DNA from: an uncultured Actinomycetota bacterium
Lineage (GTDB): Bacteria; Actinomycetota; Actinomycetes; DATJPE01
Direction of reading: 5' to 3'
Assembly: GCA_963820065.1 (NCBI GenBank)
Contig: CAWFYM010000013.1
Location: 5,835 to 69,834, forward strand
Length of the DNA stretch: 64,000 nt
Shown: piece after piece, positions 1 through 64,000 of the stretch
Numbering within the stretch: position 1 is the first letter of the stretch
Layout: every line of letters begins with the position of its first letter
Position numbers and translations under genes: made by a program
Notes under the pieces: generated by a model
Seen by the model: the letters and a program-made list of their open reading frames with translations, nothing else
Database searches by the model: none
Told to the model about the DNA's origin: nothing

Positions 1-1108
1 CATAGGGGAACACCGTCCGCGACAGACCGAGCTTGCCGTCGAAGGCCGCCCGATCGTCGTCGGTGGCCAACAGCTCGCGATACTCGCTGACGACCCGGTC
101 TCGCTCGGCGTGCAGGGCCGCGATGGGACGGGCCAGGTCGACCCCCTCACGCACTTTGGCGATGTAGTCGCGGATGAATCCGAAGGGGATCTCGACGTTC
201 TCGATCCAGATCTTGTCGGAGTGATAGAAGCCCGAGCCCGCGGAGAAGTTGAACCATGGCTCGCAGGCTTCCTCCCAGGCAACCAGCCAGGCGTCGCCCG
301 CTTCGGTTCCGCGAAGGGCGTCGCGCACTGACTCAGGGTCGCCAGCGAAGTGGTCAGCGATCCCGGATTCGACGGCCATCCTGGCGAGCTTCTTCAACTC
401 GTCGTCGGGCCGGAACAGGTCGACGTCGACGCCGGCGACCATCTTCGCGATCGCGAGGTCGGGGATGCTCGGGAACGCCTCCTTGCAGAAGCCGAAGAAG
501 TCGAGATACGCGGCATACCCGAGGTTGAGGAACTCGAAATGGTATTGCCACAGCTGGAGTGAGAGGTCGAGGAGCTTGCGGTAAGTGGCCTGTAGGTCGT
601 AACCGGAACCGATCCCCCGGCCCGAGGTGATCACCTCAAGATCTTCCTTCTCGGGGAGCGGTTCGACGCGCAGTTCGGTCATCTCCTGAACCAGAGCGCG
701 GATCTTCACCAGCCACTTGTCGTAGAGCTCGTCCCAGTTGCCGAAGTAGAAGCCGGCCCGCTCCATGAAGTGCGGTACACGCGCGCCAATCTCTTCCGGG
801 TCGGCCACGCCGACCGGGGCCAAGTAGGCGTAGCCGTTGAGGATCCGGAAGTCGACCCCGAGCGCCGGCGGGATCAGGTAGTGGCGGGTGTTGTACTGCG
901 ACAGCGAGGCGAGTGCGTACTCGTAGAACGTCGCGTCCCAGGGCGTCATCACCTCTGGCCAGTGCACGCCGTCCTGGAACCAGAAACCCGCGTCCTCATA
1001 CTCGCGGCGATCCTCGCTGAACAGCGATGAGTAGCTGTAGAGCGCCTCCCACCCCTCAGCGCCCGTGGGGGTCTCGATGTCGAACGGGCTTGGGAAACGA
1101 TCGGCCAT
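1..1108 (-). CDS. PEP-utilizing enzyme family protein (N-terminal part in window; C-terminus runs off window start)
   Basis: Unlisted minus-strand ORF starting ATG 1108 with GGAGG RBS 7 nt upstream (ACCCGGAGGTCCGCAATG). Translation begins MADRFPSPFDIETPTGAEGWEALYSYSSLFSEDRREYEDAGFWFQDGVHWPEVMTPWDATFYEYAL..., remembered as the N-terminal region of PEP-synthase-like 'PEP-utilizers' proteins. Lies 15 nt downstream of the PPDK_N gene stop. Confidence 0.55.
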   Translation of the reverse strand, partial: MADRFPSPFDIETPTGAEGWEALYSYSSLFSEDRREYEDAGFWFQDGVHWPEVMTPWDATFYEYALASLSQYNTRHYLIPPALGVDFRILNGYAYLAPVGVADPEEIGARVPHFMERAGFYFGNWDELYDKWLVKIRALVQEMTELRVEPLPEKEDLEVITSGRGIGSGYDLQATYRKLLDLSLQLWQYHFEFLNLGYAAYLDFFGFCKEAFPSIPDLAIAKMVAGVDVDLFRPDDELKKLARMAVESGIADHFAGDPESVRDALRGTEAGDAWLVAWEEACEPWFNFSAGSGFYHSDKIWIENVEIPFGFIRDYIAKVREGVDLARPIAALHAERDRVVSEYRELLATDDDRAAFDGKLGLSRTVFPY

Positions 1109-1123
1109 TGCGGACCTCCGGGT

Positions 1124-2194
1124 CTAGTCCTTGCGGGAGTACAACGGGTTGACGAGGGTGCTGACGATGCTGCTCATGAGGTCGGTCGTGCCGTGGGTGA
1201 CGGCGCGGTCCTTCTTGCTCCACACCGTCTCCGGCCGGGACTGAAGGAGAACCACGCTCGAGCCCTGGGGCAGGTCGGCGTCGATGGCCCATTCGATGTC
1301 CTGTGGGCAGCCGTAGTGCTTCTCGGCTGTGCGCGCCAAGCGCGCCACCGCCTGGATCTCCGCGTCGGTAACGCTGGGCACGTTGACCCGCTCGGGCTCG
1401 ACTTCCAGGAACTCCACCTGCTGACCGTCTACGAGGCGGTATTCGTGGGTCTTGGGTGAGATGGTCCGCCGGCTGATCGCGTAGAGCACCTTGTCGACGA
1501 GGAAGTTGTCGGGGGTCACCTCGCCGGAGACCACGCCTTCGCCGAACCCCCACGCACTGTCGATGGCGATCGTCGACCGGTCTCCGTTGCCAGGATTGAG
1601 CGTGAAGGCGACCCCGGCAGCCTTGGGCCGAATCATCTTCTGAACCGCAACGCTCATGGCCACGTCGAGGTGGGAGTAACCCATCTCGACCCGGTAGCAC
1701 AGCGCCCGGTCGGTGTACAGGCTGGCCCAGCACTGCCGTACGTGCTGACTGACGGCTTCGGCCCCGCAGATCCAAAGGTAGGTGTCGTGCTCGCCGGCAA
1801 ACGAGGCGTCCGGGGAGTCTTCGCTCGTCGCCGATGAGCGCACAGCCACGGGGACGTCGGCCATCTCGCACTGTTCGCACAGACTCGCGTAGGCCTCGGC
1901 GATCTCTGCCTCGACGTCGGTCGGCATAGGCCAGGACATGATCAACTGCCGGATGGCGGTCGCGCGCCGGGACACCGCTGGGAGATCGTCCACGTCCAGG
2001 CCCTCGAGGAGCTCGGCGATGTGATCGACGATCCCGGACTCGTCCCGTGCGCGACGGAACGCCTCGGTGGTCACCGCGAACCCTGGTGGTACGGGGAGCC
2101 CTGCCGCGACCATCTCACCGAGGCTGGCGCTCTTGCCGCCCACGGAAGCGCGCTGCTCCGGCACGAACGCGTCGAACCACACCACCACGCTCAT
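1124..2194 (-). CDS. PEP synthase/pyruvate phosphate dikinase N-terminal (PPDK_N, ATP-grasp-like) domain protein
   Basis: 356-aa ORF. GGKSASLGEM...PVPPGFAVTTEAF motif typical of the PEP/pyruvate-binding nucleotide domain. Start overlaps the upstream gene stop (ATGA). Confidence 0.7.
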   Translation of the reverse strand: MSVVVWFDAFVPEQRASVGGKSASLGEMVAAGLPVPPGFAVTTEAFRRARDESGIVDHIAELLEGLDVDDLPAVSRRATAIRQLIMSWPMPTDVEAEIAEAYASLCEQCEMADVPVAVRSSATSEDSPDASFAGEHDTYLWICGAEAVSQHVRQCWASLYTDRALCYRVEMGYSHLDVAMSVAVQKMIRPKAAGVAFTLNPGNGDRSTIAIDSAWGFGEGVVSGEVTPDNFLVDKVLYAISRRTISPKTHEYRLVDGQQVEFLEVEPERVNVPSVTDAEIQAVARLARTAEKHYGCPQDIEWAIDADLPQGSSVVLLQSRPETVWSKKDRAVTHGTTDLMSSIVSTLVNPLYSRKD

Positions 2195-3330
2195 CGGACC
2201 CCTCCTGCGGCGAGCTCCGTCGTGGTTCGCGCCGACCAGTCCGGCAGTTCCTCGGCTGCTGGTACATGAACTTCTTGGACGCGATTGCGATAGAGGACGA
2301 GCGCAGTGACGCCCCCATCGATCAGGCGGACTCGGACGAACTCGGTGTTGAAGGGCTCTCCGGGGTCATAACCCATGGCCCAGGTGGCGAAAGCTCGGAT
2401 CGGGCCGGAGTGCGTCGTGACCACGAGGGTCCGACCCGCCGATTCCTCGGCTACCCGCAGCAGGCCGGTCCAGAAGCGTCGTACACATGAGGTGGGTGGT
2501 TCGAGGTAGAGCATCGGCATCGTCAGCCAGTGGGTGATCGGATCGCCGCCCCCGTCTTGGATGCCCCAGAACCTGTCGACCTCGACGAGCCATCCCGGGC
2601 GCTCGCCGAGTGCCGTGCGTTCGTAGCGTTCCATCTCGCGCTGATAGAGACGGAACGCCGCCGTGATGTCACGGAAGCCTTCGGGGGTCCACACCCTGAA
2701 GTTGGAGAACTCGTCGTAGGCGGTGACCTCGCCGACCTCGGCCGTACGGCCGTACAACGACATCCCGTCGAGCAGCCCCCGCTTGAGGTGTTCGGCGGTC
2801 TGCCGTGCCCGGTTGGTGTCGGCGCTGGCCAGCGCCACCCGATGCCCGTCGTAGACCCGGCGGGCGATCTCCCGTCCGCGGTTGTGGGACTGCCACGATC
2901 CCAGCGGTGTGAGCCCCGCTTCCGAGGAATACCCCTGGGTCTCGCCGTGCCTGACGAAGTAGACGTCCGTGACGACATCGGCCGCCTGCTCGCGTCGTTC
3001 CGGCACGATCTCCTTGGTCCGGGTCACTTCCGCCCAGGCGCGTGTGGCGGCGAGCTCGGCGCCGTCCCACGTCGGGCGTGCCCGCTCGGTCGGCGCGTCC
3101 GCTCGAGCCGCGTCGCCGTCGTGGTGGCGGTCACGGAAGCGCCGTAGATACAGCGGGATGGTTCCGGCGTCGTCGGAGGGATTGAGGTCGCCCGCGCGGT
3201 TCTCCGCCTGACGTTGGCGATAGCGGGTGAGGTAAGCCGGAGCGTCCGGACGCTCTGTGCGGGGCAACTCGACACGCTGAGCGCCGGCGGACGGAGTCGC
3301 GTCGGTGTCCTGCATCCGGAACGCGGTCAC
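2191..3330 (-). CDS. histidine phosphatase (phosphoglycerate mutase) family protein with long low-complexity N-terminus
   Basis: 379-aa ORF, GTG start. VYFVRHGETQGY (catalytic RHG motif) precedes the core domain. The N-terminal ~120 aa are R/A/D-rich, so the true start may be later. Confidence 0.6.
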   Translation of the reverse strand: MTAFRMQDTDATPSAGAQRVELPRTERPDAPAYLTRYRQRQAENRAGDLNPSDDAGTIPLYLRRFRDRHHDGDAARADAPTERARPTWDGAELAATRAWAEVTRTKEIVPERREQAADVVTDVYFVRHGETQGYSSEAGLTPLGSWQSHNRGREIARRVYDGHRVALASADTNRARQTAEHLKRGLLDGMSLYGRTAEVGEVTAYDEFSNFRVWTPEGFRDITAAFRLYQREMERYERTALGERPGWLVEVDRFWGIQDGGGDPITHWLTMPMLYLEPPTSCVRRFWTGLLRVAEESAGRTLVVTTHSGPIRAFATWAMGYDPGEPFNTEFVRVRLIDGGVTALVLYRNRVQEVHVPAAEELPDWSARTTTELAAGGVR

Positions 3331-3340
3331 GAGCGAACCA

Positions 3341-4252
3341 TCATGAGTGCACCGTCAGGAACTTCTGGTCGACAACGCCGTCGTAGTAGAACAGGGCACG
3401 ACCCATCTCCGCCTCGGTCCAGGTGGTCGGTTCCGCATCGGGGTCCACCCAGTAGCCGCCCGTGAACACCTCGTTTCGGTTGCCACAGGGGTCGAAGAAG
3501 TAGAGACAGTGGCCGCGCGTTGCTCCGTGACGCGTGGGGTTCGTCTCGAGCCGGACCCCGTGGTACGCGCAGATGTCCGCGGCATTGCGGAGGTCTGTCC
3601 ACTCGTCCACCCAGAACGCGACGTGGTGCAGCCCACCATTGGGCCCGGTGATCAGGGCGATGTCATGCGAGCTGTGTGAGACCTCGAGCCACGTGGCAAT
3701 CTTGAATCCGTCGTCGCCGACGACCTGCTCGGTGACTCGAAAGTCCAGGACCTCGGTGAAGAACTCCGTGACCCCAGCGACATCCTCCGCAGTGAGGAAG
3801 ACGTGGTCGATCCTTGGCGGTGCTATTCCCACGAGGCCAAGCGGTCGGGGCGGTGGATTGGTCAGGGGCAACAAGTTGCCGACCTGCTCCATGGCGTGAA
3901 CCAGTTCCATGCTGTGGCCACTGGGAAGGTCGAATCGGACTGATTCGCCATGACCTGCTGCCCACTCCCCAGGCTGGAGACGCTTGACCGCGATTCCCGC
4001 GTTCTCGAGCCGCGCCTGATAGAGGTCGAGGTCTGCGGCCTCCGTGACCTTGAACCCCAGGTGGGCCAGCCCATGTGTTGGTGCGTCAGTGAGCACGATC
4101 GAGTGGTGTTGGTGCTCGTCCCAGCACTTGAGGAAGACGCGTTCAGGCTCCCGCGCCGTCTCGACCATCCCCACAACCTCGGAGTAGTAGGCGGCGGCTA
4201 GCTCGAGGTCGGGCTGACGCAGCTCGACGTGCGACAGGCGCAGGATGCTCAT
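3341..4252 (-). CDS. catechol 2,3-dioxygenase (type I extradiol dioxygenase, VOC fold)
   Basis: 303 aa. C-terminal ...HHVAFWVDEW...YFFDPCGNRNEVFTGGY...KFLTVHS matches the XylE/DmpB family end. ATG overlaps the stop of the upstream paralog (ATGA at 4252). Confidence 0.85.
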   Translation of the reverse strand: MSILRLSHVELRQPDLELAAAYYSEVVGMVETAREPERVFLKCWDEHQHHSIVLTDAPTHGLAHLGFKVTEAADLDLYQARLENAGIAVKRLQPGEWAAGHGESVRFDLPSGHSMELVHAMEQVGNLLPLTNPPPRPLGLVGIAPPRIDHVFLTAEDVAGVTEFFTEVLDFRVTEQVVGDDGFKIATWLEVSHSSHDIALITGPNGGLHHVAFWVDEWTDLRNAADICAYHGVRLETNPTRHGATRGHCLYFFDPCGNRNEVFTGGYWVDPDAEPTTWTEAEMGRALFYYDGVVDQKFLTVHS

Positions 4253-5160
4253 CAGGTGTGGACCTTCATGAAACGCTCGTTGAGCTCGCCCTCGTAGTAG
4301 AAGATGGCGCGCCCGACGTTGTCCTCGGTCCAGGTGATGGTCGGGAAATCTGGATCTGGGCGGTAACCGCCGGTGAAGACCTCGTTGCGGGTGCCCAACG
4401 GGTCGAAGAAGTAAATCGTCGTGCCGCGGGTGATGCCGTGCCTCGTTGGCCCGACGTCGATCTGGATGCCGTTGTAGGCCAAGATGTCGGCCGAGCGCCG
4501 CACGTGGTCCCAGTCGTCCAGCCAGTAGGCGAAATGATGGAGGCCACCATTGGGCCCGGTGACGACGGCAAGGTCGTGCGGGGAGTGGGAACGCTCCATC
4601 CAGGTGCCGATCTGGTGACCATTGCCGTCGAGCAGCTGCTCGGTCACCCGGAAACCCAGCACCTCCGTGTAGAACGTCGTGGCCTCGCCGACCTCTTCGG
4701 CCGTGACCAGGAGGTGGTCCATCCGCGGCGGTGCGATCCCTGGGATTCCTTGGGCGAAGGGCGGTGGGTTGATCTTGGGCAGGACGCCGCCCACCCGCTC
4801 GACGTCTCGGACCAGTTCCATGGTGTGCCCCGACGGGGTAGCAAACCGGATGGACTCGCCCTGGCCGACGGATTCACCCTTGCTGATCCGCTGGACGGGG
4901 AATCCATAGCGAGACACGGCGTTCTCGAGGTCGGCTAGGTCGTCCTCGTGCTCGACCTTGAACGCCATCAGGTCGAGGCCGACTCGGGGGGCGTAGGCGA
5001 GGCGCAAGGAATGATGGTCCGCCTCGTCCCAGCACTTCAGGTAGACCGAGTCCTCGTCACGTCCAGAGACGAGCATGCCCATGACCTCGGTGTAGTAGGC
5101 GGTAGCGAGGTCGAGGTCGGTGACCGTGACGTCGACATGGGCCATCCGCAGCACGCCCAC
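4252..5160 (-). CDS. catechol 2,3-dioxygenase paralog (extradiol dioxygenase)
   Basis: 302 aa, collinear similarity to the neighbouring dioxygenase (HHFAYWLDDW...YFFDPLGTRNEVFTGGY...RFMKVHT). Confidence 0.85.
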   Translation of the reverse strand: MGVLRMAHVDVTVTDLDLATAYYTEVMGMLVSGRDEDSVYLKCWDEADHHSLRLAYAPRVGLDLMAFKVEHEDDLADLENAVSRYGFPVQRISKGESVGQGESIRFATPSGHTMELVRDVERVGGVLPKINPPPFAQGIPGIAPPRMDHLLVTAEEVGEATTFYTEVLGFRVTEQLLDGNGHQIGTWMERSHSPHDLAVVTGPNGGLHHFAYWLDDWDHVRRSADILAYNGIQIDVGPTRHGITRGTTIYFFDPLGTRNEVFTGGYRPDPDFPTITWTEDNVGRAIFYYEGELNERFMKVHT

Positions 5161-5228
5161 GGGCCACCTCGCAGTCTGATGCTTCGTGCGTCGGGTCGGT
5201 GTCGCCGACGCTACGACGCGGTGTCCCG

Positions 5229-5982
5229 CATGACAGGACCACGTGCCGCCATGCGGGACGGGGTGGTCTACGGTCCACGGATGGAGTCACCACGCCCCGA
5301 GGACATGCGTGCCCTCGTCGCTGACTTCGTCCGGTCCCTCCACGTGGCCTACCTCGATCAGGCAAGGCTGCTCCCACCGGCCGAGCGGGCAAGGCTCCCG
5401 TTGCTCGCCGCCCCGGACCTCGTCGTCGCCGCTGCGGCTGCCCGGCAGCTACATCTGGTCGCCACCGCTGACGCCTTTCCCCCTCCGACCGGCCCCGAGG
5501 TCGTCGTGGCCGACGAGCTTCCCGGTCTGTCCTGGTCGGTTCGATTCTTCGACCCCGTCGTGCTCCCTGAGTTGGGGTTGCTGGGCGACAGCGGTGAGGC
5601 GGCAGCTTCCGACGTCCGGCGGGTGCTTGGGGTGGGTCGGATGGTCTATCACCTATCCGTCAGCCCGGGCGGCGGCTTGACCCCCCACCACGCCCAGCAT
5701 GCCGGCACTGGTCTGGCCAATCAGCACGCCGCTGCCGCTCGCGATTTCGAGGCGTTGCGGGCAGCTGTCGGCGCCCGCGCAGAGTTGGTTGACGAGATGG
5801 CCGTCGCCGAGCGGGTCGGCCTGACTCAGGCGGTGGCCTTGCTCGCCGAGGCGATCCTGCCGGGAGACCCGAGCGTCCGCCTCGCCGCACGCGAGAGATC
5901 CGCAGAAGCGGTGCGTCGCGCCCTCCTGAGCGCTGTGCGCGGGCAACTGCCGACGCAGACGTCGGGAGCTCCCCGTGGTTGA
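5229..5982 (+). CDS. hypothetical protein
   Basis: In-frame portion of listed ORF 4948..5982 downstream of the dioxygenase gene end (ATG at 5229, alternatives 5251/5283). No recognisable motif. Confidence 0.3.
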
Positions 5983-6793
5983 TGACAAGCGGTCCACCGG
6001 TGGAACGCAGGTGCTCACGAGCGTCGCGAATGCCGCCCGGTTGCTCAAAGAGTTCGGTCGGGGCGGAGAGCGGGAGCTGGGAGTGAGCGAGCTGGCCCGA
6101 CGCCTGGGTATCGGCAAGAGCACCGCCCACCGGCTGGTGCACACCCTGGCGAGCGAGCGATTGTTGGAACAAGACCCCGAGACCGGCGCTTATCGCCTCG
6201 GGCTCGTGGTGCACGAGATGGGCGCCAGCGTGCAAAGCGGCATGGACATCCACTCTGCCGCGACGCCCGTGATGGAGCAGTTGCGCAACCTGACCAAGGA
6301 GACCGTGCAGATCGCGGTGCTCGACTTCCGCGAGGTGGTCTACATCGAACGGCGCGAGAGCCCTCAGACGATTCGACTCTTCGGGCGGGTCGGTCACCGA
6401 AACAGCGCCAATTCGACTTCGACGGGCAAGGTGTTGTTGGCCTTCCTTCCTCCAGAGGAGCTTGACCTCGTGCTCAAGGATTGGCGGCTCCCTCGCAAGA
6501 CGCCCTTCACGGTCACTGACCAGCGCACACTTCGCACCCAGCTGCAGGTGGTCCGAGCTAAGGGATACGCCGAAAATGTCCAGGAGACCGAGATCGGCGT
6601 CGGCTCACTCGCTGCGCCGATCCGCGGCGCCCTGGGCGACGTCGTGGCAGCGCTGTCCGTCGCTGGACCCGTGCAGCGGTTGGACGGTGACAGCATGCAG
6701 CGCTTCGCCCGCCCCGTTGTGGAGTCTGCGGCTGCTATCAGCCGCAGACTGGGTTGGCGCGATCACTCTGTGGCCCGAGGGGGACCGGCATGA
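5975..6793 (+). CDS. IclR family transcriptional regulator
   Basis: 272 aa. N-terminal HTH (LGVSELARRLGIGKSTAHRLVHTL) plus IclR effector domain. Sits at the head of the meta-pathway operon. Confidence 0.85.
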   Translation: MVDDKRSTGGTQVLTSVANAARLLKEFGRGGERELGVSELARRLGIGKSTAHRLVHTLASERLLEQDPETGAYRLGLVVHEMGASVQSGMDIHSAATPVMEQLRNLTKETVQIAVLDFREVVYIERRESPQTIRLFGRVGHRNSANSTSTGKVLLAFLPPEELDLVLKDWRLPRKTPFTVTDQRTLRTQLQVVRAKGYAENVQETEIGVGSLAAPIRGALGDVVAALSVAGPVQRLDGDSMQRFARPVVESAAAISRRLGWRDHSVARGGPA

Positions 6794-7578
6794 CGTTGAC
6801 GAGCGCAGAGGCTGATGGGCTGGCCGACGCCATCTACTCCGCCCGGCGTACGGGGGTCTCGATCGCGCCGCTCACCGAGGCCCGCCCCGACCTATCGGTA
6901 GCCGAGGCCTACCTCGTGCAGCAAGGCGTCGTCAGGCGCTACCTGGAAGACGGCGACCGTATTGTCGGCTACAAGCTGGGCTTGACCAGCGCACCCATGC
7001 AGCAGCTGTTCGGGGTCGAGTCGCCCGACTTCGCCCCCGTGATGGCATCCCACGTCCATGCGGATGCGGCCGCGGTCCCTGCGGAAAGCTTCATCGCCCC
7101 ACGAGTGGAAGCCGAGATCGCTCTGGTGCTCGGCGCGGACCTCGCGGGGCCCGACTGCACCGCTGTCGACGTGCTGCGCGCGACGGAAGGGGCCGTCGCC
7201 GCGCTCGAGCTGGTCGACAGCCGGATCCGGGACTGGACGATCACCTTGGCCGACACGGTGGCCGACATGGCCAGCAGCGGCGCGATCGTCCTCGGCGGCC
7301 GAGCGGTCCCGCTCGCGGACATCGACCTCCGGCTGATCGGCATGGTGTTCAGCCGCAACGGCGAGGTCATGGCTAGCGGCGCGGGGGCGGCGGCGCTCGG
7401 CAATCCAGCCGCGGCCGTGGCGTGGCTCGTCCGGACCCTGCACGAGTTGGGGACTTCGCTCTCGGCGGGTGACGTGGTCATGACTGGTGCGCTTCACGCC
7501 GCGTTACCCGTTGCGCCGGGTGAGGTCTACCGGGCAGATTTCGACCGGCTCGGTCCGGTCTCCTTGCGGATCGTCTGA
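6790..7578 (+). CDS. 2-keto-4-pentenoate (2-oxopent-4-enoate) hydratase
   Basis: MhpD/DmpE/XylJ family ([22 protein letters not shown]...GYKLGLTS). ATG at 6790 overlaps the IclR stop. Confidence 0.8.
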
Positions 7579-7589
7579 GAGGGCTCGAC

Positions 7590-8498
7590 ATGGGATACCC
7601 CTGCGCGATCATCGGATCCGGCAACATCGGCACCGATCTGATGATCAAGATTGGCCGCTCGGAAGTCCTCGACCTGGTCGCCCTCATTGGCATCGATCCG
7701 GCGAGCGAGGGGTTGGCCCGCGCACGCAGCCTGGGAGTCGAAGCTTCTGCCGACGGCATCGACTGGGTATCGGATCATCCAGACGCGGTCCGGTTGGTAT
7801 TCGACGCAACCAGTGCCTACGTCCACGTCCGCCACGCCAAGGTCTTGGCTGCGCTCGGGATCAAGGCTGTCGACCTGACTCCGGCTGCGCGGGGGCCCAA
7901 AGTCATCCCCTCGGTGAACCTCGATGCCCACCTCGACGCGCCGAACGTCAACATGGTGACCTGCGGCGGTCAGGCCACGACGCCGATGGTCGCGGCGGTG
8001 AGCCGGGTGACCCGCGTGCCCTACGCGGAGATGGTGTCCACCGTCGCCTCGGCGTCGGCCGGGCCGGGCACCCGGCAGAACATCGATGAGTTCACCCGCA
8101 CCACGGCGCGGGCCCTGGAAGAGGTGGGCGGCGCCGAGCGCGGAAAAGCGATCATCATCCTCAATCCGGCCGATCCACCGATCCTCATGCGCAACACGGT
8201 CTATTGCGGGCTACCTGAGGGGACCGACCACGCAGCAGTGCTCGCCTCGATCGAGGCCATGGTGGCCGACGTGGCGAAATACGTTCCCGGCTATCGGCTC
8301 AAGCAGCCCCCGGTGATTGAGCAGGGCCCGTTCAACACCCCTGGCGGGGCGGTTCCCTTCCGAAGTGTGGTGCTCCTGGAGGTCGAGGGAGCCGGAGACT
8401 TCCTTCCCACCTACGCGGGAAACCTCGACATCATGACGGCTGCGGCCGTACGGGTCGGGGAGGCCATGGCTCTGGCCGACGCGGGGGTGTCCGTATGA
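7590..8498 (+). CDS. acetaldehyde dehydrogenase (acetylating)
   Basis: 302 aa, N-terminal [16 protein letters not shown], DmpF/MhpF/BphJ family. Confidence 0.9.
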
Positions 8499-9577
8499 GC
8501 GTCATCGAAACGGACGGGGCCGCGAGCGCAGTCACGCCGGACTTCCGACTCATCGACTCGACGCTGCGCGACGGGTCGCATGCGGTCTCCCACCAGTACA
8601 CGGTTGACGATGTTGTGGCCATCGTGCGCGGGCTCGACCGGGCTGGCGTGCAGGTCATCGAGATCGCGCACGGCGACGGGCTCGGGGGCTCGTCCTTCAA
8701 CTACGGGTTCTCCGCGGTCGACGAGAAGGAACTTGTGGCCCGGGCGGTCGAGGCGACGACCAACGCCAAGATCGCCTGCATGTTGCTGCCGGGCATCGGG
8801 GTCGCCGAGGACCTGAGGGACGTACGCGAGCTCGGCGTGGAGGTCGCGCGGATCGCCGTCCACTGCACCGAGGCCGACATCACCCAGCAGCACATCGCGC
8901 TGGCGAAGGAGCTGGGGATGGAGGCCATCGGTTTCATGATGATGAGCCACATGAACACGCCGGAAGGCTTGCTGGAGCAAGGGAAGTTGTTGCAGTCCTA
9001 CGGCGCAGACGCGGTCTACATCGCCGACTCAGCGGGGGCGATGACGACGGCCGACGTACGCGCCCGCATCGCAACGCTCGTCGATGGCCTCGACGTCCCG
9101 GTGGGCCTCCACGCACACAACAACCTGTCGATGGCGGTCGCGAACTCGATCGCCGCCTTCGAGGAGGGTGCCGGCAACCTCGACGGCACGAGCGCCGGTC
9201 TGGGGGCCGGCGCAGGCAACTGCCCGACCGAGATCCTCGCCGCCGTGTGCGACAAGTACTCCATCGCCACCGGCGTCGACGCGCTCGGACTGATGGACGT
9301 GGCCGAGGAGATCGTCCGCCCGATGATGCCCCGCCAGCAGGTGATCGACCGGGCTGGTCTGTTGCTCGGCTATGCGGGTGTCTACGGGTCATTCCTGCTG
9401 CATGCCGAGCGTGCCGCCGAACGCTATGGGGTGTCGCAAGCAGACATCCTGCTCGAGCTGGGCCGCCGCAAGGTGGTCGGCGGTCAGGAGGACATGATCA
9501 TCGACGTCGCGGTGGAGCTGGCTCGGGCGCACGCCGCGGCACCAGCTCAGGACTCGGCCACCGGAGGTTCGGCATGA
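8495..9577 (+). CDS. 4-hydroxy-2-oxovalerate aldolase
   Basis: 360 aa, [13 protein letters not shown]...[13 protein letters not shown], DmpG/MhpE/BphI family. Overlaps both neighbours (ATGA). Confidence 0.9.
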
Positions 9578-10365
9578 GTGGCGCCGATCAGCTGGACACC
9601 GCGCCCCTGGTGCAGACCTTGATCGCGGCCGTGCGTGACCGGACGGCCGTGACTCCGCTCACGAACACCATCAACGGTCTGGATGTGGCGACCGCCTACT
9701 CGGTCCAAGACGCTGTTGTCGATGCTCGCGTCGCTGCGGGGGCTGAGGTGGTGGGAGCGAAGCTCGGTCTGACCAGCGAGGCCAAGCAGCGTCAGATGAA
9801 GGTCGACTCGCCGATCTACGGCTGGCTCACCGGCGACATGCAGCTCGACGCCGGCGAGGCGCTGGTCTGCGAGCGTTACATCCAGCCGCGGTGCGAGCCG
9901 GAAGTGGCCTTCCTTCTGGACCGGGACCTGGCAGGGGCTCATGTCACCGCCGCGCATGTGCTGGCAGCGACCGATGCGTTGTTCGCGGCCGTCGATGTCC
10001 TCGACTCGCGTTTCGCGGGCTACGCGTTCACCCTTCCCGACGTGGTTGCCGACAACGCCTCGTCGGCCGGGTTCGTCCTGAGCGGCACCGCCATCGACCC
10101 ACGAGGGATCGATCTGCGCCTGGTCGGGTGCGTGCTCGAGAAGAACGGGGAGCTGATCGCCACGGCCGCTGGCGCGGCCGTCCTCGGTCACCCCGCTGCC
10201 TCCGTGGCTTGGCTCGTCCGCGCGCTTGCGGCCCGCGGGCGCGGTCTTCGGGCCGGACAGATCGTGATGGCGGGGGCTCTCACCGAGGCCGTTGCCGTCG
10301 CTCCGGGAGACACAATCGTGGCGCGCTTCGACCGTCTGGGCACGATCGAGATCGCTTGCCGGTGA
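9574..10365 (+). CDS. 4-oxalocrotonate decarboxylase (hydratase/decarboxylase family paralog)
   Basis: Real start is ATG 9574 inside listed ORF 9247..10365. Second MhpD-family paralog (GAKLGLTSEAKQ...), positioned as dmpH/xylI before the tautomerase. Confidence 0.75.
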   Translation: MSGADQLDTAPLVQTLIAAVRDRTAVTPLTNTINGLDVATAYSVQDAVVDARVAAGAEVVGAKLGLTSEAKQRQMKVDSPIYGWLTGDMQLDAGEALVCERYIQPRCEPEVAFLLDRDLAGAHVTAAHVLAATDALFAAVDVLDSRFAGYAFTLPDVVADNASSAGFVLSGTAIDPRGIDLRLVGCVLEKNGELIATAAGAAVLGHPAASVAWLVRALAARGRGLRAGQIVMAGALTEAVAVAPGDTIVARFDRLGTIEIACR

Positions 10366-10378
10366 AGGAGATTGAGCC

Positions 10379-10621
10379 ATGCCGCTGATCCAGGTCACGA
10401 TGGTGGCCGGGCGTACTCCGGAACAGAAGCAGGCCTTGATCCATGGGCTCTCCGAGGCGGCCGCTGCTGCCCTTGACACCCCGATCGACCGGGTGCGGGT
10501 CGCCATCTATGAGGTCTCCGCCGACGAGTGGGGAATCGGTGGTCGCTCCTACGCCGAGGTGCGCGCACCAGCGGCCCAGCCCCAGGTGCAAGCCGTAGCT
10601 AGTCGCACGGAGGATGCGTGA
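10379..10621 (+). CDS. 4-oxalocrotonate tautomerase (extended, 80 aa)
   Basis: MPLIQVTMVAGRTPEQKQALI: catalytic Pro1 right after Met, 4-OT family. About 18 aa longer than canonical 62-aa 4-OTs. Confidence 0.8.
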   Translation: MPLIQVTMVAGRTPEQKQALIHGLSEAAAAALDTPIDRVRVAIYEVSADEWGIGGRSYAEVRAPAAQPQVQAVASRTEDA

Positions 10622-12087
10622 ACAACAGCCCACGCCAGGTCAAGCACTTCATCGACGGTGCCTTTGTCGACAGCCTCGATGGAAAGACCTTCGAGTCTGT
10701 GTCGCCTATCGACAACCGCGTGGTGGCTGTCGTGGCCGAGGGGTCCACGTCCGACGCGGATCGCGCGGTCGAGTCGGCACGGCGAGCGTTCGACGAGGGA
10801 CCATGGCCCCGAATGAGCCCGGCCCAGCGTCGCGTGATTCTCTACCGCGCCGCGGCCTTGATCGAGGATCGACTCGAGGACCTGGCTTCGTGGGAAACCC
10901 TCGACATGGGAAAGCCGATCAGCGAGGCACGGGCCAAGGACGTGCCGCGGACGGCGTACAACTTCCGGTTCTTCGCCGACCTGGCCGAGCACGCCCACAG
11001 CGAGGCCTTCCCCAAACCATGGGACCGGGTGCTGACCTACACGATCCGCGAGCCCGTGGGGGTGTCCGCGTGTATCGCGCCCTGGAACTTCCCGCTCATG
11101 CTCGAGTCTTGGAAGGTCGCCCCTGCTCTGGCGTTCGGCAACACGGTGGTCCTCAAACCGGCTGAGCAAAGCCCTGTCACCGCGTCGATGCTCGTGGAGT
11201 GCTTCGCCGACGCGGGGATGCCGGACGGAGTGTTCAACGTCGTGCAGGGCTTCGGTCCCGGCGCTGCGGGCGAGCGGTTGACGACACACCCTGGCGTCGA
11301 CCTGATCACGTTCACCGGTGAGAGCGCCACGGGCAAGACGATCATGGCGAACGCTGCTGGCACGCTGAAGCGGTGCTCCTTCGAGCTGGGGGGAAAGAGC
11401 GCAAGCATCGTCATGGCGGACGCCGATCTCGACCTCGCGTTGGCCGGCACGATCGACGGCATCTTCCGCAACCAAGGCGAAGTTTGTCTGGCTGGCTCGC
11501 GGTTACTGGTGCAGCGGCCAGTCTACGAGGAGTTCCTCGCGCGCTACGTCGATGCAGCCGAGGCCCTCGTCGTCGGGGATCCGCGGGAACCGGAGACCCA
11601 CGTAGGGCCGATGGTGTCCACCGAGCACCTGGACAAGGTCATGTCCTACGTGGAGCTCGCACAGGGTGAAGGCGCCAAGCTCATGACCGGGGGAACGCGC
11701 GTCACGTCGGGCCACCTCGGAGCGGGAAACTTCATCGCCCCGACCGTTTTTGCCGACGTTGACAACTCCGGACGAGTCGCACAGGAGGAGGTGTTCGGAC
11801 CGCTCCAGGTCGTCATGCCGTTCGACACCGTCGACGAGGCGATCGCCTTGGCCAACAACAGTCGCTACGGCCTCGCCGGGATGGTCTGGACGACCAATCT
11901 CAACACGGCGCACCGCGTCGCGCACGAGGTCCGTACCGGAACGATGTGGGTGAACTGCTTCTTCGTCCGAGATCTGCGCGCCCCCTTCGGTGGCATGAAG
12001 GACTCCGGTCTCGGCCGTGAAGGCGGCGCCTACTCCGAGGAGTTCTTCACCGAGGCCAAGGCAGTCGTCCTCAGGTTTCCCGAGTGA
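10618..12087 (+). CDS. 2-hydroxymuconic semialdehyde dehydrogenase (NAD+ aldehyde dehydrogenase)
   Basis: 489 aa, ALDH superfamily, GTG start overlapping the 4-OT stop. Placement matches dmpC/xylG. Confidence 0.85.
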   Translation: MNNSPRQVKHFIDGAFVDSLDGKTFESVSPIDNRVVAVVAEGSTSDADRAVESARRAFDEGPWPRMSPAQRRVILYRAAALIEDRLEDLASWETLDMGKPISEARAKDVPRTAYNFRFFADLAEHAHSEAFPKPWDRVLTYTIREPVGVSACIAPWNFPLMLESWKVAPALAFGNTVVLKPAEQSPVTASMLVECFADAGMPDGVFNVVQGFGPGAAGERLTTHPGVDLITFTGESATGKTIMANAAGTLKRCSFELGGKSASIVMADADLDLALAGTIDGIFRNQGEVCLAGSRLLVQRPVYEEFLARYVDAAEALVVGDPREPETHVGPMVSTEHLDKVMSYVELAQGEGAKLMTGGTRVTSGHLGAGNFIAPTVFADVDNSGRVAQEEVFGPLQVVMPFDTVDEAIALANNSRYGLAGMVWTTNLNTAHRVAHEVRTGTMWVNCFFVRDLRAPFGGMKDSGLGREGGAYSEEFFTEAKAVVLRFPE

Positions 12088-12464
12088 GCGAGTCTGGGGC
12101 GACGCAGCGGGTGTGCCCCGTGGGCGACCTGGCGGATGGGGCCTGCCGTCGGGCCGAGTTCGAGGGAGGCGCGGCCCTGGTCGCCATGGTCGAGGGTCGC
12201 CCGTACGCAGTCTCGGATGTATGTCTTCACCGCCAGGGTCGACTGTCCGACGGCGTGCTTCGAGACGGCGTGATCACTTGCCCCGAGCACTGGTGGCGCT
12301 ATGACGTCACGACCGGGGCGCGGACCGACGAGCCATCCGACGTTCTTGCGTCCTACCCGGCCCGGATCATCGACGGCTGGGTCGAGGTCGACGTCCCCGC
12401 GGTCGAGCCAGCGCGATCCTTGCGCGACGTCCTGCTCGCGCACGCGCGCGGCCTGGATGTGTGA
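12084..12464 (+). CDS. Rieske [2Fe-2S] ferredoxin
   Basis: 126 aa with CLHRQG...CPEHWW (CxH-x17-CxxH Rieske ligands). Translationally coupled to the dehydrogenase. Confidence 0.75.
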   Translation: MSESGATQRVCPVGDLADGACRRAEFEGGAALVAMVEGRPYAVSDVCLHRQGRLSDGVLRDGVITCPEHWWRYDVTTGARTDEPSDVLASYPARIIDGWVEVDVPAVEPARSLRDVLLAHARGLDV

Positions 12465-12493
12465 GTCGCTGCGCCGCGGGCGGTTCCTGGTCG

Positions 12494-13090
12494 TTAGCTG
12501 TGCTTGCCCACCTCCCAGCCCTTGTCACCGATCAGCTGCGAGGCCTTGGCCGTGGGGAGTTCTTCCAGGGGGGTGCCGAGTGAGTCGTTCCATCGGTTGA
12601 AGACTCCGAACATGCAGACGACCGCGAGGATCTCCACGATCTCGTCCTCGGACCAATGTTCGGCCAGCGCCCGGTAGGACTCGTCCGTGACGGCGTTGGG
12701 CACCGAGGCGGCCTCCAGCGCGAAGTCGAGCGCGACCCGCTCCTTGGCGGTGAACAGCGGGCTGGTCGGATAGTCGTAGATCGCGGCCATCTTCTGGTCG
12801 TCGATGCCGTGGCGCGTGGCACTCACGGTCGTGTGGGCCTTGCAGTACTGGCACCCCGAGGCGAAGCTGGCCATGTGGGCGACGAGTCGCTTGAGACCTA
12901 GGTCGACGCGGCCGTTGGCGTCGAACACCGCCCGGTTCAGCCCGACCACGGCTTTGGCTATGCCGGGTACGCGCTGCATCGTGAGCAGGCTGTTGGGGAC
13001 GAAGCCGAGGGTGCGCGTGAAGTGTCCTAGCGCCTCTGCGAGGTCCGGGTCGGTGCATTCCTCCAACGGGATGGGGTCCATCCGCGCCAT
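12494..13090 (-). CDS. carboxymuconolactone decarboxylase / AhpD-like family protein
   Basis: 198 aa, CQYCKAHT (AhpD-like CxxC-H motif). Confidence 0.7.
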   Translation of the reverse strand: MARMDPIPLEECTDPDLAEALGHFTRTLGFVPNSLLTMQRVPGIAKAVVGLNRAVFDANGRVDLGLKRLVAHMASFASGCQYCKAHTTVSATRHGIDDQKMAAIYDYPTSPLFTAKERVALDFALEAASVPNAVTDESYRALAEHWSEDEIVEILAVVCMFGVFNRWNDSLGTPLEELPTAKASQLIGDKGWEVGKHS

Positions 13091-13247
13091 GGGCTCGCTC
13101 CTTGGGTTCGTCGGACCGGACGCGCTGCCGACGGATCATGTTCTCAGCGGGGAGGTGTCTCCCGTACGGTCGTTCTGCTCCGCGGAACGCTAGGAGTGCC
13201 AGCCGCGGGAAACGGCTGCGCCGCGAGGTGGATTCGGGAACAATCAC

Positions 13248-14693
13248 GTGGTGACAAAGTCTGCGGCGCCCTCGGCCCATCAGCGATCTCGGCACGACCG
13301 GGTCGCGCATCTGACTCCTGACCAGCGCGTGGCGCGGGGTCGGGCGGCGCGCACCGCGGTCCCCCGCGCCAGTCACGCGGGCTTCGAGCCGCACGCCAGC
13401 CGGCGTGATCCGATCTCGATCCTCCAGGATCAGGCCGCCGCGCGGGTGCCCGAGCTCGTTCCCGTGCGCTACGGCCGGATGGCTGCCTCTCCGTTCGCCT
13501 TCTACCGCGGTGCGGCTGCTGTCATGGCCGCTGACCTGGCCAGCACGCCGCGATCCGGCCTCACGGTCCAGGCCTGCGGCGACGCGCACCTGGTGAACTT
13601 CGGCATCTACTTCTCCCCGGAACGCCAGCTCGTCTTCGACATCAACGACTTCGACGAGACCCTTCCTGGCCCCTGGGAGTGGGATGTGAAGCGCCTGGCG
13701 GCCTCGGTGGTGGTTGCCGCCCGCGCCAACGGCTTCTCCCGCAGCGATCGCGCCGACGCGGTGCGCGAGACCATGGTCGGCTACCGCACGGCGATGTCCG
13801 AGTTCGCAGCGATGCCGAACCTGGACGTCTGGTACGCGCGGTTGGACCTCTCCTCGATCATCCAGGCGCTCGAGCCACACATCGACGCCAAACGGCGCAA
13901 GTTCCTGCGCGGCGTGCAGACCAAGGCGCAGTCCCGAGACAACCTGCAGGCGTTGTCCAAGCTCACCACCGTGGTTGATGGTGAACCCCGGTTCGTCTCG
14001 ATGCCGCCGCTCATCGTCCCCATCGAGGAACTGGCCGAAGGTCAAGAGAGCGAGAAGCTGGAAGAGGCCTTGCGGGCCTGGCTGCGCGGCTATCGAGTGA
14101 CCCTCTCGGACGATCGTCGCCACCTCGTCGAGGAGTACGAGCTCCAGCACGTCGCCCGCAAGGTGGTCGGAGTCGGGAGCGTGGGTACGCGCGCGTGGGT
14201 CGCCCTCCTTCGGGGCAGGGACTCGGATGATCCGTTGCTCCTCCAGATCAAGCAGGCGCTGCCGTCTGTCCTCGAGCCGTATGTCGGTCGCAGTGCGTAT
14301 GACAACGCGGGGCGCCGTGTCGTGGCCGGTCAGCGACTCATGCAGGCGGCCAGTGACATCTTCTTGGGGTGGCACAGAGCCCAGGGGATTGACGGGCTCA
14401 GCCGTGACTTCTACGTCCGTCAGCTGCGCGACGGTAAGGGCGGATTCGACCCGACGATCCTGAAGCCGGAGGGCTTGGGCCTCTACGGCCGGACCTGCGG
14501 ATGGACCCTGGCCCGGGCGCACGCGCGATCGGGGGACTCCATCGCCATCGCCGCCTACGTCGGGACCGGGAACTCGTTCGACCGGGCCGTCCTCGCGTTC
14601 GCGGAGGCGTACGCCGACCAGAACGAACGCGACCACGCGGCCTTGGTGGCGGCCATAGCGGACGGGCGAGTGCCCGCGGTCGAAGGCGTCTGA
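13248..14693 (+). CDS. DUF2252 domain protein
   Basis: 481 aa; remembered family signature (RYGRMAASPFAFYRGAA...QACGDAHLVNFG...DINDFDET). Confidence 0.6.
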   Translation: MVTKSAAPSAHQRSRHDRVAHLTPDQRVARGRAARTAVPRASHAGFEPHASRRDPISILQDQAAARVPELVPVRYGRMAASPFAFYRGAAAVMAADLASTPRSGLTVQACGDAHLVNFGIYFSPERQLVFDINDFDETLPGPWEWDVKRLAASVVVAARANGFSRSDRADAVRETMVGYRTAMSEFAAMPNLDVWYARLDLSSIIQALEPHIDAKRRKFLRGVQTKAQSRDNLQALSKLTTVVDGEPRFVSMPPLIVPIEELAEGQESEKLEEALRAWLRGYRVTLSDDRRHLVEEYELQHVARKVVGVGSVGTRAWVALLRGRDSDDPLLLQIKQALPSVLEPYVGRSAYDNAGRRVVAGQRLMQAASDIFLGWHRAQGIDGLSRDFYVRQLRDGKGGFDPTILKPEGLGLYGRTCGWTLARAHARSGDSIAIAAYVGTGNSFDRAVLAFAEAYADQNERDHAALVAAIADGRVPAVEGV

Positions 14694-14761
14694 AGCCGTT
14701 CTCGTCAGGTGGGGTCGGCCCCGATCGCGTGGAGGCGCCCCCGACGTGTGAGGATCGTTGG

Positions 14762-15682
14762 GTGACAACGGATACGCCCTTCGACGGTTGGCCGGACGAG
14801 CTCGTGGCCCTACCCGACCACCTGACCCTCAATGTCCGCGCGGCCCCGGCGGCTGAGGATGCCCAGCCTGCGGTGCTGGTGCATGGACTCGGCGGCTCCT
14901 CCCTCAACTGGACCGCCCTCATGGGCCTGATGGGAGATCGCCTGGACAGCCGGGCTCCGGATCTTCCCGGCTTCGGGCACAGCCCACCGCCGCATGACGG
15001 GGACTACAGCCTCGGTGGACACGCCCGCGCGGTCATCTACCTGATCGAGTCGGCCGGGCGAGGCCCGGTTCACCTGTTCGGCAACTCGATGGGCGGTGCC
15101 ATCGCCACCACGGTGGCCGCAGACCGACCGGATCTGGTGCGAACGCTCACCTTGGTGTCACCCGCCTTGCCAGACCTGGCTCCCGGGCGCTGGCGCTCTC
15201 AGGTCGTCCTCCTGGCCGCACCAGGGCTCGGCCCGCTGGTGGCGCGCAAGGTGGCCGAGCTGTCGCCGCAGAAGCGGGTCGATGCCCTCATCGAGCTGTG
15301 CTTCGCCGAGCCAGGCGCGGTCCCGGACGAGTGGCGTGCTGCCGCCGAGCGCGACGTGGCGGCTCGTCAGCGGCTGCCGTACGGCCCCGACGCCGTGGTG
15401 CGCTCGACGCACGGGATCGTCCGTGCGTACCTCGACCGAAGCAAGAACTCCTTGTGGGCCAAGGCGTCTCGGGTAGAGGCGCCGACCTTGCTGGTGTACG
15501 GGAACCAGGACCGTCTGGTCCGACCGGCCATGGCGGCGCGAGCGAAGAACACCTTCCGGAACAGCCAGGCTGTGATCCTTCCGGCGACCGGGCACGTCGC
15601 TCAGATCGAGCGGCCAGCCGTGGTGGCCCGGCTGGTCGGTGAGCACCTCGACCGTTACGCCCGATCCGCCGTTGCAGGCTGA
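14762..15682 (+). CDS. alpha/beta hydrolase fold protein
   Basis: In-frame GTG 14762 after the upstream stop (listed ORF 14501.. overlaps the upstream gene). HGLGGSS...GNSMGG nucleophile elbow. Confidence 0.75.
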   Translation: MTTDTPFDGWPDELVALPDHLTLNVRAAPAAEDAQPAVLVHGLGGSSLNWTALMGLMGDRLDSRAPDLPGFGHSPPPHDGDYSLGGHARAVIYLIESAGRGPVHLFGNSMGGAIATTVAADRPDLVRTLTLVSPALPDLAPGRWRSQVVLLAAPGLGPLVARKVAELSPQKRVDALIELCFAEPGAVPDEWRAAAERDVAARQRLPYGPDAVVRSTHGIVRAYLDRSKNSLWAKASRVEAPTLLVYGNQDRLVRPAMAARAKNTFRNSQAVILPATGHVAQIERPAVVARLVGEHLDRYARSAVAG

Positions 15683-15684
15683 AC

Positions 15685-16587
15685 GTGGACGCTGAGCTGG
15701 AGGCTGTCCTCGACAGCTTTCCGGTTCTGGCCGGTCGCGGGCGCGTCGTCGACGAGCTGGCGGGCGGTCTGTCCAACCGCAGCGTCCGGGTCCGCACCAG
15801 CGAGGGGTGCTACGTCGTCCGTCTCGGGTCGGGTGCCGTGGGTCGGGGCGTCGACCGCGAGCAAGAGCTTCGGGCCAGCGCCGCGGCCGCCGACGTCGGC
15901 GCGGGCCCTGCCGTGCTCGACCACCGGACCGACCCAGATGTGTGGATCCGCGGATGGGTCGAGGGACGAGCGCTCACCAGCGATGACCTTGAGGACGAGG
16001 CGCGCCTCGGCCGGGTCGCGCAGGCGTTGACGCGTCTGCACGCGGCCGTCGGGTTGGTCGGGTCCTTCGACCTCGCCGGCCACAGGGAGACCTGCCTCGA
16101 GCGAGTGAGTCAGGGGGCGGCCGCCCTGCCTGACTGGTACCTCACGGTCCTGCCCCAGGTGCGGCGGCTGGAGCGGGTCCTGGCCGCAGAACCGGAAGGT
16201 CTAGTGGCGTCGCACAACGACCTGGTGCCGGGGAACCTCATCGACGACGGGACGACCGTGTGGGTCATCGACCTCGAGCACGCGGCACCGAACGAGCCCA
16301 GCTTCGACCTCGGGACCCTCATGGTCGAGGGCAGCCTCGGCGATGACGCGGCCGCCTCCCTGATCGCGGCCTACTGGGGGTCGCCGTCCCCGCGCAAGTA
16401 CGCCCGAGCCCGCGCCTGGGGCGAGCTCGCGCGCTACACCTGGATCGCCTGGGCTCTGGCCCAGCCGGTCGAACCCGGCGCCACCGACTGGCGGGGGTGG
16501 GCAGTCGAGCGGTACGACTCGGTGAGGGCTGCTCTGACCGGCGACTCGTACGACGATCTCCTGGCTGGCGTCTCCGCTCCGCGCTGA
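15685..16587 (+). CDS. phosphotransferase (APH/choline-kinase-like) family protein
   Basis: 300 aa; SHNDLVPGNLI...VIDLEHA catalytic loop/DxE motifs typical of APH-fold kinases. Confidence 0.65.
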   Translation: MDAELEAVLDSFPVLAGRGRVVDELAGGLSNRSVRVRTSEGCYVVRLGSGAVGRGVDREQELRASAAAADVGAGPAVLDHRTDPDVWIRGWVEGRALTSDDLEDEARLGRVAQALTRLHAAVGLVGSFDLAGHRETCLERVSQGAAALPDWYLTVLPQVRRLERVLAAEPEGLVASHNDLVPGNLIDDGTTVWVIDLEHAAPNEPSFDLGTLMVEGSLGDDAAASLIAAYWGSPSPRKYARARAWGELARYTWIAWALAQPVEPGATDWRGWAVERYDSVRAALTGDSYDDLLAGVSAPR

Positions 16588-16664
16588 GCCCCCCAGCAGC
16601 CCGCGCCCCGATCGCGGCGGTCGCCCCCGCCGCGCGCTGGCGCGCCGGGCGTCATGATGGAGGA

Positions 16665-17381
16665 GTGACCGTCCCGCACACGCTGCTGCGTCCCCAGCGA
16701 GGAGGCAACGCCTTCGAGACGACGGTCGAGCGGCTGGTGCAGACCATCAAGCTGGGCGTGGTGGCCACCGGCGAGCGGCTGCCCCCCGAGCGGGAGCTGG
16801 CGGACGCCCTTCAGGTGGGTCGCACGACCCTTCGCGAGGCCTTGGAGGCCCTGCGGAAGGCCGGATACGTCGAGACCCGCCGGGGACGAGGCGGCGGCAC
16901 CTTCGTCCTGTACGACCCGGACGTGCATCGAGGCGCGGACGCGGGGTCGATCGCGCGTGACATGGGGGAGGGGCTCTCGGATGCCCTGGACTTTCGTCGG
17001 GTCGTCGAGCCGGGCGCGGCTGGGTTGGCCGCGACGAGAGATCTGTCCGCTGCGGAGCGCGCCCGTTTGCGCGAAACCCTGCTCGCGTGCACCGACGCGT
17101 CCGCGGACTCTCTTCGCAGGGGTGCCGACAGCAAGCTGCACCTGCTCATCGCCGAGCTCGCTGGCTCTGACCTGCTCCTTGCAGCGGTGGCCGATGTCCA
17201 GCTGCGGGTGGGCCAACTGCTGGCGGCCATCCCCGTGCTCGAGCGAAACATCGTCCACTCAGACGCCCAGCACACGGTCGTCGTCGAGGCGGTCCTTGCG
17301 GGAGACACGGGCCGGGCGCGGCTGGCGATGGAGGAGCACTGTGACGCGACCTCGGCTTTGCTGAGAGGGTTCTTGTCGTGA
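16665..17381 (+). CDS. GntR family (FadR/FCD subfamily) transcriptional regulator
   Basis: GTG 16665 in frame of listed ORF 16497... GntR HTH (GERLPPERELADALQVGRTTLREAL) plus FCD C-terminal domain. Confidence 0.75.
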   Translation: MTVPHTLLRPQRGGNAFETTVERLVQTIKLGVVATGERLPPERELADALQVGRTTLREALEALRKAGYVETRRGRGGGTFVLYDPDVHRGADAGSIARDMGEGLSDALDFRRVVEPGAAGLAATRDLSAAERARLRETLLACTDASADSLRRGADSKLHLLIAELAGSDLLLAAVADVQLRVGQLLAAIPVLERNIVHSDAQHTVVVEAVLAGDTGRARLAMEEHCDATSALLRGFLS

Positions 17382-18274
17382 CAGGCACCCGCGGTGACCC
17401 TGACGGCCTGGTCAGACTGGCCGACGAGGTCGGATCACTTGACCGGCCGGTGCTCGTGCACGCCTTGACGGGTTTCGTCGACGCCGGCGGCGCCGTACAG
17501 CTGACCGCTGACCATCTGTTGTCGTCGCTGCCGCACCGCGACGTGGCGACCTTCGACGTGGACGTGCTCCATGACTATCGCGCGCGTCGACCGCCGATGG
17601 TCTTTGTGGAGGACCACTGGGAGAGCGTCGACGCGCCATCGCTCACCGTGAAGGCCGTCACCGATCCTTCCGGTAAGGACTTCTTGCTCATGGTCGGGCC
17701 CGAACCGGACAACCAGTGGGAGCGCTTCATCGGCGCCGTGGCCTGGCTGGTCGGCGAGTTGGACGTCTCGCTCACCGTCGGGCTGACGGCGATTCCCATG
17801 GGCATCCCTCACACCCGACCGGTTCGGCTGACAGCGCACGCGACCCGAGCCGAGCTGGTCTCCGGCTACACCCCTTGGGTCGGCACCGTCGTCGTGCCAG
17901 GCAGCGCGGGCAACCTCCTGGAGTTCCGCTTCGGCGAGCGCGGGCTGGACGCGATGGGGCTGGTGGCCGGCGTCCCCCACTACCTGGTCCAGGTGCCTTA
18001 CCCGCCAGCCAGCGTGGCGCTCATCGAAGGACTGGCGGGGGCCGCGGGGCTGACGCTGCCGGACGCGGACCTTCGGGAAGCCGGGGAGCAGACCCGGATC
18101 GCGGTCGACAGCCAGCTGAGCGACTCCACCGAGGGGGCGGCGCTCGTGGAAAGTCTGGAGCAGCAGTACGACGCTGGGCTGGCGGCCAGCGAGCTGCCCA
18201 CCGCTGATGAACTGGGGGCCGAGCTCGAGCGGTTCCTCGCCAATCAGCCACGACCCGATGACCCGCGCGGCTGA
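17378..18274 (+). CDS. PAC2 (proteasome assembly chaperone-like) family protein
   Basis: 298 aa, family recalled from sequence character. Overlaps the GntR stop. Confidence 0.5.
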   Translation: MTGTRGDPDGLVRLADEVGSLDRPVLVHALTGFVDAGGAVQLTADHLLSSLPHRDVATFDVDVLHDYRARRPPMVFVEDHWESVDAPSLTVKAVTDPSGKDFLLMVGPEPDNQWERFIGAVAWLVGELDVSLTVGLTAIPMGIPHTRPVRLTAHATRAELVSGYTPWVGTVVVPGSAGNLLEFRFGERGLDAMGLVAGVPHYLVQVPYPPASVALIEGLAGAAGLTLPDADLREAGEQTRIAVDSQLSDSTEGAALVESLEQQYDAGLAASELPTADELGAELERFLANQPRPDDPRG

Positions 18275-18342
18275 CCCGCGTCGCTGTCGTTCCCGACCAA
18301 GCCCGTTCTCCCTCCCAACCCGATCCCGACTCGGAGGCTCTG

Positions 18343-19113
18343 ATGGCCCTTGATCGTTTGACCAACCGGGTGGCCGTCATCACCGGGGGTGCCAGTGGCA
18401 TCGGCCTCGCCTCGGCACGACGGCTGGCGTCGGAGGGCGCCCGCGTCGTCGTGGTTGACCTCAATGGTGAGGCGGGTGAACAGGTCGCGGAGGAGCTCGA
18501 TGGTCTCTTTGTCGCCGCCGACGTCACGAGCCCCGAGGACAACGCGCGAATCTATGACACTGCCGTGGAGACCTACGGGCGCGTGGACATCGCCTTCCAC
18601 AATGCTGGCATCTCCCCGCCGGAGGACGACTCGATCCTCGAGACGGGTCTGGAGGTCTGGCGGCGGGTGCAGGAGGTGAACCTCACCTCCGTCTACCTCG
18701 GCTGCCAGGCGGTGATCCCGCACATGCAGCGGCAGGGCAAGGGCTCGATCATCAACACCGCGTCGTTCGTGGCCACGATGGCTGCCGCCACCTCGCAGAT
18801 CTCCTACACCGCGTCGAAGGGTGGGGTGCTGGCCATGACACGCGAGCTGGGCGTCCAGTTCGCACGCGAGGGGATCCGGGTCAACGCGTTGTCGCCGGGA
18901 CCGGTGAACACGCCACTTCTCAAGGAGCTGTTTGCTTCGGATCCGGAGCGGGCGGCGCGGCGGCTCGTCCACATCCCGGTCGGTCGGTTCGGCGAGCCAG
19001 AGGAGATCGCTGCCGCGGTGGCCTTCCTCGCCTCGGACGACTCGTCGTTCATCACGGCGTCGAACTTCCTGGTGGACGGCGGCATCTCGGCGGCGTACGT
19101 CACTCCGCTGTAG
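18343..19113 (+). CDS. SDR family NAD(P)-dependent oxidoreductase
   Basis: VAVITGGASGIGLA (TGxxxGxG), NAG, YxxxK motifs. Confidence 0.9.
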   Translation: MALDRLTNRVAVITGGASGIGLASARRLASEGARVVVVDLNGEAGEQVAEELDGLFVAADVTSPEDNARIYDTAVETYGRVDIAFHNAGISPPEDDSILETGLEVWRRVQEVNLTSVYLGCQAVIPHMQRQGKGSIINTASFVATMAAATSQISYTASKGGVLAMTRELGVQFAREGIRVNALSPGPVNTPLLKELFASDPERAARRLVHIPVGRFGEPEEIAAAVAFLASDDSSFITASNFLVDGGISAAYVTPL

Positions 19114-19141
19114 CCGGCCGTTCTCGTCCAGGCTGGGCGAG

Positions 19142-19939
19142 CTAGAGGGGCTGGTGCACGGGGCAGAACTGGAGGGGGCGACCACCCACGACGAGGGTCA
19201 GGAGCTCGGTGCCGCAGCGCCGACAGTGCGTGCGGTGGTAGACGTAGAGCCGGTCCTCCGGCCGCATCCGGCTGACCGAGCGGCCGATCTCGGCGGGGTC
19301 GGTGGTGACGATGCGGCCAAGTCGCAGTCCGCGCTTGAGCTGGCGGACCGTCTCGTCCCACAGCGCGCCGACGTCGGCGTCGGTGAGCGAGCTCGCGGCC
19401 CGCAGAGGGTGGATGCCTTGCAGGAACAGCAGTTCTGCCCGATAGACGTTCCCGATGCCGGCGATCACCGTCTGATCAAGGAGGACCGCCCCGAGCGGCG
19501 AGCTTCGGCGACTCATGCGCTCCCGCATCCGTGGGAGGTCGGGGCGCTGACGGAGCGGGTCGGCGCCGAGGGGCTCCAGGATCGCCTTCTTCTCCGCCGG
19601 AGTCACCAGGGAACACCGCGTGGGCCCGGTGAGCTGCCAGGCGTGCTCGTCTGTGGCGAGACGCAGCCGTACGCCTGGGCCAGGGACACGGGTCGGAGGA
19701 ACGGGCTGGAACTTGCCGATGAGCCCGAGGTGGACGTGCACGATGCGCGCCGCCGGGCCGGCGCCGAAGTGCAAGAACAAGTACTTGCCCCACGCATCGG
19801 TACGGCTCAGAGCAAGCCCATCGACGAGAGCGGCGCTGTCGGCGAAGCGACCTTGGGGCGAGGTGGCACGTACCGACGTGCCCCGCAACGTCTTGCGGAG
19901 GTCACGAGCCAGCGCGTGAGTGACGTGACCTTCGGGCAT
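19142..19939 (-). CDS. nei: Fpg/Nei family DNA glycosylase (endonuclease VIII-like)
   Basis: MPEGHV N-terminus (catalytic Pro2/Glu3), H2TH region, C-terminal CRRCGTEL...C zinc finger. Confidence 0.8.
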   Translation of the reverse strand: MPEGHVTHALARDLRKTLRGTSVRATSPQGRFADSAALVDGLALSRTDAWGKYLFLHFGAGPAARIVHVHLGLIGKFQPVPPTRVPGPGVRLRLATDEHAWQLTGPTRCSLVTPAEKKAILEPLGADPLRQRPDLPRMRERMSRRSSPLGAVLLDQTVIAGIGNVYRAELLFLQGIHPLRAASSLTDADVGALWDETVRQLKRGLRLGRIVTTDPAEIGRSVSRMRPEDRLYVYHRTHCRRCGTELLTLVVGGRPLQFCPVHQPL

Positions 19940-19981
19940 GGGGCATCCATTGTCGTCGATGGCGTGTCGTCGTGTGGACGA

Positions 19982-20686
19982 TCAGGCGGGGCGAGCCGCT
20001 TCGACGAGCGCTTCGAACAGGCGCGGGTCGTCGGCGACCTCGGGGTGCCACAGCACGCCGACGGCGAACCGCTTTGTCGGGTCCTCGACCGCCTCGATGG
20101 TGTCGTCGTCGGCCCAGGCGGTCACGGTGAGGTTGCCCGCGGACTCGACGCCTTGATGGTGGTAGGACGCGACGTCGGCGCGGCTGCCGAGAAGCGAGCC
20201 GATGAGGGAGTCTTCGGCGATCCGTACGGGGTGGAGGTTGAACACTCCTACTTCGGCTCGGTGCTTCTCGTGGCCCACGACACGAGGCAGGTGCTGGTGA
20301 AGCGAGCCTCCCGCAGCGATCGCCATCAGCTGCATGCCACGACAGATGCCCAGCGTCGGGAGGTCACGGTCGAGCGCCGCGTCGAGCGCGGCCACCTCGC
20401 CGGCGTCCCGATCGGGTCGGACCCCGAGGGTCTCCGGCTCGGTGGCGGCGCCGTACAGCTCGGGTCCCAGGTCCGCACCTCCCGCCAGCAGCAACCCGTC
20501 GAGGGCACGGATCACTTCCGTCGCGTCGGCGGCGTTCGGCGGGACGATTACCACGGCGCCGCCGGCCTTCTCGACGGCCTCGACATAGGTGTAGGGAAGC
20601 AGCGCGGCCGGCATCTCCCAGGTTCCCCAGCGGGCTTGCTCGACGTAGCAGGTGATCCCGATCAGCGGGCGACGTCCCTCGGTCAT
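19982..20686 (-). CDS. gamma-glutamyl-gamma-aminobutyrate hydrolase family (class I glutamine amidotransferase-like)
   Basis: Start taken at MTEGRRPLIGITCY (ATG 20686) rather than the extended 20770. GICRGMQL nucleophile motif, HH...E C-terminal. Confidence 0.75.
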   Translation of the reverse strand: MTEGRRPLIGITCYVEQARWGTWEMPAALLPYTYVEAVEKAGGAVVIVPPNAADATEVIRALDGLLLAGGADLGPELYGAATEPETLGVRPDRDAGEVAALDAALDRDLPTLGICRGMQLMAIAAGGSLHQHLPRVVGHEKHRAEVGVFNLHPVRIAEDSLIGSLLGSRADVASYHHQGVESAGNLTVTAWADDDTIEAVEDPTKRFAVGVLWHPEVADDPRLFEALVEAARPA

Positions 20687-20724
20687 GGACCCAGTCTGAC
20701 ACCCGATTCGGCCGCCGTGATCCC

Positions 20725-20785
20725 GTTGATCTTGAGAGATGCACGCTGGATACGGCGTGTCGCCGTACATCTCTCAAGATCAACC
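20725..20785. repeat. 61-nt near-perfect palindromic element, copy 1 (GTTGATCTTGAGAGATGCACG...CGTACATCTCTCAAGATCAAC)
   Basis: 21-nt arms with one mismatch plus an inner TACGGCG/CGCCGTA stem. Intergenic between divergent genes (hydrolase and moeZ). A second copy is at 31596..31656. Confidence 0.8.
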
Positions 20786-20869
20786 GTCTGGGCGCGGGAG
20801 GCGGTGGCCTGGAACAGGGCGGTGCCTGGCAGCGTTGTAGCCACGGATGACGTCTGAAGTACGTCCCCG

Positions 20870-22075
20870 ATGAGTGTCCAAGAGTTCCGAGGAGCACCTG
20901 CCGTGTCGCTGCCACCCCTGGTCGAGCCCGCTGACGAGCTGACCGTCGATGAGGTCATGCGCTACAGCCGCCACCTGATCATCCCGGACGTCGGGATGAC
21001 CGGGCAGAAGCGGCTGAAGAACGCCAAGGTGCTGTGCGTCGGAGCCGGTGGGCTCGGCTCGCCCGCGCTCATGTACCTCGCCGCGGCCGGTGTCGGGACG
21101 CTCGGGATCGTCGAGTACGACACCGTCGACGAGTCCAACCTGCAACGCCAGATCATCCACGGGCAGTCCGACGTCGGGCGTTCCAAGGCGGAGTCAGCGC
21201 GCGACTCGGTGAAGGAGATCAACCCCTACGTCGACGTACGCCTGCACGAGGTGCGTCTGGACTCCGACAACGTGCTGGAGATCTTCGCGCAGTACGACTT
21301 GATCCTCGACGGCACCGACAACTTCGCCACGCGCTACCTGGTCAACGACGCGTGCGTCCTCCTCGGCAAGCCGTACGTCTGGGGCTCGATCTACCGGTTC
21401 GAAGGACAAGCCTCGGTGTTCTGGGCCGAGCACGGCCCGCAGTACCGCGACCTCTACCCCGAGCCACCGCCCCCGGGCATGGTGCCCAGCTGCGCTGAAG
21501 GCGGCGTGCTGGGTGTCTTGTGTGCGTCGATCGGATCGATCATGGTCACCGAGGCGATCAAGCTCATCACCGGGATCGGCGAGCCGCTGCTTGGCCGACT
21601 GATGGTCTACGACGCCCTGGAGATGACCTACCGGACGCTCAAGCTGCGCAAGGATCCGACCGGGGCGCCGGTGACCGGGCTCATCGACTACGACGCGTTC
21701 TGCGGGACGATCAGCGACGAGGCTGCTGAGGCGGCCAGGGAATCGACGATCAGCGTCCGCCAGCTCGAGGGAATGCTCGAGGCGCGCGACAAGGGCGAGA
21801 CCGATTTCCTCCTGGTGGACGTCCGCGAGCCGAACGAGGCCGAGATCGTGAGCATCCCCGGGGCGGTCCTCACCCCCAAGAACGAGTTCCTCATCGGCGA
21901 CGGGCTCAGCCACCTGCCCCAGGACAAGCCGGTGATCCTCTATTGCAAGGTCGGCAGCCGATCAGCCGAGGTGCTCGCCGTGCTCAAGGCCGCTGGTTTC
22001 TCCGACAGCCAGCACGTCGGAGGCGGCGTGCTCGCCTGGGTCAACCAGATCGACCCCAGCCAGCCCGTCTACTGA
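20870..22075 (+). CDS. moeZ: molybdopterin-synthase adenylyltransferase/sulfurtransferase MoeZ (ThiF-family E1 + rhodanese)
   Basis: 401 aa. ThiF/MoeB domain (VLCVGAGGLGSP), CxxC pairs, C-terminal rhodanese with catalytic CKVGSRS. Confidence 0.9.
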   Translation: MSVQEFRGAPAVSLPPLVEPADELTVDEVMRYSRHLIIPDVGMTGQKRLKNAKVLCVGAGGLGSPALMYLAAAGVGTLGIVEYDTVDESNLQRQIIHGQSDVGRSKAESARDSVKEINPYVDVRLHEVRLDSDNVLEIFAQYDLILDGTDNFATRYLVNDACVLLGKPYVWGSIYRFEGQASVFWAEHGPQYRDLYPEPPPPGMVPSCAEGGVLGVLCASIGSIMVTEAIKLITGIGEPLLGRLMVYDALEMTYRTLKLRKDPTGAPVTGLIDYDAFCGTISDEAAEAARESTISVRQLEGMLEARDKGETDFLLVDVREPNEAEIVSIPGAVLTPKNEFLIGDGLSHLPQDKPVILYCKVGSRSAEVLAVLKAAGFSDSQHVGGGVLAWVNQIDPSQPVY

Positions 22076-22077
22076 CC

Positions 22078-22151
22078 CAACCTCACCCACGACTCGCCGG
22101 CGATGGGCGCGCTCGACGCGTGACCTCGCCGGCGAGTCGTGGGTGAGGTTG
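22078..22151. terminator. long hairpin (25-bp perfect stem, 24-nt loop) between convergent genes; probable bidirectional terminator
   Basis: CAACCTCACCCACGACTCGCCGGCG ... CGCCGGCGAGTCGTGGGTGAGGTTG, directly after the moeZ stop and before the stop of the minus-strand membrane gene. Confidence 0.55.
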
Positions 22152-22157
22152 CCGGGG

Positions 22158-24578
22158 TTAGAGGGCGTCGCGGCGTTGGAGGAACTGGAAGGCGACCCAG
22201 CCCGGCGCGACCGGCAGCCAGTACGTCACCACGCGGAACAGCAACACCGCCGACACTGCTGTGGCGCCGTCGAGCCCGGCTGCCGTCAGCCCCGCCGCCA
22301 ACGCGGCCTCGACGGCGCCGAGCCCGCCAGGTGTCGGCGCCACCGAGCCGATCGCGCTCCCGGTCAGATAGACGACGGCGACCGCCGGCCACGCCAGCTC
22401 ACCGCCGAAGGCGCGCACCGACGCGACCAGGGCCCCGCAATAGGCCAGGTTGAGCAGGATGTTGCCGCCGATGCCTTCCGCGAGCTTGCTGGGTCGCTGG
22501 GCCACGGCGAACAGGGCGGGGATCACCCGCCCCGCCACATCGGTGATCCGGGCGACCACGACCCGCCGCCCCCAGGGCAGAGAGATGACGACGGCGGCCA
22601 CCAGGAGCAGCAGCACGGCCCCGAGGATGGCGCCCTGCGGCGGGTCGAACGATGTCTCGGCCTGGGTCCCGGCGATGACCCCGAAGAGGATCAGCATCAC
22701 GATGTGCACCAGGAACGCCATCGCCTGCCAGACGCCGACGGTGGCCACCGCCACGGATGGGTCGACGCCGGCCTTCTGCAGGAACCGCGCGTTCAGCGCC
22801 ATGCCACCCACGGCCGGTGGCGCGACCAGGCTGACGAAGGACGCCGCCACCTGCGCCAGGAAGGCGCGCACGTACGACACCGACTTGAGCACGAATCCAG
22901 TGAGGCTCAGCGCCGCGCCGATGTACGTCGCCAGCGAGAACCCCAGAGCCACCACCGCCCACCGCCAGTCGGCGGTCGAGATCAGCGTTGAGAGGTCGAC
23001 GTTGCTGAGCTGGGTGAGGACGATGTAGCCAGCGACGCTTCCACCGACAACCACGAACAGCGTCCGGGCAGACAGTCGCTCGAGCCGGACGTCGTGGGTG
23101 GGCACGACGATGTCCTGGGGCAGCACCGCAAGGATCGCCGCGCGGATCTGACGGAGGATCTGCTTGTCGTGGCGCACCGCTTGTCGGCTGGTCCACGTAA
23201 GAGCCAACGGCTGGAGCACGGGCAGGGCTTCGGCAAGCGTCGTGGTCCCCAGCCGTTCGGCAGCTGTGGCTACGGCCCGCTCCGCGCCGACGCAGAGCGC
23301 CACGGTCGTCAGCATCTGAGCGACGTCGATGCGCAGGGCCAGCTCCGAGGCGGCGACCTCTCCGCCGCGGAGTCCGCTCAGGACCACCCGACCCTCGCTC
23401 GAGACGAGGACGGTGCTACCGCTGAGGCCCCGATGGGCGATCCGTGCTCTCCGGAGCGCCGCGAGCTGCGCCCACGCGTCGTCGAGGACCGGGTCAGTGA
23501 CCTCCTCGACGTCCAGCGTTTCCAAGGGCCGGGCGGGCATCTGTTCGAAGGCCATGAGCGCGGCGTAGGGGCCCACCTCGGTGGTGGCCACGAGCGCGGG
23601 TGTACGCGCTCCCGCAGCAGTCACCGCCAGTGTGAGGAGCGCGTCGTGCTCGAGAGATCGGCGCACGGAGACGTACGCCCGCCCGGCGGCATGTCGGCGG
23701 ACCCGCGCTATCCGCCACAGCCGGTAGGCCAGGCCGGCGCCTTCCTGATCTCGGTCGAGCACGACGACGTCCAGCGCCGGGGCGTCGACCCGGTCGGCCA
23801 GGTAGCGACGACCCTCACGTGCCATCACACCCACCCGCGCGAGGCGCGTCAGGCTGACACCAGCGCGAATCAGGGCAAGCGCGATCTCCTCGCCGCCGGG
23901 ACGCGACGCCTGGGTGCCTAGTGCATAGCGCACCAACACCCCGACGGCCAAGCCGAGGAGTGCGCTGGCCGCCAGTGACGCCAGCGTGAGCTGGCCGCCG
24001 ATCAAGGCGGTCATGACGAAGCCGGTCACGACCACCCAGGCACCTACGAGGCCAAGACGTCGGGACCCGACCCGAGCGACCATGAAGAAGGCGCAGATCC
24101 CCGTCATCAGGGCGACGAAGGGCGAGGTAGCCCCTCCCGGCTTGGTCAAGGCGGCCAACAGCCGGGCCGCACCGTCAGCGTTGAGGATGACCGCGTCAAG
24201 GATGGCGACGACAAGGATGGCCACGGCGACGCCGAGAAGGGCGTCCAGCAGCATGCGACCACGTCGCCTGAGGATCAGGTCGACGCCCACGACGATCGGC
24301 AACCCCAGGAATCCGAAGCCGACCACGAGGTTGATGACGAACAGCACCGGCCCCGGCAGCAGGGAGACCGCATCGGTCACGTCGCTCTCGACGCCGTCGC
24401 TCGTCTCGGTAGCGAACGTGGCTAGGACGAGCAGCGCAGCAAGGAGCGCCAGCAGGAACGCCAGCCGGATCAGGTCGCTCGGCATCCGGACGCGGTCGGC
24501 CTTCTCGGGCTCCACGATCTCGACCCCGAGCAAGTCTGGATGGCGGGCCTCGCCCACCCCCACCTCGCCGCCGCTCAC
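22158..24578 (-). CDS. large polytopic membrane protein (flippase-like / lysyl-phosphatidylglycerol-synthase TM-domain-like), function unknown
   Basis: 806-aa ORF with many hydrophobic segments and clear coding character. Family assignment is from memory only. Confidence 0.45.
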   Translation of the reverse strand: MSGGEVGVGEARHPDLLGVEIVEPEKADRVRMPSDLIRLAFLLALLAALLVLATFATETSDGVESDVTDAVSLLPGPVLFVINLVVGFGFLGLPIVVGVDLILRRRGRMLLDALLGVAVAILVVAILDAVILNADGAARLLAALTKPGGATSPFVALMTGICAFFMVARVGSRRLGLVGAWVVVTGFVMTALIGGQLTLASLAASALLGLAVGVLVRYALGTQASRPGGEEIALALIRAGVSLTRLARVGVMAREGRRYLADRVDAPALDVVVLDRDQEGAGLAYRLWRIARVRRHAAGRAYVSVRRSLEHDALLTLAVTAAGARTPALVATTEVGPYAALMAFEQMPARPLETLDVEEVTDPVLDDAWAQLAALRRARIAHRGLSGSTVLVSSEGRVVLSGLRGGEVAASELALRIDVAQMLTTVALCVGAERAVATAAERLGTTTLAEALPVLQPLALTWTSRQAVRHDKQILRQIRAAILAVLPQDIVVPTHDVRLERLSARTLFVVVGGSVAGYIVLTQLSNVDLSTLISTADWRWAVVALGFSLATYIGAALSLTGFVLKSVSYVRAFLAQVAASFVSLVAPPAVGGMALNARFLQKAGVDPSVAVATVGVWQAMAFLVHIVMLILFGVIAGTQAETSFDPPQGAILGAVLLLLVAAVVISLPWGRRVVVARITDVAGRVIPALFAVAQRPSKLAEGIGGNILLNLAYCGALVASVRAFGGELAWPAVAVVYLTGSAIGSVAPTPGGLGAVEAALAAGLTAAGLDGATAVSAVLLFRVVTYWLPVAPGWVAFQFLQRRDAL

Positions 24579-24680
24579 CGGGTGATCGTGTCACGGCGGG
24601 ATCGAGCGGTCGGGGATCCGGGCTCCCGGGTGAGGGACTCCCTCCCGGCGTTAGGCAGAACGCCTGAGAGATCAGCCAGG

Positions 24681-24986
24681 ATGAATGGCGTGCTGCCTAC
24701 TCCCTACGCCGAGCAGGTCCTCGACCTCGTCGCGCAGATCCCCTCTGGTCGGGTCATGACGTACGGCGACGTCGCCGGTCACGTGGGAGGCGCCGCGATC
24801 TCGGTCGGGCGTGTGATGAGCCGGTTCGGCTCCGGCGTTCCCTGGTGGAGGGTGATTCGCGCAGGCGGACTGATGCCCCCCGGTCACGAGGACGAGGCGG
24901 CTCGACGTCTCGCGAGCGAGCATGCGCCGTTCCGCGAACCTGGGGTTCGCGTCGACGTCGCCCGATGCCGCTGGGTCCCCGACTGA
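24681..24986 (+). CDS. MGMT-family (alkyltransferase-like, DNA-binding domain) protein
   Basis: ATG 24681. GRVMTYGDVAGHVGGAAISVGRVM...PWWRVIRAGG matches the methylated-DNA-protein-cysteine methyltransferase C-terminal fold without an obvious PCHR cysteine. Confidence 0.65.
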   Translation: MNGVLPTPYAEQVLDLVAQIPSGRVMTYGDVAGHVGGAAISVGRVMSRFGSGVPWWRVIRAGGLMPPGHEDEAARRLASEHAPFREPGVRVDVARCRWVPD

Positions 24987-25041
24987 CTCGGACCCGCCCG
25001 TCGGAGGTCGAGGCGTCGGCGCGGTCTGGTTCGCTGCACCT

Positions 25042-28000
25042 ATGAGTTCCACGCCGGCGACTGCAGGCCCACGCCGGGCCGCTTCAGGCCGGGCCCCTTT
25101 CCGGCTGGTTGCCGAGACTCTGCCGGCGGTCGTGCCTCCGACCCTCGATGAAGCCCAGGAAGCAGTGGTCCGAGTCGTGGGCACCCCCGGCCACGGGCCC
25201 TTGCTGGTGCTCGCCGGACCGGGCACCGGGAAGACCACCACGCTGGTCGAAGCAGTCTGCGCGAGAGTCGCGTCGGGCACCGCGCCCGATCGCATCCTGA
25301 CCCTGACCTTCTCCCGCCGCGCCGCCAGCGAGCTGCGCGACCGCATCGCCGCGAGGCTCGGCCGCACCGTCGAAGCGCAGTCGGCGTGGACCTTCCACGC
25401 CTTCGCCTACGCCCTCGCCGGGGAAACCCGACCCAGTGAAGACCTCGGGCGCCCGCTGCGGCTGCTGTCCGGACCGGAGCAGGACGTCGTCGTTCGCGAG
25501 CTGCTCGCCGGTGACCGGGCCGATGGGCTGCGCGAGTGGCCTGAAGAGCTCGCGGTCGCGCTGGGCACCCGAGGTTTCGCCGACGAGGTGCGCACCCTGC
25601 TCGCCCGGGCGAGGGGCTTTGGGCTCGAGCCGCCCGACCTCGCGCAGTTCGCGGCTGAGGCTGGGGCCCGTGCTGACTGGCGGGCCGCCGCGCGGTTCCT
25701 TGAGCAATACCTCGAGGTCCTCGATCAGCTGGGAGCGCTCGACTACGCCGAGCTCGTCCATCGCGCCGTCGTGCACGCGGAGTCGTCGTCCGGTCGGGCG
25801 GCCCTGCGGGCCCGCTACGACCTCGTCGTGGTCGATGAATACCAGGACACCGACCCGGCCCAGGAGCGCCTGCTCTCGGCGATCGCCGGTGATGGCCGCG
25901 ACCTCGTCGTCGTCGGCGACCCCGACCAGTCCATCTACAGCTTTCGTGGGGCCGAGGTCCGCGGGCTCCTCGACTTTCGAACCCGCTTCCTGACCGGGGA
26001 CGGCGACCCGGCAGGGGTCGCCTCACTGCGCGTCTCGCGGCGGGCCGGCGCAGACCTGCTGGCCGCCTCTCGGTCGGTGGCCCGACGCATGCCGCTCGCT
26101 GGCGGAGGCCTCGCCGACGCGCTGCGCCAGCATCGGGCTCTCGCCCCAGCCGGCGGGCTCCCGGCCGGTGACGTCGACGTCTGGACCTATCCCTCGCCGT
26201 CGGCACAGCTCGACGCCGTCGCTGACGTACTCCGCCGCGCTCACCTCGACGACGGTCTTCCGTGGTCGCAGATGGCCGTGCTGGTCCGATCCGGCGTTCG
26301 GTCGTTGCCCTACCTCCGTCGCGTGCTCGGCGCCTCGGGTGTGCCGGTGGAGGTGGCCTCGGATGAGCTGCCGCTGGCGCGCGAGCCCGCCGTGGCCCCG
26401 CTCCTGCTCGCCTTGCGGGTCGTGGCCGAGCCGGCTCTGCTCACCCAGGAGGCGGCAGCCGACCTGCTGCTGAGCCCGCTCGGTGGGATGGAGGCGTCCG
26501 GCCTGCGCCGGCTTGGGCGGCTGTTGCGCGACGAGGAGCGTGCGACATCCGCAGCAGCGCTGCCCAGGCCCAGCGCCGAGCTCGTCCGCGAGGTGCTCGC
26601 CGAGCCCGAACGCCTCGTGGCTCTCGACGACGCGATCGTCGGACCGGCCTCGCGACTCGCGGCCCTTCTCGCCAAGGCGCGGGAGGTCTCGCTCGACGGC
26701 GGCTCGGCTTATGACGTGCTCTGGTCGTTGTGGGACGGCACGTCCCTGCCGCGTCGCCTCGAGCGAGCGAGCTGGGCTGGCGGTCCAGCCGGCCGGCTGG
26801 CCGATCGTGACCTCGACGCCGTCGTCGCGCTGTTCGAGGCGGCTTCGCGGTTCGAGGACCGCACGGAGCGCCGAGGCGTCCGCACCTTCCTCGAGGAGCT
26901 CGAGGCCCAGCAGATTCCCGCCGACACTCTCGCCGAGCGCGCCCTGCGCGGCGACGCCGTTCGGCTGCTCACAGCCCACCGGAGCAAGGGTCTCGAGTGG
27001 GACCTCGTCGTGGTCATCGATGTCCAGGAGGACGGCTGGCCAGACCTCCGGCGACGCGGCTCCCTGCTCGAGGCCGAGCAGCTGACCTCCGACGGCCACG
27101 CGCCGCCGCCGGCGCCGGCCGAGCTGCTCGCGGAGGAGCGCCGACTGTTCTACGTCGCGGTCACCCGAGCCCGCCGTCGCCTCGTCGTCACCGCGGTCGA
27201 CTCGCCGGAGGACGACGGCTCGCGGCCCAGCCGGTTCGTCGCCGAGCTCGGCGTCCCCGTGGTCCCCGTCGCCGAGCGTCCGCGCCGCCCGCTGACGCTG
27301 ACCGCCCTCGTCGCCGAGCTGCGGGCGACGGCCGCCGACCCGAGCGTCGACGAGCCGATGCGTCGAGCAGCAGCCGTACGCCTCGCGCGACTCGCGTCCG
27401 CCACCTCCGCCGAGGGCACCCCGCTCGTGCCGGGGGCGCACCCCGACCACTGGTGGGGACTCGAAGACCTCACTGACCCCCAACACCCGCTGCACCCAGA
27501 CGGCGCACCGATCCGGCTGTCGGGTTCCTCGCTCTCGGGGCTCCTCGACTGCCCGCTGCGCTGGTTCCTCGAGCACGAAGCCAAGGCCGCCACCGCGCGG
27601 AGCACGGCCCTGGGGTTCGGGTCCGTGGTCCACACCATCGCCGACGACGTCGCCAAGGGCACGAGTCCCGCCGAGATCGAACCGCTCATGCTGCTGCTCG
27701 ACCGGGTCTGGGACGCCTTGGCGTTCGAGGCCCGATGGCAGTCGGTGCGTCAGCGCATCGAGGCTCGCAAGGCGCTTGAACGGTTCCTGACCTGGCACAC
27801 CGAGGACCGCGGCCGCCGCCTCGTCGCCTCCGAGCACCCGTTCACCGTGAGCTTGGCTGTCGGTGACCGTGAGGTCGTGCTCCGCGGCTCCATGGACCGG
27901 GTGGAGGTCGACCGCGACGGGCTGGTCCACGTCATCGACCTCAAGACCGGGAAGAGCCTGCCCACCGGCCCCAAGGTCGCTGAGCACCCCCAGCTCGGCG

Positions 28001-28305
28001 TCTACCAGGTCGCGGTCCGTGAGGGCGCCGTCGCCGACCTCGAGGGGCTCGATGACGCCGTCAGCGGCGGAGCCGAGCTCGTCCAGCTCCGTGCCGGCAG
28101 CAAGGGCGGTCGACCGAAGGTGCAGGGGCAGCCACCGCTAGCCGTCCACGAGGACGGCACCACCGACGTCGATCGCCACCTGGCCGAGGCCGTCCGCACC
28201 ATGACGGCGGAGGAGTTCCCGCCTACCCCCGGCGAGTCGTGCAGCTATTGCCAGTTCAAGGCGTCGTGCCCGGCGCGCGACGAAGGCCGGCAGGTGGTCC
28301 GGTGA
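25042..28305 (+). CDS. adnA: ATP-dependent helicase-nuclease subunit, AdnA-like (UvrD-like motor + C-terminal PD-(D/E)xK nuclease)
   Basis: Listed ORF 24922..28305 would overlap the MGMT gene by 65 nt; the in-frame ATG 25042 is preferred. Walker A GPGTGKTT, UvrD motifs, C-terminal RecB-like nuclease with CxxC...C cluster (SCSYCQFKASCP). Confidence 0.75.
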   Translation: MSSTPATAGPRRAASGRAPFRLVAETLPAVVPPTLDEAQEAVVRVVGTPGHGPLLVLAGPGTGKTTTLVEAVCARVASGTAPDRILTLTFSRRAASELRDRIAARLGRTVEAQSAWTFHAFAYALAGETRPSEDLGRPLRLLSGPEQDVVVRELLAGDRADGLREWPEELAVALGTRGFADEVRTLLARARGFGLEPPDLAQFAAEAGARADWRAAARFLEQYLEVLDQLGALDYAELVHRAVVHAESSSGRAALRARYDLVVVDEYQDTDPAQERLLSAIAGDGRDLVVVGDPDQSIYSFRGAEVRGLLDFRTRFLTGDGDPAGVASLRVSRRAGADLLAASRSVARRMPLAGGGLADALRQHRALAPAGGLPAGDVDVWTYPSPSAQLDAVADVLRRAHLDDGLPWSQMAVLVRSGVRSLPYLRRVLGASGVPVEVASDELPLAREPAVAPLLLALRVVAEPALLTQEAAADLLLSPLGGMEASGLRRLGRLLRDEERATSAAALPRPSAELVREVLAEPERLVALDDAIVGPASRLAALLAKAREVSLDGGSAYDVLWSLWDGTSLPRRLERASWAGGPAGRLADRDLDAVVALFEAASRFEDRTERRGVRTFLEELEAQQIPADTLAERALRGDAVRLLTAHRSKGLEWDLVVVIDVQEDGWPDLRRRGSLLEAEQLTSDGHAPPPAPAELLAEERRLFYVAVTRARRRLVVTAVDSPEDDGSRPSRFVAELGVPVVPVAERPRRPLTLTALVAELRATAADPSVDEPMRRAAAVRLARLASATSAEGTPLVPGAHPDHWWGLEDLTDPQHPLHPDGAPIRLSGSSLSGLLDCPLRWFLEHEAKAATARSTALGFGSVVHTIADDVAKGTSPAEIEPLMLLLDRVWDALAFEARWQSVRQRIEARKALERFLTWHTEDRGRRLVASEHPFTVSLAVGDREVVLRGSMDRVEVDRDGLVHVIDLKTGKSLPTGPKVAEHPQLGVYQVAVREGAVADLEGLDDAVSGGAELVQLRAGSKGGRPKVQGQPPLAVHEDGTTDVDRHLAEAVRTMTAEEFPPTPGESCSYCQFKASCPARDEGRQVVR

Positions 28306-31300
28306 CCCAGCTGTCGTTCCTTGACGCACCCGATCCAGGGCCGCCCATGACCCCGAGCTCCCTGCGCGAGCTCTTCGGTGTCCCGTTCACCGACCAACAG
28401 CTCGCCGCGATCACCGCGCCGCTCGAGCCCGGTGTCGTCATCGCCGGCGCCGGCTCCGGGAAGACCACCGTGATGGCCGCCCGGGTCGTGTGGCTGGTCG
28501 GCACCGGTGCCGTACGCCCCGAGGAGGTGCTGGGGCTCACGTTCACCAACAAAGCCGCGGCCGAGCTCGCCGTCCGCATCCGCACCGCCTTGGCGCTGCT
28601 GCCGTCGCCCAAGCCGACCGAGGCCTCGGGTGACCCAGCCTCCGACGCGCTGCCGGTCGACGGCGAGCCGACGGTCGCGACCTACCACGCCTACGCGGGA
28701 CGACTGCTGCGCGACCATGGACTGCGCATCGGCGTCGAGCCGGGGGCGCGGCTGCTCGCCGACGCGACGCGCTTCCAGCTCGCGGAGCGGGTGCTGCGGC
28801 GGGCCCCGGGTCCGTTCGACAGCCTCGACAAGACCGTGCCCTCTCTCGTCGGGGAGATCGTGGCGCTCGACAGCGAGCTGTCCGAGCATCTCGTCTCCAC
28901 CGTGAAGCTGCGAGTCCACGATGAGGCGCTGGTCCGCGAGATCGGCCGGGTCGCCAAGCCGGTCGCCGACGTGCTCAAGACCCGCGATGCAGCCCTCCAG
29001 CGGGGCGAGCTGGCGCAGGTGGTCGACCTGCTCCGTCAGGAGAAGGTCAGCCTCGGCGTGCTCGACTTCGGTGACCAGCTGGCGGAAGCCGTACGCCTGG
29101 TCCGCGAGCACCCGTCGGTGGCCGCCGCCGAGCGGCGGCGCTACAAGGTCGTGCTCCTCGACGAATACCAAGACACGTCGGTAGCCCAGATGGTCCTGCT
29201 CACATCGCTCTTCCGCGACGGCCACCCCGTCACCGCTGTCGGTGACCCGTGTCAGGCGATCTACGGCTGGCGCGGCGCCTCGGTCGGCAACATTGATGCC
29301 TTCCCCGACGACTTCCCCCAGACCGACGGGATGCCGGCGCGGCGCTTCGACCTCGCGCAGAACAACCGCAGCGGTGGCCTGCTCCTCAAGCTGGCCAACG
29401 CGCTGTCGGCCGACCTGCGGGCGAGGCACCCAGGTTTGCTCGAGCTCGCGCCAAGACCCGGCGTCGAGGCCGACGGCCGCACCGTGGTGGGCCTCTTCGA
29501 GCGGCAGGCCGACGAGGTCGAGTGGGTGGCCGATTCAGTCGCCCGCCAGCTGCAAGACCCGAACACCCGCCCCCGCGACATCGCGGTGCTCGTGCGGGTG
29601 CGCGCAGACTTCGCGCCCTACCACGACGCGCTGGTTGCCCGCGGGGTCCCGGTGGAGGTCGTCGGGCTCGGTGGGTTGCTCGCCCTCCCCGAGGTGGCCG
29701 ATCTCGTCGCGACCTTGGACGTCTTGATCGACGCGACGGCCAACACCTCGCTCGTACGGCTGCTGACCGGACCGCGGTGGCGCATCGGTCCGCGTGACCT
29801 CGTGCTGCTCGGTCGTCGCGCCGCCGACCTCGTACGCACCGGTCCGGGTGCCCCTGACCCCGACGACGCCGCTTCGGTTAACGAGGGCGCGGACGTCGAT
29901 GCGGTCGACGTCGAGCAGTTGCTCGAAGAGGCCGTGGCGGGTGTGGACCCGGCCGAGGTCGTGTCGCTCACCGAGGCGCTCGAGCGACCGGGCGGCGCGG
30001 CCTACTCGCCCGAGGCGCGCGGACGGTTCGCCCGTCTGGACGCCGAGCTGCGCGGCCTGCGCCGCCACGTCGGTGACCCGCTCCTCGACCTGCTCCACCG
30101 GGTGCTCGCCACGACGGGTCTCGAGGTCGAGGTGGGCGCCGCGCCCAACGCGCCGCGCACCCGCCGATCGGAGGCCCTGGCCTCGTTCCTCGACCACGCG
30201 GCGGCCTTCGCCGACCTCGACGGCGACGCCGGCGTCCGCGCGTTCCTCGCCTACCTGGCCGCGGCCGAGCGGTTCGAGCGGGGGCTCGACACGGCGGCGC
30301 CGACTTCCGGTGACACGGTCAAGCTGATGACCGTCCACAAGGCCAAAGGTCTCGAGTGGCCGATCGTCGTCGTGCCTGACGTGACTCGAGGGGTTTTCCC
30401 GTCGGGGCGCGGGCGGTCGTCCTGGATCACGAGCGGGTCCGCTCTGCCGACGGGGTTGCGCGGGGACGCGTCCGACTTCCCCCTCTCGCCCCAGTGGTCG
30501 ACCAAGGGGCTGGCCGCCTTCAAGGCAGAGATGAAGGCCCTCGACGAGCTCGAGGAGCGACGGCTGGCCTATGTGGCCTTGACCCGTGCGAAGGACACGC
30601 TTGTGGTGACCGGTCACTGGTGGGGTCCGACGCAGAAGCGGCGGCGCGGCCCGTCGCCCTTCCTCGAGGAGGTCCACGCCCACTGCCTGGCCGGCCACGG
30701 GACGGTCGCGGTGTGGACCGAGGCTCCCGAGGTTGAGGCCAACCCATGGCTCGCCGAGGCCGGCGGCGAGGGCTTCACCTGGCCGCTGCCTCTCGACGAG
30801 GATGCCTTGGCCGAGCGCCGCCACGCCCGCGACCTCGTCCTCACCTCCCTCGCCGAGCTCGAGGATCCTCGCGATCAGGGACGCTCCGTGCTTCCAGGCG
30901 CCGGCGGAGCAGGCGGTCCGGAGGTCGACGGGGAGCTGACGGCGGCCTGGGACCGAGATGCGGCCGCCCTTCTCGAGGAGGCCCGCACGCTGCACACGGC
31001 CGTTCACGACGTACCGGTGCCAGCCGCGCTCTCCGCGTCCTCGCTCGTACGCCTCGCGGCCGATCCCGACGGGCTGGCCCGCGCCCTGGCCCGACCGATG
31101 CCTCGACCTCCAGCTCCTGCAGCCCGGCGCGGCACGCGGTTCCACGGCTGGGTGGAGGGTTTGTTCGGCGAGCAACCGCTCCTCGATCGCAGCGACCTCG
31201 AGGGCGCAGCCGACGACGACCGCGTCGGCGATGCTGACCTCGAGTCGCTGCAGGCGGCCTTCCTCGCCGGCCCCTACGCCACGACACCCCCCCTCCGCGT

Positions 31301-31589
31301 CGAGGCACCGTTCCAGCTCGTGCTCGGCGGTCGCGTCGTCCGCGGCCGGATCGACGCGGTCTACCTTCGGCCCGACGGCGGCTACGACGTCATCGACTGG
31401 AAGACCGGCACGCAGTCGTCCGACCCGCTCCAGCTCGCCGTCTACCGCGCCGCCTGGGCGCAGATCGCCCGGGTCCCGGAGTCAGTGGTCGGGGCAGCCT
31501 TCTACTACGTGGCCCGCGGGGAGATCGTGCGCCACGACGACCTCCCCGGCGTCGCCGAGCTCACCGCGCTCGTCAGCCGCGCCAGCTGA
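28302..31589 (+). CDS. adnB: ATP-dependent helicase-nuclease subunit, AdnB-like (UvrD/Rep helicase + RecB-family nuclease)
   Basis: GTG 28302 overlaps the adnA stop (GTGA). Canonical UvrD N-terminus FTDQQLAAITAP...AGAGSGKTTV, DEYQDT motif, C-terminal nuclease domain. Confidence 0.8.
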   Translation: MTQLSFLDAPDPGPPMTPSSLRELFGVPFTDQQLAAITAPLEPGVVIAGAGSGKTTVMAARVVWLVGTGAVRPEEVLGLTFTNKAAAELAVRIRTALALLPSPKPTEASGDPASDALPVDGEPTVATYHAYAGRLLRDHGLRIGVEPGARLLADATRFQLAERVLRRAPGPFDSLDKTVPSLVGEIVALDSELSEHLVSTVKLRVHDEALVREIGRVAKPVADVLKTRDAALQRGELAQVVDLLRQEKVSLGVLDFGDQLAEAVRLVREHPSVAAAERRRYKVVLLDEYQDTSVAQMVLLTSLFRDGHPVTAVGDPCQAIYGWRGASVGNIDAFPDDFPQTDGMPARRFDLAQNNRSGGLLLKLANALSADLRARHPGLLELAPRPGVEADGRTVVGLFERQADEVEWVADSVARQLQDPNTRPRDIAVLVRVRADFAPYHDALVARGVPVEVVGLGGLLALPEVADLVATLDVLIDATANTSLVRLLTGPRWRIGPRDLVLLGRRAADLVRTGPGAPDPDDAASVNEGADVDAVDVEQLLEEAVAGVDPAEVVSLTEALERPGGAAYSPEARGRFARLDAELRGLRRHVGDPLLDLLHRVLATTGLEVEVGAAPNAPRTRRSEALASFLDHAAAFADLDGDAGVRAFLAYLAAAERFERGLDTAAPTSGDTVKLMTVHKAKGLEWPIVVVPDVTRGVFPSGRGRSSWITSGSALPTGLRGDASDFPLSPQWSTKGLAAFKAEMKALDELEERRLAYVALTRAKDTLVVTGHWWGPTQKRRRGPSPFLEEVHAHCLAGHGTVAVWTEAPEVEANPWLAEAGGEGFTWPLPLDEDALAERRHARDLVLTSLAELEDPRDQGRSVLPGAGGAGGPEVDGELTAAWDRDAAALLEEARTLHTAVHDVPVPAALSASSLVRLAADPDGLARALARPMPRPPAPAARRGTRFHGWVEGLFGEQPLLDRSDLEGAADDDRVGDADLESLQAAFLAGPYATTPPLRVEAPFQLVLGGRVVRGRIDAVYLRPDGGYDVIDWKTGTQSSDPLQLAVYRAAWAQIARVPESVVGAAFYYVARGEIVRHDDLPGVAELTALVSRAS

Positions 31590-31595
31590 AATCGT

Positions 31596-31656
31596 GTTGA
31601 TCTTGAGAGATGCACGGTCTCGCACGGCGTGTCGTCGTGCATCTCTCACGATCAAC
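31596..31656. repeat. 61-nt palindromic element, copy 2 (GTTGATCTTGAGAGATGCACG...CGTGCATCTCTCACGATCAAC)
   Basis: Same family as 20725..20785. Lies 7 nt after the adnB stop and overlaps the last codons of the convergent EEP gene. Confidence 0.8.
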
Positions 31657-32539
31657 TCGCTGCGGGGTGGCGGGCCGTGGCGGCGTCGAGGTCGACGTCG
31701 ACCGCCAGGGCGCAGTGGTCGCTGATCCCCAGGCGCACCACGTGCTCGGCCCGCACGTCCTCGCTGCCGATGCCCAGACCGAGAATGTGGTCGAGCTGCA
31801 CACGCGGGCGATAGCTGGGGTACGTCGCTCCGCGTGCGAGTGACTCCCAGCCGGTGGCCAGCCGCGGCAAGGCTCCCGGCAGGTTGAAGTCCCCGAGCAG
31901 CAGGACCGGTTTCGGCATCCGGGCTACCCACTGCGCGACAGCTCTCAGCTGTCGCCAGTTGTAGCCGGGGACGAACGACAGGTGGCAGGTCACGGCGGTG
32001 AAGCTCCCGGCGGGACCGTCGATGAGGGCGGCCAGCGCGACGCGTGGCTCGTCCGGGATCCGCAGCAGGCGCGGCCGCGGCTCCTGGGGCACCAGCAGCG
32101 GCAGCGAGAACGGCGCTGGCTCAAAGCGGCGCACCCACCAGCGGCGCACCGGAAAGCGAGACACCATGCCGACTCCGTACGTCGCCCCGTCGGTCTCCCT
32201 CCCGTCGTCGGTGCTGGCGGGGGACCAGTCGGCCTCCACACCCGGGGTCCCGTGGATCGCGGGCACGAAGCGCCAGTGCGGGGTCTCCATGACAGCCGCC
32301 GCGACCTCGACCTGGTCGATCACGCCTGACCGCTCCTGGTGCCGGTCGACCTCCTGCAGGCCCAACAGGTCGGCCGACAGATCCTGGATCGCGGCCTCCA
32401 GTCCGTCGGAGTCGCCGACGCTCAACGAGGGCTCGGCGAGCCCAGGAACCGACGGCAGCGTCATCCCATGGAGAAGGTTGAACGTCGCCACCCGGGCGGC
32501 GCCGTCCGGGGCGGGGTCGATCGAGGCTCGGGCTGGCAT
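31652..32539 (-). CDS. endonuclease/exonuclease/phosphatase (EEP) family protein
   Basis: 295 aa; FNLLHG...GLQEVD N-terminal motif and C-terminal SDHCAL motif of the EEP fold. Confidence 0.75.
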   Translation of the reverse strand: MPARASIDPAPDGAARVATFNLLHGMTLPSVPGLAEPSLSVGDSDGLEAAIQDLSADLLGLQEVDRHQERSGVIDQVEVAAAVMETPHWRFVPAIHGTPGVEADWSPASTDDGRETDGATYGVGMVSRFPVRRWWVRRFEPAPFSLPLLVPQEPRPRLLRIPDEPRVALAALIDGPAGSFTAVTCHLSFVPGYNWRQLRAVAQWVARMPKPVLLLGDFNLPGALPRLATGWESLARGATYPSYRPRVQLDHILGLGIGSEDVRAEHVVRLGISDHCALAVDVDLDAATARHPAAS

Positions 32540-32573
32540 GCCTTGACGGTACGGGTCTCATAGGGTCGCCCCC

Positions 32574-33535
32574 ATGGCTGGTGCGGTCGGGGGAGTCGGG
32601 CGACCGCCCCGGGGGGGCAACGGCGGGGGAGCCCCGCTGGTGGACCTGGCGCTCGCCCGCACGGCGATCGACGCCGTCGGTGAACGACGCAAGGACGCCT
32701 CGTGGGTCGCGGCGGCTTGGGCGGACCCGAGGGCCCGCGTCGTGCTGATCCACGACGGCCGGACCTACGTCTCCGGCGACCGACTGGCCGGCCTACGCCC
32801 CGACGCCGCGGGTGACGTCGAGCCGATCCTGCTCGGCGTCGACGCTGAGGGGGCGCCCTGGTTCGCCGCCCTGAGCGAGCAGCCGCTGCAGGACGTGCCG
32901 GAGCGGGCCGTGGCCGGACTGCGTGAGGTCGGCGCGCGCCTGGACGACCGCGACGCAGGGTTGTTCGTCCAGTCGGTCGCGCTCACCCACTGGCACCGGA
33001 CGCATCCGCACTGCGCCCGCTGCGGGGCCGCGACGGACATGGCGGCGGCCGGCCACACCCGCCGTTGTCCGGTCTGCCAGGCCGAGCACTTTCCGCGTAC
33101 GGACCCGGCGGTCATCGTGCTCGTCACCGACGATGACGATCGCGGGCTGCTCGGCCACAACCCCAGCTGGCCGGACCGGCGCTACTCCACTCTCGCCGGA
33201 TTCGTCGAGCCCGGGGAGTCCCTCGAGCGCGCCGTGCAACGAGAAGTGGAGGAGGAGGTCGGGGTCGCGGTGACCGACGTGTCCTACCTCGGGTCGCAGC
33301 CCTGGCCGTTCCCGGCCTCACTGATGGTGGGCTTCAGGGCCGCTGCCACGACCCGACCACGTTGCGCGTCGACGGCGACGAGATCAGCGACGCGGCCTGG
33401 TTCACTCGCGCCGAGTTGGAGGCGGCGGTCGTGTCGGGTGACGTGGTGCTCCCGCCAGGGCTGTCCATCGCCCGTAGGCTCATCGAGCACTGGTGGGGAG
33501 GCGCTCTGCCTGGTCGGGGAGTCGCCCGTTGGTGA
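32574..33535 (+). pseudogene. nudC: NAD+ diphosphatase NudC (zinc-ribbon + Nudix) carrying an apparent 1-nt frameshift near 33346-33350
   Basis: Up to ...SQPWPFPASLMVGFRAAAT the protein shows the NudC N-domain, zinc ribbon (CARCG...CPVCQ) and Nudix box (GFVEPGESLERAVQREVEEEVGV). The conserved C-terminus (DPTTLRVDGDEISDAAWFTRAELEAAVVSGDVVLPPGLSIARRLIEHWWGG, stop 33535) continues in the +1 frame. The listed 361-aa ORF reads through in the wrong frame. Confidence 0.7.
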
Positions 33536-33552
33536 GCCGTACGTCTCCGGTC

Positions 33553-33798
33553 TCAGGCCGACTGGGCCAACAGCTCCTGCACCTGGAACACGCTCGGGTT
33601 GGTCAGCGTCGCCCCGTCCGGGAAGACCACCGTGGGCACGGTTTGGTTGCCGTGGTTGACCGACTCCACGAACTGCGCGGCCGCGGGGTCGCGCTCGATG
33701 TCGACGATCTCGTAGTCGATCGCCGCGCGATCGAGCTGAGCCTTCAGCCGGTGGCAGGGTCCGCACCAGGGCGTCGTGTAGATCGTCAAGGTGGCCAA
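33553..33798 (-). CDS. mycoredoxin/glutaredoxin-like small redoxin
   Basis: 81 aa, TIYTTPWCGPCHRLK active-site CxxC in a thioredoxin fold. Matches the Mrx1 position between nudC and uvrD2 in mycobacteria. Confidence 0.75.
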   Translation of the reverse strand: MATLTIYTTPWCGPCHRLKAQLDRAAIDYEIVDIERDPAAAQFVESVNHGNQTVPTVVFPDGATLTNPSVFQVQELLAQSA

Positions 33799-33885
33799 GG
33801 TGCGTCCCGTCCTGATCGGTTCGGCAGCGGAATTGCGTCAGTCTTCAACTAACGCCGCCCGGCTGGCAAACCTTCCCCCGCGAGT

Positions 33886-36135
33886 GTGGTGTCCACCACG
33901 TCGGCGACCGGGCGCGTCGCCGTCGGCGGAGCCGGGCAGGATGGGTCCGTGCCCTCGCCCGACGAGATCCTTGCCGCTCTCGACCCTGAGCAGCGTGCCG
34001 TCGCGACTGCCCCGAGCGGCCCGCTGTGCGTGTTGGCTGGGGCCGGCACGGGCAAGACCCGGGCTCTGACCCACCGCATCGCCTACGGCGTCCAGGCCGG
34101 CCTCCACCCGGCCCAGTCGGTGCTCGCGGTGACGTTCACCACGAGGGCTGCCGGCGAGCTGCGTGGGCGGCTGCGCGCGCTGGGGGTCGGGGGTGTCCAG
34201 GCCCGCACCTTCCACGCGGCTGCCTTGCGCCAGCTTCGATACTTCTGGCCGCGTGTGGTCGGTGGCCCGTCGCCGCGCCTGACCGAGCGCAAGGTGCCGC
34301 TGCTCGCCGAGGCGGCCGGACGCTTGCGGCTGGCGCCGGGGCCAACCGGGTTGCGCGACCTGGCCGCGGAGGTCGAGTGGGCCAAGGTGACGCGCACGTC
34401 GCCCGAGGACTACCCCGCGGCGGCGGCGGCCGCGGGCCGCACCCCGCCTATGGATCTTGACGCAGCGACCATGGGTCGGGTGTTCGGCGGCTACGAGATC
34501 GCCAAGCGCGCCAAGGATGTCATCGACTTCGAGGACGTCCTGCTCCTCACCGTCGCTGCGCTCGAGGAGCGGCCCGACGTCGCCGAGGAGGTCCGCTCGG
34601 CCTACCGCCACTTCGTGGTCGACGAATACCAGGACGTCAACCCGCTCCAGCAGCGGCTGCTCGAGCTGTGGCTCGGTGATCGCACCTCGGTGTGCGTGGT
34701 CGGTGACGCCAGCCAGACCATCTACTCCTTCACGGGTGCGTCCTCGCGCTACCTGCTCGACTTCCCGCGCCGGTGGCCGGGCGCCGAGGTCGTCCGGTTG
34801 GTGCGTGACTACCGCTCCACCCCCCAGGTCGTCGACCTGGCCAACCGCGTGCTCGCGGCCGCGACCGGCCCGACCGCCGCCGCACGTCTCGAGCTGGTCG
34901 CCCAGCGCCCTCCAGGCCCGGCCCCGACCCTGCGCGGTTGGCCCGACGAGCAGGCCGAGGCGGCAGGTGTGGCGGCAGCGATCAAGGACCTCATCGACGC
35001 AGGCACCTCCGCGTCGGAGGTCGCGGTGTTGTTTCGCATCAACGCGCAGTCCGAGGCCTACGAAGACGCCCTGACGGCTCTGGGCATCGCCTACGTGCTT
35101 CGGGGAGGGGAGCGGTTCTTCGAGCGGCCGGAGGTGAAGGAGTCGGTCATGCTCCTGCGTGGCGCCGCACGGGCTTCGGGCGGGGGCGACGTCGTCGCGG
35201 AAACCACCGACGTGCTGGCGGCCACCGGCTGGGACCCGGCGGCGGCTCCGGCGGGAGGTGCCGCGCGCGAACGGTGGGAGAGCGTGGCGGCGCTCGTACG
35301 ACTGGCCGAAGACCTGGCGCGGACACGGCCGGGCGCCACCCTCGCCGATCTCGTGACTGAGCTCGACGAGCGTGCTGCGGCCCAACACGTGCCGACCGTC
35401 GAGGGCGTCACCCTCGCGTCACTGCACGCCGCCAAGGGTCTCGAGTGGGACGCGGTCTTCATCGTGGGAGCCGTCGAAGGAATGCTCCCGCTGGTTCACG
35501 CCCAGACGGCCGAGGCGATCGAGGAGGAGCGGCGACTGCTCTACGTCGGCGTGACACGCGCCCGCGAGCACCTGTCCGTGTCGTGGGGCTGGGCGCGCAA
35601 CCCCGGCGGCTCCCGGTCCCGCGAACCGTCCCGGTTCCTCGAGGGGTTGCACGAAGGGCGCGCGGCTGTCTCCGGTTCCGGACGCGCAACCGGTCGCACC
35701 CGTCGATCGGACCGGTCACGCGGTCGCCTCGACAAGCACTGCCAGACCTGCGGCGGCGTTCTCGCTTCCGCGGCTGAACGCAAACGAGGTCGTTGCGCGG
35801 CCTGCCCGCCGTCCTACGACGAAGGGCTCTACGACGGACTCCGGGCGTGGCGCTTGGCTCGCTCCCGGGCCGACTCAGTGCCCGCCTTCGTGGTGTTCAC
35901 CGACGCCACCCTGGAGGCGATCGCCGTGCGTCGTCCGACCAGCCGGGGCGAGCTTGCGACCATCAGCGGCGTCGGTGCGACCAAGCTGGAGCGCTATGCC
36001 ACGGCGGTCCTCGCGCTGGTCGGCGGGGCCGCGCCCGAGTCGCTGGTCGAGGGCTCCGACGAGGCAGAACAGCTCGACCTTGACGCCCCGAGATCCGAGA
36101 CTTCGGCACCACGGGAACAGGCGCTGTCCGACTGA
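33886..36135 (+). CDS. uvrD2: ATP-dependent DNA helicase UvrD2 (UvrD/Rep motor + tetracysteine module + HRDC domain)
   Basis: Walker A AGAGTGKTRAL, DEYQD, C-terminal CQTCGG...CAAC and HRDC-like region (AFVVFTDATLEAIAVRRPTSRGELATISGVG). Start is uncertain: GTG 33886, or GTG ~33952 giving VPSPDEIL. Confidence 0.85.
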   Translation: MVSTTSATGRVAVGGAGQDGSVPSPDEILAALDPEQRAVATAPSGPLCVLAGAGTGKTRALTHRIAYGVQAGLHPAQSVLAVTFTTRAAGELRGRLRALGVGGVQARTFHAAALRQLRYFWPRVVGGPSPRLTERKVPLLAEAAGRLRLAPGPTGLRDLAAEVEWAKVTRTSPEDYPAAAAAAGRTPPMDLDAATMGRVFGGYEIAKRAKDVIDFEDVLLLTVAALEERPDVAEEVRSAYRHFVVDEYQDVNPLQQRLLELWLGDRTSVCVVGDASQTIYSFTGASSRYLLDFPRRWPGAEVVRLVRDYRSTPQVVDLANRVLAAATGPTAAARLELVAQRPPGPAPTLRGWPDEQAEAAGVAAAIKDLIDAGTSASEVAVLFRINAQSEAYEDALTALGIAYVLRGGERFFERPEVKESVMLLRGAARASGGGDVVAETTDVLAATGWDPAAAPAGGAARERWESVAALVRLAEDLARTRPGATLADLVTELDERAAAQHVPTVEGVTLASLHAAKGLEWDAVFIVGAVEGMLPLVHAQTAEAIEEERRLLYVGVTRAREHLSVSWGWARNPGGSRSREPSRFLEGLHEGRAAVSGSGRATGRTRRSDRSRGRLDKHCQTCGGVLASAAERKRGRCAACPPSYDEGLYDGLRAWRLARSRADSVPAFVVFTDATLEAIAVRRPTSRGELATISGVGATKLERYATAVLALVGGAAPESLVEGSDEAEQLDLDAPRSETSAPREQALSD

Positions 36136-36170
36136 TCGCGAGTGGGCTTCGGACGGATTCAAGAACACGC

Positions 36171-36212
36171 CGAAAAAAGTGTTTGCCACATCCGGTGTTG
36201 GTTCCCTACTCT
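36171..36212 (+). promoter_or_regulatory. candidate whiB7 promoter: AT-rich tract (GAAAAAAGTG) abutting -35 TTGCCA (36183-36188), 18-nt spacer, -10 TACTCT (36207-36212)
   Basis: This is the only AT-rich tract in the high-GC stretch. In mycobacteria the WhiB7 AT-hook binds an AT-rich site just upstream of its own -35. Spacing and hexamers were read directly from the sequence. Confidence 0.45.
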
Positions 36213-36275
36213 TCCAGGACCGGCTTGCCGGGCGACCGAGCCCGGCAGCAGCGACGAGTAGAGGAGGTGACCCCA

Positions 36276-36434
36276 GTGGAGAACATGAGCTTCGTGACGG
36301 AGACCAGCACCCTGGGCGCCTTCTCGCACGCCTTCAACCGGGCGTCCGTGATCGTGCCCACGTTCGGTGTCACGGGTGCAGTGTGCCCGCCCGCCGCCGC
36401 TGGCAAGTCCCGCGCCTGGAGCCCACCGGTCTAA
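36276..36434 (+). CDS. whiB7 leader upstream ORF (uORF; ~49-52 aa: [VEN]MSFVTETSTLGAFSHAFNRASVIVPTFGVTGAVCPPAAAGKSRAWSPPV)
   Basis: GGAGG RBS (36264-36268) 7 nt before GTG 36276, with an in-frame ATG at 36285. The ORF ends ~25 nt before the terminator hairpin. Listed ORF 36183..36434 is an over-extension of this frame from a TTG. Confidence 0.45.
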   Translation: MENMSFVTETSTLGAFSHAFNRASVIVPTFGVTGAVCPPAAAGKSRAWSPPV

Positions 36435-36458
36435 CCATCCCAAGACCGGCAGCCTCCA

Positions 36459-36500
36459 GGCCGCGGACCCCCCACCAGGGATCCGCGGCCTTTCTCTTTG
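36459..36500 (+). terminator. intrinsic terminator/attenuator in the whiB7 leader (GGCCGCGGA...TCCGCGGCC + TTTCTCTTTG)
   Basis: 9-bp GC stem with a 14-nt loop followed by a T-rich tract, located between the uORF stop and the whiB7 RBS (GGAGG 36524-36528). Confidence 0.55.
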
Positions 36501-36537
36501 TCCCCCACCCATGAGGTCAACCCGGAGGTGAAACCCG

Positions 36538-36843
36538 ATGATCGCGCTCGAGACCTACGAGCCCGACCTAGTCGGTTCGCTGCTTCCGTGCCGGTCGTTC
36601 GACCCGGAGCTCTTCTTCGCTGAGTCTCCGCAAGACGTCGAGTACGCGAAGTCTCTCTGTACCGACTGCCCCATTCGCGCCCTCTGCCTCACCGGTGCCC
36701 TTGAGCGCCGCGAGCCTTGGGGTGTCTGGGGCGGTGAGCTGTTCATCCAGGGCGTCGTGGTGCCGCGCAAGCGGCCCCGGGGGCGCCCCAGGAAGTCCGA
36801 GGTTGCTCCGGCAGCCGCGGCGCCAGCGGCTGACGCCGCGTGA
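36538..36843 (+). CDS. whiB7: WhiB-family transcription factor with C-terminal AT-hook (WhiB7 ortholog)
   Basis: Four-Cys Fe-S ligands (C...CTDCPIRALC), GVWGG turn, C-terminal RKRPRGRPRKS AT-hook. Adjacent to uvrD2 as in mycobacteria. Confidence 0.85.
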   Translation: MIALETYEPDLVGSLLPCRSFDPELFFAESPQDVEYAKSLCTDCPIRALCLTGALERREPWGVWGGELFIQGVVVPRKRPRGRPRKSEVAPAAAAPAADAA

Positions 36844-37253
36844 ACCGCGACCACGGTCCCCGATCCCAGATCGAGACCCGCTCGACCCCAACAAGCACAG
36901 GCGGGTTGCTGACGCAGCCCGACCACACACCAAGGAGCCTTGCCATGTACCACCTTCAAGCAGAACATCTGGCGCAGGCGCATCAACAGCGTCTCGCCCA
37001 GGCCGAGCAGGAACGCCTGGTGCGTCGGCTGCGGGTCCACCGGCGCGCACAGCGTCGGCTCCGCAAGGCCGAGCACGCCGCGTTGCGGGCTCGGTTGCAC
37101 CTCGCCTCCGCGTGACGGGCATCGGTCAGCAGCACGACAGGCCCCGCACGTGCGGCAATGCACGACCCGGCCCCCGCTGGGAGTGACGAGAAAGTGTGCG
37201 ACACCAACGGTGTCGCAGGCGGACCGTCACCTCCCAGCGGGGGTTCTTGCCGT

Positions 37254-38567
37254 TCAGCGAGGAGAGAAGCCAGGAAGCCAGCGCTCGAGCTCGGAGCGCA
37301 CCGGGACCTCCGCCTCGAGCTGGCACAGGACTCCGACCCCTCCGGCCCAGACCCGGTGGACGAGGAGGTATTCGGGCGGGAGGTTGAGCTTCAGACCGGT
37401 CGACCAGTTTTCGTTGCGCGGATCGTTGACCCGTTTGAACTGGGTCTGCATCCACGGCCTGTCGAAGCGGAAGGTGTCGTGGGAAGCCGGCTCGACGAAC
37501 GGAGCCAGATAGCCCAGCACCGCCTCCGCGTCGACGGAGGTTCGTGCCTTGATGAAGCCCTCCTCGCGCAGTCCGGCCTCGACCGTGGCGGCATCCCCGT
37601 CGAGGGCCACGGCGAGCAGCCGACCGATGGACGCCGGGAGCCCGTGCGGCAGCCTGGCCACGGCCCCGAAGTCGAGCACTCCGAGCCGGCCGTCGGGGAG
37701 CACCCGGAAGTTGCCCGGGTGGGGATCGGCGTGGAGCATCCCAACCTTCTCGGGGGAGGCAAACAGAAAGTGGACGTAGTGACAGCCCGCGTGGTCGCGC
37801 TCAGCCTGGGTGCCCGACCGGATGATCTGCGACAGCGGTCTGCCGTCCATCCACTCCGACACCAGGACGTGCTCGCCGCCGTCCAGCACCTCGGGCACGG
37901 CGATGTCGCTGTCGCCGGAATACGCCGCGGCGAAGGCCGCCTGCGCCTCTCGCTCGAGGCGGTAGTCGAGCTCCTCGACCATCCGCTCGCGCAGCTCGGC
38001 CACCAGGGGCTTGACGTCGAACCCCGGGATCATCGAGCCGAACAAGCGGGCCATCCGGACGACCTGGTCGAGGTCGGCCCGAAGGGCCTGGTCGGCTCCC
38101 GGATATTGCACCTTGACGGCGACCTCGCGTCCGTCCTTCCACACCGCGCGGTGGACCTGGCCGATGGATGCGGCGGCCGCCGGAACGTCGTCGAAGGAGG
38201 TGAAGCGGCGGCGCCACTGACGGCCGAAGGTCTCAGCCAGGACCCGGTGGACCGTGGCCGCGTCCATGGCAGGACCGGCCTCCTGGAGCTTGGTCAGCGC
38301 CTCGCGATACGGGCCGGCCAGCTCGTCGGGAAAGGCGGCCTCGAAGACGCTCATCGCCTGGCCGAACTTCATGGCCCCGCCCTTGAGATCTCCGAGCACC
38401 CGGAACATCTGTTCGGCGGTGGCACGCTGGATCTCGGCGGTGACCAGCTCGGCGGGGCGACCGCCTACCCGCTTGCCGACGCCGAGCGCGGTCCGACCGG
38501 CGAACCCGAGCGGAAGTCCCGCCAGCTTGGCCGTGCGGGTCACGGCTCTTCGAGGCAGCTCGGTCAC
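37254..38567 (-). CDS. ABC1/UbiB atypical kinase family protein
   Basis: 437 aa, ASIGQVHRA...VAVKVQYPG and HADPHPGNF...DFG motifs. GTG start. Confidence 0.8.
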
Positions 38568-38571
38568 TCGG

Positions 38572-39687
38572 TCATTGTCTCCCTCCCCAGCTGCAACCGC
38601 AGCGGGGATGCTCGGAGTAGATCCGCCGGCGCGTCCGACCGCCGGGCAGCCGCAGGACGTACGACGTCCCGGGCTCCCACCCCTCCTGGCCGTCCCCTCC
38701 CTCAGTCGGCCCGTCAGCGTCGAGCCAGGCTAGGACTTGGAGGGCGGCGAGTGACGCGGCGGCCGTGGCCAGAACCACGTCGCACGCGTCGACCGCGCCC
38801 TTGGCGACTCCTGCGGCGGGACCTGGGTCGTCGCGGTCGCGGCTGAGCTGGGCCGCGACGAGTGGCCAGTCCCTGTCGCGGTCCTGCCGGTGCAGGTCCA
38901 CGCATCGAAGGCAGGGCCCCTGTCCGGGGCGGACGAGCGGGCCGACCACGGCCGTGGTCTCCACCAGCGTGATGGGCAGGTGGGCTACCCCGGCCGCGAC
39001 CAAGTCGTCCGAATCAGCCGGGTTGATCACCGGCTCGTCGGTCAGAACCACGAGATCGGGGCGACCGGCTCGATCGCGGGCCAGCGAAGGCGTCGTCCGC
39101 CGGGCCGCCTCGACCGCTGCGTCGGAGCGAGGACGACCGATCGAGTCCTGCGCCGGACCGAGCGGCGCGACGTCAGCCGGGGCGACAGCGCCGTCGTCGA
39201 TCACTGTCACCGCCCCCACGCCTGCCGCGGCCAGCAGCGTCGTCACCGCGGCTCCGACGCGACCAGCGCCGCGCACCTCGACGTGCCCGCGCCGTCGACG
39301 GGCCAGCTCGGGGAGCCCCAGCGACCGGCCCGCGCCGCTGAGCGACAGGGCCGCGAGGTCTGCGGCCAGGCGCCCCCGGTCAGCCGGGTCGAGGGCGGCG
39401 ACTCCTCGGGCATCGGAGGCACCGTCGGCCAGACAGCCCGCGGCGTCGACGAGCCCGAGCAGCTGTTCGGCCCTTGAGGTGGTGAGTCCCCGCACGCTCG
39501 CCTGGCGCAGCGCGGCTGCATGGTCGTGGCGTCCGTCAAGGTCGAGCAAGAACTGGACGTCGTGGGGATCGAGTCCGGCGAGCACGACAGGGCGTTCGGT
39601 GGCCACGCCCAGCTGCAGGCGGTTGGTGCCGCGCCACACGCGCATCAGGGAGGGGATCAGGAGCGGTCGACGTACCGGAGCGGCCAT
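38572..39687 (-). CDS. ThiF/E1-like family protein (Rossmann fold, C-terminal Cys cluster)
   Basis: 371 aa, GAGRVGAAVTTLLAAAGVG nucleotide-binding loop, C-terminal CLRC...CGC. Ends 4 nt before the ABC1 kinase start. Confidence 0.5.
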   Translation of the reverse strand: MAAPVRRPLLIPSLMRVWRGTNRLQLGVATERPVVLAGLDPHDVQFLLDLDGRHDHAAALRQASVRGLTTSRAEQLLGLVDAAGCLADGASDARGVAALDPADRGRLAADLAALSLSGAGRSLGLPELARRRRGHVEVRGAGRVGAAVTTLLAAAGVGAVTVIDDGAVAPADVAPLGPAQDSIGRPRSDAAVEAARRTTPSLARDRAGRPDLVVLTDEPVINPADSDDLVAAGVAHLPITLVETTAVVGPLVRPGQGPCLRCVDLHRQDRDRDWPLVAAQLSRDRDDPGPAAGVAKGAVDACDVVLATAAASLAALQVLAWLDADGPTEGGDGQEGWEPGTSYVLRLPGGRTRRRIYSEHPRCGCSWGGRQ

Positions 39688-39870
39688 CGGATGACTCTGG
39701 ACCTCAGCGGGTGTGGACAGAGCCAGCCGTCCCCAGGTGCCTTCTGCTACCGGCAGGGCCGATGATCCCCGTGTTCGCTGACCCCAGAGGCCCCGGACGT
39801 CGCGAAGCGGCCGCCCTGGGGGGCGACCGCTTCGCGAGCCGTGCTGGACGTGCTTGTGCGTGAGTGGGGC

Positions 39871-40028
39871 TCAGGCCTTACCGAGGATCCGGTTGACCTT
39901 CGTGCCGCAGACAGGGCAGAGGCCCTGAGCCATGCGGCGGCCAGACGCGCTCACCTTGATCTCGCCGGTGAAGTCGCGCTTCGCCTTGCACTTCACGCAG
40001 TAGGCCTCGCCGGTGTAGTCGTCGGCCA
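39871..40028 (-). CDS. small zinc-ribbon protein (DUF5679-like)
   Basis: MADDYTGEAYCVKCKAKRDF...CPVCGTKVNRILGKA with GAGGAGG RBS 6 nt upstream of ATG 40028. The longer listed ORF (to 40089) lacks an RBS. Confidence 0.5.
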
Positions 40029-40629
40029 TCGCGGTCCTCCTCATTGCCTCGGCGCACGCTCGGGTGCGTGCGCTGCGATCGGCGGTCACCTTACGTCACG
40101 CGGGGCTCGCCGCGGCGTCGGCGCACCGCAGGTGGGATGCGCCGATCCGTCGAGGGTCGCCTCAGCGTGGGTGAGACCGGGTCGGTTTCAGGGCCGATCC
40201 GAGCCTCGTCGGGGCGGGATCGGGCCCGCATCGGCGGGTTCGGTCCTGCCCCAGGACGTACAGACGGGGCTCCCGAGTCGCACGCCGTCACCGTCCGCCT
40301 TCCCCTTGCGGACGCCTTGGCGAGTTTTCTCGGGAGCCCCGATGGGCGGGGACGCTATGCGCGCCGGACCCGAATCGTCAACGGGCGACCGCCTCAGCCT
40401 GTGGACGAAGGTGTGGACGTCCTGGGGACGTCGTGGCGCGTCCCTGTGGACCAACGGTGCGGGGCCTGGGGACGGCGCCGATTCTTGCCCGATCTCCAGC
40501 GGCTGACCTGCGCGAACGCCGTCCCCCGGCTGTGGAGAAGTATTGCTCGCTGTTTCTGTCACCGTTTCGGGCCGCAGTTGGAGGCGTACGCCCCCGAAGG
40601 GTGTCGCCGCGGCGCCGTAGCATCGCGGG

Positions 40630-41139
40630 ATGCCCGAGGTGGAGGTCCGTCGCAGCGCGCGTCGCCGTCGCACGGTCAGCGCCTACCGCGACGGCGACCG
40701 GACCGTCGTCCTGCTGCCCGCCCGGATGTCGAAGGCCGAGGAAGCCGAGTGGGTCGGGGTCATGGTCCAGCGCCTCGAGCGAGCCGAGCGTCGGCGCCGA
40801 CCGACCGATGAGGCGCTCTCAGCCAGAGCCGAGTCGTTGTCCCGCACCTACCTGGGCGGCCGAGCGACACCGACCTCGGTGCGCTGGGTCGACAACCAGA
40901 AGGGCCGATGGGGTTCCTGCACCCCCGCCGACGGGACGATTCGGCTGTCCCGCCGTCTCGAGGGGATGCCGTCCTACGTCGTTGACTACGTGCTCCTTCA
41001 CGAGCTCGCCCATCTGCTCGTCCCCGGCCATGGGGCGGAGTTCTGGGCGGAGCTGTCCGCCTACCCCAAGACCGAACGAGCCAGGGGCTATCTCGACGGG
41101 TTCTCCACCGCCGGCCACCTCGAGCTCACCGACGACTGA
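40630..41139 (+). CDS. M48/WLM-like zinc metallopeptidase (DUF45/YgjP family)
   Basis: 169 aa with HELAHL (HExxH) motif. Confidence 0.7.
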   Translation: MPEVEVRRSARRRRTVSAYRDGDRTVVLLPARMSKAEEAEWVGVMVQRLERAERRRRPTDEALSARAESLSRTYLGGRATPTSVRWVDNQKGRWGSCTPADGTIRLSRRLEGMPSYVVDYVLLHELAHLLVPGHGAEFWAELSAYPKTERARGYLDGFSTAGHLELTDD

Positions 41140-41183
41140 CCTTCCGCACCGGGGCCGGTTTCGGAGTCATCGTTGGCTGGCAG

Positions 41184-41768
41184 TCACTTCGTCGGATGCA
41201 CGGTTGGGTCGGCGGCGAGGCGGTCCCGTGCCGCGGCGATCAGATCGACGACTGAGCGATCCGCGGGCACGTCGTCGGCCGGAAACCAGCGCACGTCCAA
41301 CGACTCGCTGCTCACCTGGGGCGTCGCGGCGGCGTCGGCGAGTGCGAGGTACTGCACATCGAGGTGTCTGCGCGCCTCAGGGTTTCGACAGTTCACCTGG
41401 TGGGCGTCAAGCAGCAGCGGGCCTCCGGCGACGAGCGTGAGGTCGTCGATGCCGCTCTCCTCGTGACCTTCCCGCAGCGCAGCACCGACCAGCGTCGTGT
41501 CCTCGGGCTCAGCGTGCCCACCGAACTGCAGCCACCGGCCGCTGCGCGCGTGAAGAGTCAGCAGCGCCCGATCCTCGTCCGAAGCGAGGCCCGGTCCCGG
41601 AGACACGACGAGCAGGCTGGCTGTGATGTGGTCCGGTGCGCAGCTTCGTGACAGCCCGTCAGGATGCGTCGCAAGGTGGGTCAGGAACTCCTGCCGCAGC
41701 CGCTCCTGGGCCTCGTCGGGGGCGACCCAGGTCTCGAGCGTGCGTACGGCGTCGGCGAGCAGGCTCAT
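41184..41768 (-). CDS. NUDIX hydrolase
   Basis: Nudix box GGHAEPEDTTLVGAALREGHEESG. Confidence 0.8.
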   Translation of the reverse strand: MSLLADAVRTLETWVAPDEAQERLRQEFLTHLATHPDGLSRSCAPDHITASLLVVSPGPGLASDEDRALLTLHARSGRWLQFGGHAEPEDTTLVGAALREGHEESGIDDLTLVAGGPLLLDAHQVNCRNPEARRHLDVQYLALADAAATPQVSSESLDVRWFPADDVPADRSVVDLIAAARDRLAADPTVHPTK

Positions 41769-43183
41769 CCCTCGGGGGCGTCCGGGTCTTTGCCGCTGGA
41801 GTCCTCGTCGCCGGAATTCGCGTCGCTGGACTCCTCGGCGCTGGGATCGGAGGGAGTCGGATCAGCGCTTGTGGGCTCCGGGTTCGCCGGCAGATCGTCC
41901 AGCGAGGACAGGTCGAACGCATCCCCCGAGCTGCCAGCCACGAATGCAGCTGGGTCGTCCAGGTCTTCGCCTCCAGGGAGGAGATCAGGGTGCTCCCAGA
42001 GTGCGTCGCGTCCTTGCGTGCCCCGAGCCTCGGCCAGCGCCTCCCACAGCGCAGCCGCTTCGCGCAGCCGACGTGGCCTCAGCTCGAGGCCAACGAGGGT
42101 GGCGAAGGTCTGTTCGGCCGGTCCACCCGTGGCCCGGCGGCGGCGGACCGTCTCCCGCATCGCCCCCGACGACGGCAGAGCCGAGGAGGCGCCGGTGACC
42201 ACGACGTCGACCCACCCCTCGACCAGAGCGAGGAGGGTTTCGAGGCGCTCCAGGGCCTGGCGCTGGGCGGGTGTGTCCTCCGGGGCGAGCAGCCCCTGCT
42301 CGAGGGCGCCCTGCACCTCCGACAGGTCGTTGGGGTCGATCCCGCGCACCATCTCCTCGAGCCGCCCCGTGTCGACGGTGATCCCTGCCGCGTAATCCGA
42401 GACCGCGGCACGGAGCGCGCCGTCGAGCCAGGGCACGTGAGCGAACAGCCGGTGGTGGGCGGCCTCGCGCAGAGCCAGGTAGAGCCGGACCTCATCGTCG
42501 GGGAGGCCGAGGCCGGCCCCGAACTCGCGGATGTTCGCCGGCACCAGCACGGCAACCGAGCGGGGTCCGAGCGGCAACCCGACGTCGGAGCCGGTCACGA
42601 CTTCAGTGGCCAGCTGTCCGACGCCCTGCCCGACCTGACCACCAAACATCGCCCCGGTCAGCTGCTGGGCCATCCCCACCATGGGGCCGGCCATCTCTCG
42701 CATCTGCTCGGGGATCGCCGTCGCGGAGGTCTCCACGACCTTCTGCGCTACCGGTTCGACGAGCCGCTGCCACGCCGGCAGGGTTCCCTCGACCCACTCC
42801 GCCCGGCTCCAGGCCTGGGCGGAGGTCGCGCCGGCCGGCAGTTCCGTCGCTCCGTCGAGCCAGACCTCGGCCAGGTGTACGGCCTCTTCGACGGCCCGAC
42901 GATCGGACGCGGACACGGAGGGGTCGCCAGAGGCCGCGGCGACCTGTCGGGCTGTGTCGCGGGCGAGGTCCCAGTTGACCGGGCCGCCCTCGTACGACAG
43001 CAGCTTTCCAAGGCTTTGGAGGGCGGCGCCGATGTCGGCCGGTCCGCCTCCGCCACCGAACAGGGCAGCGAGGGGGTTGTCCTGGCCGAACGGCATGCCG
43101 GCCGGCGAGCCAGACCCGCTCTCGGTGCCGTCGTCGGGGTCGTCGCTACCTGGGGTGAAGCCGAAAGGATCGTTGGTCACCAT
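41765..43183 (-). CDS. zinc-dependent metalloprotease family protein (DUF2342-like)
   Basis: Start taken at MVTNDPFGF (ATG 43183) within listed ORF 41765..43297. HHRLFAHVPW motif, acidic disordered C-terminus. Confidence 0.55.
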   Translation of the reverse strand: MVTNDPFGFTPGSDDPDDGTESGSGSPAGMPFGQDNPLAALFGGGGGPADIGAALQSLGKLLSYEGGPVNWDLARDTARQVAAASGDPSVSASDRRAVEEAVHLAEVWLDGATELPAGATSAQAWSRAEWVEGTLPAWQRLVEPVAQKVVETSATAIPEQMREMAGPMVGMAQQLTGAMFGGQVGQGVGQLATEVVTGSDVGLPLGPRSVAVLVPANIREFGAGLGLPDDEVRLYLALREAAHHRLFAHVPWLDGALRAAVSDYAAGITVDTGRLEEMVRGIDPNDLSEVQGALEQGLLAPEDTPAQRQALERLETLLALVEGWVDVVVTGASSALPSSGAMRETVRRRRATGGPAEQTFATLVGLELRPRRLREAAALWEALAEARGTQGRDALWEHPDLLPGGEDLDDPAAFVAGSSGDAFDLSSLDDLPANPEPTSADPTPSDPSAEESSDANSGDEDSSGKDPDAPEG

Positions 43184-43352
43184 GCACCTCGTGTCACTGG
43201 GCGATCTCGTGGGCGGACGCGCGCTCCTGGTCGGAGCGGTCAGGGCGAACCGACCCGACTCCACGGTAACGAGCGGGGCGCCTGGCTGACTCCCCATGGG
43301 TCCTCAGGTTCGCTGACGGCGCAGCGTCGCGGCGCGCCAATCTCGGCCTAGG

Positions 43353-43847
43353 GTGTCAGCCGTGAGCGACCAGGGGAACGGGCCCGAGGCCGGTGAGGCG
43401 GTGCCGCCCGAAGACGTCGAGGCTGCCGCCCGGGTCCGAATCGTGAGTCTGCGCTCCACACCGCTGTCCGTCGACGAGCTGCGGCTCGCTGTGGCTGACC
43501 CGACGGCCGGCGGCCATGCCTTGTTCGTCGGCACCGTCCGCGATCACGATGAAGGCCAGCACGTCGTCGGGTTGTCCTACTCCGCGCACCCCTCGGCATC
43601 CCGGGCGCTGTGGAAGGTGGCCGTACGCGTGGCGCGCGCCGAAGGCGTCGTGGCCGTGGCTGCTGAGCACCGCCTCGGTGACCTCGAGGTCGGCGATCTG
43701 GCCGTCGTGGTCGCGGTCTCGGCGGCCCACCGGGCGGAGGCATTCGCGGCCTGCCGCACACTGATCGACGAGCTGAAGCACGAGGTGCCGATCTGGAAGC
43801 ACCAGCGATTCGCGAGCGGGGAGGCCGAGTGGGTCGGCGCGCCATGA
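43353..43847 (+). CDS. moaE: molybdopterin synthase catalytic subunit MoaE
   Basis: 164 aa; GAxxxFxGxVRD, VAVSAAHRAEAF and VPIWKHQRF motifs characteristic of MoaE. Confidence 0.7.
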   Translation: MSAVSDQGNGPEAGEAVPPEDVEAAARVRIVSLRSTPLSVDELRLAVADPTAGGHALFVGTVRDHDEGQHVVGLSYSAHPSASRALWKVAVRVARAEGVVAVAAEHRLGDLEVGDLAVVVAVSAAHRAEAFAACRTLIDELKHEVPIWKHQRFASGEAEWVGAP

Positions 43848-43869
43848 CGCGGCGACCTACCCTGGTCCC

Positions 43870-44133
43870 GTGACCGTCCTGTACTGGCTTGTCGTGCCGC
43901 TGGTGGCGACGGCACTGGCGGCTGTGTGGGTCGCGTTCACCCATCGCACGCGCCCACGGGCCGATGCCCAGGACTCGATGGCTGAGCACCAGCGTTTCCG
44001 GCAGGCCATGGAACGCCAGTCTCCTCAGGGTGGCGCCGGGCCCGTTGACGCCCAGGGCGTCGCCGAACCGATTGAGGGGTCCGCAGATCGCGAGGACCGC
44101 GGCCGCGTCGGCGACACCGACCTGTCGGCCTGA
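43870..44133 (+). CDS. hypothetical small membrane protein
   Basis: 87 aa, GTG start, single N-terminal hydrophobic helix. Weak support. Confidence 0.3.
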   Translation: MTVLYWLVVPLVATALAAVWVAFTHRTRPRADAQDSMAEHQRFRQAMERQSPQGGAGPVDAQGVAEPIEGSADREDRGRVGDTDLSA

Positions 44134-45182
44134 TGTCGCCGCGCCTGCTGCGCCAGCTGTTGGCGGGCGCGTTCCTCGTCGTGCTCGTCGTCGTTGGCGT
44201 CATGCTCCCCGTCCCGTACGTGGCCCTGTCCCCGGGTCCCGTCTATGACACGTTGGGAGAAGTCAACGGTGAGCAGCTGATCACGATCGAGGGCGCCGAG
44301 ACCTATCCCACGGCCGGGCAGCTCGACCTGACGACCGTCTCGGAGAACGGTGGCCCGGCGCGGCCGATCTCCCTCATCCAGGCCCTGGCGGGATGGGTCC
44401 GCCCCTCGGTCGCTGTGGTTCCCGAGGCGCTCCTCTACCCGCCCGACGTACCTCAGGACCAGATCGACCAGCAGAACACCGAGGACATGCTGCAGAGCCA
44501 GGACGCAGCCACCGTGGCCGCCCTGCGCCAGGCCGGCATCCCCATGACATCGACTGTGGTCGTGTCGTCGGTCGATCCGGAGGGTCCTTCCGAGGGGTTG
44601 CTCGAGGTGGACGACGTCATCCTCGCGGTCAACGGGAAGCCGGTCGCTGACCCCGACGAGCTGCGTGCGGCCATCGGTCGGGTCAAGCCAGGCGATGACG
44701 TACGGCTGCGGGTGGAGCGGTCCGACGCCCGACAGCGCGTCGTCGTGACCACTGCCGCTGCACCTGACGATGCCAGCCGCCCGGTGATCGGGATCATCCC
44801 GCGGGAGGGCTACTCCTCCGAGGTGACCGTCCAGATCCAGCTCGACAATGTCGGCGGCCCGAGCGCTGGCCTGATGTTCGCCCTCGGCATCTACGACCAG
44901 CTCACTCCTGGCGCGTTGACCGGTGGGTTGCACATCGCCGGGACGGGCACCATGGACGTCGACGGAATGGTCGGGCCCATCGGGGGGATCCAGCAGAAGA
45001 TGCGGGGCGCTCGCGGCGAGGGCGCGACGCTGTTCTTGGTTCCTGCCGACAACTGCGAGGAAGCTGTTCCGGCGGCTCCTCCCGGCCTCCGTTTGATCAA
45101 GGTGGACAGCCTGGCTAGCGCGACTGGTTCGCTGGAAGCTTTGGACGCCGACGGCGTCAGCGCGCAGCTGCCGACCTGCTGA
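44133..45182 (+). CDS. PDZ domain + Lon-like (S16) protease domain membrane-anchored protein (YlbL/SepM-like)
   Basis: N-terminal TM helix, PDZ (VDDVILAVNGKPV), C-terminal Lon-like GGPSAGLMFALG motif. Confidence 0.75.
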   Translation: MSPRLLRQLLAGAFLVVLVVVGVMLPVPYVALSPGPVYDTLGEVNGEQLITIEGAETYPTAGQLDLTTVSENGGPARPISLIQALAGWVRPSVAVVPEALLYPPDVPQDQIDQQNTEDMLQSQDAATVAALRQAGIPMTSTVVVSSVDPEGPSEGLLEVDDVILAVNGKPVADPDELRAAIGRVKPGDDVRLRVERSDARQRVVVTTAAAPDDASRPVIGIIPREGYSSEVTVQIQLDNVGGPSAGLMFALGIYDQLTPGALTGGLHIAGTGTMDVDGMVGPIGGIQQKMRGARGEGATLFLVPADNCEEAVPAAPPGLRLIKVDSLASATGSLEALDADGVSAQLPTC

Positions 45183-45200
45183 CGACGAGAGGCCGTCCGG

Positions 45201-45731
45201 TCAGTCGGCGAAGGTGGCGCTGAGGGCCTCTGCCAGCCCCGGTGCGAGGTTGTCTCCGGACAGGACGGACTGCTCGTTGTCGTGGCTGCGGAAGCGGATG
45301 GTGCACGCCTGCCCACCCGCGCGGAGCACGGCGACCCCCAGACGCATGTCCTGCCGCTGCGGATGCGCGGCCACCGCCCGCAGGATCTCCGCCTGGTCAG
45401 CCGGCAGGTCCCCTTCCACGTCTGCCGGCAGCATCACGCGCTCGACCACCAGCGCCGCGCCGGCCACGGCCTCGGGCCACGCGAGCTGGTGCAGCAGCTC
45501 CTCCAAGGTCTCGGCTCGGGGCAGCTCGTCCTGCTCGATCGATGTCCAGGGAGCGGCGGTGTCGGGCCCCAGGGTCTCGGCGAGCGTGGGCTCGTGGGCG
45601 AGCAGCTCGGCGGTTTCGACGAGGGCGAACAGTCGCCACGGCTGGTCCCAGCCGGCGGCCGAGGCGTGCCGCTCGAGGTCGAGCAGGACGGCCGTGAGCG
45701 GGTCGGGGGCGGGGGGAAGAGAGGTCGTCAC
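45201..45731 (-). CDS. hypothetical protein
   Basis: 176 aa with protein-like composition, divergent from the UPF0182 gene. No motif recognised. Confidence 0.4.
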   Translation of the reverse strand: MTTSLPPAPDPLTAVLLDLERHASAAGWDQPWRLFALVETAELLAHEPTLAETLGPDTAAPWTSIEQDELPRAETLEELLHQLAWPEAVAGAALVVERVMLPADVEGDLPADQAEILRAVAAHPQRQDMRLGVAVLRAGGQACTIRFRSHDNEQSVLSGDNLAPGLAEALSATFAD

Positions 45732-45860
45732 CCGATCATCCTGCCGGATCGCCGGTCACGGTGGTCGGGCGTCACGGAGCGGTATCGATCCGGCCGCACG
45801 GCTTGCCTCGATGCCGCGAATGCCGGAGAGGCCAGGTACTTTGTCGAAGTGTCGTACGAG

Positions 45861-48839
<2,979 letters not shown>

Positions 48840-48912
48840 CTCCGCTGGGCGTACCACCATGCCGCCCGCGTTTGTCCCGAAGGTGAGTGGTCGTCTACAG
48901 TGGGGGAACCGA

Positions 48913-48989
48913 CGCGGGGTGGAGCAGCTCGGTAGCTCGCTGGGCTCATAACCCAGAGGTCGCAGGTTCAAATCCTGCCCCCGCTACCA
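48913..48989 (+). tRNA. initiator tRNA-fMet (anticodon CAT), CCA encoded
   Basis: CGCGGGGTGGAGCAGCTCGGTAGCTCGCTGGGCTCATAACCCAGAGGTCGCAGGTTCAAATCCTGCCCCCGCTACCA. Near-identical to E. coli tRNA-fMet as recalled, including the 1:72 mismatch and three G:C pairs in the anticodon stem. Confidence 0.85.
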
Positions 48990-49003
48990 ACGTTTATGCA
49001 GGT

Positions 49004-49032
49004 CAGGGCCATGATCATCGATCATGGCCCTG
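49004..49032 (+). terminator. 13-bp perfect hairpin immediately 3' of the tRNA (CAGGGCCATGATC atc GATCATGGCCCTG)
   Basis: Perfect inverted repeat read directly. No T-tract follows, so function as a terminator is tentative. Confidence 0.35.
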
Positions 49033-49284
49033 ATTGCGTGTAGGCAGAATGTCAGCAAAGCCTGTCGGCGGATGTGGCCGGACAGCGGTGGATCCGGGTG
49101 GTTGGGTCCCGTTGTTGAGAGAGTCAGCGCCCCAGCCGCTCACCTCGCGGTCGTGGCGGCACATCGATCCCGAACTCGACTGGAGCTTGCGCCTGGCGTG
49201 GGCCGACAGCGGCTAAGCATGGATTACGTCCCGGGAGGGCATGAGTAATCGGAGCCGCTCCCGGCGGCTGGGGCCTCGCGGAGC

Positions 49285-49949
49285 CTAGGCAGGCGGTAGC
49301 CGGGCGGCCAGGTGCGCGTGAATGCGCTGGCGAGCCGCTCCGTCCAAAGGCCCTGAGGTCCGTAGCGCGGCCGCGGTGTCCTTGGGCCCGAGCAACGGGA
49401 CGTTGGCGATACGCAGCGTGGTCATCAACGGGAGGTACGCGCCAAGGAAGCACATCACCGGCTTTACGGGCAGGTGCTCTGCACCGGGTAGCGCGTCCAG
49501 CGCGTGTCTCACCGCGGTGACCTGCCTTGAGACGGACTGCAGGAGGTGAGTGCGGTCCCGCCCGCCGATGAACAGTTGCTCACGGGTCTCGGAGAACCAG
49601 CCGCCTGACCGGCGCACCTCGACCTTTCTTCTCGTCATAGTGCTTCGCGTCGATCACGTAGACCCCGGAGGGTGCGATAGCGATGTGATCGATGTCGCCG
49701 CGGCTCGAGCCGCCAAGTCGACGGTTGTGGAGGAAGAGGGCGGTTTCTCCGGCACGATTCTCCAAGGAAGCGGCGATCTCCCTCTACGATGGTGTCTGTG
49801 GCGAACGCCCGGGTGGATGCGGGTTCATCGGTGACGGCCAGGATGAGGCCACCGATGCGCGGGTGCTTAGCCCGTACCCGGCCCTCCCGAGCTGTCATAC
49901 GCTTCTCGTGCTCTCGCCGTAGCGACGCGCCCGGCGCACCCGGCTCCAC
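49285..49949 (-). pseudogene. NERD-domain nuclease gene split over three reading frames (two frameshifts)
   Basis: NERD signature GDIDHIAIAPSGVYVIDAKHY lies in ORF 49580..49765. Flanking pieces 49635..49949 and 49285..49638 are in the other two frames. Confidence 0.5.
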
Positions 49950-50162
49950 CGGGGTGCTCCGGGAGGTGGCGAGGAATCGCTGTCGGGACAGATGACTGAC
50001 TTCGTCGCCGTGTCCCAGCCGGCCTGAGCTCCTGCTGGCACCTCAACGCCACAGGCGCATGCGCCCGCGTAGCGGAGCCGCATCACCTTGACCCGGTCAC
50101 CCGATGCATCGCCCACCGTCCGGTCGACGGTGCCCGGAGCCCAGGACTTCAGCGCCGACAGG

Positions 50163-50418
50163 CTAGGCCGCCGGGTCTGGGTGCTGAGGTCTTTGGCGGT
50201 TGATGTAGTCGGTGAGGGCATCAGCCGGGATGCGTCGTAGCCGGCCGACGTGGATCGACTTGGATCTCGCCGACCGCGATCAGTTCGTAGAGCAGGCTAC
50301 GGCTGATCTCGAGGCGGCGGGCTGCCTCCACGACCGTGAGGAGCAGGCGATCGTCGGCTTGAACGGTCAGGTTCACAACGGGTGACGTGAAGTCGCCCGG
50401 CTGGCGACGATTGGTCAT
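50163..50418 (-). pseudogene. xis: excisionase-family (MerR-like HTH) DNA-binding protein with +1 frameshift
   Basis: MTNRRQPGDFTSPVVNLTVQADDRLLLTVVEAARRLEISRSLLYELIAVGEIQ then a one-nucleotide slip (extra A in ATCCAAGTCG). The canonical continuation SIHVGRLRRIPADALTDYINRQRPQHPDPAA* follows in the next frame. Confidence 0.6.
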
Positions 50419-50640
50419 CGTCGCGGTGATCAACTGCAGGGCGGGTGCGTTCGCGGGTGCTCGTCCCATTGCGGCTCTCCTCTGTCGGGGGTGCCACCGT
50501 GCCGGGGCCCGGTTGCAGCGGGGCTGGCGCGAGCGGCCGTGTGCTATACAGGTTCTGCGGCAGTAGCAATGGGCAGGCATCCCCCGGTTGTCATGGGGCT
50601 GGCGCGAGGCTGTCGCGACGGCCTGCCTCGACGCAGGTGA

Positions 50641-51519
50641 GTGGTGAATCCGCAGGTCGGAGGGCTCATGCGTTGGCGCCAGCCCCGTGACAACCCCCTC
50701 CGCGGAGCGTTCCCGGTGTCCGTCACCCCACCGGGAGGTTCTCCATGTTCACGACCGACCCCAGCACCCAAGTCCGTTCATCAGTTGGCACGCATGACGA
50801 CTGTGGTTCAGCTGTCTCCCGAGACCGCGAGGGTCTGCTCACGCTCCTGGAAGACATCGATCGAGCCGGCTGGAACTCCCGTCCCGCGGCGACGCTGCTC
50901 GAGTACATCCGTGCCACGGCGCCGCCCAAACGTTGCCGCCACGGGGCTTTCAGGCCCGGCCGCCGACCAGGCTGAAGCGACCGCATGGGAGGCAACCTGG
51001 GAGGCGATGACCCTGCCGTCCCTGAGGTCAGCGCGCTCGCCATGGGGGGTGCTCTGGGCGACCGCGCGACGCGCGGCTAATGGGCGAGCCGGGGCGGGGA
51101 TGTACTGCACGGACGTCCGAGCTGCCTGGCGGGCGGCCCGACCCGACGCCGCGGACAACGTCGCCAGCGATCAGGCAGCGGATACGCGAGGCGCCTTCCG
51201 TCACGACCCTCCGGTGAGTCTCACCGACCTTGAGGGGCGGGGAATGGGATTGCCTGCGTCCCCGACGTCGACCGGGACTGAGTCGAGCGACCTTCTGCCC
51301 ATCGTCGTGCGTGCTTTGGTCGAGGCGGGCTGGATGGAACGTCCGGCCGCGGAGATCGTCGATGCCGTCTCTGGTGGCTCCGCTGACGACAGCCGCACCC
51401 GTTCGGGAGCTCGCGGCGGCCTACAACTAGCGGAGGTCCTCGATGTCCCTCCGTGGCATGTTCGCGGGTCGACGGTCGTGATGCTCGGCCTTCAGGACTG
51501 CGGACTCTCGAGGCGCTGA
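50641..51519 (+). CDS. hypothetical ORF (unassignable, possibly degraded)
   Basis: 292-aa ORF with poor protein-like composition and no motif recognised in any frame of 50.6-51.8 kb. Confidence 0.15.
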   Translation: MVNPQVGGLMRWRQPRDNPLRGAFPVSVTPPGGSPCSRPTPAPKSVHQLARMTTVVQLSPETARVCSRSWKTSIEPAGTPVPRRRCSSTSVPRRRPNVAATGLSGPAADQAEATAWEATWEAMTLPSLRSARSPWGVLWATARRAANGRAGAGMYCTDVRAAWRAARPDAADNVASDQAADTRGAFRHDPPVSLTDLEGRGMGLPASPTSTGTESSDLLPIVVRALVEAGWMERPAAEIVDAVSGGSADDSRTRSGARGGLQLAEVLDVPPWHVRGSTVVMLGLQDCGLSRR

Positions 51520-52128
51520 TTGCCGACGGTCCGGATGTCCTGGCCGATCCCTGCATGCGTGCGGCCCTTCGTTCGACGGTCGTCGCTTGGTGGCCGAGCC
51601 CAGCCACAGCGGCGAGGCGGGCAGGAAGAACGACGTCATCGAGCCGAAGTCACGCAGCGTGATCTTGAGAAGTGAGAGGGGCCGACTCGCGTGTTGGCCC
51701 CTCTTCTGCACACCTCCCTGTATGACGCGAGCGCAAATTCTGCATAGCGGCACCACGAAAGGGTGGTCATCCACAGCTTCGACTCCTACGGGTTCCTTGT
51801 CTGTGGGACGGGTGTAGGAAGGCTCTCGAGACGGGGAAGGCCTCGCCAGCAGGTGGGTGATTCGCGTTTCGGAGGCGGTGATCCCTCATGCGAGGTGGAC
51901 GCCGCTGGCCTTCGGGTACTGGCGGCAACAGTGGCACTCGCCGTCGTCTTGGCGGCGAGTGCTTGCGACAGCACCTCCACCTCGCAGCCCGACTCTTCGA
52001 ACAGCTCGTCGCCAAGCCCTACCGCTACCACCACGGCTGCCGATGTGAGCAGCGTTACGGTCAACCGGGGAGTCTGCTCGAGCCAGGATGTAGACCGAGG
52101 GGTCACTCGTCGAGTTCCGCGATGGGAA

Positions 52129-52497
52129 CTATCTCGCGATGAGGCAGAACGGGTGTCCCGCCGGGTCGACGTAGACACGAAACCGTCCTTCTGTCGATGG
52201 TTGGTGCTCGTGCACCCGAGCGCCCGCGCTTAGCACCGAGGGCTCAGCGGTGCCGATGTCATCGACGGACAGATCAAGGTGGAACTGCTGTGGATGCTCA
52301 CCGCCAGGCCAGGTCGGTTCCACCCAGTCTGTGATGGCATGGAACGCCAAGGTCGGACGGGCGTCGGTGTCGTTCCCGGAGGTGATGCTCTTCGGTGGCA
52401 CCAGTTTGGCCCAAATCGGGCTAGCGCCTTCGTCCAACTCCCAACCAAGCACCGCCGAGTAGAACCGCGCTAGGACCAACGCGTCCAGGGCAGTCAA
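52129..52497 (-). CDS. VOC/glyoxalase-family protein
   Basis: 122 aa; FYSAVLGWEL...RFRVYVDPAGHPFCL typical of the glyoxalase/bleomycin-resistance fold. Confidence 0.5.
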   Translation of the reverse strand: MTALDALVLARFYSAVLGWELDEGASPIWAKLVPPKSITSGNDTDARPTLAFHAITDWVEPTWPGGEHPQQFHLDLSVDDIGTAEPSVLSAGARVHEHQPSTEGRFRVYVDPAGHPFCLIAR

Positions 52498-52599
52498 GGA
52501 TGATCAGCTCCAGTTTCGGTCGCCTTAACGTCCCATCGTTCATGATCCCGAACGGTAGCGACCGCTACCAAACGCAGTAGCTGCCAGCCGACCCCAACG

Positions 52600-53140
52600 G
52601 GGCCTGAAACGGTTGATGATGGCCGCGATGCGACGGCTGGCACCCGAGCTGCTGGTCACCGCGAAGACCGAGCGGTTGAAGCCCGGGGAGTTCTGAGGCA
52701 CCCTCGTCGAGGGCGAGATCGCCTCCCGGTCGAGTCCAACCTCCGCACCTGGATGAGGCGGGGCCGCGTTCCCCGTCGCCAAGCGACTCGAGGACTTCGA
52801 CGACACCGCCTTCATCGATCCCAACCGCCACGCTCGAAACCTTTCCTCCTCGGAGGGGATCCGCGCCGGCGAGAACGTCTGCCTCATCAGGCCCGCCGGC
52901 ACCGGGAAGTCCCACAACCTCATCGCGCTGAGCATCGCTGGGGCCGACACCGGTGGACAGAGTTCCGATACTTCACCGCCGCGGACTATTCAAGGCCCAC
53001 TACCGCGGACTGGCGGACAGCCACTCCGTCGGGGACCTCATCGACACACTGTTGCGTAACGAACTCCTCATCGTCGCCGAGCTCGGGTTCGGAAACAGAT
53101 GCGATCTCACTGGGGCCGCTCGGTTTGCCGTACCTTGATC
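52600..53140 (+). mobile_element. IS21-family IstB (ATP-binding helper) gene remnant, multiply frameshifted, no istA
   Basis: Fragments across three frames: ...RLEDFDDTAFIDPNRHARNL...ENVCLIRPAGTGKSHNLIALSIAG (Walker A), RYFTAADY, DLIDTLLRNELLIVAELGF (DExx box). Confidence 0.5.
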
Positions 53141-53203
53141 TTTCCAAGGCGAACTCAACGATTGTCCTCTCAAGGGCATCAAGGTTCGTAGGCGGGAGTG
53201 TTG

Positions 53204-53695
53204 CTAGCCACTGGACGACGAGCCCGTAGAGCATCGCGTCGAACTCCGACGTGAAGGGTACCGCTCTGTCTTCAGGTTCGAGGCCCTCCACAGCTTGCTC
53301 CAGAAGGGCGAACCACGCAGGCGCGCCGTTTCGCGATCACTTCTCGCAGGCGGGAATCCTCGAATGGCTTCGCCATATGCGGCGATCCAAACTTGCCAAC
53401 TCTCAAAGGTCTCGGAGTCGTGCGGCATCATTGCCCTAACGAACGCTTGGAGACGTTCCGGACCCTGCGCGTGCGCCTTAACTGCCGCGGCCGCACGAAC
53501 CTGTGGAGCCGCTCTGAAACGAATGTCAAGGTGCTGGCCAACATTTCGGCGCGATTCGGGGTAGTAGTGGTTGAGCATGCCCGTACTCACGCCGGCCTGA
53601 TTTGCCACGGCGCGCATCGTCGTCCCGGCAAACCCGCGCTGAGCAATCACGCGTGCAGCACCGTTGCAGATCTGCCTCCGGCGCACGTCCCCCAT
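53204..53695 (-). CDS. TetR family transcriptional regulator (C-terminus possibly disrupted)
   Basis: HTH RQICNGAARVIAQRGFAGTTMRAVANQAGVSTGMLNHYY. The 3' part abuts or overlaps the IstB remnant, and an alternative C-terminal frame exists (52986..53291). Confidence 0.45.
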   Translation of the reverse strand: MGDVRRRQICNGAARVIAQRGFAGTTMRAVANQAGVSTGMLNHYYPESRRNVGQHLDIRFRAAPQVRAAAAVKAHAQGPERLQAFVRAMMPHDSETFESWQVWIAAYGEAIRGFPPARSDRETARLRGSPFWSKLWRASNLKTERYPSRRSSTRCSTGSSSSG

Positions 53696-54049
53696 CCCCA
53701 GCCTGGGCACCTTCTGATCATCTCCTTCGCGCTGGCGGTCGCCATGCCGACGCACTTCGAGTGCGTCAGCATCATGTCAGGGAGCGCCGAGCCCCCGCAA
53801 AGTCCGGCCGCCGCCGTGAGTCACCTGGGCGCGACGACGAGCTATAGGGTGATCTCGATCTTGCTGGAGTACTGACATCGTTGAGACGCCGCGCTTGCTG
53901 CGACAGCTTGCTTGGCCACCGAGTCAGATGTGTGGACGATTGCGATGATCAGGCCACGACCTCGGCCGTCCGTTGCTGCTCTGACTCGAGTGACCGACCA
54001 GTCCCGCCGGCCAACTCTGGGTTGTCGCGCCCAGGGTCTGATGGGAGGC

Positions 54050-55010
54050 TCTCATTTCACGGAAAGATGGGGAGTTCTGGCAACAGGGGAAGTACCCGGA
54101 GGGGCTTCGGGAGCGGGCGATCCGGTCCCCGGGCGAGGCGAGGCGTGATCCGGTGACGCGGATGGGGGCGTTCCGGCGGGTCTGTGAGCAGTTGGGTCAC
54201 CCCCGAGACGTTGCGTAACTCGATCCAGCAGCCGTAGATCGATGAGGGAGCCAGGGCGGGCACCGTGGGCGGTGATGCTGTGCGCATTGCGCAGTTGGAG
54301 CGGGACAACCGTGGAGCTGCGACGCGCGAACGCGATTTGAAGAGCGCTTCGGCCTTCTTCGCGGCGAGCTCGAACGCCGACAGCGGTGATCGTCGACTAC
54401 ATCGACGCCCACAAGGACACATTCGGGGTCGAGCCGATCTGCGCAGTGCTGCAGGTCGCCCCTAGCACCTACTACGCCCACCGGTCCCGGCCGCCGTCTG
54501 GCAGGTGGGTCAGCGACGCCGCAACGTCCGCGCGGATCGGCAACGTCCCCCTGTCAACTACTGGGTCTATCGGGCGCGGAAGGTCCCATCCGAGTTGAAC
54601 CGCTCGGGACATTCGGTGGCCCGTCACACGGTTGAGCGGTCGATGCGAACGGCTTGGCTGCGCTAGATCTCCCGGGCGAAGGGACCCCACACGACCGTTC
54701 CCGGGCTGGGTCCCGATCATCGCCTGGACCTCGTTGACCGCGACCGCAATAACCAGCTCTGGGTCACTGACATCACCGAGCACCCGACCCGAGAAGGGCA
54801 AGGTCTACTGCGCCGCGGTCCTGGACGCCTTCAGCCGCCGCGATCGTCGGCTGGTCCATCGACTCCCGACCAGGACACCACTCTGGTCATCAACGCCCTC
54901 GACATGGCCATCCGCAACCGACGCCGCGACCCCGGCGGCATCGTCCACGCCGATCACGGCGTCCACGGCGTCCACGGCGGATTCAATCAATCGTCCCAAC
55001 ACCTCGTGAT
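54050..55010 (+). mobile_element. IS3-family insertion sequence remnant (orfA/orfB, multiple frameshifts)
   Basis: OrfA-like KYPEGLRERAI..., ...TPETLRNSIQQP, AQLERDNR...LKSASAFFAA. OrfB-like IVDYIDAHKDTFGVEPICAVLQVAPSTYYAHRSRPPS, NQLWVTDITEHPTREGKVYCAAVLDAFSRR. Pieces are spread over all three frames. Confidence 0.6.
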
Positions 55011-55058
55011 CATGGAGGTGTTCGATGGTTCGTCGTCAACAGGGCGGCAGATCGGGCA

Positions 55059-55400
55059 GTGCGTGAACCCGTGAGGTCGCCGGGGGTGCCGCCGCATCAG
55101 CGCGAGACGCAGCGCTTGTTCTGGATCGAGATCACCAACGGTTCAATTCCCGCGCAGGCGGCGATCGCGGTCGGCGGGCGGCAGGTCGGGCAGCGGTGGT
55201 TCCACAATGCGGGCAGCACGCCACCGTTCGATCTGGAGCCGTTGTCGGGCCGCTACTTGTTGTTTCCTGAGCGTGAGGAGATCGCCCTGCGCACGGCGCA
55301 TGGCGCATGGAGTCTGCGAGATCGCTCGCGCTATCGGTCGTCATCCATCGACGATCTCGTGGGAGGTGCGACGCATCAGTTCTTGCCCGTCAAGTCTGAA
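55059..55400 (+). mobile_element. IS30-family transposase 5' fragment (truncated, frameshifted)
   Basis: QRLFWIEITNGSIPAQAAIAVGGRQVGQRWF...GRYLLFPEREEIAL then, in the next frame, CEIARAIGRHPSTISWEVRR (IS30 N-terminal HTH consensus). No catalytic DDE region follows. Confidence 0.55.
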
Positions 55401-56592
55401 AGCATCGTGGCCATTCGTTGGATTGCTGCCTCACGGCCGTACGCTCTTGCACGACCAGACAGAGACAACGCTAACGCTGCTCGCTGAACCGGATCATGGA
55501 CCAAGCGGCGAATAGTATCGACGCCCGTGCCAGCATCACTCCAAGGGGTCACTACCCCCAAGTCGTAGTCGGACACTTCAACCGCTAGAGGGCTCCGGGC
55601 TCCAGACACGGCAAGAATAGGTGTACCAGCACAAATGGCCGGAATAAGTTTACTCGGAATGAACGATGAACCTGCGTCCTCGACCTCCGTAATTACGAAG
55701 ACTTCTGCGAGGAGCAGCTCCTGGACGAAGCGATCCTCGGGCAAGAAGTCCTCGAAAGAGAAGCGGCCATCGCACGATCTAGCGATCCAGTCTCGGACTG
55801 CGCCAGCTTCAGAACCAGCGCCGAAGATTGACAGCTGAAACGCCAGCGAGGTGTCTGAGGCGATGCGTTCACAGAATTCGATGAGGTTCTGGCTTTCGCC
55901 GAATATTCCCGGCATATAGCATCCTGAGAGTCCCAGGGACCGGAACCGCTGATCGAAAATCGCCTCGCATGTGTGCGAATTTTTCAATCGAAACTTCCAT
56001 GGATCTGTGTAGGAAGTTGGGGGAAGTATTCGACTGGGACAGATATCGTCGAACGATATTCTGTACCTGGTCGACCATGCCCGGCGCGATTGTGCATGTC
56101 TGGTTAGCCCGTTCAAAGAGAAATCTCTGAACGCACTTAGCAAGCCGGGAGCGTATGCCACCAGATAGAATATTACCTGCCGATGCAGCCTCTGCCGGGA
56201 TATCCTGCACATTGAGCAGAATTCGCTCGCCTCGCACGGCCTTTCGAACCGCTGCGATACCCAAGACACGAGATCAACGGGCAGTAGGCGATCACCACGT
56301 CGAACTGTCCTAGAGAGACAATGCCCCGGCATAGGCTAAGAAAGAATGAGATCTCTTGTACGACTCGTTGTTGTACCTTGGCAGGCGACGAAGGAATATA
56401 CATTCCATGACGGTTGATAATAAGAGCACCATTTTGTTCCACGTCGATGCGAATGCCGTTCCGACCGGACTTGTCACGCCATTCGGGGTAATATGGATAG
56501 GCCGTTTGTACGACAACGTCACTTCCGGTATCGACCAACCCGAGCGCTAGGTCGGTAATGACTGAAGCCCCGCCGCCGCGTACCAGGATCAA
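55376..56592 (-). pseudogene. GT4 glycosyltransferase (WcaI-like; PYYPEW motif) in three frame pieces
   Basis: N-terminal 56173..56592 (GGASVITDLALGLV...QTAYPYYPEW), middle 55869..56264, C-terminal 55376..~55900 (EDAGSSFIPSKLIPAICAGTPILAV) in different frames. Confidence 0.55.
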
Positions 56593-56699
56593 AGAGGTTC
56601 GTGACGATCAGTATTCGCATCGGCCAGAACCATAGCCGCCGATTGTCGGGCCGGGCCCGGGGGCGATGAAGCTCACTCTGGCACCAACCAGCGGCGGCG

Positions 56700-57965
56700 C
56701 GGAGACGGCGCCAAGAACATTCGTGGGCGGGGCTCAGGAAAGGTTACGACCATACATCATGGAAGCACGTCGCGGTCGATGTTTCGCATGTCGCAGCCGC
56801 AGTGGCCATTGCATGCCCTTCTCGGCATGCGCGCCGATGTCGCCTTATCTCAAGAGTGCCCGTCGGTCGAGTGGGCCTATGTAGGGTATGGCTTCGATGA
56901 AGGCCGCGTTCGAGGGACGACTTGTCTTGCTCTAGGTCTCGATGCCGATGGTAACGGCGGCATTCAGACATTTCTTGGTTGCTTACGTGAAGCTCTAGAG
57001 GCTCTAGCGAAGGAGACGCGGTGACCCGCCAGGGCAGATGCTTGCTGCGTAGTCAATTCACCCGCAATGCTCGATTCTGTCTGATCATCAGCGCCATAAA
57101 GTCGGTCCTCCGCTGTCCGCCTGACACTCTCATAGTTGCGCACAGAAATCTCCTTCCCTTAGCGTATGTGCTTCGGCGACTTCGTCCTTCGATTGGCGTT
57201 TGTCTGTTCCTCTATGGACGCGAGGTCGAACCGATGTTCTCGCTTCCGGCAAGGTGGTTCCTTCTGGAAGAGAGCGCCGTCTGGTGTGTCGCCATTTTCC
57301 GAGTCCACTAAACGAGTTGCATGCGCTGCCGGCGTGCCGCAACACCGAATAGCGGTCATTCCTCTAACCATTCCACCCTCTCAAATTTCAGAAGCGCCCG
57401 ATATCTTGCTCGCGGCGAAGCCCCGGCCGGGTCTGGCTGTGGTTACGGTGGCGCGACTTGAGTCGGGCAGCGAACGTCAAGAATGTCGATCTTCTGATCG
57501 AAGCAATCGCAAGCCCTGAACTTGATGGGCGACGTATTACTCTGGACATTGTTGGAGACGGAGACCGGCGGGACGAGTTGGAGAAGCTCGCGCACGCCCG
57601 AGGCGTGGGCGACCGAGTTTCTTTCAATGGTTCGGTATCCGACGTGGAGCGCGAGCAGTACCTACCTCGCTTCCGACCTATTTTGCCTTCTGTCGGAACA
57701 GGAGGGCTTTGGGTTGGTGGTGCTCGAGGGATGGCAGCACGGCCTCCGGGTGCTGGTCGCAGACCGACCCGCTCTGAACGAAGTCGTGGAGTCGGGCCGT
57801 AACGGACTCGCTGGAGAGCCACGTGTCAGCGATGTATCGACTGCGTTGGCATGGTTCCACGACAATCCCGATGAGCGGCTCTCAATGGCCCGAATGGGCT
57901 TGCCGCGCTGGGCAGTCAATTTTCTGGATCGATCTTCCAGGAAGCCGTTCGGCGTGAAGTGCTAA
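56700..57965 (+). pseudogene. GT1/GT4 glycosyltransferase with at least 2 frameshifts
   Basis: Pieces: ...AVIPLTIPPSQ...LAVVTVARLES / NVDLLIEAIASPELDGRRITLDIVGDGDRRDELEKLAHARGVGDRVSFNGSVSDVEREQYL / YLASDLFCLLSEQEGFGLVVLEGWQHGLRVLVADRP...RMGLPRWAVNF. The frames switch near 57480 and 57665. Confidence 0.55.
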
Positions 57966-59157
57966 CCGCTCCGAATCCAGCGCTCGTAGATCTCGTGCGG
58001 GTGATTCCGTCCTACACCTCTACGTATGGAGGCCCGGCGGTCGCCCTTCAAGCGATCACATATGAGCTAAATGAACAGGATATTCGCACTGCGATCATTT
58101 CCGCACTGATTCACCTCGGGCAACAGTTGCTTGGAGTTCCCGAGGGCTCCATCAAGATTGCCATAGGGCCCGGCGTCGCGAGTTTGGACCTGGAGCCCAC
58201 TCGCCGTAAGACTTGGCTTGTCCCTCAGGTCCCCGAGCGTTGTTGTTCACGGGATTTGGGGGAGCCAGGTGGCCGACGGAGTGAGGCTCGCGGCTGGGAA
58301 ATTGGCGCCGACTGCTTTGTGTACGCGCATGGAATGCTGGACCAGCACTTCCTTGAGAGGGATCGCCGGAGCCGCCTAGTCAAACAGCTGGTCTATCGCC
58401 TTTCGACTCGGCGGAATCTCGAGCGAGCGACGGCAATTCTGTGGACCTCTGAGCAGGAAGCAGCGGCGTAGCACCGGCTACCCTGGACTTTCAATTCTGC
58501 CGTCGTTTGTAATCCAATATGGCGCAGCACCGATCGGTCAGCCGAAGAACTCCGCAAGTCACGAGACGCCGAGGAACGGGCTAACCCCGTAAATACATAC
58601 TCTTCCTCGGTCGAGTGGTCGAAAAGAAGCGTCCCGCCGAATTGCTGATCGCCTTCGCGCTGATTGCCCGCGAGACTCGAGTGCGCCCTTGTCTTCGCAG
58701 GATCCGTCGATTCTTCTACGCGGGCGGTCATCGAACGGCTTGCCCGGAACTATGGTCTTGAGGACCGCGGTCGTGTGGGCCGGCCATGTAGACGGAAAGC
58801 AAAAGGACGAACTGTTTCAGAATGCGGCGGTGTTCTGTCTCCCGTCATCGCAGGAAAGCTTCGGAGTCCGCGGTTGCCGAGGCGCTTTCGACGGGATGTC
58901 CGGTTGTGCTCTCGGCGGATGTCGCGCTCGCTCCGTTGGTGGCGGACTACGGGGCCGGGGAAGTCGTGGATGGGCGGGATCCCGAATCCGTCGCTCGCGG
59001 GCTCTTTCGACGGGTGTTACGCGAAGGTCGTGCCAACTACGCCGACCTTGCCAGGAACATGTACGAAAACGAGTGCTCTCTGAGCGCTGCTGCCGAGTCG
59101 CTACTGGAGGCGGTCGGCCTCAGTGTCTCGACCAAGGAGCGTAGCGCCAAAGGCTGA
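57959..59157 (+). pseudogene. GT4 glycosyltransferase with frameshifts
   Basis: N-terminal VIPSYTSTYGGPAVALQAITYELNEQDIRTAII (57959..58471). C-terminal pieces DELFQNAAVFCLPSSQESFGV and VAEALSTGCPVVLSADVALAPLVADYGAGEVV... lie in other frames (58689..59157). Confidence 0.5.
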
Positions 59158-59319
59158 GTCCTACGTCTCGTGGCCCAGCAACCGGCTCGTCTCGCACAGC
59201 GTGACCTCGATGCGGTGCGGATGGACTGGATTGGTCGCGCTCCCGAACGGGATCTCAGGGCTGGCTCGGCGAACTGTCGCCCCGGGCACCGGAAGGCACC
59301 ACGTGATGCTCGTCATCGC

Positions 59320-60791
59320 TCAGGTGGAGGCGCTCAACATCGGGCTAAGCACTTGTTTGACGCAGGACTGGATCGCCCCTAGCGGCATGAGTAGGCGGTG
59401 TCCGCGTGGACGCAGGTTCTTCATCGTTCCCGTCGCCCGGCATGCGCATGCGCATGCATTGTGACACGGCCGCCCAACTCGCGGAGGCTCGAGTGCATCG
59501 TTCCGGGAAGCGCAGCCTGGAACGCTCTGGACCCATCTACGGTCAACAGTGCAGCCAGTCCCACCGATCCTGACCCGACCTATACTCACTGTCGACGGCG
59601 CGCGTGTGAATCCTGCGTAGAAATAGAGCGCACATAGCGAAAGGAGTGCACATCCTGCGTGAGCGATCGGCCACCATCGCTCTGGATTCGTTCCGAGAAA
59701 TGCGATTAAGGGAACCAAGAGGAAGAACAATGCGATCAAACGGAAACCGATAAGGCGCCGCGTTCCGGTATGTCTTCAGTTCGGCCACCAGTGGCACGTG
59801 ACCGATATACGCAATCTGCCATATCGACGCCCCGAGGAAAAGGAATGAAATACCACCGGGTATCCGCGGCAGAGCGCTGTGCGCCAAAGGGAGCAGCGGA
59901 ACCATTACAACATACCAGGCAGCTCCTGCGCTCATGGCTACCGCTATCGACGCTTTCGACCGAACAGCACGAGCCAGACTTGAGAGTCAGAATCGTGAGC
60001 ACGGGACCGAGAAAAATCAATGGGCCGGCCAACACCAACGTGGCTCGAGAAGTTGCGAAGCCTTGAACGGAGAGCGCGTAGGCCAAGATTGCAAGGTGAA
60101 TATAGCCAATCGACTGCGCTACGACGGCATCGACAACAAGCGGCCCGGCGGTAGGGTGGATCCATACTTTGTCATGTTCGATAAAGGTTGCTGCCAACGC
60201 AGCATCTCTGCACCCACAGCTTGGCGCTCTCGCCTTATGATGGCCCGACACCAAAATGACCAGTTCGACAGCTACGACGAAGAGCAGCCAACCCAGAATC
60301 AGACCAACTGAACTCGACTTTGTGATGGCGAAGGCCAGGATAGTTGTCGGCCCAAGAAGGAGGAGCCACAAGCAGTCGAGTGCTAAAGCTGAGCGTGGCC
60401 GTGCGGCAAGGAGCGCATACCGCCTCACCTCAAACCGACACAGAGCAGGAACTAGTAAGGCAACGCCGACCACCGTAGCTGGGCCGAACGTGCACAGCAC
60501 CACGCCTACCAATCCAGATATGGCGACCCCCAACTGTAAGCGGCTTGTAGACATGACGGGCGAACGGTTGGCCAGTTGATACTCTGCAAGGGAAGAACGA
60601 GCAACTGATTGAACGACTAGTATGGAACCCCAGGCAAGAGTGAAATTTCTGAACTGGGATGCACTGAGCGAGAGTGCAATAATCTGTGGTAAGAGATTAG
60701 TAATCGACGAAACCGCTTGATCCAAAAATGTGGTAGGGGCAGACGCTGTATTGGAAATTCTGCCCCGCCTACCGCTAGCTATCAGTGCCAT
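59320..60791 (-). pseudogene. Wzx-like polysaccharide flippase (polytopic membrane protein) in three frame pieces
   Basis: Hydrophobic multi-helix ORFs 59736..60791, 59543..59935 and 59320..59739 are contiguous on one strand in different frames. The N-terminus resembles MOP/Wzx flippases. Confidence 0.4.
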
Positions 60792-62410
60792 TCGGTCTCC
60801 TTGGCCGCTGAAGCTTCGCCTCTCCGTTTAGTTGATAAAGCGGCGAGCTGCGACCACGACAATGCAGCGGAGCTGTGAATTGTTGGGCCAACTTAAGCAG
60901 TCGAAGCAGGGAACGGCGAGTCTCGTTGGCAGGGGCCAAGCGGTATGGCGAGACTGCGTCGCGACCACTTCGGACCCCGCATTTAGCCACAGCATCCGTC
61001 GACGGTAGACGTTCATCTTTACCCAGTGTGTTCGACGTGAGGACCACGTGGCGATTTTTCGACGCCTTGCGAACGAGATGTGATGACCGGGGACCTTGGG
61101 GAGACGGACCAGTGGGCAGAACTGCGCCTATGGCAAACACCAAGGCGCTCGTGAGAAGCATGCCTCTGAAGCGCTGACGCGAGGCCAGCCGACAAAATCG
61201 TGGCTCCACTGCGAGCGATAGTCCATCCCCAGAGGGAGAATAGTCCAACTACAATTGGAGAACCTGTCCGTCGGCTGAAAGCGCGGTCGAGGGCACTGAA
61301 TAGAAAGCCTAGGCAGGCACTTCCTGCAACAACTAGTGGAACGCCACCGTTGGCGTACAGTTCAAGTGGATGGCCGACCACCACGCTGGTAAACGAGTCG
61401 GAAGGACCTACCAACCCGACGTGGCGCCCGAATATGTGTCCGAACAGACCAGGATCGGGCTTCGAAGTATCCCAGGAATCGCGGCACCGGTGTATAGACG
61501 ATCCAGGCGAGTGTCTCACCGGCATCCGCTGGCCAGCCCTCGCCTCCCCGTTCCAGACTTTTACCTACGGACACAGTGTCAGACAATCTTCCCAGCACAC
61601 TTTCGAGGCCAGCGCCAAGAAGCTCGTCTTGCCAGTGAGTGAAGGTCTGGATTGTGGTCGAGGCGAGATGCTGGATTGGTTTTCTCGATAAGTCTGTGTG
61701 TTGGTCTCCACGATATGAGCTGATCAATGGAAATACCACGAACGTCGAGACGATTGCGACGAGCGCGATCGCCCTACGTGGAACTTTGCCGCCCGTCACG
61801 ACCGTCGAGATCAGCAGAACAATGAAGGGCAGAAGAACGTTCTCGCGAAGTCTTCCGCTCGGTAGTGCGATAGCGATTTCAAATACAAACAGTGCCACAA
61901 CAAGGTTACTTCCACGCCGAGAGGGTTGCCTGACTTGCGTACTCGCTACCGCTGCCCAATACGATCAAAGGAAGAAGGGAGAAGAGTCGACAGAACCCAG
62001 CCACTGTTTGACGAAACGAGGCTCTCTGAGCGATGGAAGAATGACCCCCTGGCGATTTCCACTAAGCGGGCAATCGTCCCTATTAGGAAGAGAAATGCTG
62101 CAAGTTCTGGCCGCAGAGGTTTCCAACGTTGGACCGGGCCTAGTCGTCTCGACTTCCGACTCTGGGTTCGGTCGAAAAGCCACGAACCGAAAAATCTTCC
62201 AGAGACATGGAGCGCTCCGAGAGCTATGGCTGCGGCCAGAATGTGTTCGTCGAGTTGGTAGCGAGAATCGGACGGAGGCGTGATTCCGAAGTAGAGACCG
62301 CCGAGTCCGTAGGCGACGCCGAAATATCGTGCGGACATACCAATTATACTCGCACCGCCGAGATTCGCCTCCGCCCCAAATGAGCGGACCCGGCGCTGCT
62401 CCAGGTCCAT
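60775..62410 (-). pseudogene. Wzy-like O-antigen/EPS polymerase (membrane protein) in about four frame pieces
   Basis: Consecutive hydrophobic ORFs 61946..62410, 61362..61898, 61019..61525 and 60775..61248 on the minus strand. Assignment rests on context and topology only. Confidence 0.3.
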
Positions 62411-62516
62411 GTACTCACCGATATTACGAGCGTCGCGCTCAATACGAGCAGGGTCATGGCGTGAGAGATTTGCTTGTTGGGTGGTGGCGATTCCGTTGAA
62501 AGGACAACCTGATGAC

Positions 62517-63101
62517 CTAGCGCTCTTCGTAATGTGTGTAATCGTGCCCTGGTCGGGGCGACGCGGCCGTGGAGGGTGCTAGGACTCTTGAAGCGCTCGG
62601 GACTGAACGATGAACAAGTGCCGTCGCCCCGATGAGCGTGTCTGAGCCAATAGTGACGCCACGGAGAATTGTTGCGCGTGCACCAAGCCAAGTTCGATCG
62701 CCAATTCGTACTGGAGCGTTGTCATACTCGAAGGAATGCGAGTCAAATTGATGACTTCCAGTACAGATCAGTACATCCTGAGAAATGCACGTGTTCGACC
62801 CAATTTCGACCGTCTCTAGATTGAGTATCCACGCTCCTTCTCCTATCCAACTGTCGTGTCCGACTTCGAGTTTCCACGGCCAGTGAATAGCCGCACCCGA
62901 TGGCGGATCTGAACACCTAAGACCGATTTGGGCCCCGAACTTGCGCAATATCCACAGCCGGAGGCGATTGGGTACGAACCACGGTTGTACAAGAACGGGC
63001 TGGATCAGAAGCCATGATGCCTGTACCCATACAGAACGGCCCTTCTCGTAGCCGCCTTTCCCGAAGGTGCTGAGGACCATCCGTGCAGAGTCGAGACCCA
63101 T
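62517..63101 (-). CDS. wcaF: WcaF-like colanic-acid/EPS O-acetyltransferase (left-handed beta-helix hexapeptide family)
   Basis: Start ATG 63101 (MGLDSARMVL...). LRLWILRKFGAQIG...HWPWKLEVGHDSWIGEGAWILNLETVEIGSNTCISQDVLICTGSHQFDS...APVRIGDRTWLGARATILRGVTIGSDTLIGATALV aligns with E. coli WcaF as recalled. The listed 430-aa ORF is an upstream over-extension. Confidence 0.7.
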   Translation of the reverse strand: MGLDSARMVLSTFGKGGYEKGRSVWVQASWLLIQPVLVQPWFVPNRLRLWILRKFGAQIGLRCSDPPSGAAIHWPWKLEVGHDSWIGEGAWILNLETVEIGSNTCISQDVLICTGSHQFDSHSFEYDNAPVRIGDRTWLGARATILRGVTIGSDTLIGATALVHRSVPSASRVLAPSTAASPRPGHDYTHYEER

Positions 63102-64000
63102 GCCGGTTTCAGGAGCCCTCGGGGATCTGTACATGCGCCGCAAAGTACCAGCACAGCTTTGCGTCGGCGGTTGTTCGGTCTCGATTGGAGCAGGAGCCCC
63201 GGGGGCCGGTTCGCTATTCCGAGTCGGCGTGCTCCGAGCGCAGTTCGGATTGCGCTGCCGAACTCGCGGCGAAGAGCACTGGTAGATCTGTGCAGCCGGA
63301 CTGGTGCATCGTTGGCGCTCTTCTGCCACGTCAATGTACTGGTCGAAATTCGAACGATTCGCCTGCCCTCTAAGGGGCGAGGGTGTTGGAGCGCGGGCGG
63401 GCTGCTGTGCTGGTCGACGCAGTGGTGTACCGGTGGTTGACCGACCGTGCGTGTTCTTGACCCGACTCGAGCGGGCGTCTATGCGTCCGATACGTCCCGC
63501 TATCTCGTCCACGACGGCGTCTGGGGTGCTCGCGCTCGCGCCCTGCGCGAGTGCGAACCTGGGTTCGACTCGACTGCACGGTGCACTTTCAGGGTCAGTG
63601 CGCCGATCGGGCACCCGGCGGTGTGGCGTGGGCGAGCTGACCGGACCCAGTCCCGAGGCGGCTGCGAGCGCTGCGGCTCCACTGACGGGCTCGCCTATGA
63701 ATGGCACTTCACCATGCAGAACAACAGCGACGAAATGACCCTCCGGGACTATGCCAGAGTGGTGCGGGCGGCGGAAGTCGATCGTCGTCGCGGCGGTGCT
63801 GATCGCCACGGTGGATCGCCCTGGCGCTGTGAGACGCTACGAGACCCCGATCTACGTGGCATCGGCCGGACGTCCTCGTCCAGCCTCGAGGGCCAGACAG
63901 GTTGTTCGACTCGCAGGTGACTGCGCTGAACAACCGGGCCGTCCAGAACCAAGATCCAGGTGATCGAGGGTTGAGGCCATCCCCGCAGGCGTAGGCCGAC

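What the first reader, a model, noticed from the sequence alone, without database searches (positions are those of the whole stretch)
48913..64000. Abrupt boundary at initiator tRNA-fMet into a degraded, lower-GC accessory region
Up to 48.9 kb the window is tightly packed, GC-rich core with long intact ORFs. Immediately after tRNA-fMet (48913..48989) the ORF track collapses into short fragments in all frames. G+C drops visibly from ~55.4 kb onward (e.g. caaatggccggaataagtttactcggaatgaacgatgaa). The content becomes a frameshifted xis-like excisionase gene, a frameshifted NERD nuclease gene, IS21/IS3/IS30 debris and a polysaccharide (wca-like) cluster. tRNA 3' ends are classic attB sites for integrative elements. 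No integrase gene is seen next to the tRNA and the xis gene is frameshifted, so the element appears to be immobilised and decaying.
Basis: partly seen in the sequence, partly recalled or inferred. Interest (0 to 1): 0.7.

Follow-up and report, generated by a model that had tools for sequence, protein, structure and literature searches.

The report
Variable region beside initiator tRNA, mostly mis-assembled
The DNA after the initiator tRNA is a real lineage-specific accessory stretch (a nuclease-domain gene, a small DNA-binding gene, insertion-sequence scars and a low-GC sugar-polymer gene cassette), but most of its "broken genes" are probably sequencing-consensus insertion errors, and nothing shows that a mobile element integrated into the tRNA.

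Summary
The boundary is real. tRNA-Met(CAT) lies at 48913-48989. Upstream, 85% of the DNA is long, coding-like ORFs; downstream, 11%. G+C falls from 0.695 to 0.574 at 55.38-63.15 kb.

Two parts of the interpretation do not hold.

1. "Decaying" is largely an artefact. An independent public contig (ENA ERZ25039539 contig_6142) carries the same 15 kb at 97.3% identity. It differs by 100 small indels, and in 91 of them the window has the extra base(s), with the composition and context of random insertions. The WcaI-like gene is intact there, the second glycosyltransferase's C-terminal domain reads in one frame, and merging the two assemblies restores full-length NERD and xis-like genes. The last 13 kb of core shows no frameshift. 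Lesions shared by both assemblies, and so probably real, are a 4-nt duplication in one glycosyltransferase, three TetR frameshifts, and truncated IS21 and IS30 copies.

2. tRNA integration is not supported. Homology to relatives runs 75-125 nt past the tRNA. There is no att repeat and no integrase, including 13 kb beyond the window. Each relative has different ordinary genes at this position.

Verdict: an ordinary variable locus holding part of a polysaccharide gene cluster. Low interest.

The parts
45282..48839 (+). UPF0182-family gene, the last gene of the conserved synteny block (PDZ/Lon_C gene 44133-45182, then UPF0182, then tRNA-fMet)
   Evidence: Pfam PF03699 at 977 bits. Orthologues in L001-L004 are 72-84% identical and align in a single frame. 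A tRNA-Met follows the UPF0182 gene in 10 of the 14 related loci scanned.
48913..48989 (+). Initiator tRNA-Met (CAT)
   Evidence: ARAGORN; Rfam RF00005 at 63.6 bits. Initiator features were read from the sequence. Nearly invariant in L001-L004.
49001..49035 (+). 16-bp hairpin after the tRNA. It belongs to the conserved flank, which extends to about 49062 against L003/L004 and about 49114 against L001.
   Evidence: Alignment A1; blastn end points; fold of -40.4 kcal/mol, z = -4.8.
49285..50085 (-). NERD-domain protein gene. It has 3 frameshifts in the window that are private to this assembly. The merged reconstruction is 266 aa and full length.
   Evidence: Raw sequence: partial NERD match, 28 bits. 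Hybrid: NERD profile 5-110/111, 51.5 bits. The hybrid aligns over 100% of its length to many of the 403 NERD-family hits (most 230-310 aa), best 75% identity. Frame map.
50190..50460 (-). Excisionase-family (HTH_17 / TIGR01764) DNA-binding gene, called "xis-like". Frameshifted in the window; the domain-coding part reads in one frame in the sibling. Coordinates are approximate.
   Evidence: HTH_17 1-51/51; TIGR01764, 50 bits, cut-off 28.8. The sibling gene call carries HTH_17.
50600..52128 (.). 1.5 kb with no recognisable gene. It contains a 292-aa ORF at 50641-51519 (+) with no family match.
   Evidence: No Pfam or PADLOC hit. No clear codon periodicity. pN/pS of 0.7-1.3 against the sibling.
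52129..52497 (-). Glyoxalase/VOC-like gene, open in the window
   Evidence: Pfam Glyoxalase_6 at 64.7 bits.
52598..53093 (+). IS21 IstB fragment (aa 26-189 of 267), with no IstA. A remnant present in both assemblies.
   Evidence: Pfam IstB_IS21; blastn to plasmid istB genes; tblastn.
53204..53755 (-). TetR-family regulator pseudogene. It needs 4 frame corrections in the window, 3 of them also needed in the sibling.
   Evidence: Three-frame comparison. The repaired protein gives TetR_N 2-45/47 and TetR_C_6 3-107/115.
54090..55005 (+). IS3-family copy: orfA at 54090-54312, ALIL frameshift pseudoknot at 54351-54463, orfB aa 1-217 of 246 at 54392-55005. It carries one extra frameshift that is shared with the sibling.
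   Evidence: (RF01497, 60.5 bits).
55224..55395 (+). IS30 transposase N-terminal stub (aa 3-59 of 399) abutting the low-GC block
   Evidence: Pfam HTH_38; tblastn.
55379..56620 (-). WcaI-family GT4 glycosyltransferase. It has 3 private frameshifts in the window and is intact (412 aa) in the sibling.
   Evidence: P0002. tblastn of P0002 and of the independent homologue P0005: one frame in the sibling, 3-4 HSPs in three frames in the window. NF007640 aligned 1-405/411.
56850..57950 (+). GT1/GT4 glycosyltransferase "GT1a", with a 4-nt tandem duplication (TACC TACC, about 57655-57662) shared by both assemblies. Probably a true pseudogene.
   Evidence: Split Pfam match in two frames; sequence; both assemblies shift at the same point; the repaired protein matches GT1 19-166/172 at 93 bits.
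58000..59141 (+). Second glycosyltransferase "GT1b". Its C-terminal domain reads in one frame in the sibling and is broken 3-4 times in the window.
   Evidence: and (91.6 bits, profile 15-164/172, for the sibling reading).
59736..62500 (-). Membrane-protein genes with no family hit: one open 351-aa ORF at 59736-60791, plus further reading frames at 60.8-62.5 kb that lengthen to 406 and 230 aa only when the two assemblies are merged. Candidate polymerase/flippase genes.
   Evidence: hydrophobic translations. No Pfam or NCBIfam hit, so the function is inferred from context only.
62523..63086 (-). WcaF-family hexapeptide acetyltransferase, open in both assemblies; about 63.15 kb marks the end of the low-GC block. 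The sibling's own gene call for this gene is 204 aa.
   Evidence: Pfam Hexapep; NF007797 aligned 4-166/183; sibling 204-aa gene.
63461..64000 (+). Start of a Wzz / tyrosine-kinase (CbiA/ParA-type ATPase) gene at native G+C, running off the window. The polysaccharide locus continues beyond 64000.
   Evidence: The sibling has a 553-aa gene with Wzz, GNVR and AAA_31, followed by Bac_transf fragments and DUF4012 at G+C 0.67-0.73. tblastn onto window 63461-63952.

Best explanation
tRNA-fMet and its hairpin close a synteny block (PDZ/Lon-like gene, UPF0182, tRNA-fMet) seen in most related Actinomycetes loci examined. About 75-125 nt after the tRNA begins a lineage-specific, probably strain-variable stretch. 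It was built by ordinary gene gain, IS activity and recombination, not by site-specific integration into the tRNA.

The stretch is a mosaic of three parts:
- 49.1-52.1 kb, near-native composition: a NERD-domain gene, an excisionase-family HTH gene and 1.5 kb of unknown sequence.
- 52.1-55.4 kb: a VOC/glyoxalase gene, a dead TetR gene and scars of IS21, IS3 and IS30.
- 55.4-63.15 kb, low G+C (0.574): WcaI-like, two GT1, membrane-protein and WcaF-like genes. This is the variable centre of an exopolysaccharide locus. Its native-GC genes (Wzz/tyrosine kinase, priming transferase, DUF4012) follow beyond the window.

The striking collapse of ORFs is mainly technical. This part of the contig carries about 2-3 random 1-2-nt insertions per kb in its consensus. 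The most likely cause is that a strain-variable region had low or mixed read coverage in a long-read metagenome assembly. A few genuine lesions sit underneath: the GT1a duplication, the TetR frameshifts and the IS truncations.

Shown: the boundary, the content, the private versus shared status of the lesions, and the absence of att and int.
Inferred: low coverage as the cause, and the role of the cassette in polysaccharide synthesis.
For: - Boundary and composition.
- Conserved block and flank.
- Relatives have different, intact, same-GC genes after the tRNA.
- Independent assembly of the island: 97.3% identity, 287 mismatches and 100 indels. In 91 indels the window has the extra base(s). The 1-nt indels are A20/C20/G17/T16, and about 43% adjoin an identical base, which is the random expectation.
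- Mutual repair restores full NERD and HTH_17 domains and full-length alignment to many NERD homologues.
- WcaI and the GT1b C-terminal domain read in one frame in the sibling and are broken in the window.
- The last 13 kb of core shows 0 frameshifts against four relatives.
- Shared lesions.
- The polysaccharide locus continues at native G+C.
- The nearest genomes are Nanopore-only, Medaka-polished MAGs (PMC12313526).
Against: - No reads are available, so low coverage and consensus error are inferred rather than seen.
- Picking hybrids by longest ORF gives partly wrong frames in some genes (gt1b and x1).
- dN/dS is informative only for NERD (0.40), and there only weakly.
- The sibling contig is itself error-prone: it has split gene calls.
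- The far end of the variable region was not reached, so a distant integrase or attR cannot be excluded.
- The sibling contig stops exactly at the junction, so the join to the tRNA rests on one assembly plus about 60 nt of flank homology.
Confidence: 0.68

Rival explanations
1. First reader's model. A genomic island or integrative element inserted by site-specific recombination into the 3' end of tRNA-fMet. It has since lost its integrase and is decaying through real frameshifts.
For: - The variable DNA starts next to a tRNA.
- An excisionase-family gene lies 1.2 kb from the tRNA.
- IS scars and some shared, real lesions are present.
- One NERD homologue elsewhere lies 2.3 kb from an integrase gene.
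Against: - Homology with relatives continues 75-125 nt past the tRNA, including the hairpin. Integration into the tRNA would have displaced that flank.
- No repeat of the tRNA 3' end was found in the window or in 13 kb beyond it.
- No integrase was found in six-frame scans or in the sibling gene calls.
- The xis-like and NERD genes are intact once private indels are removed.
- The NERD part has near-native GC3 of 0.82.
- The far side is a native-GC polysaccharide locus, not core DNA resumed.
- No relative has an integrase at this tRNA.
Confidence: 0.1
2. Chimeric contig. The assembler joined a well-covered core genome to a poorly covered fragment of another, related organism through the conserved tRNA-fMet/hairpin sequence. 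On this reading the adjacency, and therefore the "boundary", is not biological.
For: - Consensus quality changes abruptly at the junction.
- The sibling contig ends exactly at window 49055.
- The contigs of L001 and L003 also end shortly after this tRNA.
- tRNA genes are conserved sequence shared between species.
Against: - The conserved tRNA-plus-flank stretch is only about 200 nt, which is short compared with long reads.
- The last ~60 nt of the sibling contig (window 49055-49114) are homologous to the tRNA-downstream flank of L001. This suggests the island also abuts this flank in the second assembly.
- NERD and the native-GC polysaccharide genes have the composition expected of the same kind of high-GC actinobacterium.
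Confidence: 0.14
3. The private 1-2-nt indels are real. Both lineages are independently and rapidly pseudogenising the island.
For: - Some lesions are certainly real and shared.
- pN/pS is near 1 for several segments, though counts are small.
Against: - At 55-63 kb there are about as many indels as substitutions. From general knowledge, bacterial pseudogenes show roughly 5-20 times fewer indels than substitutions, with a bias towards deletion.
- 91% of the indels are insertions in one sequence. They have uniform base composition and no slippage context.
- NERD, xis-like and WcaI have no shared lesion at all.
- NERD shows an excess of synonymous change (pN/pS 0.40).
Confidence: 0.05

Closest known systems
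tRNA-linked genomic islands and actinomycete integrative elements (pSAM2/SLP1-type AICEs); comparison made from general knowledge
   Same: Accessory DNA begins next to a tRNA gene. An excisionase-family HTH gene, IS elements and atypical composition are present in part of the region.
   Different: There is no tyrosine or serine recombinase, no att direct repeat, and no replication or transfer genes. The junction lies after the tRNA's downstream hairpin, not inside the tRNA. The far side runs into a chromosomal polysaccharide locus.
Wzx/Wzy-type surface-polysaccharide loci (colanic acid wca, O-antigen and capsule clusters) with a low-GC, strain-specific centre between conserved genes
   Same: WcaI-family and WcaF-family genes, two GT1 glycosyltransferases and multi-pass membrane proteins are followed by Wzz/tyrosine-kinase and priming-transferase (Bac_transf) genes. 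The low-GC centre (0.574) sits in a 0.69 genome. The cassette is nearly identical between two lineages whose flanks differ by 4-16%.
   Different: The NCBIfam scores are below the curated cut-offs, so these are family-level relatives and not colanic-acid orthologues. No Wzx or Wzy family match was obtained. One glycosyltransferase appears truly inactivated.
Indel-induced false pseudogenes in long-read (Nanopore/PacBio) assemblies. [quoted passage not shown]
   Same: Many 1-2-nt indels split genes. They are not reproduced in an independent assembly, and removing them restores full-length proteins.
   Different: The errors are confined to the accessory 15 kb while the adjoining 49 kb is clean. 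In the window they are insertions, not the homopolymer deletions typical of Nanopore data.
IS3-family insertion sequence with an ALIL pseudoknot (Rfam RF01497)
   Same: orfA, pseudoknot and orfB occur in the right order (54090-55005).
   Different: The copy has an extra frameshift in orfA, shared with the sibling, and lacks about the last 30 codons of orfB. It is probably inactive.

Membership tests
tRNA-integrated genomic island / integrative element | Site-specific recombinase (integrase) gene at one end | tested here: not met
   No Phage_integrase or recombinase domain in six-frame Pfam scans of 49-64 kb. None among the gene calls on 28 kb of the sibling contig.
tRNA-integrated genomic island / integrative element | Direct repeat of the tRNA 3' end (attL/attR) flanking the element | tested here: inconclusive
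   No second copy with <=3 mismatches in the window. No match of >=15 nt to the tRNA 3' part in the sibling contig up to 13 kb beyond the window. The far end of the region was not reached.
tRNA-integrated genomic island / integrative element | Junction with conserved DNA lies within or at the 3' part of the tRNA gene | tested here: not met
   Homology with L001-L004 continues through the hairpin to 49062-49114, which is 75-125 nt past the tRNA end.
tRNA-integrated genomic island / integrative element | Absent from related genomes, whose flanks are contiguous at the empty site | tested here: inconclusive
   The region is absent from the relatives. But no empty site exists: each relative has different genes after the tRNA, and none matches the far side of the sibling contig.
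tRNA-integrated genomic island / integrative element | Composition deviating from the host genome | tested here: met
   Met only for 55.38-63.15 kb (G+C 0.574, GC3 0.54-0.60, against 0.695 and 0.89 in the core). The tRNA-proximal 3 kb is near native (G+C 0.674; NERD GC3 0.82).
True pseudogene (biological inactivation) | The same lesion is present in an independent assembly of the locus | tested here: met
   Met for the GT1a 4-nt duplication, three TetR frameshifts, the IS21 IstB and IS30 truncations and the IS3 orfA frameshift.
   Every frameshift in these genes coincides with an indel difference from the sibling. The merged or sibling versions are full length.
Excisionase-family DNA-binding protein (TIGR01764 / HTH_17) | Full-length match above the curated cut-off | tested here: met
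The family also includes regulators that are not excisionases. Excision activity is not testable here.
Wzx/Wzy-type polysaccharide biosynthesis locus | Glycosyltransferases plus a chain-length/tyrosine-kinase gene plus a priming transferase | tested here: met
   WcaI-family and two GT1 genes. Wzz/GNVR/AAA_31 and Bac_transf on the continuation in the sibling. The start of the Wzz gene lies in window 63461-64000.
Wzx/Wzy-type polysaccharide biosynthesis locus | Recognisable flippase (Wzx) and polymerase (Wzy) | tested here: inconclusive
   The membrane-protein ORFs at 59.7-62.5 kb have no Pfam or NCBIfam match.
Bacterial initiator tRNA | CAU anticodon, mismatched 1:72 pair, three G:C pairs in the anticodon stem, A11:U24 | tested here: met
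   Anticodon from ARAGORN. The other features were read directly from the sequence. The defining criteria are from general knowledge.

The most novel reading that the evidence does not exclude
The ~11.5-kb segment at 51.9-63.4 kb differs by only about 0.6% between two assemblies, and part of that may be error. It holds the VOC gene, the IS scars and the low-GC glycosyltransferase cassette. Its flanks differ by about 4.4% (49.0-51.9 kb) and 7-16% (>63.5 kb). This would fit a very recent transfer of a surface-polysaccharide cassette between two uncultured soil actinobacterial lineages by homologous recombination, at a hot spot next to tRNA-fMet, with no site-specific recombinase involved. That would be serotype switching caught in the act in uncultured Actinomycetota.
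Probability: 0.3. Interest if true: 0.35.

Novelty: new member of a known kind. Interest (0 to 1): 0.13.

Why it matters
The main value is as a caution. A region that looks like a decaying island in a metagenome-assembled genome can owe most of its "pseudogenes" to local loss of consensus accuracy. Comparing two independent assemblies separates private lesions (artefact) from shared lesions (real). Biologically, the locus is an ordinary variable region holding the strain-specific part of an exopolysaccharide cluster in an uncultured high-GC actinobacterium. The possible recent exchange of that cassette between lineages is of modest interest for population genomics of soil Actinomycetota.

Tried and rejected
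- Exact-protein look-ups of three window ORFs and of P0001 found no record of the window's own contig. I therefore could not read the remaining 6.9 kb of the 70.9-kb contig. The listing of cluster members gave no accession.
- blastn of 56-64 kb against plasmids found nothing.
- PADLOC gave no meaningful defence-system hit for NERD, the xis-like gene or the unknown ORFs.
- Choosing indel alleles by longest open frame worked for NERD, xis and WcaI. It produced partly out-of-frame text for GT1a, GT1b and the 60.8-62.0 kb gene, and those hybrids had no or partial Pfam hits. I re-read those genes frame by frame instead.
- dN/dS between the two assemblies was too poor in differences to be useful outside NERD.
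- The genomic contexts of three NERD homologues were mixed: one lies near an integrase and two lie among plain chromosomal genes. NERD is therefore not a marker of a mobile element.
- I looked for resumption of synteny between the far side of the sibling contig and the tRNA-downstream DNA of relatives and found none.
- I considered that the relatives might carry integrases at this tRNA, which would make it a hot spot for integrative elements. None of the genes checked next to the tRNA in L002-L006 is one.

Full report
**1. Observation**

ARAGORN finds a single tRNA in the window, tRNA-Met(CAT) at 48913-48989 (+), and Rfam agrees. Read directly from the sequence, it has a C1/U72 mismatch, A11:U24 and three G:C pairs in the anticodon stem. 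By textbook criteria that makes it an initiator tRNA.

G+C is 0.695 over 1-48.9 kb, 0.674 at 49.07-52.1 kb, 0.644 at 52.1-55.38 kb, 0.574 at 55.38-63.15 kb and 0.656 at 63.15-64 kb.

The difference in G+C between codon positions is 0.40-0.50 inside the last core gene. It falls below 0.25 directly after the tRNA. Stop-free stretches of at least 100 aa with coding-like GC3 cover 85% of the core but only 11% of 49-64 kb. The described boundary is therefore real and far beyond chance.

**2. Content**

I scanned six-frame translations (stops replaced by X) against Pfam, ran blastn against plasmids, and ran tblastn with annotated IS proteins. Together these gave:

- NERD domain (-) near 49.6-49.8 kb.
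- IS21 IstB fragment at 52598-53093, covering aa 26-189 of 267, with no IstA.
- Glyoxalase/VOC gene at 52129-52497 (-).
- TetR gene at 53204-53755 (-).
- IS3 orfA at 54090-54312 and orfB at 54392-55005. An ALIL frameshift pseudoknot lies between them at 54351-54463 (Rfam, 60.5 bits).
- IS30 N-terminal stub at 55224-55395, covering aa 3-59 of 399.
- WcaI-family GT4 gene (-) at 55379-56620.
- Two GT1 glycosyltransferase genes (+) at about 56.85-59.14 kb.
- Membrane-protein ORFs (-) at 59.7-62.5 kb.
- WcaF-family acetyltransferase (-) at 62523-63086.

No integrase domain was found.

**3. Relatives**

The gene before the tRNA is a UPF0182-family gene (977 bits). Searching species-representative genomes with it returned uncultured Actinomycetota MAGs as nearest relatives (84, 81, 77 and 77% aa identity; L001-L004). 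A tRNA-Met follows the UPF0182 gene in 10 of the 14 related loci scanned, including Sporichthya, Kineosporia and Kitasatospora.

DNA homology between the window and L001-L004 runs through the tRNA and a 16-bp hairpin at 49001-49035. The hairpin region folds at -40.4 kcal/mol, z = -4.8. Homology ends at about 49062 against L003/L004 and about 49114 against L001. That is 75-125 nt after the tRNA end, not inside it.

Nothing in 49-64 kb has a counterpart downstream of the tRNA in any relative. The relatives also share nothing with one another there. Their downstream genes are intact, of host-like G+C and ordinary: a histidine kinase, LuxR, MarR, baeRF, LysR and GNAT. None is an integrase.

The tRNA therefore marks the end of a conserved synteny block followed by lineage-specific DNA in every genome examined. 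No copy of the tRNA 3' end occurs elsewhere in the window.

**4. The decisive comparison**

A protein search with the 319-aa WcaI-like ORF returned two useful hits:

- The window's own product (P0001), on a 70,890-nt contig held by NCBI and ENA.
- A 412-aa version, 97% identical (P0002), on ENA ERZ25039539 contig_6142 (37,071 nt).

That contig (loci L081 and L082) aligns collinearly with window 49055-64000 at 97.3% identity. It ends exactly at window 49055.

The two sequences differ by 287 mismatches and 100 indel events, of which 73 are 1 nt and 18 are 2 nt. In 91 of the 100 events the window has the extra base(s). The 1-nt indels are A20/C20/G17/T16 in DNA that is 57-67% G+C. About 43% of the 1-2-nt single-base events adjoin an identical base, which is what random insertion predicts.

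At 55-63 kb there are as many indels (3-10 per kb) as mismatches (2-11 per kb). From general knowledge, real divergence in bacteria has several-fold fewer indels than substitutions, is biased towards deletion and is linked to slippage. This pattern is that of consensus error.

**5. Gene-by-gene test**

WcaI-like gene:
- P0002 and an independent homologue (P0005, 38% identity, named WcaI by JGI) align to the sibling in one frame over their whole length.
- They align to the window as 3-4 HSPs in three frames.
- The window therefore has three private frameshifts.

NERD gene:
- Choosing, at the five frameshifting indel differences, three sibling alleles and two window alleles gives an open 266-aa protein.
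- Its Pfam match rises from a partial 28 bits (profile 8-59) to 51.5 bits (profile 5-110/111).
- It aligns over 100% of its length to many of the 403 NERD-family hits, most of them 230-310 aa, with best identity 75%.
- Between the two lineages its pN/pS is 0.40.

xis-like gene:
- The repaired reading has HTH_17 1-51/51 and TIGR01764 at 50 bits against a cut-off of 28.8.
- The sibling has no frameshift within the domain.

GT1b:
- The C-terminal domain is a single-frame 91.6-bit GT1 match in the sibling.
- It is split over three frames in the window.

Conversely, the sibling is broken where the window is open (TetR N-terminus, glyoxalase, the membrane ORF). Both assemblies therefore carry independent errors.

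In the 13 kb of core before the tRNA, every orthologue from four relatives aligns to the window in one frame. That is 0 frameshifts in about 8.3 kb of coding sequence. Island genes show at least 15 in about 3.5 kb.

**6. What is really damaged**

Some lesions are shared by both assemblies:

- GT1a changes frame at the same point in both. The DNA there reads CAG TAC CTA CCT C, a 4-nt tandem duplication (TACC TACC). Removing it gives a continuous 93-bit GT1 domain.
- TetR needs four frame corrections in the window. Three of them are also needed in the sibling. The repaired protein matches TetR_N and TetR_C_6 end to end.
- The IstB and IS30 pieces are truncated in both assemblies. The IS3 orfA has a shared extra frameshift in addition to its programmed one.

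There is thus some true decay, concentrated in the IS-scarred 52-55.4 kb segment and in one glycosyltransferase.

**7. Beyond the window**

Past window 64000 the sibling contig continues with a Wzz/tyrosine-kinase gene, whose start lies at window 63461-64000. Bac_transf fragments and DUF4012 follow at G+C 0.67-0.73, then DUF222, DUF4389, CoA_binding_2 and DUF559 genes.

Over those 13 kb there is no tRNA, no integrase, no repeat of the tRNA 3' end and no resumption of synteny with relatives.

The low-GC block (GC3 0.54-0.60 against 0.89 in the core) is therefore the variable centre of a polysaccharide locus. It is not the cargo of an element bounded by the tRNA.

**8. Mosaic divergence**

Mismatches between the two assemblies run at about 4.4% at 49.0-51.9 kb, about 0.6% at 51.9-63.4 kb and 7-16% beyond 63.5 kb. 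This suggests that the central 11.5 kb was shared recently between two lineages. It is the only mildly novel lead.

**9. Why the errors stop at the boundary**

This point is inferred, not shown.

- The sibling contig has Flye-style naming.
- Three contigs break at or near this tRNA: the sibling at 49055, L001 517 nt after the tRNA and L003 4.3 kb after it.

This is what a strain-variable locus does in a metagenome. The core is collapsed from many strains at high depth, while the variable part has low or mixed depth and a poor consensus.

A chimeric join through the conserved tRNA flank is the main technical alternative. Against it, the last ~60 nt of the sibling contig (49055-49114) are homologous to the tRNA-downstream flank of L001. 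Only reads can settle this.

**10. Verdict**

- The "accessory, partly foreign" reading is right.
- The "tRNA-attB integrative element" reading fails three of its defining tests.
- The "decaying" reading is mostly an assembly artefact over a small amount of true decay.
- The locus is ordinary: low interest, a new member of a known kind.

Noticed in passing
window 54351-54463 (+): ALIL pseudoknot (Rfam RF01497, 60.5 bits, full length). It lies between orfA and orfB of the IS3-family copy and is the element's programmed -1 frameshift signal. One of the frame changes there is therefore natural.
   Followed up: partly
window 51900-63400 compared with L081: This ~11.5-kb segment differs by about 0.6% between the window and the sibling contig. 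The flanks differ by about 4.4% (49.0-51.9 kb) and 7-16% (>63.5 kb). This looks like recent sharing of the IS-scarred segment and the low-GC polysaccharide cassette between two lineages.
   Followed up: partly
window 49001-49035 (+): A perfect 16-bp hairpin lies directly after tRNA-fMet (region fold -40.4 kcal/mol, z = -4.8). It has no following T-run. It is conserved in L003/L004 and present in an expanded form in L001/L002. Its role (processing signal, terminator or protein-binding site) is unknown.
   Followed up: partly
L001 (ends 517 nt after its tRNA-fMet), L003 (ends 4.3 kb after), L081 (ends at window 49055): Three independent contigs from related organisms stop at or shortly after this tRNA. 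The locus seems systematically hard to assemble, as expected if it varies between strains within populations.
   Followed up: no
window about 57655-57662 (+): A 4-nt tandem duplication (TACC TACC) shifts the frame of glycosyltransferase GT1a. It is present in both assemblies. It is a slippage-type mutation, unlike the random private insertions elsewhere in the region.
   Followed up: yes
L083 6001-10817 (ENA ERZ25039498 contig_2929, 1.1 Mb): A 384-aa NERD homologue (56% identity) lies in a cluster with HIRAN and 2OG-Fe(II) oxygenase genes and a 468-aa Phage_integrase gene. This may be a real integrative island in another MAG from what appears to be the same survey.
   Followed up: no
L082 757-1246 and 9357-10870: The sibling contig has split gene calls in its high-GC part: CoA_binding_2 as 92 + 85 aa, and a priming transferase as 215 + 219 + 77 aa. 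That whole contig is therefore of low consensus quality, not only the part matching the island.
   Followed up: no
window 24874-31586 (+): Two adjacent, very large intact ORFs (1143 and 1177 aa, GC3 0.86) lie in the core. I did not examine them.
   Followed up: no

What the first reader, a model, noticed from the sequence alone, without database searches (positions are those of the whole stretch)
49285..63200. Exceptionally high density of frameshifts in island genes versus intact core
Almost every recognisable gene between 49.3 and 62.4 kb is split across 2-4 frames: NERD, xis, IstB, IS3 orfA/orfB, IS30 fragment, three glycosyltransferases, Wzx-like and Wzy-like. In the 49 kb of core only nudC is visibly frameshifted. 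Two explanations are possible. One is genuine pseudogenisation of a horizontally acquired island. The other is systematic indel sequencing/assembly errors concentrated in this lower-GC region. Two inspected slips sit in 2-nt homopolymers, which fits an error origin but does not prove it. The WcaF-like acetyltransferase gene (62517..63101) in the same block is intact.
Basis: partly seen in the sequence, partly recalled or inferred. Interest (0 to 1): 0.55.

Follow-up and report, generated by a model that had tools for sequence, protein, structure and literature searches.

The report
Frameshift-riddled island: mostly assembly noise
The many broken genes after the tRNA-Met gene are really in this sequence, but a second public copy of the same island shows that about half of the breaks (most of those in the sugar-polymer genes) are one-base assembly errors, and the rest are ordinary decay of old insertion-sequence remnants and a few other genes.

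Summary
A codon model trained on the core% of the core as coding, with one frameshift (nudC). It calls only 13-15% of the block 49.0-64 kb as coding. Frameshift-aware alignments find about 35 frame changes in about 9 kb of recognisable genes.

The cause is mixed. A second public contig, ENA ERZ25039539 contig_6142 (L085), carries the same island. It matches window 49705-64000 at 97.4% identity, with 240 mismatches and 109 indel differences. In 99 of the 109, the extra base is in the window. Each contig is broken where the other is intact. The WcaI-like glycosyltransferase is a full 412-aa ORF in L085 but is cut by five insertions in the window. The glyoxalase gene and the N-domain of GT2 are intact in the window but broken in L085. 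These private indels look like consensus errors, probably from a Nanopore-only metagenome assembly in a poorly supported contig tail.

A second class is present in both contigs:
- seven frameshifts in the IstB relic;
- two frameshifts, a stop codon and a truncation in IS3 orfB, plus a shift and a stop in orfA;
- two frameshifts in TetR;
- two in GT1 and three in GT2.

These are probably genuine decay. Nothing here is biologically novel.

The parts
48913..48989 (+). tRNA-Met (CAT); the island begins about 65 bp downstream, near 49057
   Evidence: ARAGORN. The same gene-tRNA synteny is seen in L001-L004. Only 48991-49057 is conserved with relatives.
49288..50083 (-). NERD-domain gene, full length, with 3 frameshifts (about 49971, 49784, 49630). 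Two coincide with private differences from L085: a 5-nt insertion at 49979 and a 2-nt deletion at 49782.
   Evidence: L085 keeps the CPAC zinc-ribbon motif that is garbled in the window.
50262..50340 (-). Partial HTH_17 (excisionase-like) match
   Evidence: Pfam E = 0.011, HMM 1-27/51. L085 has a 198-aa ORF with HTH_17 here.
52132..52497 (-). Glyoxalase_6 gene, intact in the window and broken in L085 (which lacks bases at 52282 and 52487)
   Evidence: Pfam 66 bits, HMM 7-106/106
52581..53090 (+). IS21-family IstB relic with 7-9 frameshifts in 510 nt; seven are shared with L085. No IstA was detected upstream.
   Evidence: GC3 is 0.89 after frame correction.
53204..53755 (-). TetR-family regulator with two frameshifts, both shared with L085. 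The only private indel difference inside it is at 53557; two more (53357, 53361) lie here but were not assessed.
54105..54963 (+). IS3-family relic. OrfA (54105-54399) has one shift and one stop. OrfB (54386-54963) has 4 frameshifts, the stop at 54665, a 4-codon deletion, and truncation at residue 200 of 306. The insertions at 54842 and 54872 are private to the window; the rest is shared.
55312..55378 (+). IS30-type HTH_38 fragment only
   Evidence: Pfam HMM 22-43/44
55376..56620 (-). WcaI-like glycosyltransferase (GT3), broken in the window by five private insertions (55889, 56019, 56043 x2 nt, 56257, 56581). It is an intact 412-aa ORF in L085.
   Evidence: NF007640 scores 144.5 bits over HMM 1-405/411 in L085, against 34 bits over HMM 246-405 in the window.
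56896..57960 (+). GT4 glycosyltransferase GT1 with 5 frameshifts in the window. Three are private (57044, 57282, 57478). Two remain in the best-of-both hybrid (about 57005 and 57659).
57959..59157 (+). GT4 glycosyltransferase GT2. The N-domain is intact in the window and broken in L085. The private window insertions are 58769, 58868 and 59001. The shared shifts are 58469, 58554 and 58678.
59546..60791 (-). Five private indel differences. Its first 275 residues are 96% identical to P0260 of L085.
61000..62410 (-). Membrane protein with weak similarity to oligosaccharide repeat-unit polymerases ('Wzy-like'). It is split over 3 frames in the window. It becomes one ORF when alleles of the two contigs are combined.
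   Evidence: the hybrid gets no better family hit
62517..63134 (-). WcaF-family acetyltransferase. The ORF is open, but about 10 codons are garbled by two compensating private insertions (62890, 2 nt; 62919, 1 nt).
   Evidence: NF007797 scores 161 bits in the window and 179 bits in L085
33334..33350 (+). The single frameshift in the core, in a nudC-like gene

Best explanation
The block from about 49.06 kb to at least 64 kb is a strain-variable island inserted next to tRNA-Met. Its left part (62-68% GC) holds the NERD and excisionase-like genes, a glyoxalase, a TetR regulator, and relics of IS21 (IstB), IS3 and IS30. Its right part (56-60% GC) is a colanic-acid-like exopolysaccharide cluster.

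The extreme frameshift density has two layers.

Layer 1 is about half of all frame breaks, and roughly 70-80% of those in the polysaccharide genes. These are single-base consensus errors private to this assembly. They are nearly all insertions, they are placed at random with respect to homopolymers, and they occur about once per 300 nt. The most likely reason is inferred, not shown. The contig probably comes from a Nanopore-only metagenome assembly, and the island lies in a poorly supported tail. That tail is strain-variable, has low read depth, and ends at most 6.9 kb before the contig end. Polishing could not correct it.

Layer 2 is reproducible in an independent contig of the same island, so it is probably genuine. 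It comprises the old, heavily decayed IS relics, the TetR gene, and one to three frameshifts each in two GT4 glycosyltransferases.
For: Shown:
- A second contig (L085, ENA ERZ25039539 contig_6142) aligns to window 49705-64000 in one HSP at 97.37% identity, with 240 mismatches and 109 indel events.
- 99 of the 109 events have the extra base(s) in the window. I estimate a two-sided binomial p of about 1e-19 (my own calculation, not a tool result).
- Over 52-63 kb there are 72 such events and none the other way.
- In the near-identical 10 kb (52-54 kb and 55-63 kb) there are 65 indels and only 58 mismatches. That is about 1 indel per mismatch, against roughly 1 per 10 in bacterial mutation spectra (from established knowledge).
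- The breaks are complementary. GT3 is an intact 412-aa WcaI-family ORF in L085 (144.5 bits, HMM 1-405/411) and is cut by 5 insertions in the window. The glyoxalase gene and the GT2 N-domain are intact in the window and cut in L085.
- Homology-guided allele choice removes 3 of 5 frameshifts in GT1, 2-3 of 5 in GT2 and 2 of 4 in IS3 orfB.
- ORF-guided allele choice raises the top ORFs from 439/363/319 codons to 599/530/501 codons.
- Frame-corrected GT1 keeps family-conserved residues as well as intact homologues do: 2 of 34 violated, against 4.7 +/- 2.2 in controls. It has no in-frame stop.
- Lesions shared by both contigs: IstB x7; IS3 54555, about 54778, the stop at 54665 and the truncation; TetR x2; GT1 57659; GT2 58469 and 58678.

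Context:
- The window's proteins are on record from one NCBI/ENA contig of 70,890 bp.
- The nearest relatives are Microflora Danica long-read MAGs.
- Those MAGs were made with metaFlye plus one round of Medaka, without short-read polishing. Their authors note Nanopore-linked loss of coding density at low coverage (PMC12313526). R10.4 needs about 40x coverage for near-finished consensus (PMC9262707).
Against: - I could not fetch the source record or any reads. The platform, the read depth and the position of the window in the contig are therefore inferred.
- The opposite polarity of private errors is unexplained by any mechanism I could test. They are insertions in the window and deletions in L085.
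- The two contigs may come from one sample. In that case cross-mapped reads could make some 'shared' lesions non-independent.
- About 30 of the 109 differences could not be assigned to either contig.
- Some private differences could be true strain differences. The two copies diverge by 2-6% in the patches 49.7-52, 54.8-55.1 and 63-64 kb.
- Frameshift positions called against homologues of 31-40% identity (GT1, GT2) are uncertain by about 10-20 nt. A few may be alignment over-fitting, for example 52689/52699, 58554 and about 57005.
Confidence: 0.7

Rival explanations
1. All frameshifts are genuine. The island is a heavily pseudogenised, horizontally acquired block in this strain, and the differences from contig_6142 are true strain differences.
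For: Structural decay is real and shared: the truncated IS3, an IS30 fragment, and IstB without IstA. In-frame stops exist (54665; orfA). The IS3 relic has radical replacements at 17 positions that are conserved even in a distant intact IS3. The two copies do differ by true substitutions in patches.
Against: It would require one lineage to gain about 50 single-base insertions and the other about 50 deletions, each inactivating different genes of the same cluster, while only about 0.5% substitutions accumulated. Frame-corrected GT1 shows no excess of changes at conserved sites and no stop. The stop-to-frameshift ratio in non-IS genes is about 0-1 to 20. The 56-60% GC of the cluster argues for recent arrival, which leaves too little time for about one indel per 250 nt.
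Confidence: 0.08
2. All frameshifts are technical, including those shared by both contigs. In reality the island is essentially intact, and the shared lesions are systematic or non-independent consensus errors.
For: Both contigs are demonstrably error-rich. About 4 of 14 shared sites lie at G4, C4 or C5 runs, for example the C5 run at 54547-54551. The IstB relic has 7 shared frameshifts but no shared stop, and its GC3 is 0.89. If both contigs come from one sample, reads may have been shared in polishing.
Against: Seven coincident errors within 510 nt of IstB are not credible when the core has at most 1 in 45 kb. The shared stop codon, the 4-codon deletion and the truncation of IS3 orfB cannot be indel errors. 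Most shared sites are not in homopolymers. The divergent patches show that the two contigs represent different alleles.
Confidence: 0.15
3. The tail is a chimeric join. DNA of another, rarer organism was attached to this core at a repeat, so the poor quality reflects the low abundance of a foreign genome.
For: GC drops from about 70% to 56-60% beyond the IS3/IS30 relics. contig_6142 carries the island alone and ends at the junction. Contigs of relatives break just after the same tRNA.
Against: tRNA genes are classic island integration sites. The left part of the tail has the host-like codon signature, with GC3 of 0.86-0.89. Quality already drops at 49.06 kb, 5 kb before the GC change. Nothing tested shows a false join.
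Confidence: 0.07

Closest known systems
Indel consensus errors of long-read (Nanopore-only) assemblies that fragment gene calls
   Same: One-base indels give truncated or split ORFs. The effect is worst where coverage is low. It is non-reproducible between independent assemblies. The nearest relatives' MAGs were built this way.
   Different: The density is far higher than usual for polished contigs: about 1 per 130 nt between the two copies, against a few per 100 kb. It is confined to a 15-kb tail, is not homopolymer-driven, and is almost purely insertional in this contig.
Decayed insertion-sequence remnants in tRNA-linked genomic islands
   Same: The IS21 IstB, IS3 and IS30 pieces show frameshifts, a stop codon, an internal deletion and a truncation next to a tRNA gene. 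All are reproducible in a second contig.
   Different: No integrase or second att repeat was found within the window. The IstB relic has unusually many frameshifts relative to stops.
Colanic-acid-type (Wzx/Wzy-dependent) exopolysaccharide clusters
   Same: It has a WcaF-family acetyltransferase, a WcaI-family glycosyltransferase, two GT4 glycosyltransferases and polytopic membrane proteins. In L085 it continues with a Wzz/tyrosine-kinase gene and a Bac_transf gene.
   Different: Scores stay below the NCBIfam cut-offs (161-179 against 192; 144 against 276). The flippase is not recognisable, the polymerase has only a weak hit, and two GT4 genes carry reproducible frameshifts.

Membership tests
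Assembly/consensus artefact (non-reproducible indels) | The lesions are absent from an independent assembly of the same locus | tested here: met
   109 indel differences in 14.3 kb against contig_6142. The ORFs are intact in the other copy: GT3 in L085; glyoxalase and the GT2 N-domain in the window.
Assembly/consensus artefact (non-reproducible indels) | The mutation spectrum is unlike biology: an excess of indels over substitutions and a one-directional polarity | tested here: met
   65 indels against 58 mismatches in the near-identical 10 kb. 99 of 109 events share one polarity.
Assembly/consensus artefact (non-reproducible indels) | Low or heterogeneous read support at the affected sites | not testable with these tools
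   No reads are available and the source record could not be fetched.
Genuine pseudogenes | The same disabling lesion is found in independent sequence of the locus | tested here: met
   Met for IstB (7), IS3 (2 frameshifts, a stop and the truncation), TetR (2), GT1 (57659) and GT2 (58469, 58678). Not met for GT3, the Wzy-like gene, the WcaF-like gene, or 2 of 3 lesions in NERD.
Genuine pseudogenes | Relaxed selection: nonsense codons and changes at conserved residues | tested here: inconclusive
   Seen in the IS3 relic: a stop, and 17 changes at sites conserved even in a distant intact IS3. Not seen in GT1: 2 of 34 conserved sites changed, against 4.7 in controls.
tRNA-integrated genomic island | The insertion abuts a tRNA 3' end and is absent from relatives | tested here: met
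tRNA-integrated genomic island | An integrase gene and a direct repeat of the tRNA 3' end at the far border | tested here: not met
   No integrase domain in six-frame Pfam scans. No second copy of the tRNA 3' end in the window. The far border lies outside the window.
IS3 family element | OrfA and OrfB with an HTH_21 and an rve (DDE) domain | tested here: met
   HTH_21 and rve HMM 2-75/102 are detected after frame correction. Identity to hundreds of IS3 transposases is 60-65%. The element is truncated and therefore dead.
Wzx flippase / Wzy polymerase | A significant match to the family models | tested here: not met
   Wzx-like: no hit in Pfam, NCBIfam or the 5.8-billion-protein search. Wzy-like: only TIGR04370 at E = 0.001, 18 bits against a cut-off of 40.

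The most novel reading that the evidence does not exclude
The one-directional single-base changes are biological. Some lineage-specific process would add single bases to island DNA in this strain and remove them in the sister copy. Alternatively, the reproducible shifts in the two GT4 genes (57659, 58469) could be sites of programmed or phase-variable frameshifting that control polysaccharide production.
Probability: 0.03. Interest if true: 0.55.

Novelty: not a real feature. Interest (0 to 1): 0.1.

Why it matters
Its value is mainly as a quality warning. A public MAG contig has a core accurate to about one indel in 45 kb, followed by a 15-kb tail with roughly one indel per 100-300 nt. Gene calls there are unreliable: a 430-aa 'protein' around the WcaF-like gene, and a 318-aa fragment of a 412-aa glycosyltransferase. 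Pseudogene counts and island annotations from this tail should not be trusted.

It also shows that combining two noisy contigs of the same locus can separate errors from real decay without reads. Biologically, what remains is ordinary: an exopolysaccharide island next to tRNA-Met with dead insertion sequences and a few probably real pseudogenes.

Tried and rejected
- Similarity to plasmids (megablast) gave only 60-150-bp IS3 matches.
- Regions downstream of the same tRNA in relatives L001-L004 share nothing with the island and have normal codon periodicity. There is therefore no locus-wide artefact in relatives.
- Looking up the source contig through the window's own proteins failed.
- Searches for close homologues of GT1 (best 36%) and IS3 (best 65%) gave no near-identical comparator.
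- A chimeric Wzx+Wzy query gave no hit.
- Exact cluster look-ups found no third copy of the island.
- The core-trained codon HMM cannot count frameshifts in the tail, because the in-frame runs are too short. It serves only as a contrast with the core.
- The conserved-site test on IS3 is confounded by relatedness of the homologue set.
- ORF-length-guided allele choice depends on the starting contig for about 30 events and sometimes prefers open but wrong frames. I therefore relied on homology-guided choice.
- Homopolymer slippage as the main cause is rejected.
- Two apparent nonsense codons in IstB were reinterpreted. The site at about 52690 reads as a Leu codon in L085. The second falls inside the short out-of-frame stretch between the shared shifts at 52734 and 52759.


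Full report
**Setting.** The window is a roughly 70% GC actinobacterial core up to 48.9 kb. A tRNA-Met gene follows at 48913-48989, and then a block of lower and uneven GC runs to the end of the window: 62-68% up to 55.3 kb and 56-60% beyond. The core gene upstream of the tRNA and the tRNA itself are syntenic in the nearest relatives, which are uncultured soil Actinomycetota MAGs (L001-L004). Nothing beyond about 65 bp after the tRNA is shared with them. The block is therefore a strain-variable island starting near 49,057. No integrase domain and no second copy of the tRNA 3' end were found inside the window.

- Pfam searches of stop-masked six-frame translations show single domains distributed over different frames.
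- After manual or alignment-guided frame correction the same genes give contiguous domain matches with much higher scores. For GT1, Glycos_transf_1 rises from 37 and 40 bits in two frames to 95 bits. For GT2 it rises from 27.5 and 20 bits to 107 bits. NERD extends from HMM 8-59 to 4-110 of 111. TetR_C_6 extends from 3-35 to 3-107 of 115. IstB rises from 37 to 76 bits.
- I wrote a protein-to-DNA aligner that allows frameshifts. It finds 3 in NERD, 7-9 in 510 nt of the IstB relic, and 5 each in GT1 and GT2. In 578 nt of the IS3 orfB relic it finds 4 frameshifts, one stop and a truncation at residue 200 of 306.
- The frame assignments are supported by a signal that the aligner does not use. After correction, codon-position GC is 0.62/0.49/0.89 (IstB) and 0.64/0.51/0.86 (IS3), as crisp as in core genes. 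The uncorrected stretch gives 0.61/0.71/0.68.
- As a control, a codon HMM trained on the core.8 of 48.9 kb of the core as coding, in 45 segments. It finds exactly one frameshift there, at about 33334 in the nudC-like gene. It accepts only about 2.0-2.3 kb of the 15-kb tail as coding.

**Where the sequence comes from.**
- Exact look-ups show that nine of ten core proteins and three tail ORFs are on record from a single NCBI/ENA contig of 70,890 bp. The window is therefore 64 kb of that contig, and the bad tail ends at most 6.9 kb from a contig end.
- The record itself could not be fetched.
- The closest relatives are Microflora Danica long-read MAGs with Flye-style contig names.
- That catalogue was assembled from Nanopore reads with metaFlye and one round of Medaka, without short-read polishing. 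Its authors report Nanopore-linked loss of coding density in low-coverage MAGs (PMC12313526). R10.4 needs about 40x coverage for near-finished consensus (PMC9262707).
- That the window has the same origin is an inference.

**The decisive comparison.**
- A full HMMER search with the 351-aa tail ORF found a 336-aa protein that is 96% identical over residues 1-275. It lies on ENA ERZ25039539 contig_6142 (37,071 bp; locus L085), which carries the same island in the opposite orientation.
- blastn gives one HSP: window 49705-64000 against L085 21011-6828, at 97.37% identity, with 240 mismatches and 109 indel events.
- contig_6142 ends about 650 nt beyond the fetched locus. That corresponds to about window 49,055, which is the island/core junction.
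- The mismatches are concentrated in three patches (49.7-52, 54.8-55.1 and 63-64 kb; 2-6%). The two contigs are therefore different alleles.
- In the remaining 10 kb there are 58 mismatches but 65 indels.
- 99 of the 109 indels have the extra base(s) in the window: 81 of one base and 14 of two. Over 52-63 kb the count is 72 to 0.
- 52 of the 81 one-base events lie in runs of length 1, which is what random placement gives.
- An indel-to-substitution ratio near 1, a polarity of 99:10 and indifference to homopolymers are not a biological divergence pattern.

**Who is wrong where.** The breaks are complementary.
- The WcaI-like glycosyltransferase is a 412-aa ORF in L085. It matches NF007640 end to end (144.5 bits, HMM 1-405/411). 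In the window, five insertions (55889, 56019, 56043, 56257, 56581) leave only the C-terminal 164 codons in frame, scoring 34 bits.
- Conversely, the glyoxalase gene and the N-domain of GT2 are intact in the window and cut in L085.
It scores 161 bits in the window and 179 bits in L085.
- I let homology choose the allele at each difference. The window is wrong at 57044, 57282 and 57478 (GT1), at 58769, 58868 and 59001 (GT2), and at 54842 and 54872 (IS3). L085 is wrong at six sites in GT1 and at 58730, 54443 and 52815.
- The best-of-both sequences retain 2 frameshifts in GT1 (about 57005 and 57659). They retain 3 in GT2 (58469, 58554, 58678), 2 plus the stop in IS3 orfB, and all 7-9 in IstB.
- ORF-guided choice over the whole island needs at least 36 L085 alleles and at least 41 window alleles. 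It raises the longest ORFs from 439/363/319 to 599/530/501 codons. It also fuses the three pieces of the Wzy-like gene into one ORF.
- Wherever homology decides, the window's private errors are insertions, with one exception (the 2-nt deletion at 49782 in NERD). L085's private errors are deletions. I cannot explain this opposite polarity. Different depth or polishing state is a guess.

**What is probably genuine.** These lesions are identical in both contigs:
- seven frameshifts in IstB;
- in IS3 orfB: 54555, about 54778, the stop at 54665, a four-codon deletion and the truncation;
- the shift and the stop in IS3 orfA;
- both TetR shifts;
- 57659 in GT1;
- 58469 and 58678 in GT2.

Coincident random errors at this density are not credible when the core has one event in 45 kb, and a stop codon and a truncation are not indel errors. 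The IS3 relic also differs from its family at 17 positions that are conserved even in a distant intact IS3. By contrast, frame-corrected GT1 keeps conserved residues as well as intact homologues do (2 of 34 violated, against 4.7 +/- 2.2) and has no stop. Its decay, if real, is recent. Some shared sites lie in G4, C4 or C5 runs, so a minority could be systematic errors.

**Tally.** In the genes that can be analysed, the window has about 35 frame changes. About 17 are private and about 17 are shared. In the polysaccharide genes, roughly 70-80% are private. In the IS relics and TetR, most are shared.

**Conclusion.** The 'exceptional' excess is largely an assembly artefact laid over an ordinary, partly decayed island. 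I put 0.70 on this two-layer reading, 0.15 on all frameshifts being technical, 0.08 on all being genuine, and 0.07 on a chimeric join. Read pile-ups would settle it.

**Gene content, for the record.**
- Left part: NERD (49288-50083, minus strand), a partial HTH_17, Glyoxalase_6 (52132-52497), the IstB relic (52581-53090), TetR (53204-53755), the IS3 relic (54105-54963) and an IS30 HTH fragment (55312-55378).
- Right part: the WcaI-like glycosyltransferase (55376-56620), GT4 genes at 56896-57960 and 57959-59157, two polytopic membrane proteins (59546-60791 and about 61000-62410) and the WcaF-like acetyltransferase (62517-63134).
- Only the second membrane protein has any family support, and it is weak (polymerase).
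- In L085 the cluster continues with a Wzz/tyrosine-kinase gene, a Bac_transf fragment and DUF4012.

Noticed in passing
window 33334-33350 (gene about 32640-33508, + strand): The only frameshift in 44.8 kb of core coding sequence lies in a nudC-like gene. The downstream part keeps the NudC C-terminal motif and a GC3 of 0.81. The site is not in a homopolymer. Whether it is a real mutation or a background consensus error is undecided.
   Followed up: partly
L085 1-6828 (beyond the window's right end): The polysaccharide cluster continues with a Wzz/GNVR plus ParA-like tyrosine kinase (553 aa), a 77-aa Bac_transf fragment and a DUF4012 protein (390 aa). None of these has a cluster-mate at 90% identity or more from the 70,890-bp contig.
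   Followed up: partly
L001 13580-14173; L002 13566-17947; L085 right end: Contigs of related genomes tend to end just after the same tRNA-Met: 0.5 kb after it in L001 and 4.3 kb in L002. contig_6142 ends on the island side of the same junction. The locus seems to be an assembly break point, presumably because strains differ there.
   Followed up: partly
window 49705-64000 against L085 21011-6828: Private indels have opposite polarity in the two copies, and positions are random with respect to homopolymers. They are insertions in the window and deletions in contig_6142, giving 99 of 109 events in one direction. No mechanism was established.
   Followed up: partly
window 49.7-52.0, 54.8-55.1 and 63.0-64.0 kb: The two island copies show patches of 2-6% mismatch, with indels in both directions. 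The rest differs by about 0.5%. This suggests true allelic divergence or recombination in these segments.
   Followed up: no
window 52581-53090: The IstB relic has seven reproducible frameshifts in 510 nt, yet no reproducible in-frame stop, 62% identity to a Gordonia IstB, and a GC3 of 0.89. That is an unusually indel-rich decay pattern if it is genuine.
   Followed up: partly
window 62517-63809 (- strand): The public gene call here is a 430-aa protein (P0266). The frame upstream of the roughly 200-aa WcaF-like gene happens to stay open, which illustrates how the tail misleads gene callers.
   Followed up: yes
L082 (ERZ25039539 contig_29870) against window 10.6-13.1 kb: A 504-kb contig from the same sample as contig_6142 shares gene order with the window only on one side of the CMD-family gene (window 12494-13090). 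Beyond it the neighbourhoods differ, so there is a rearrangement between the two relatives.
   Followed up: no
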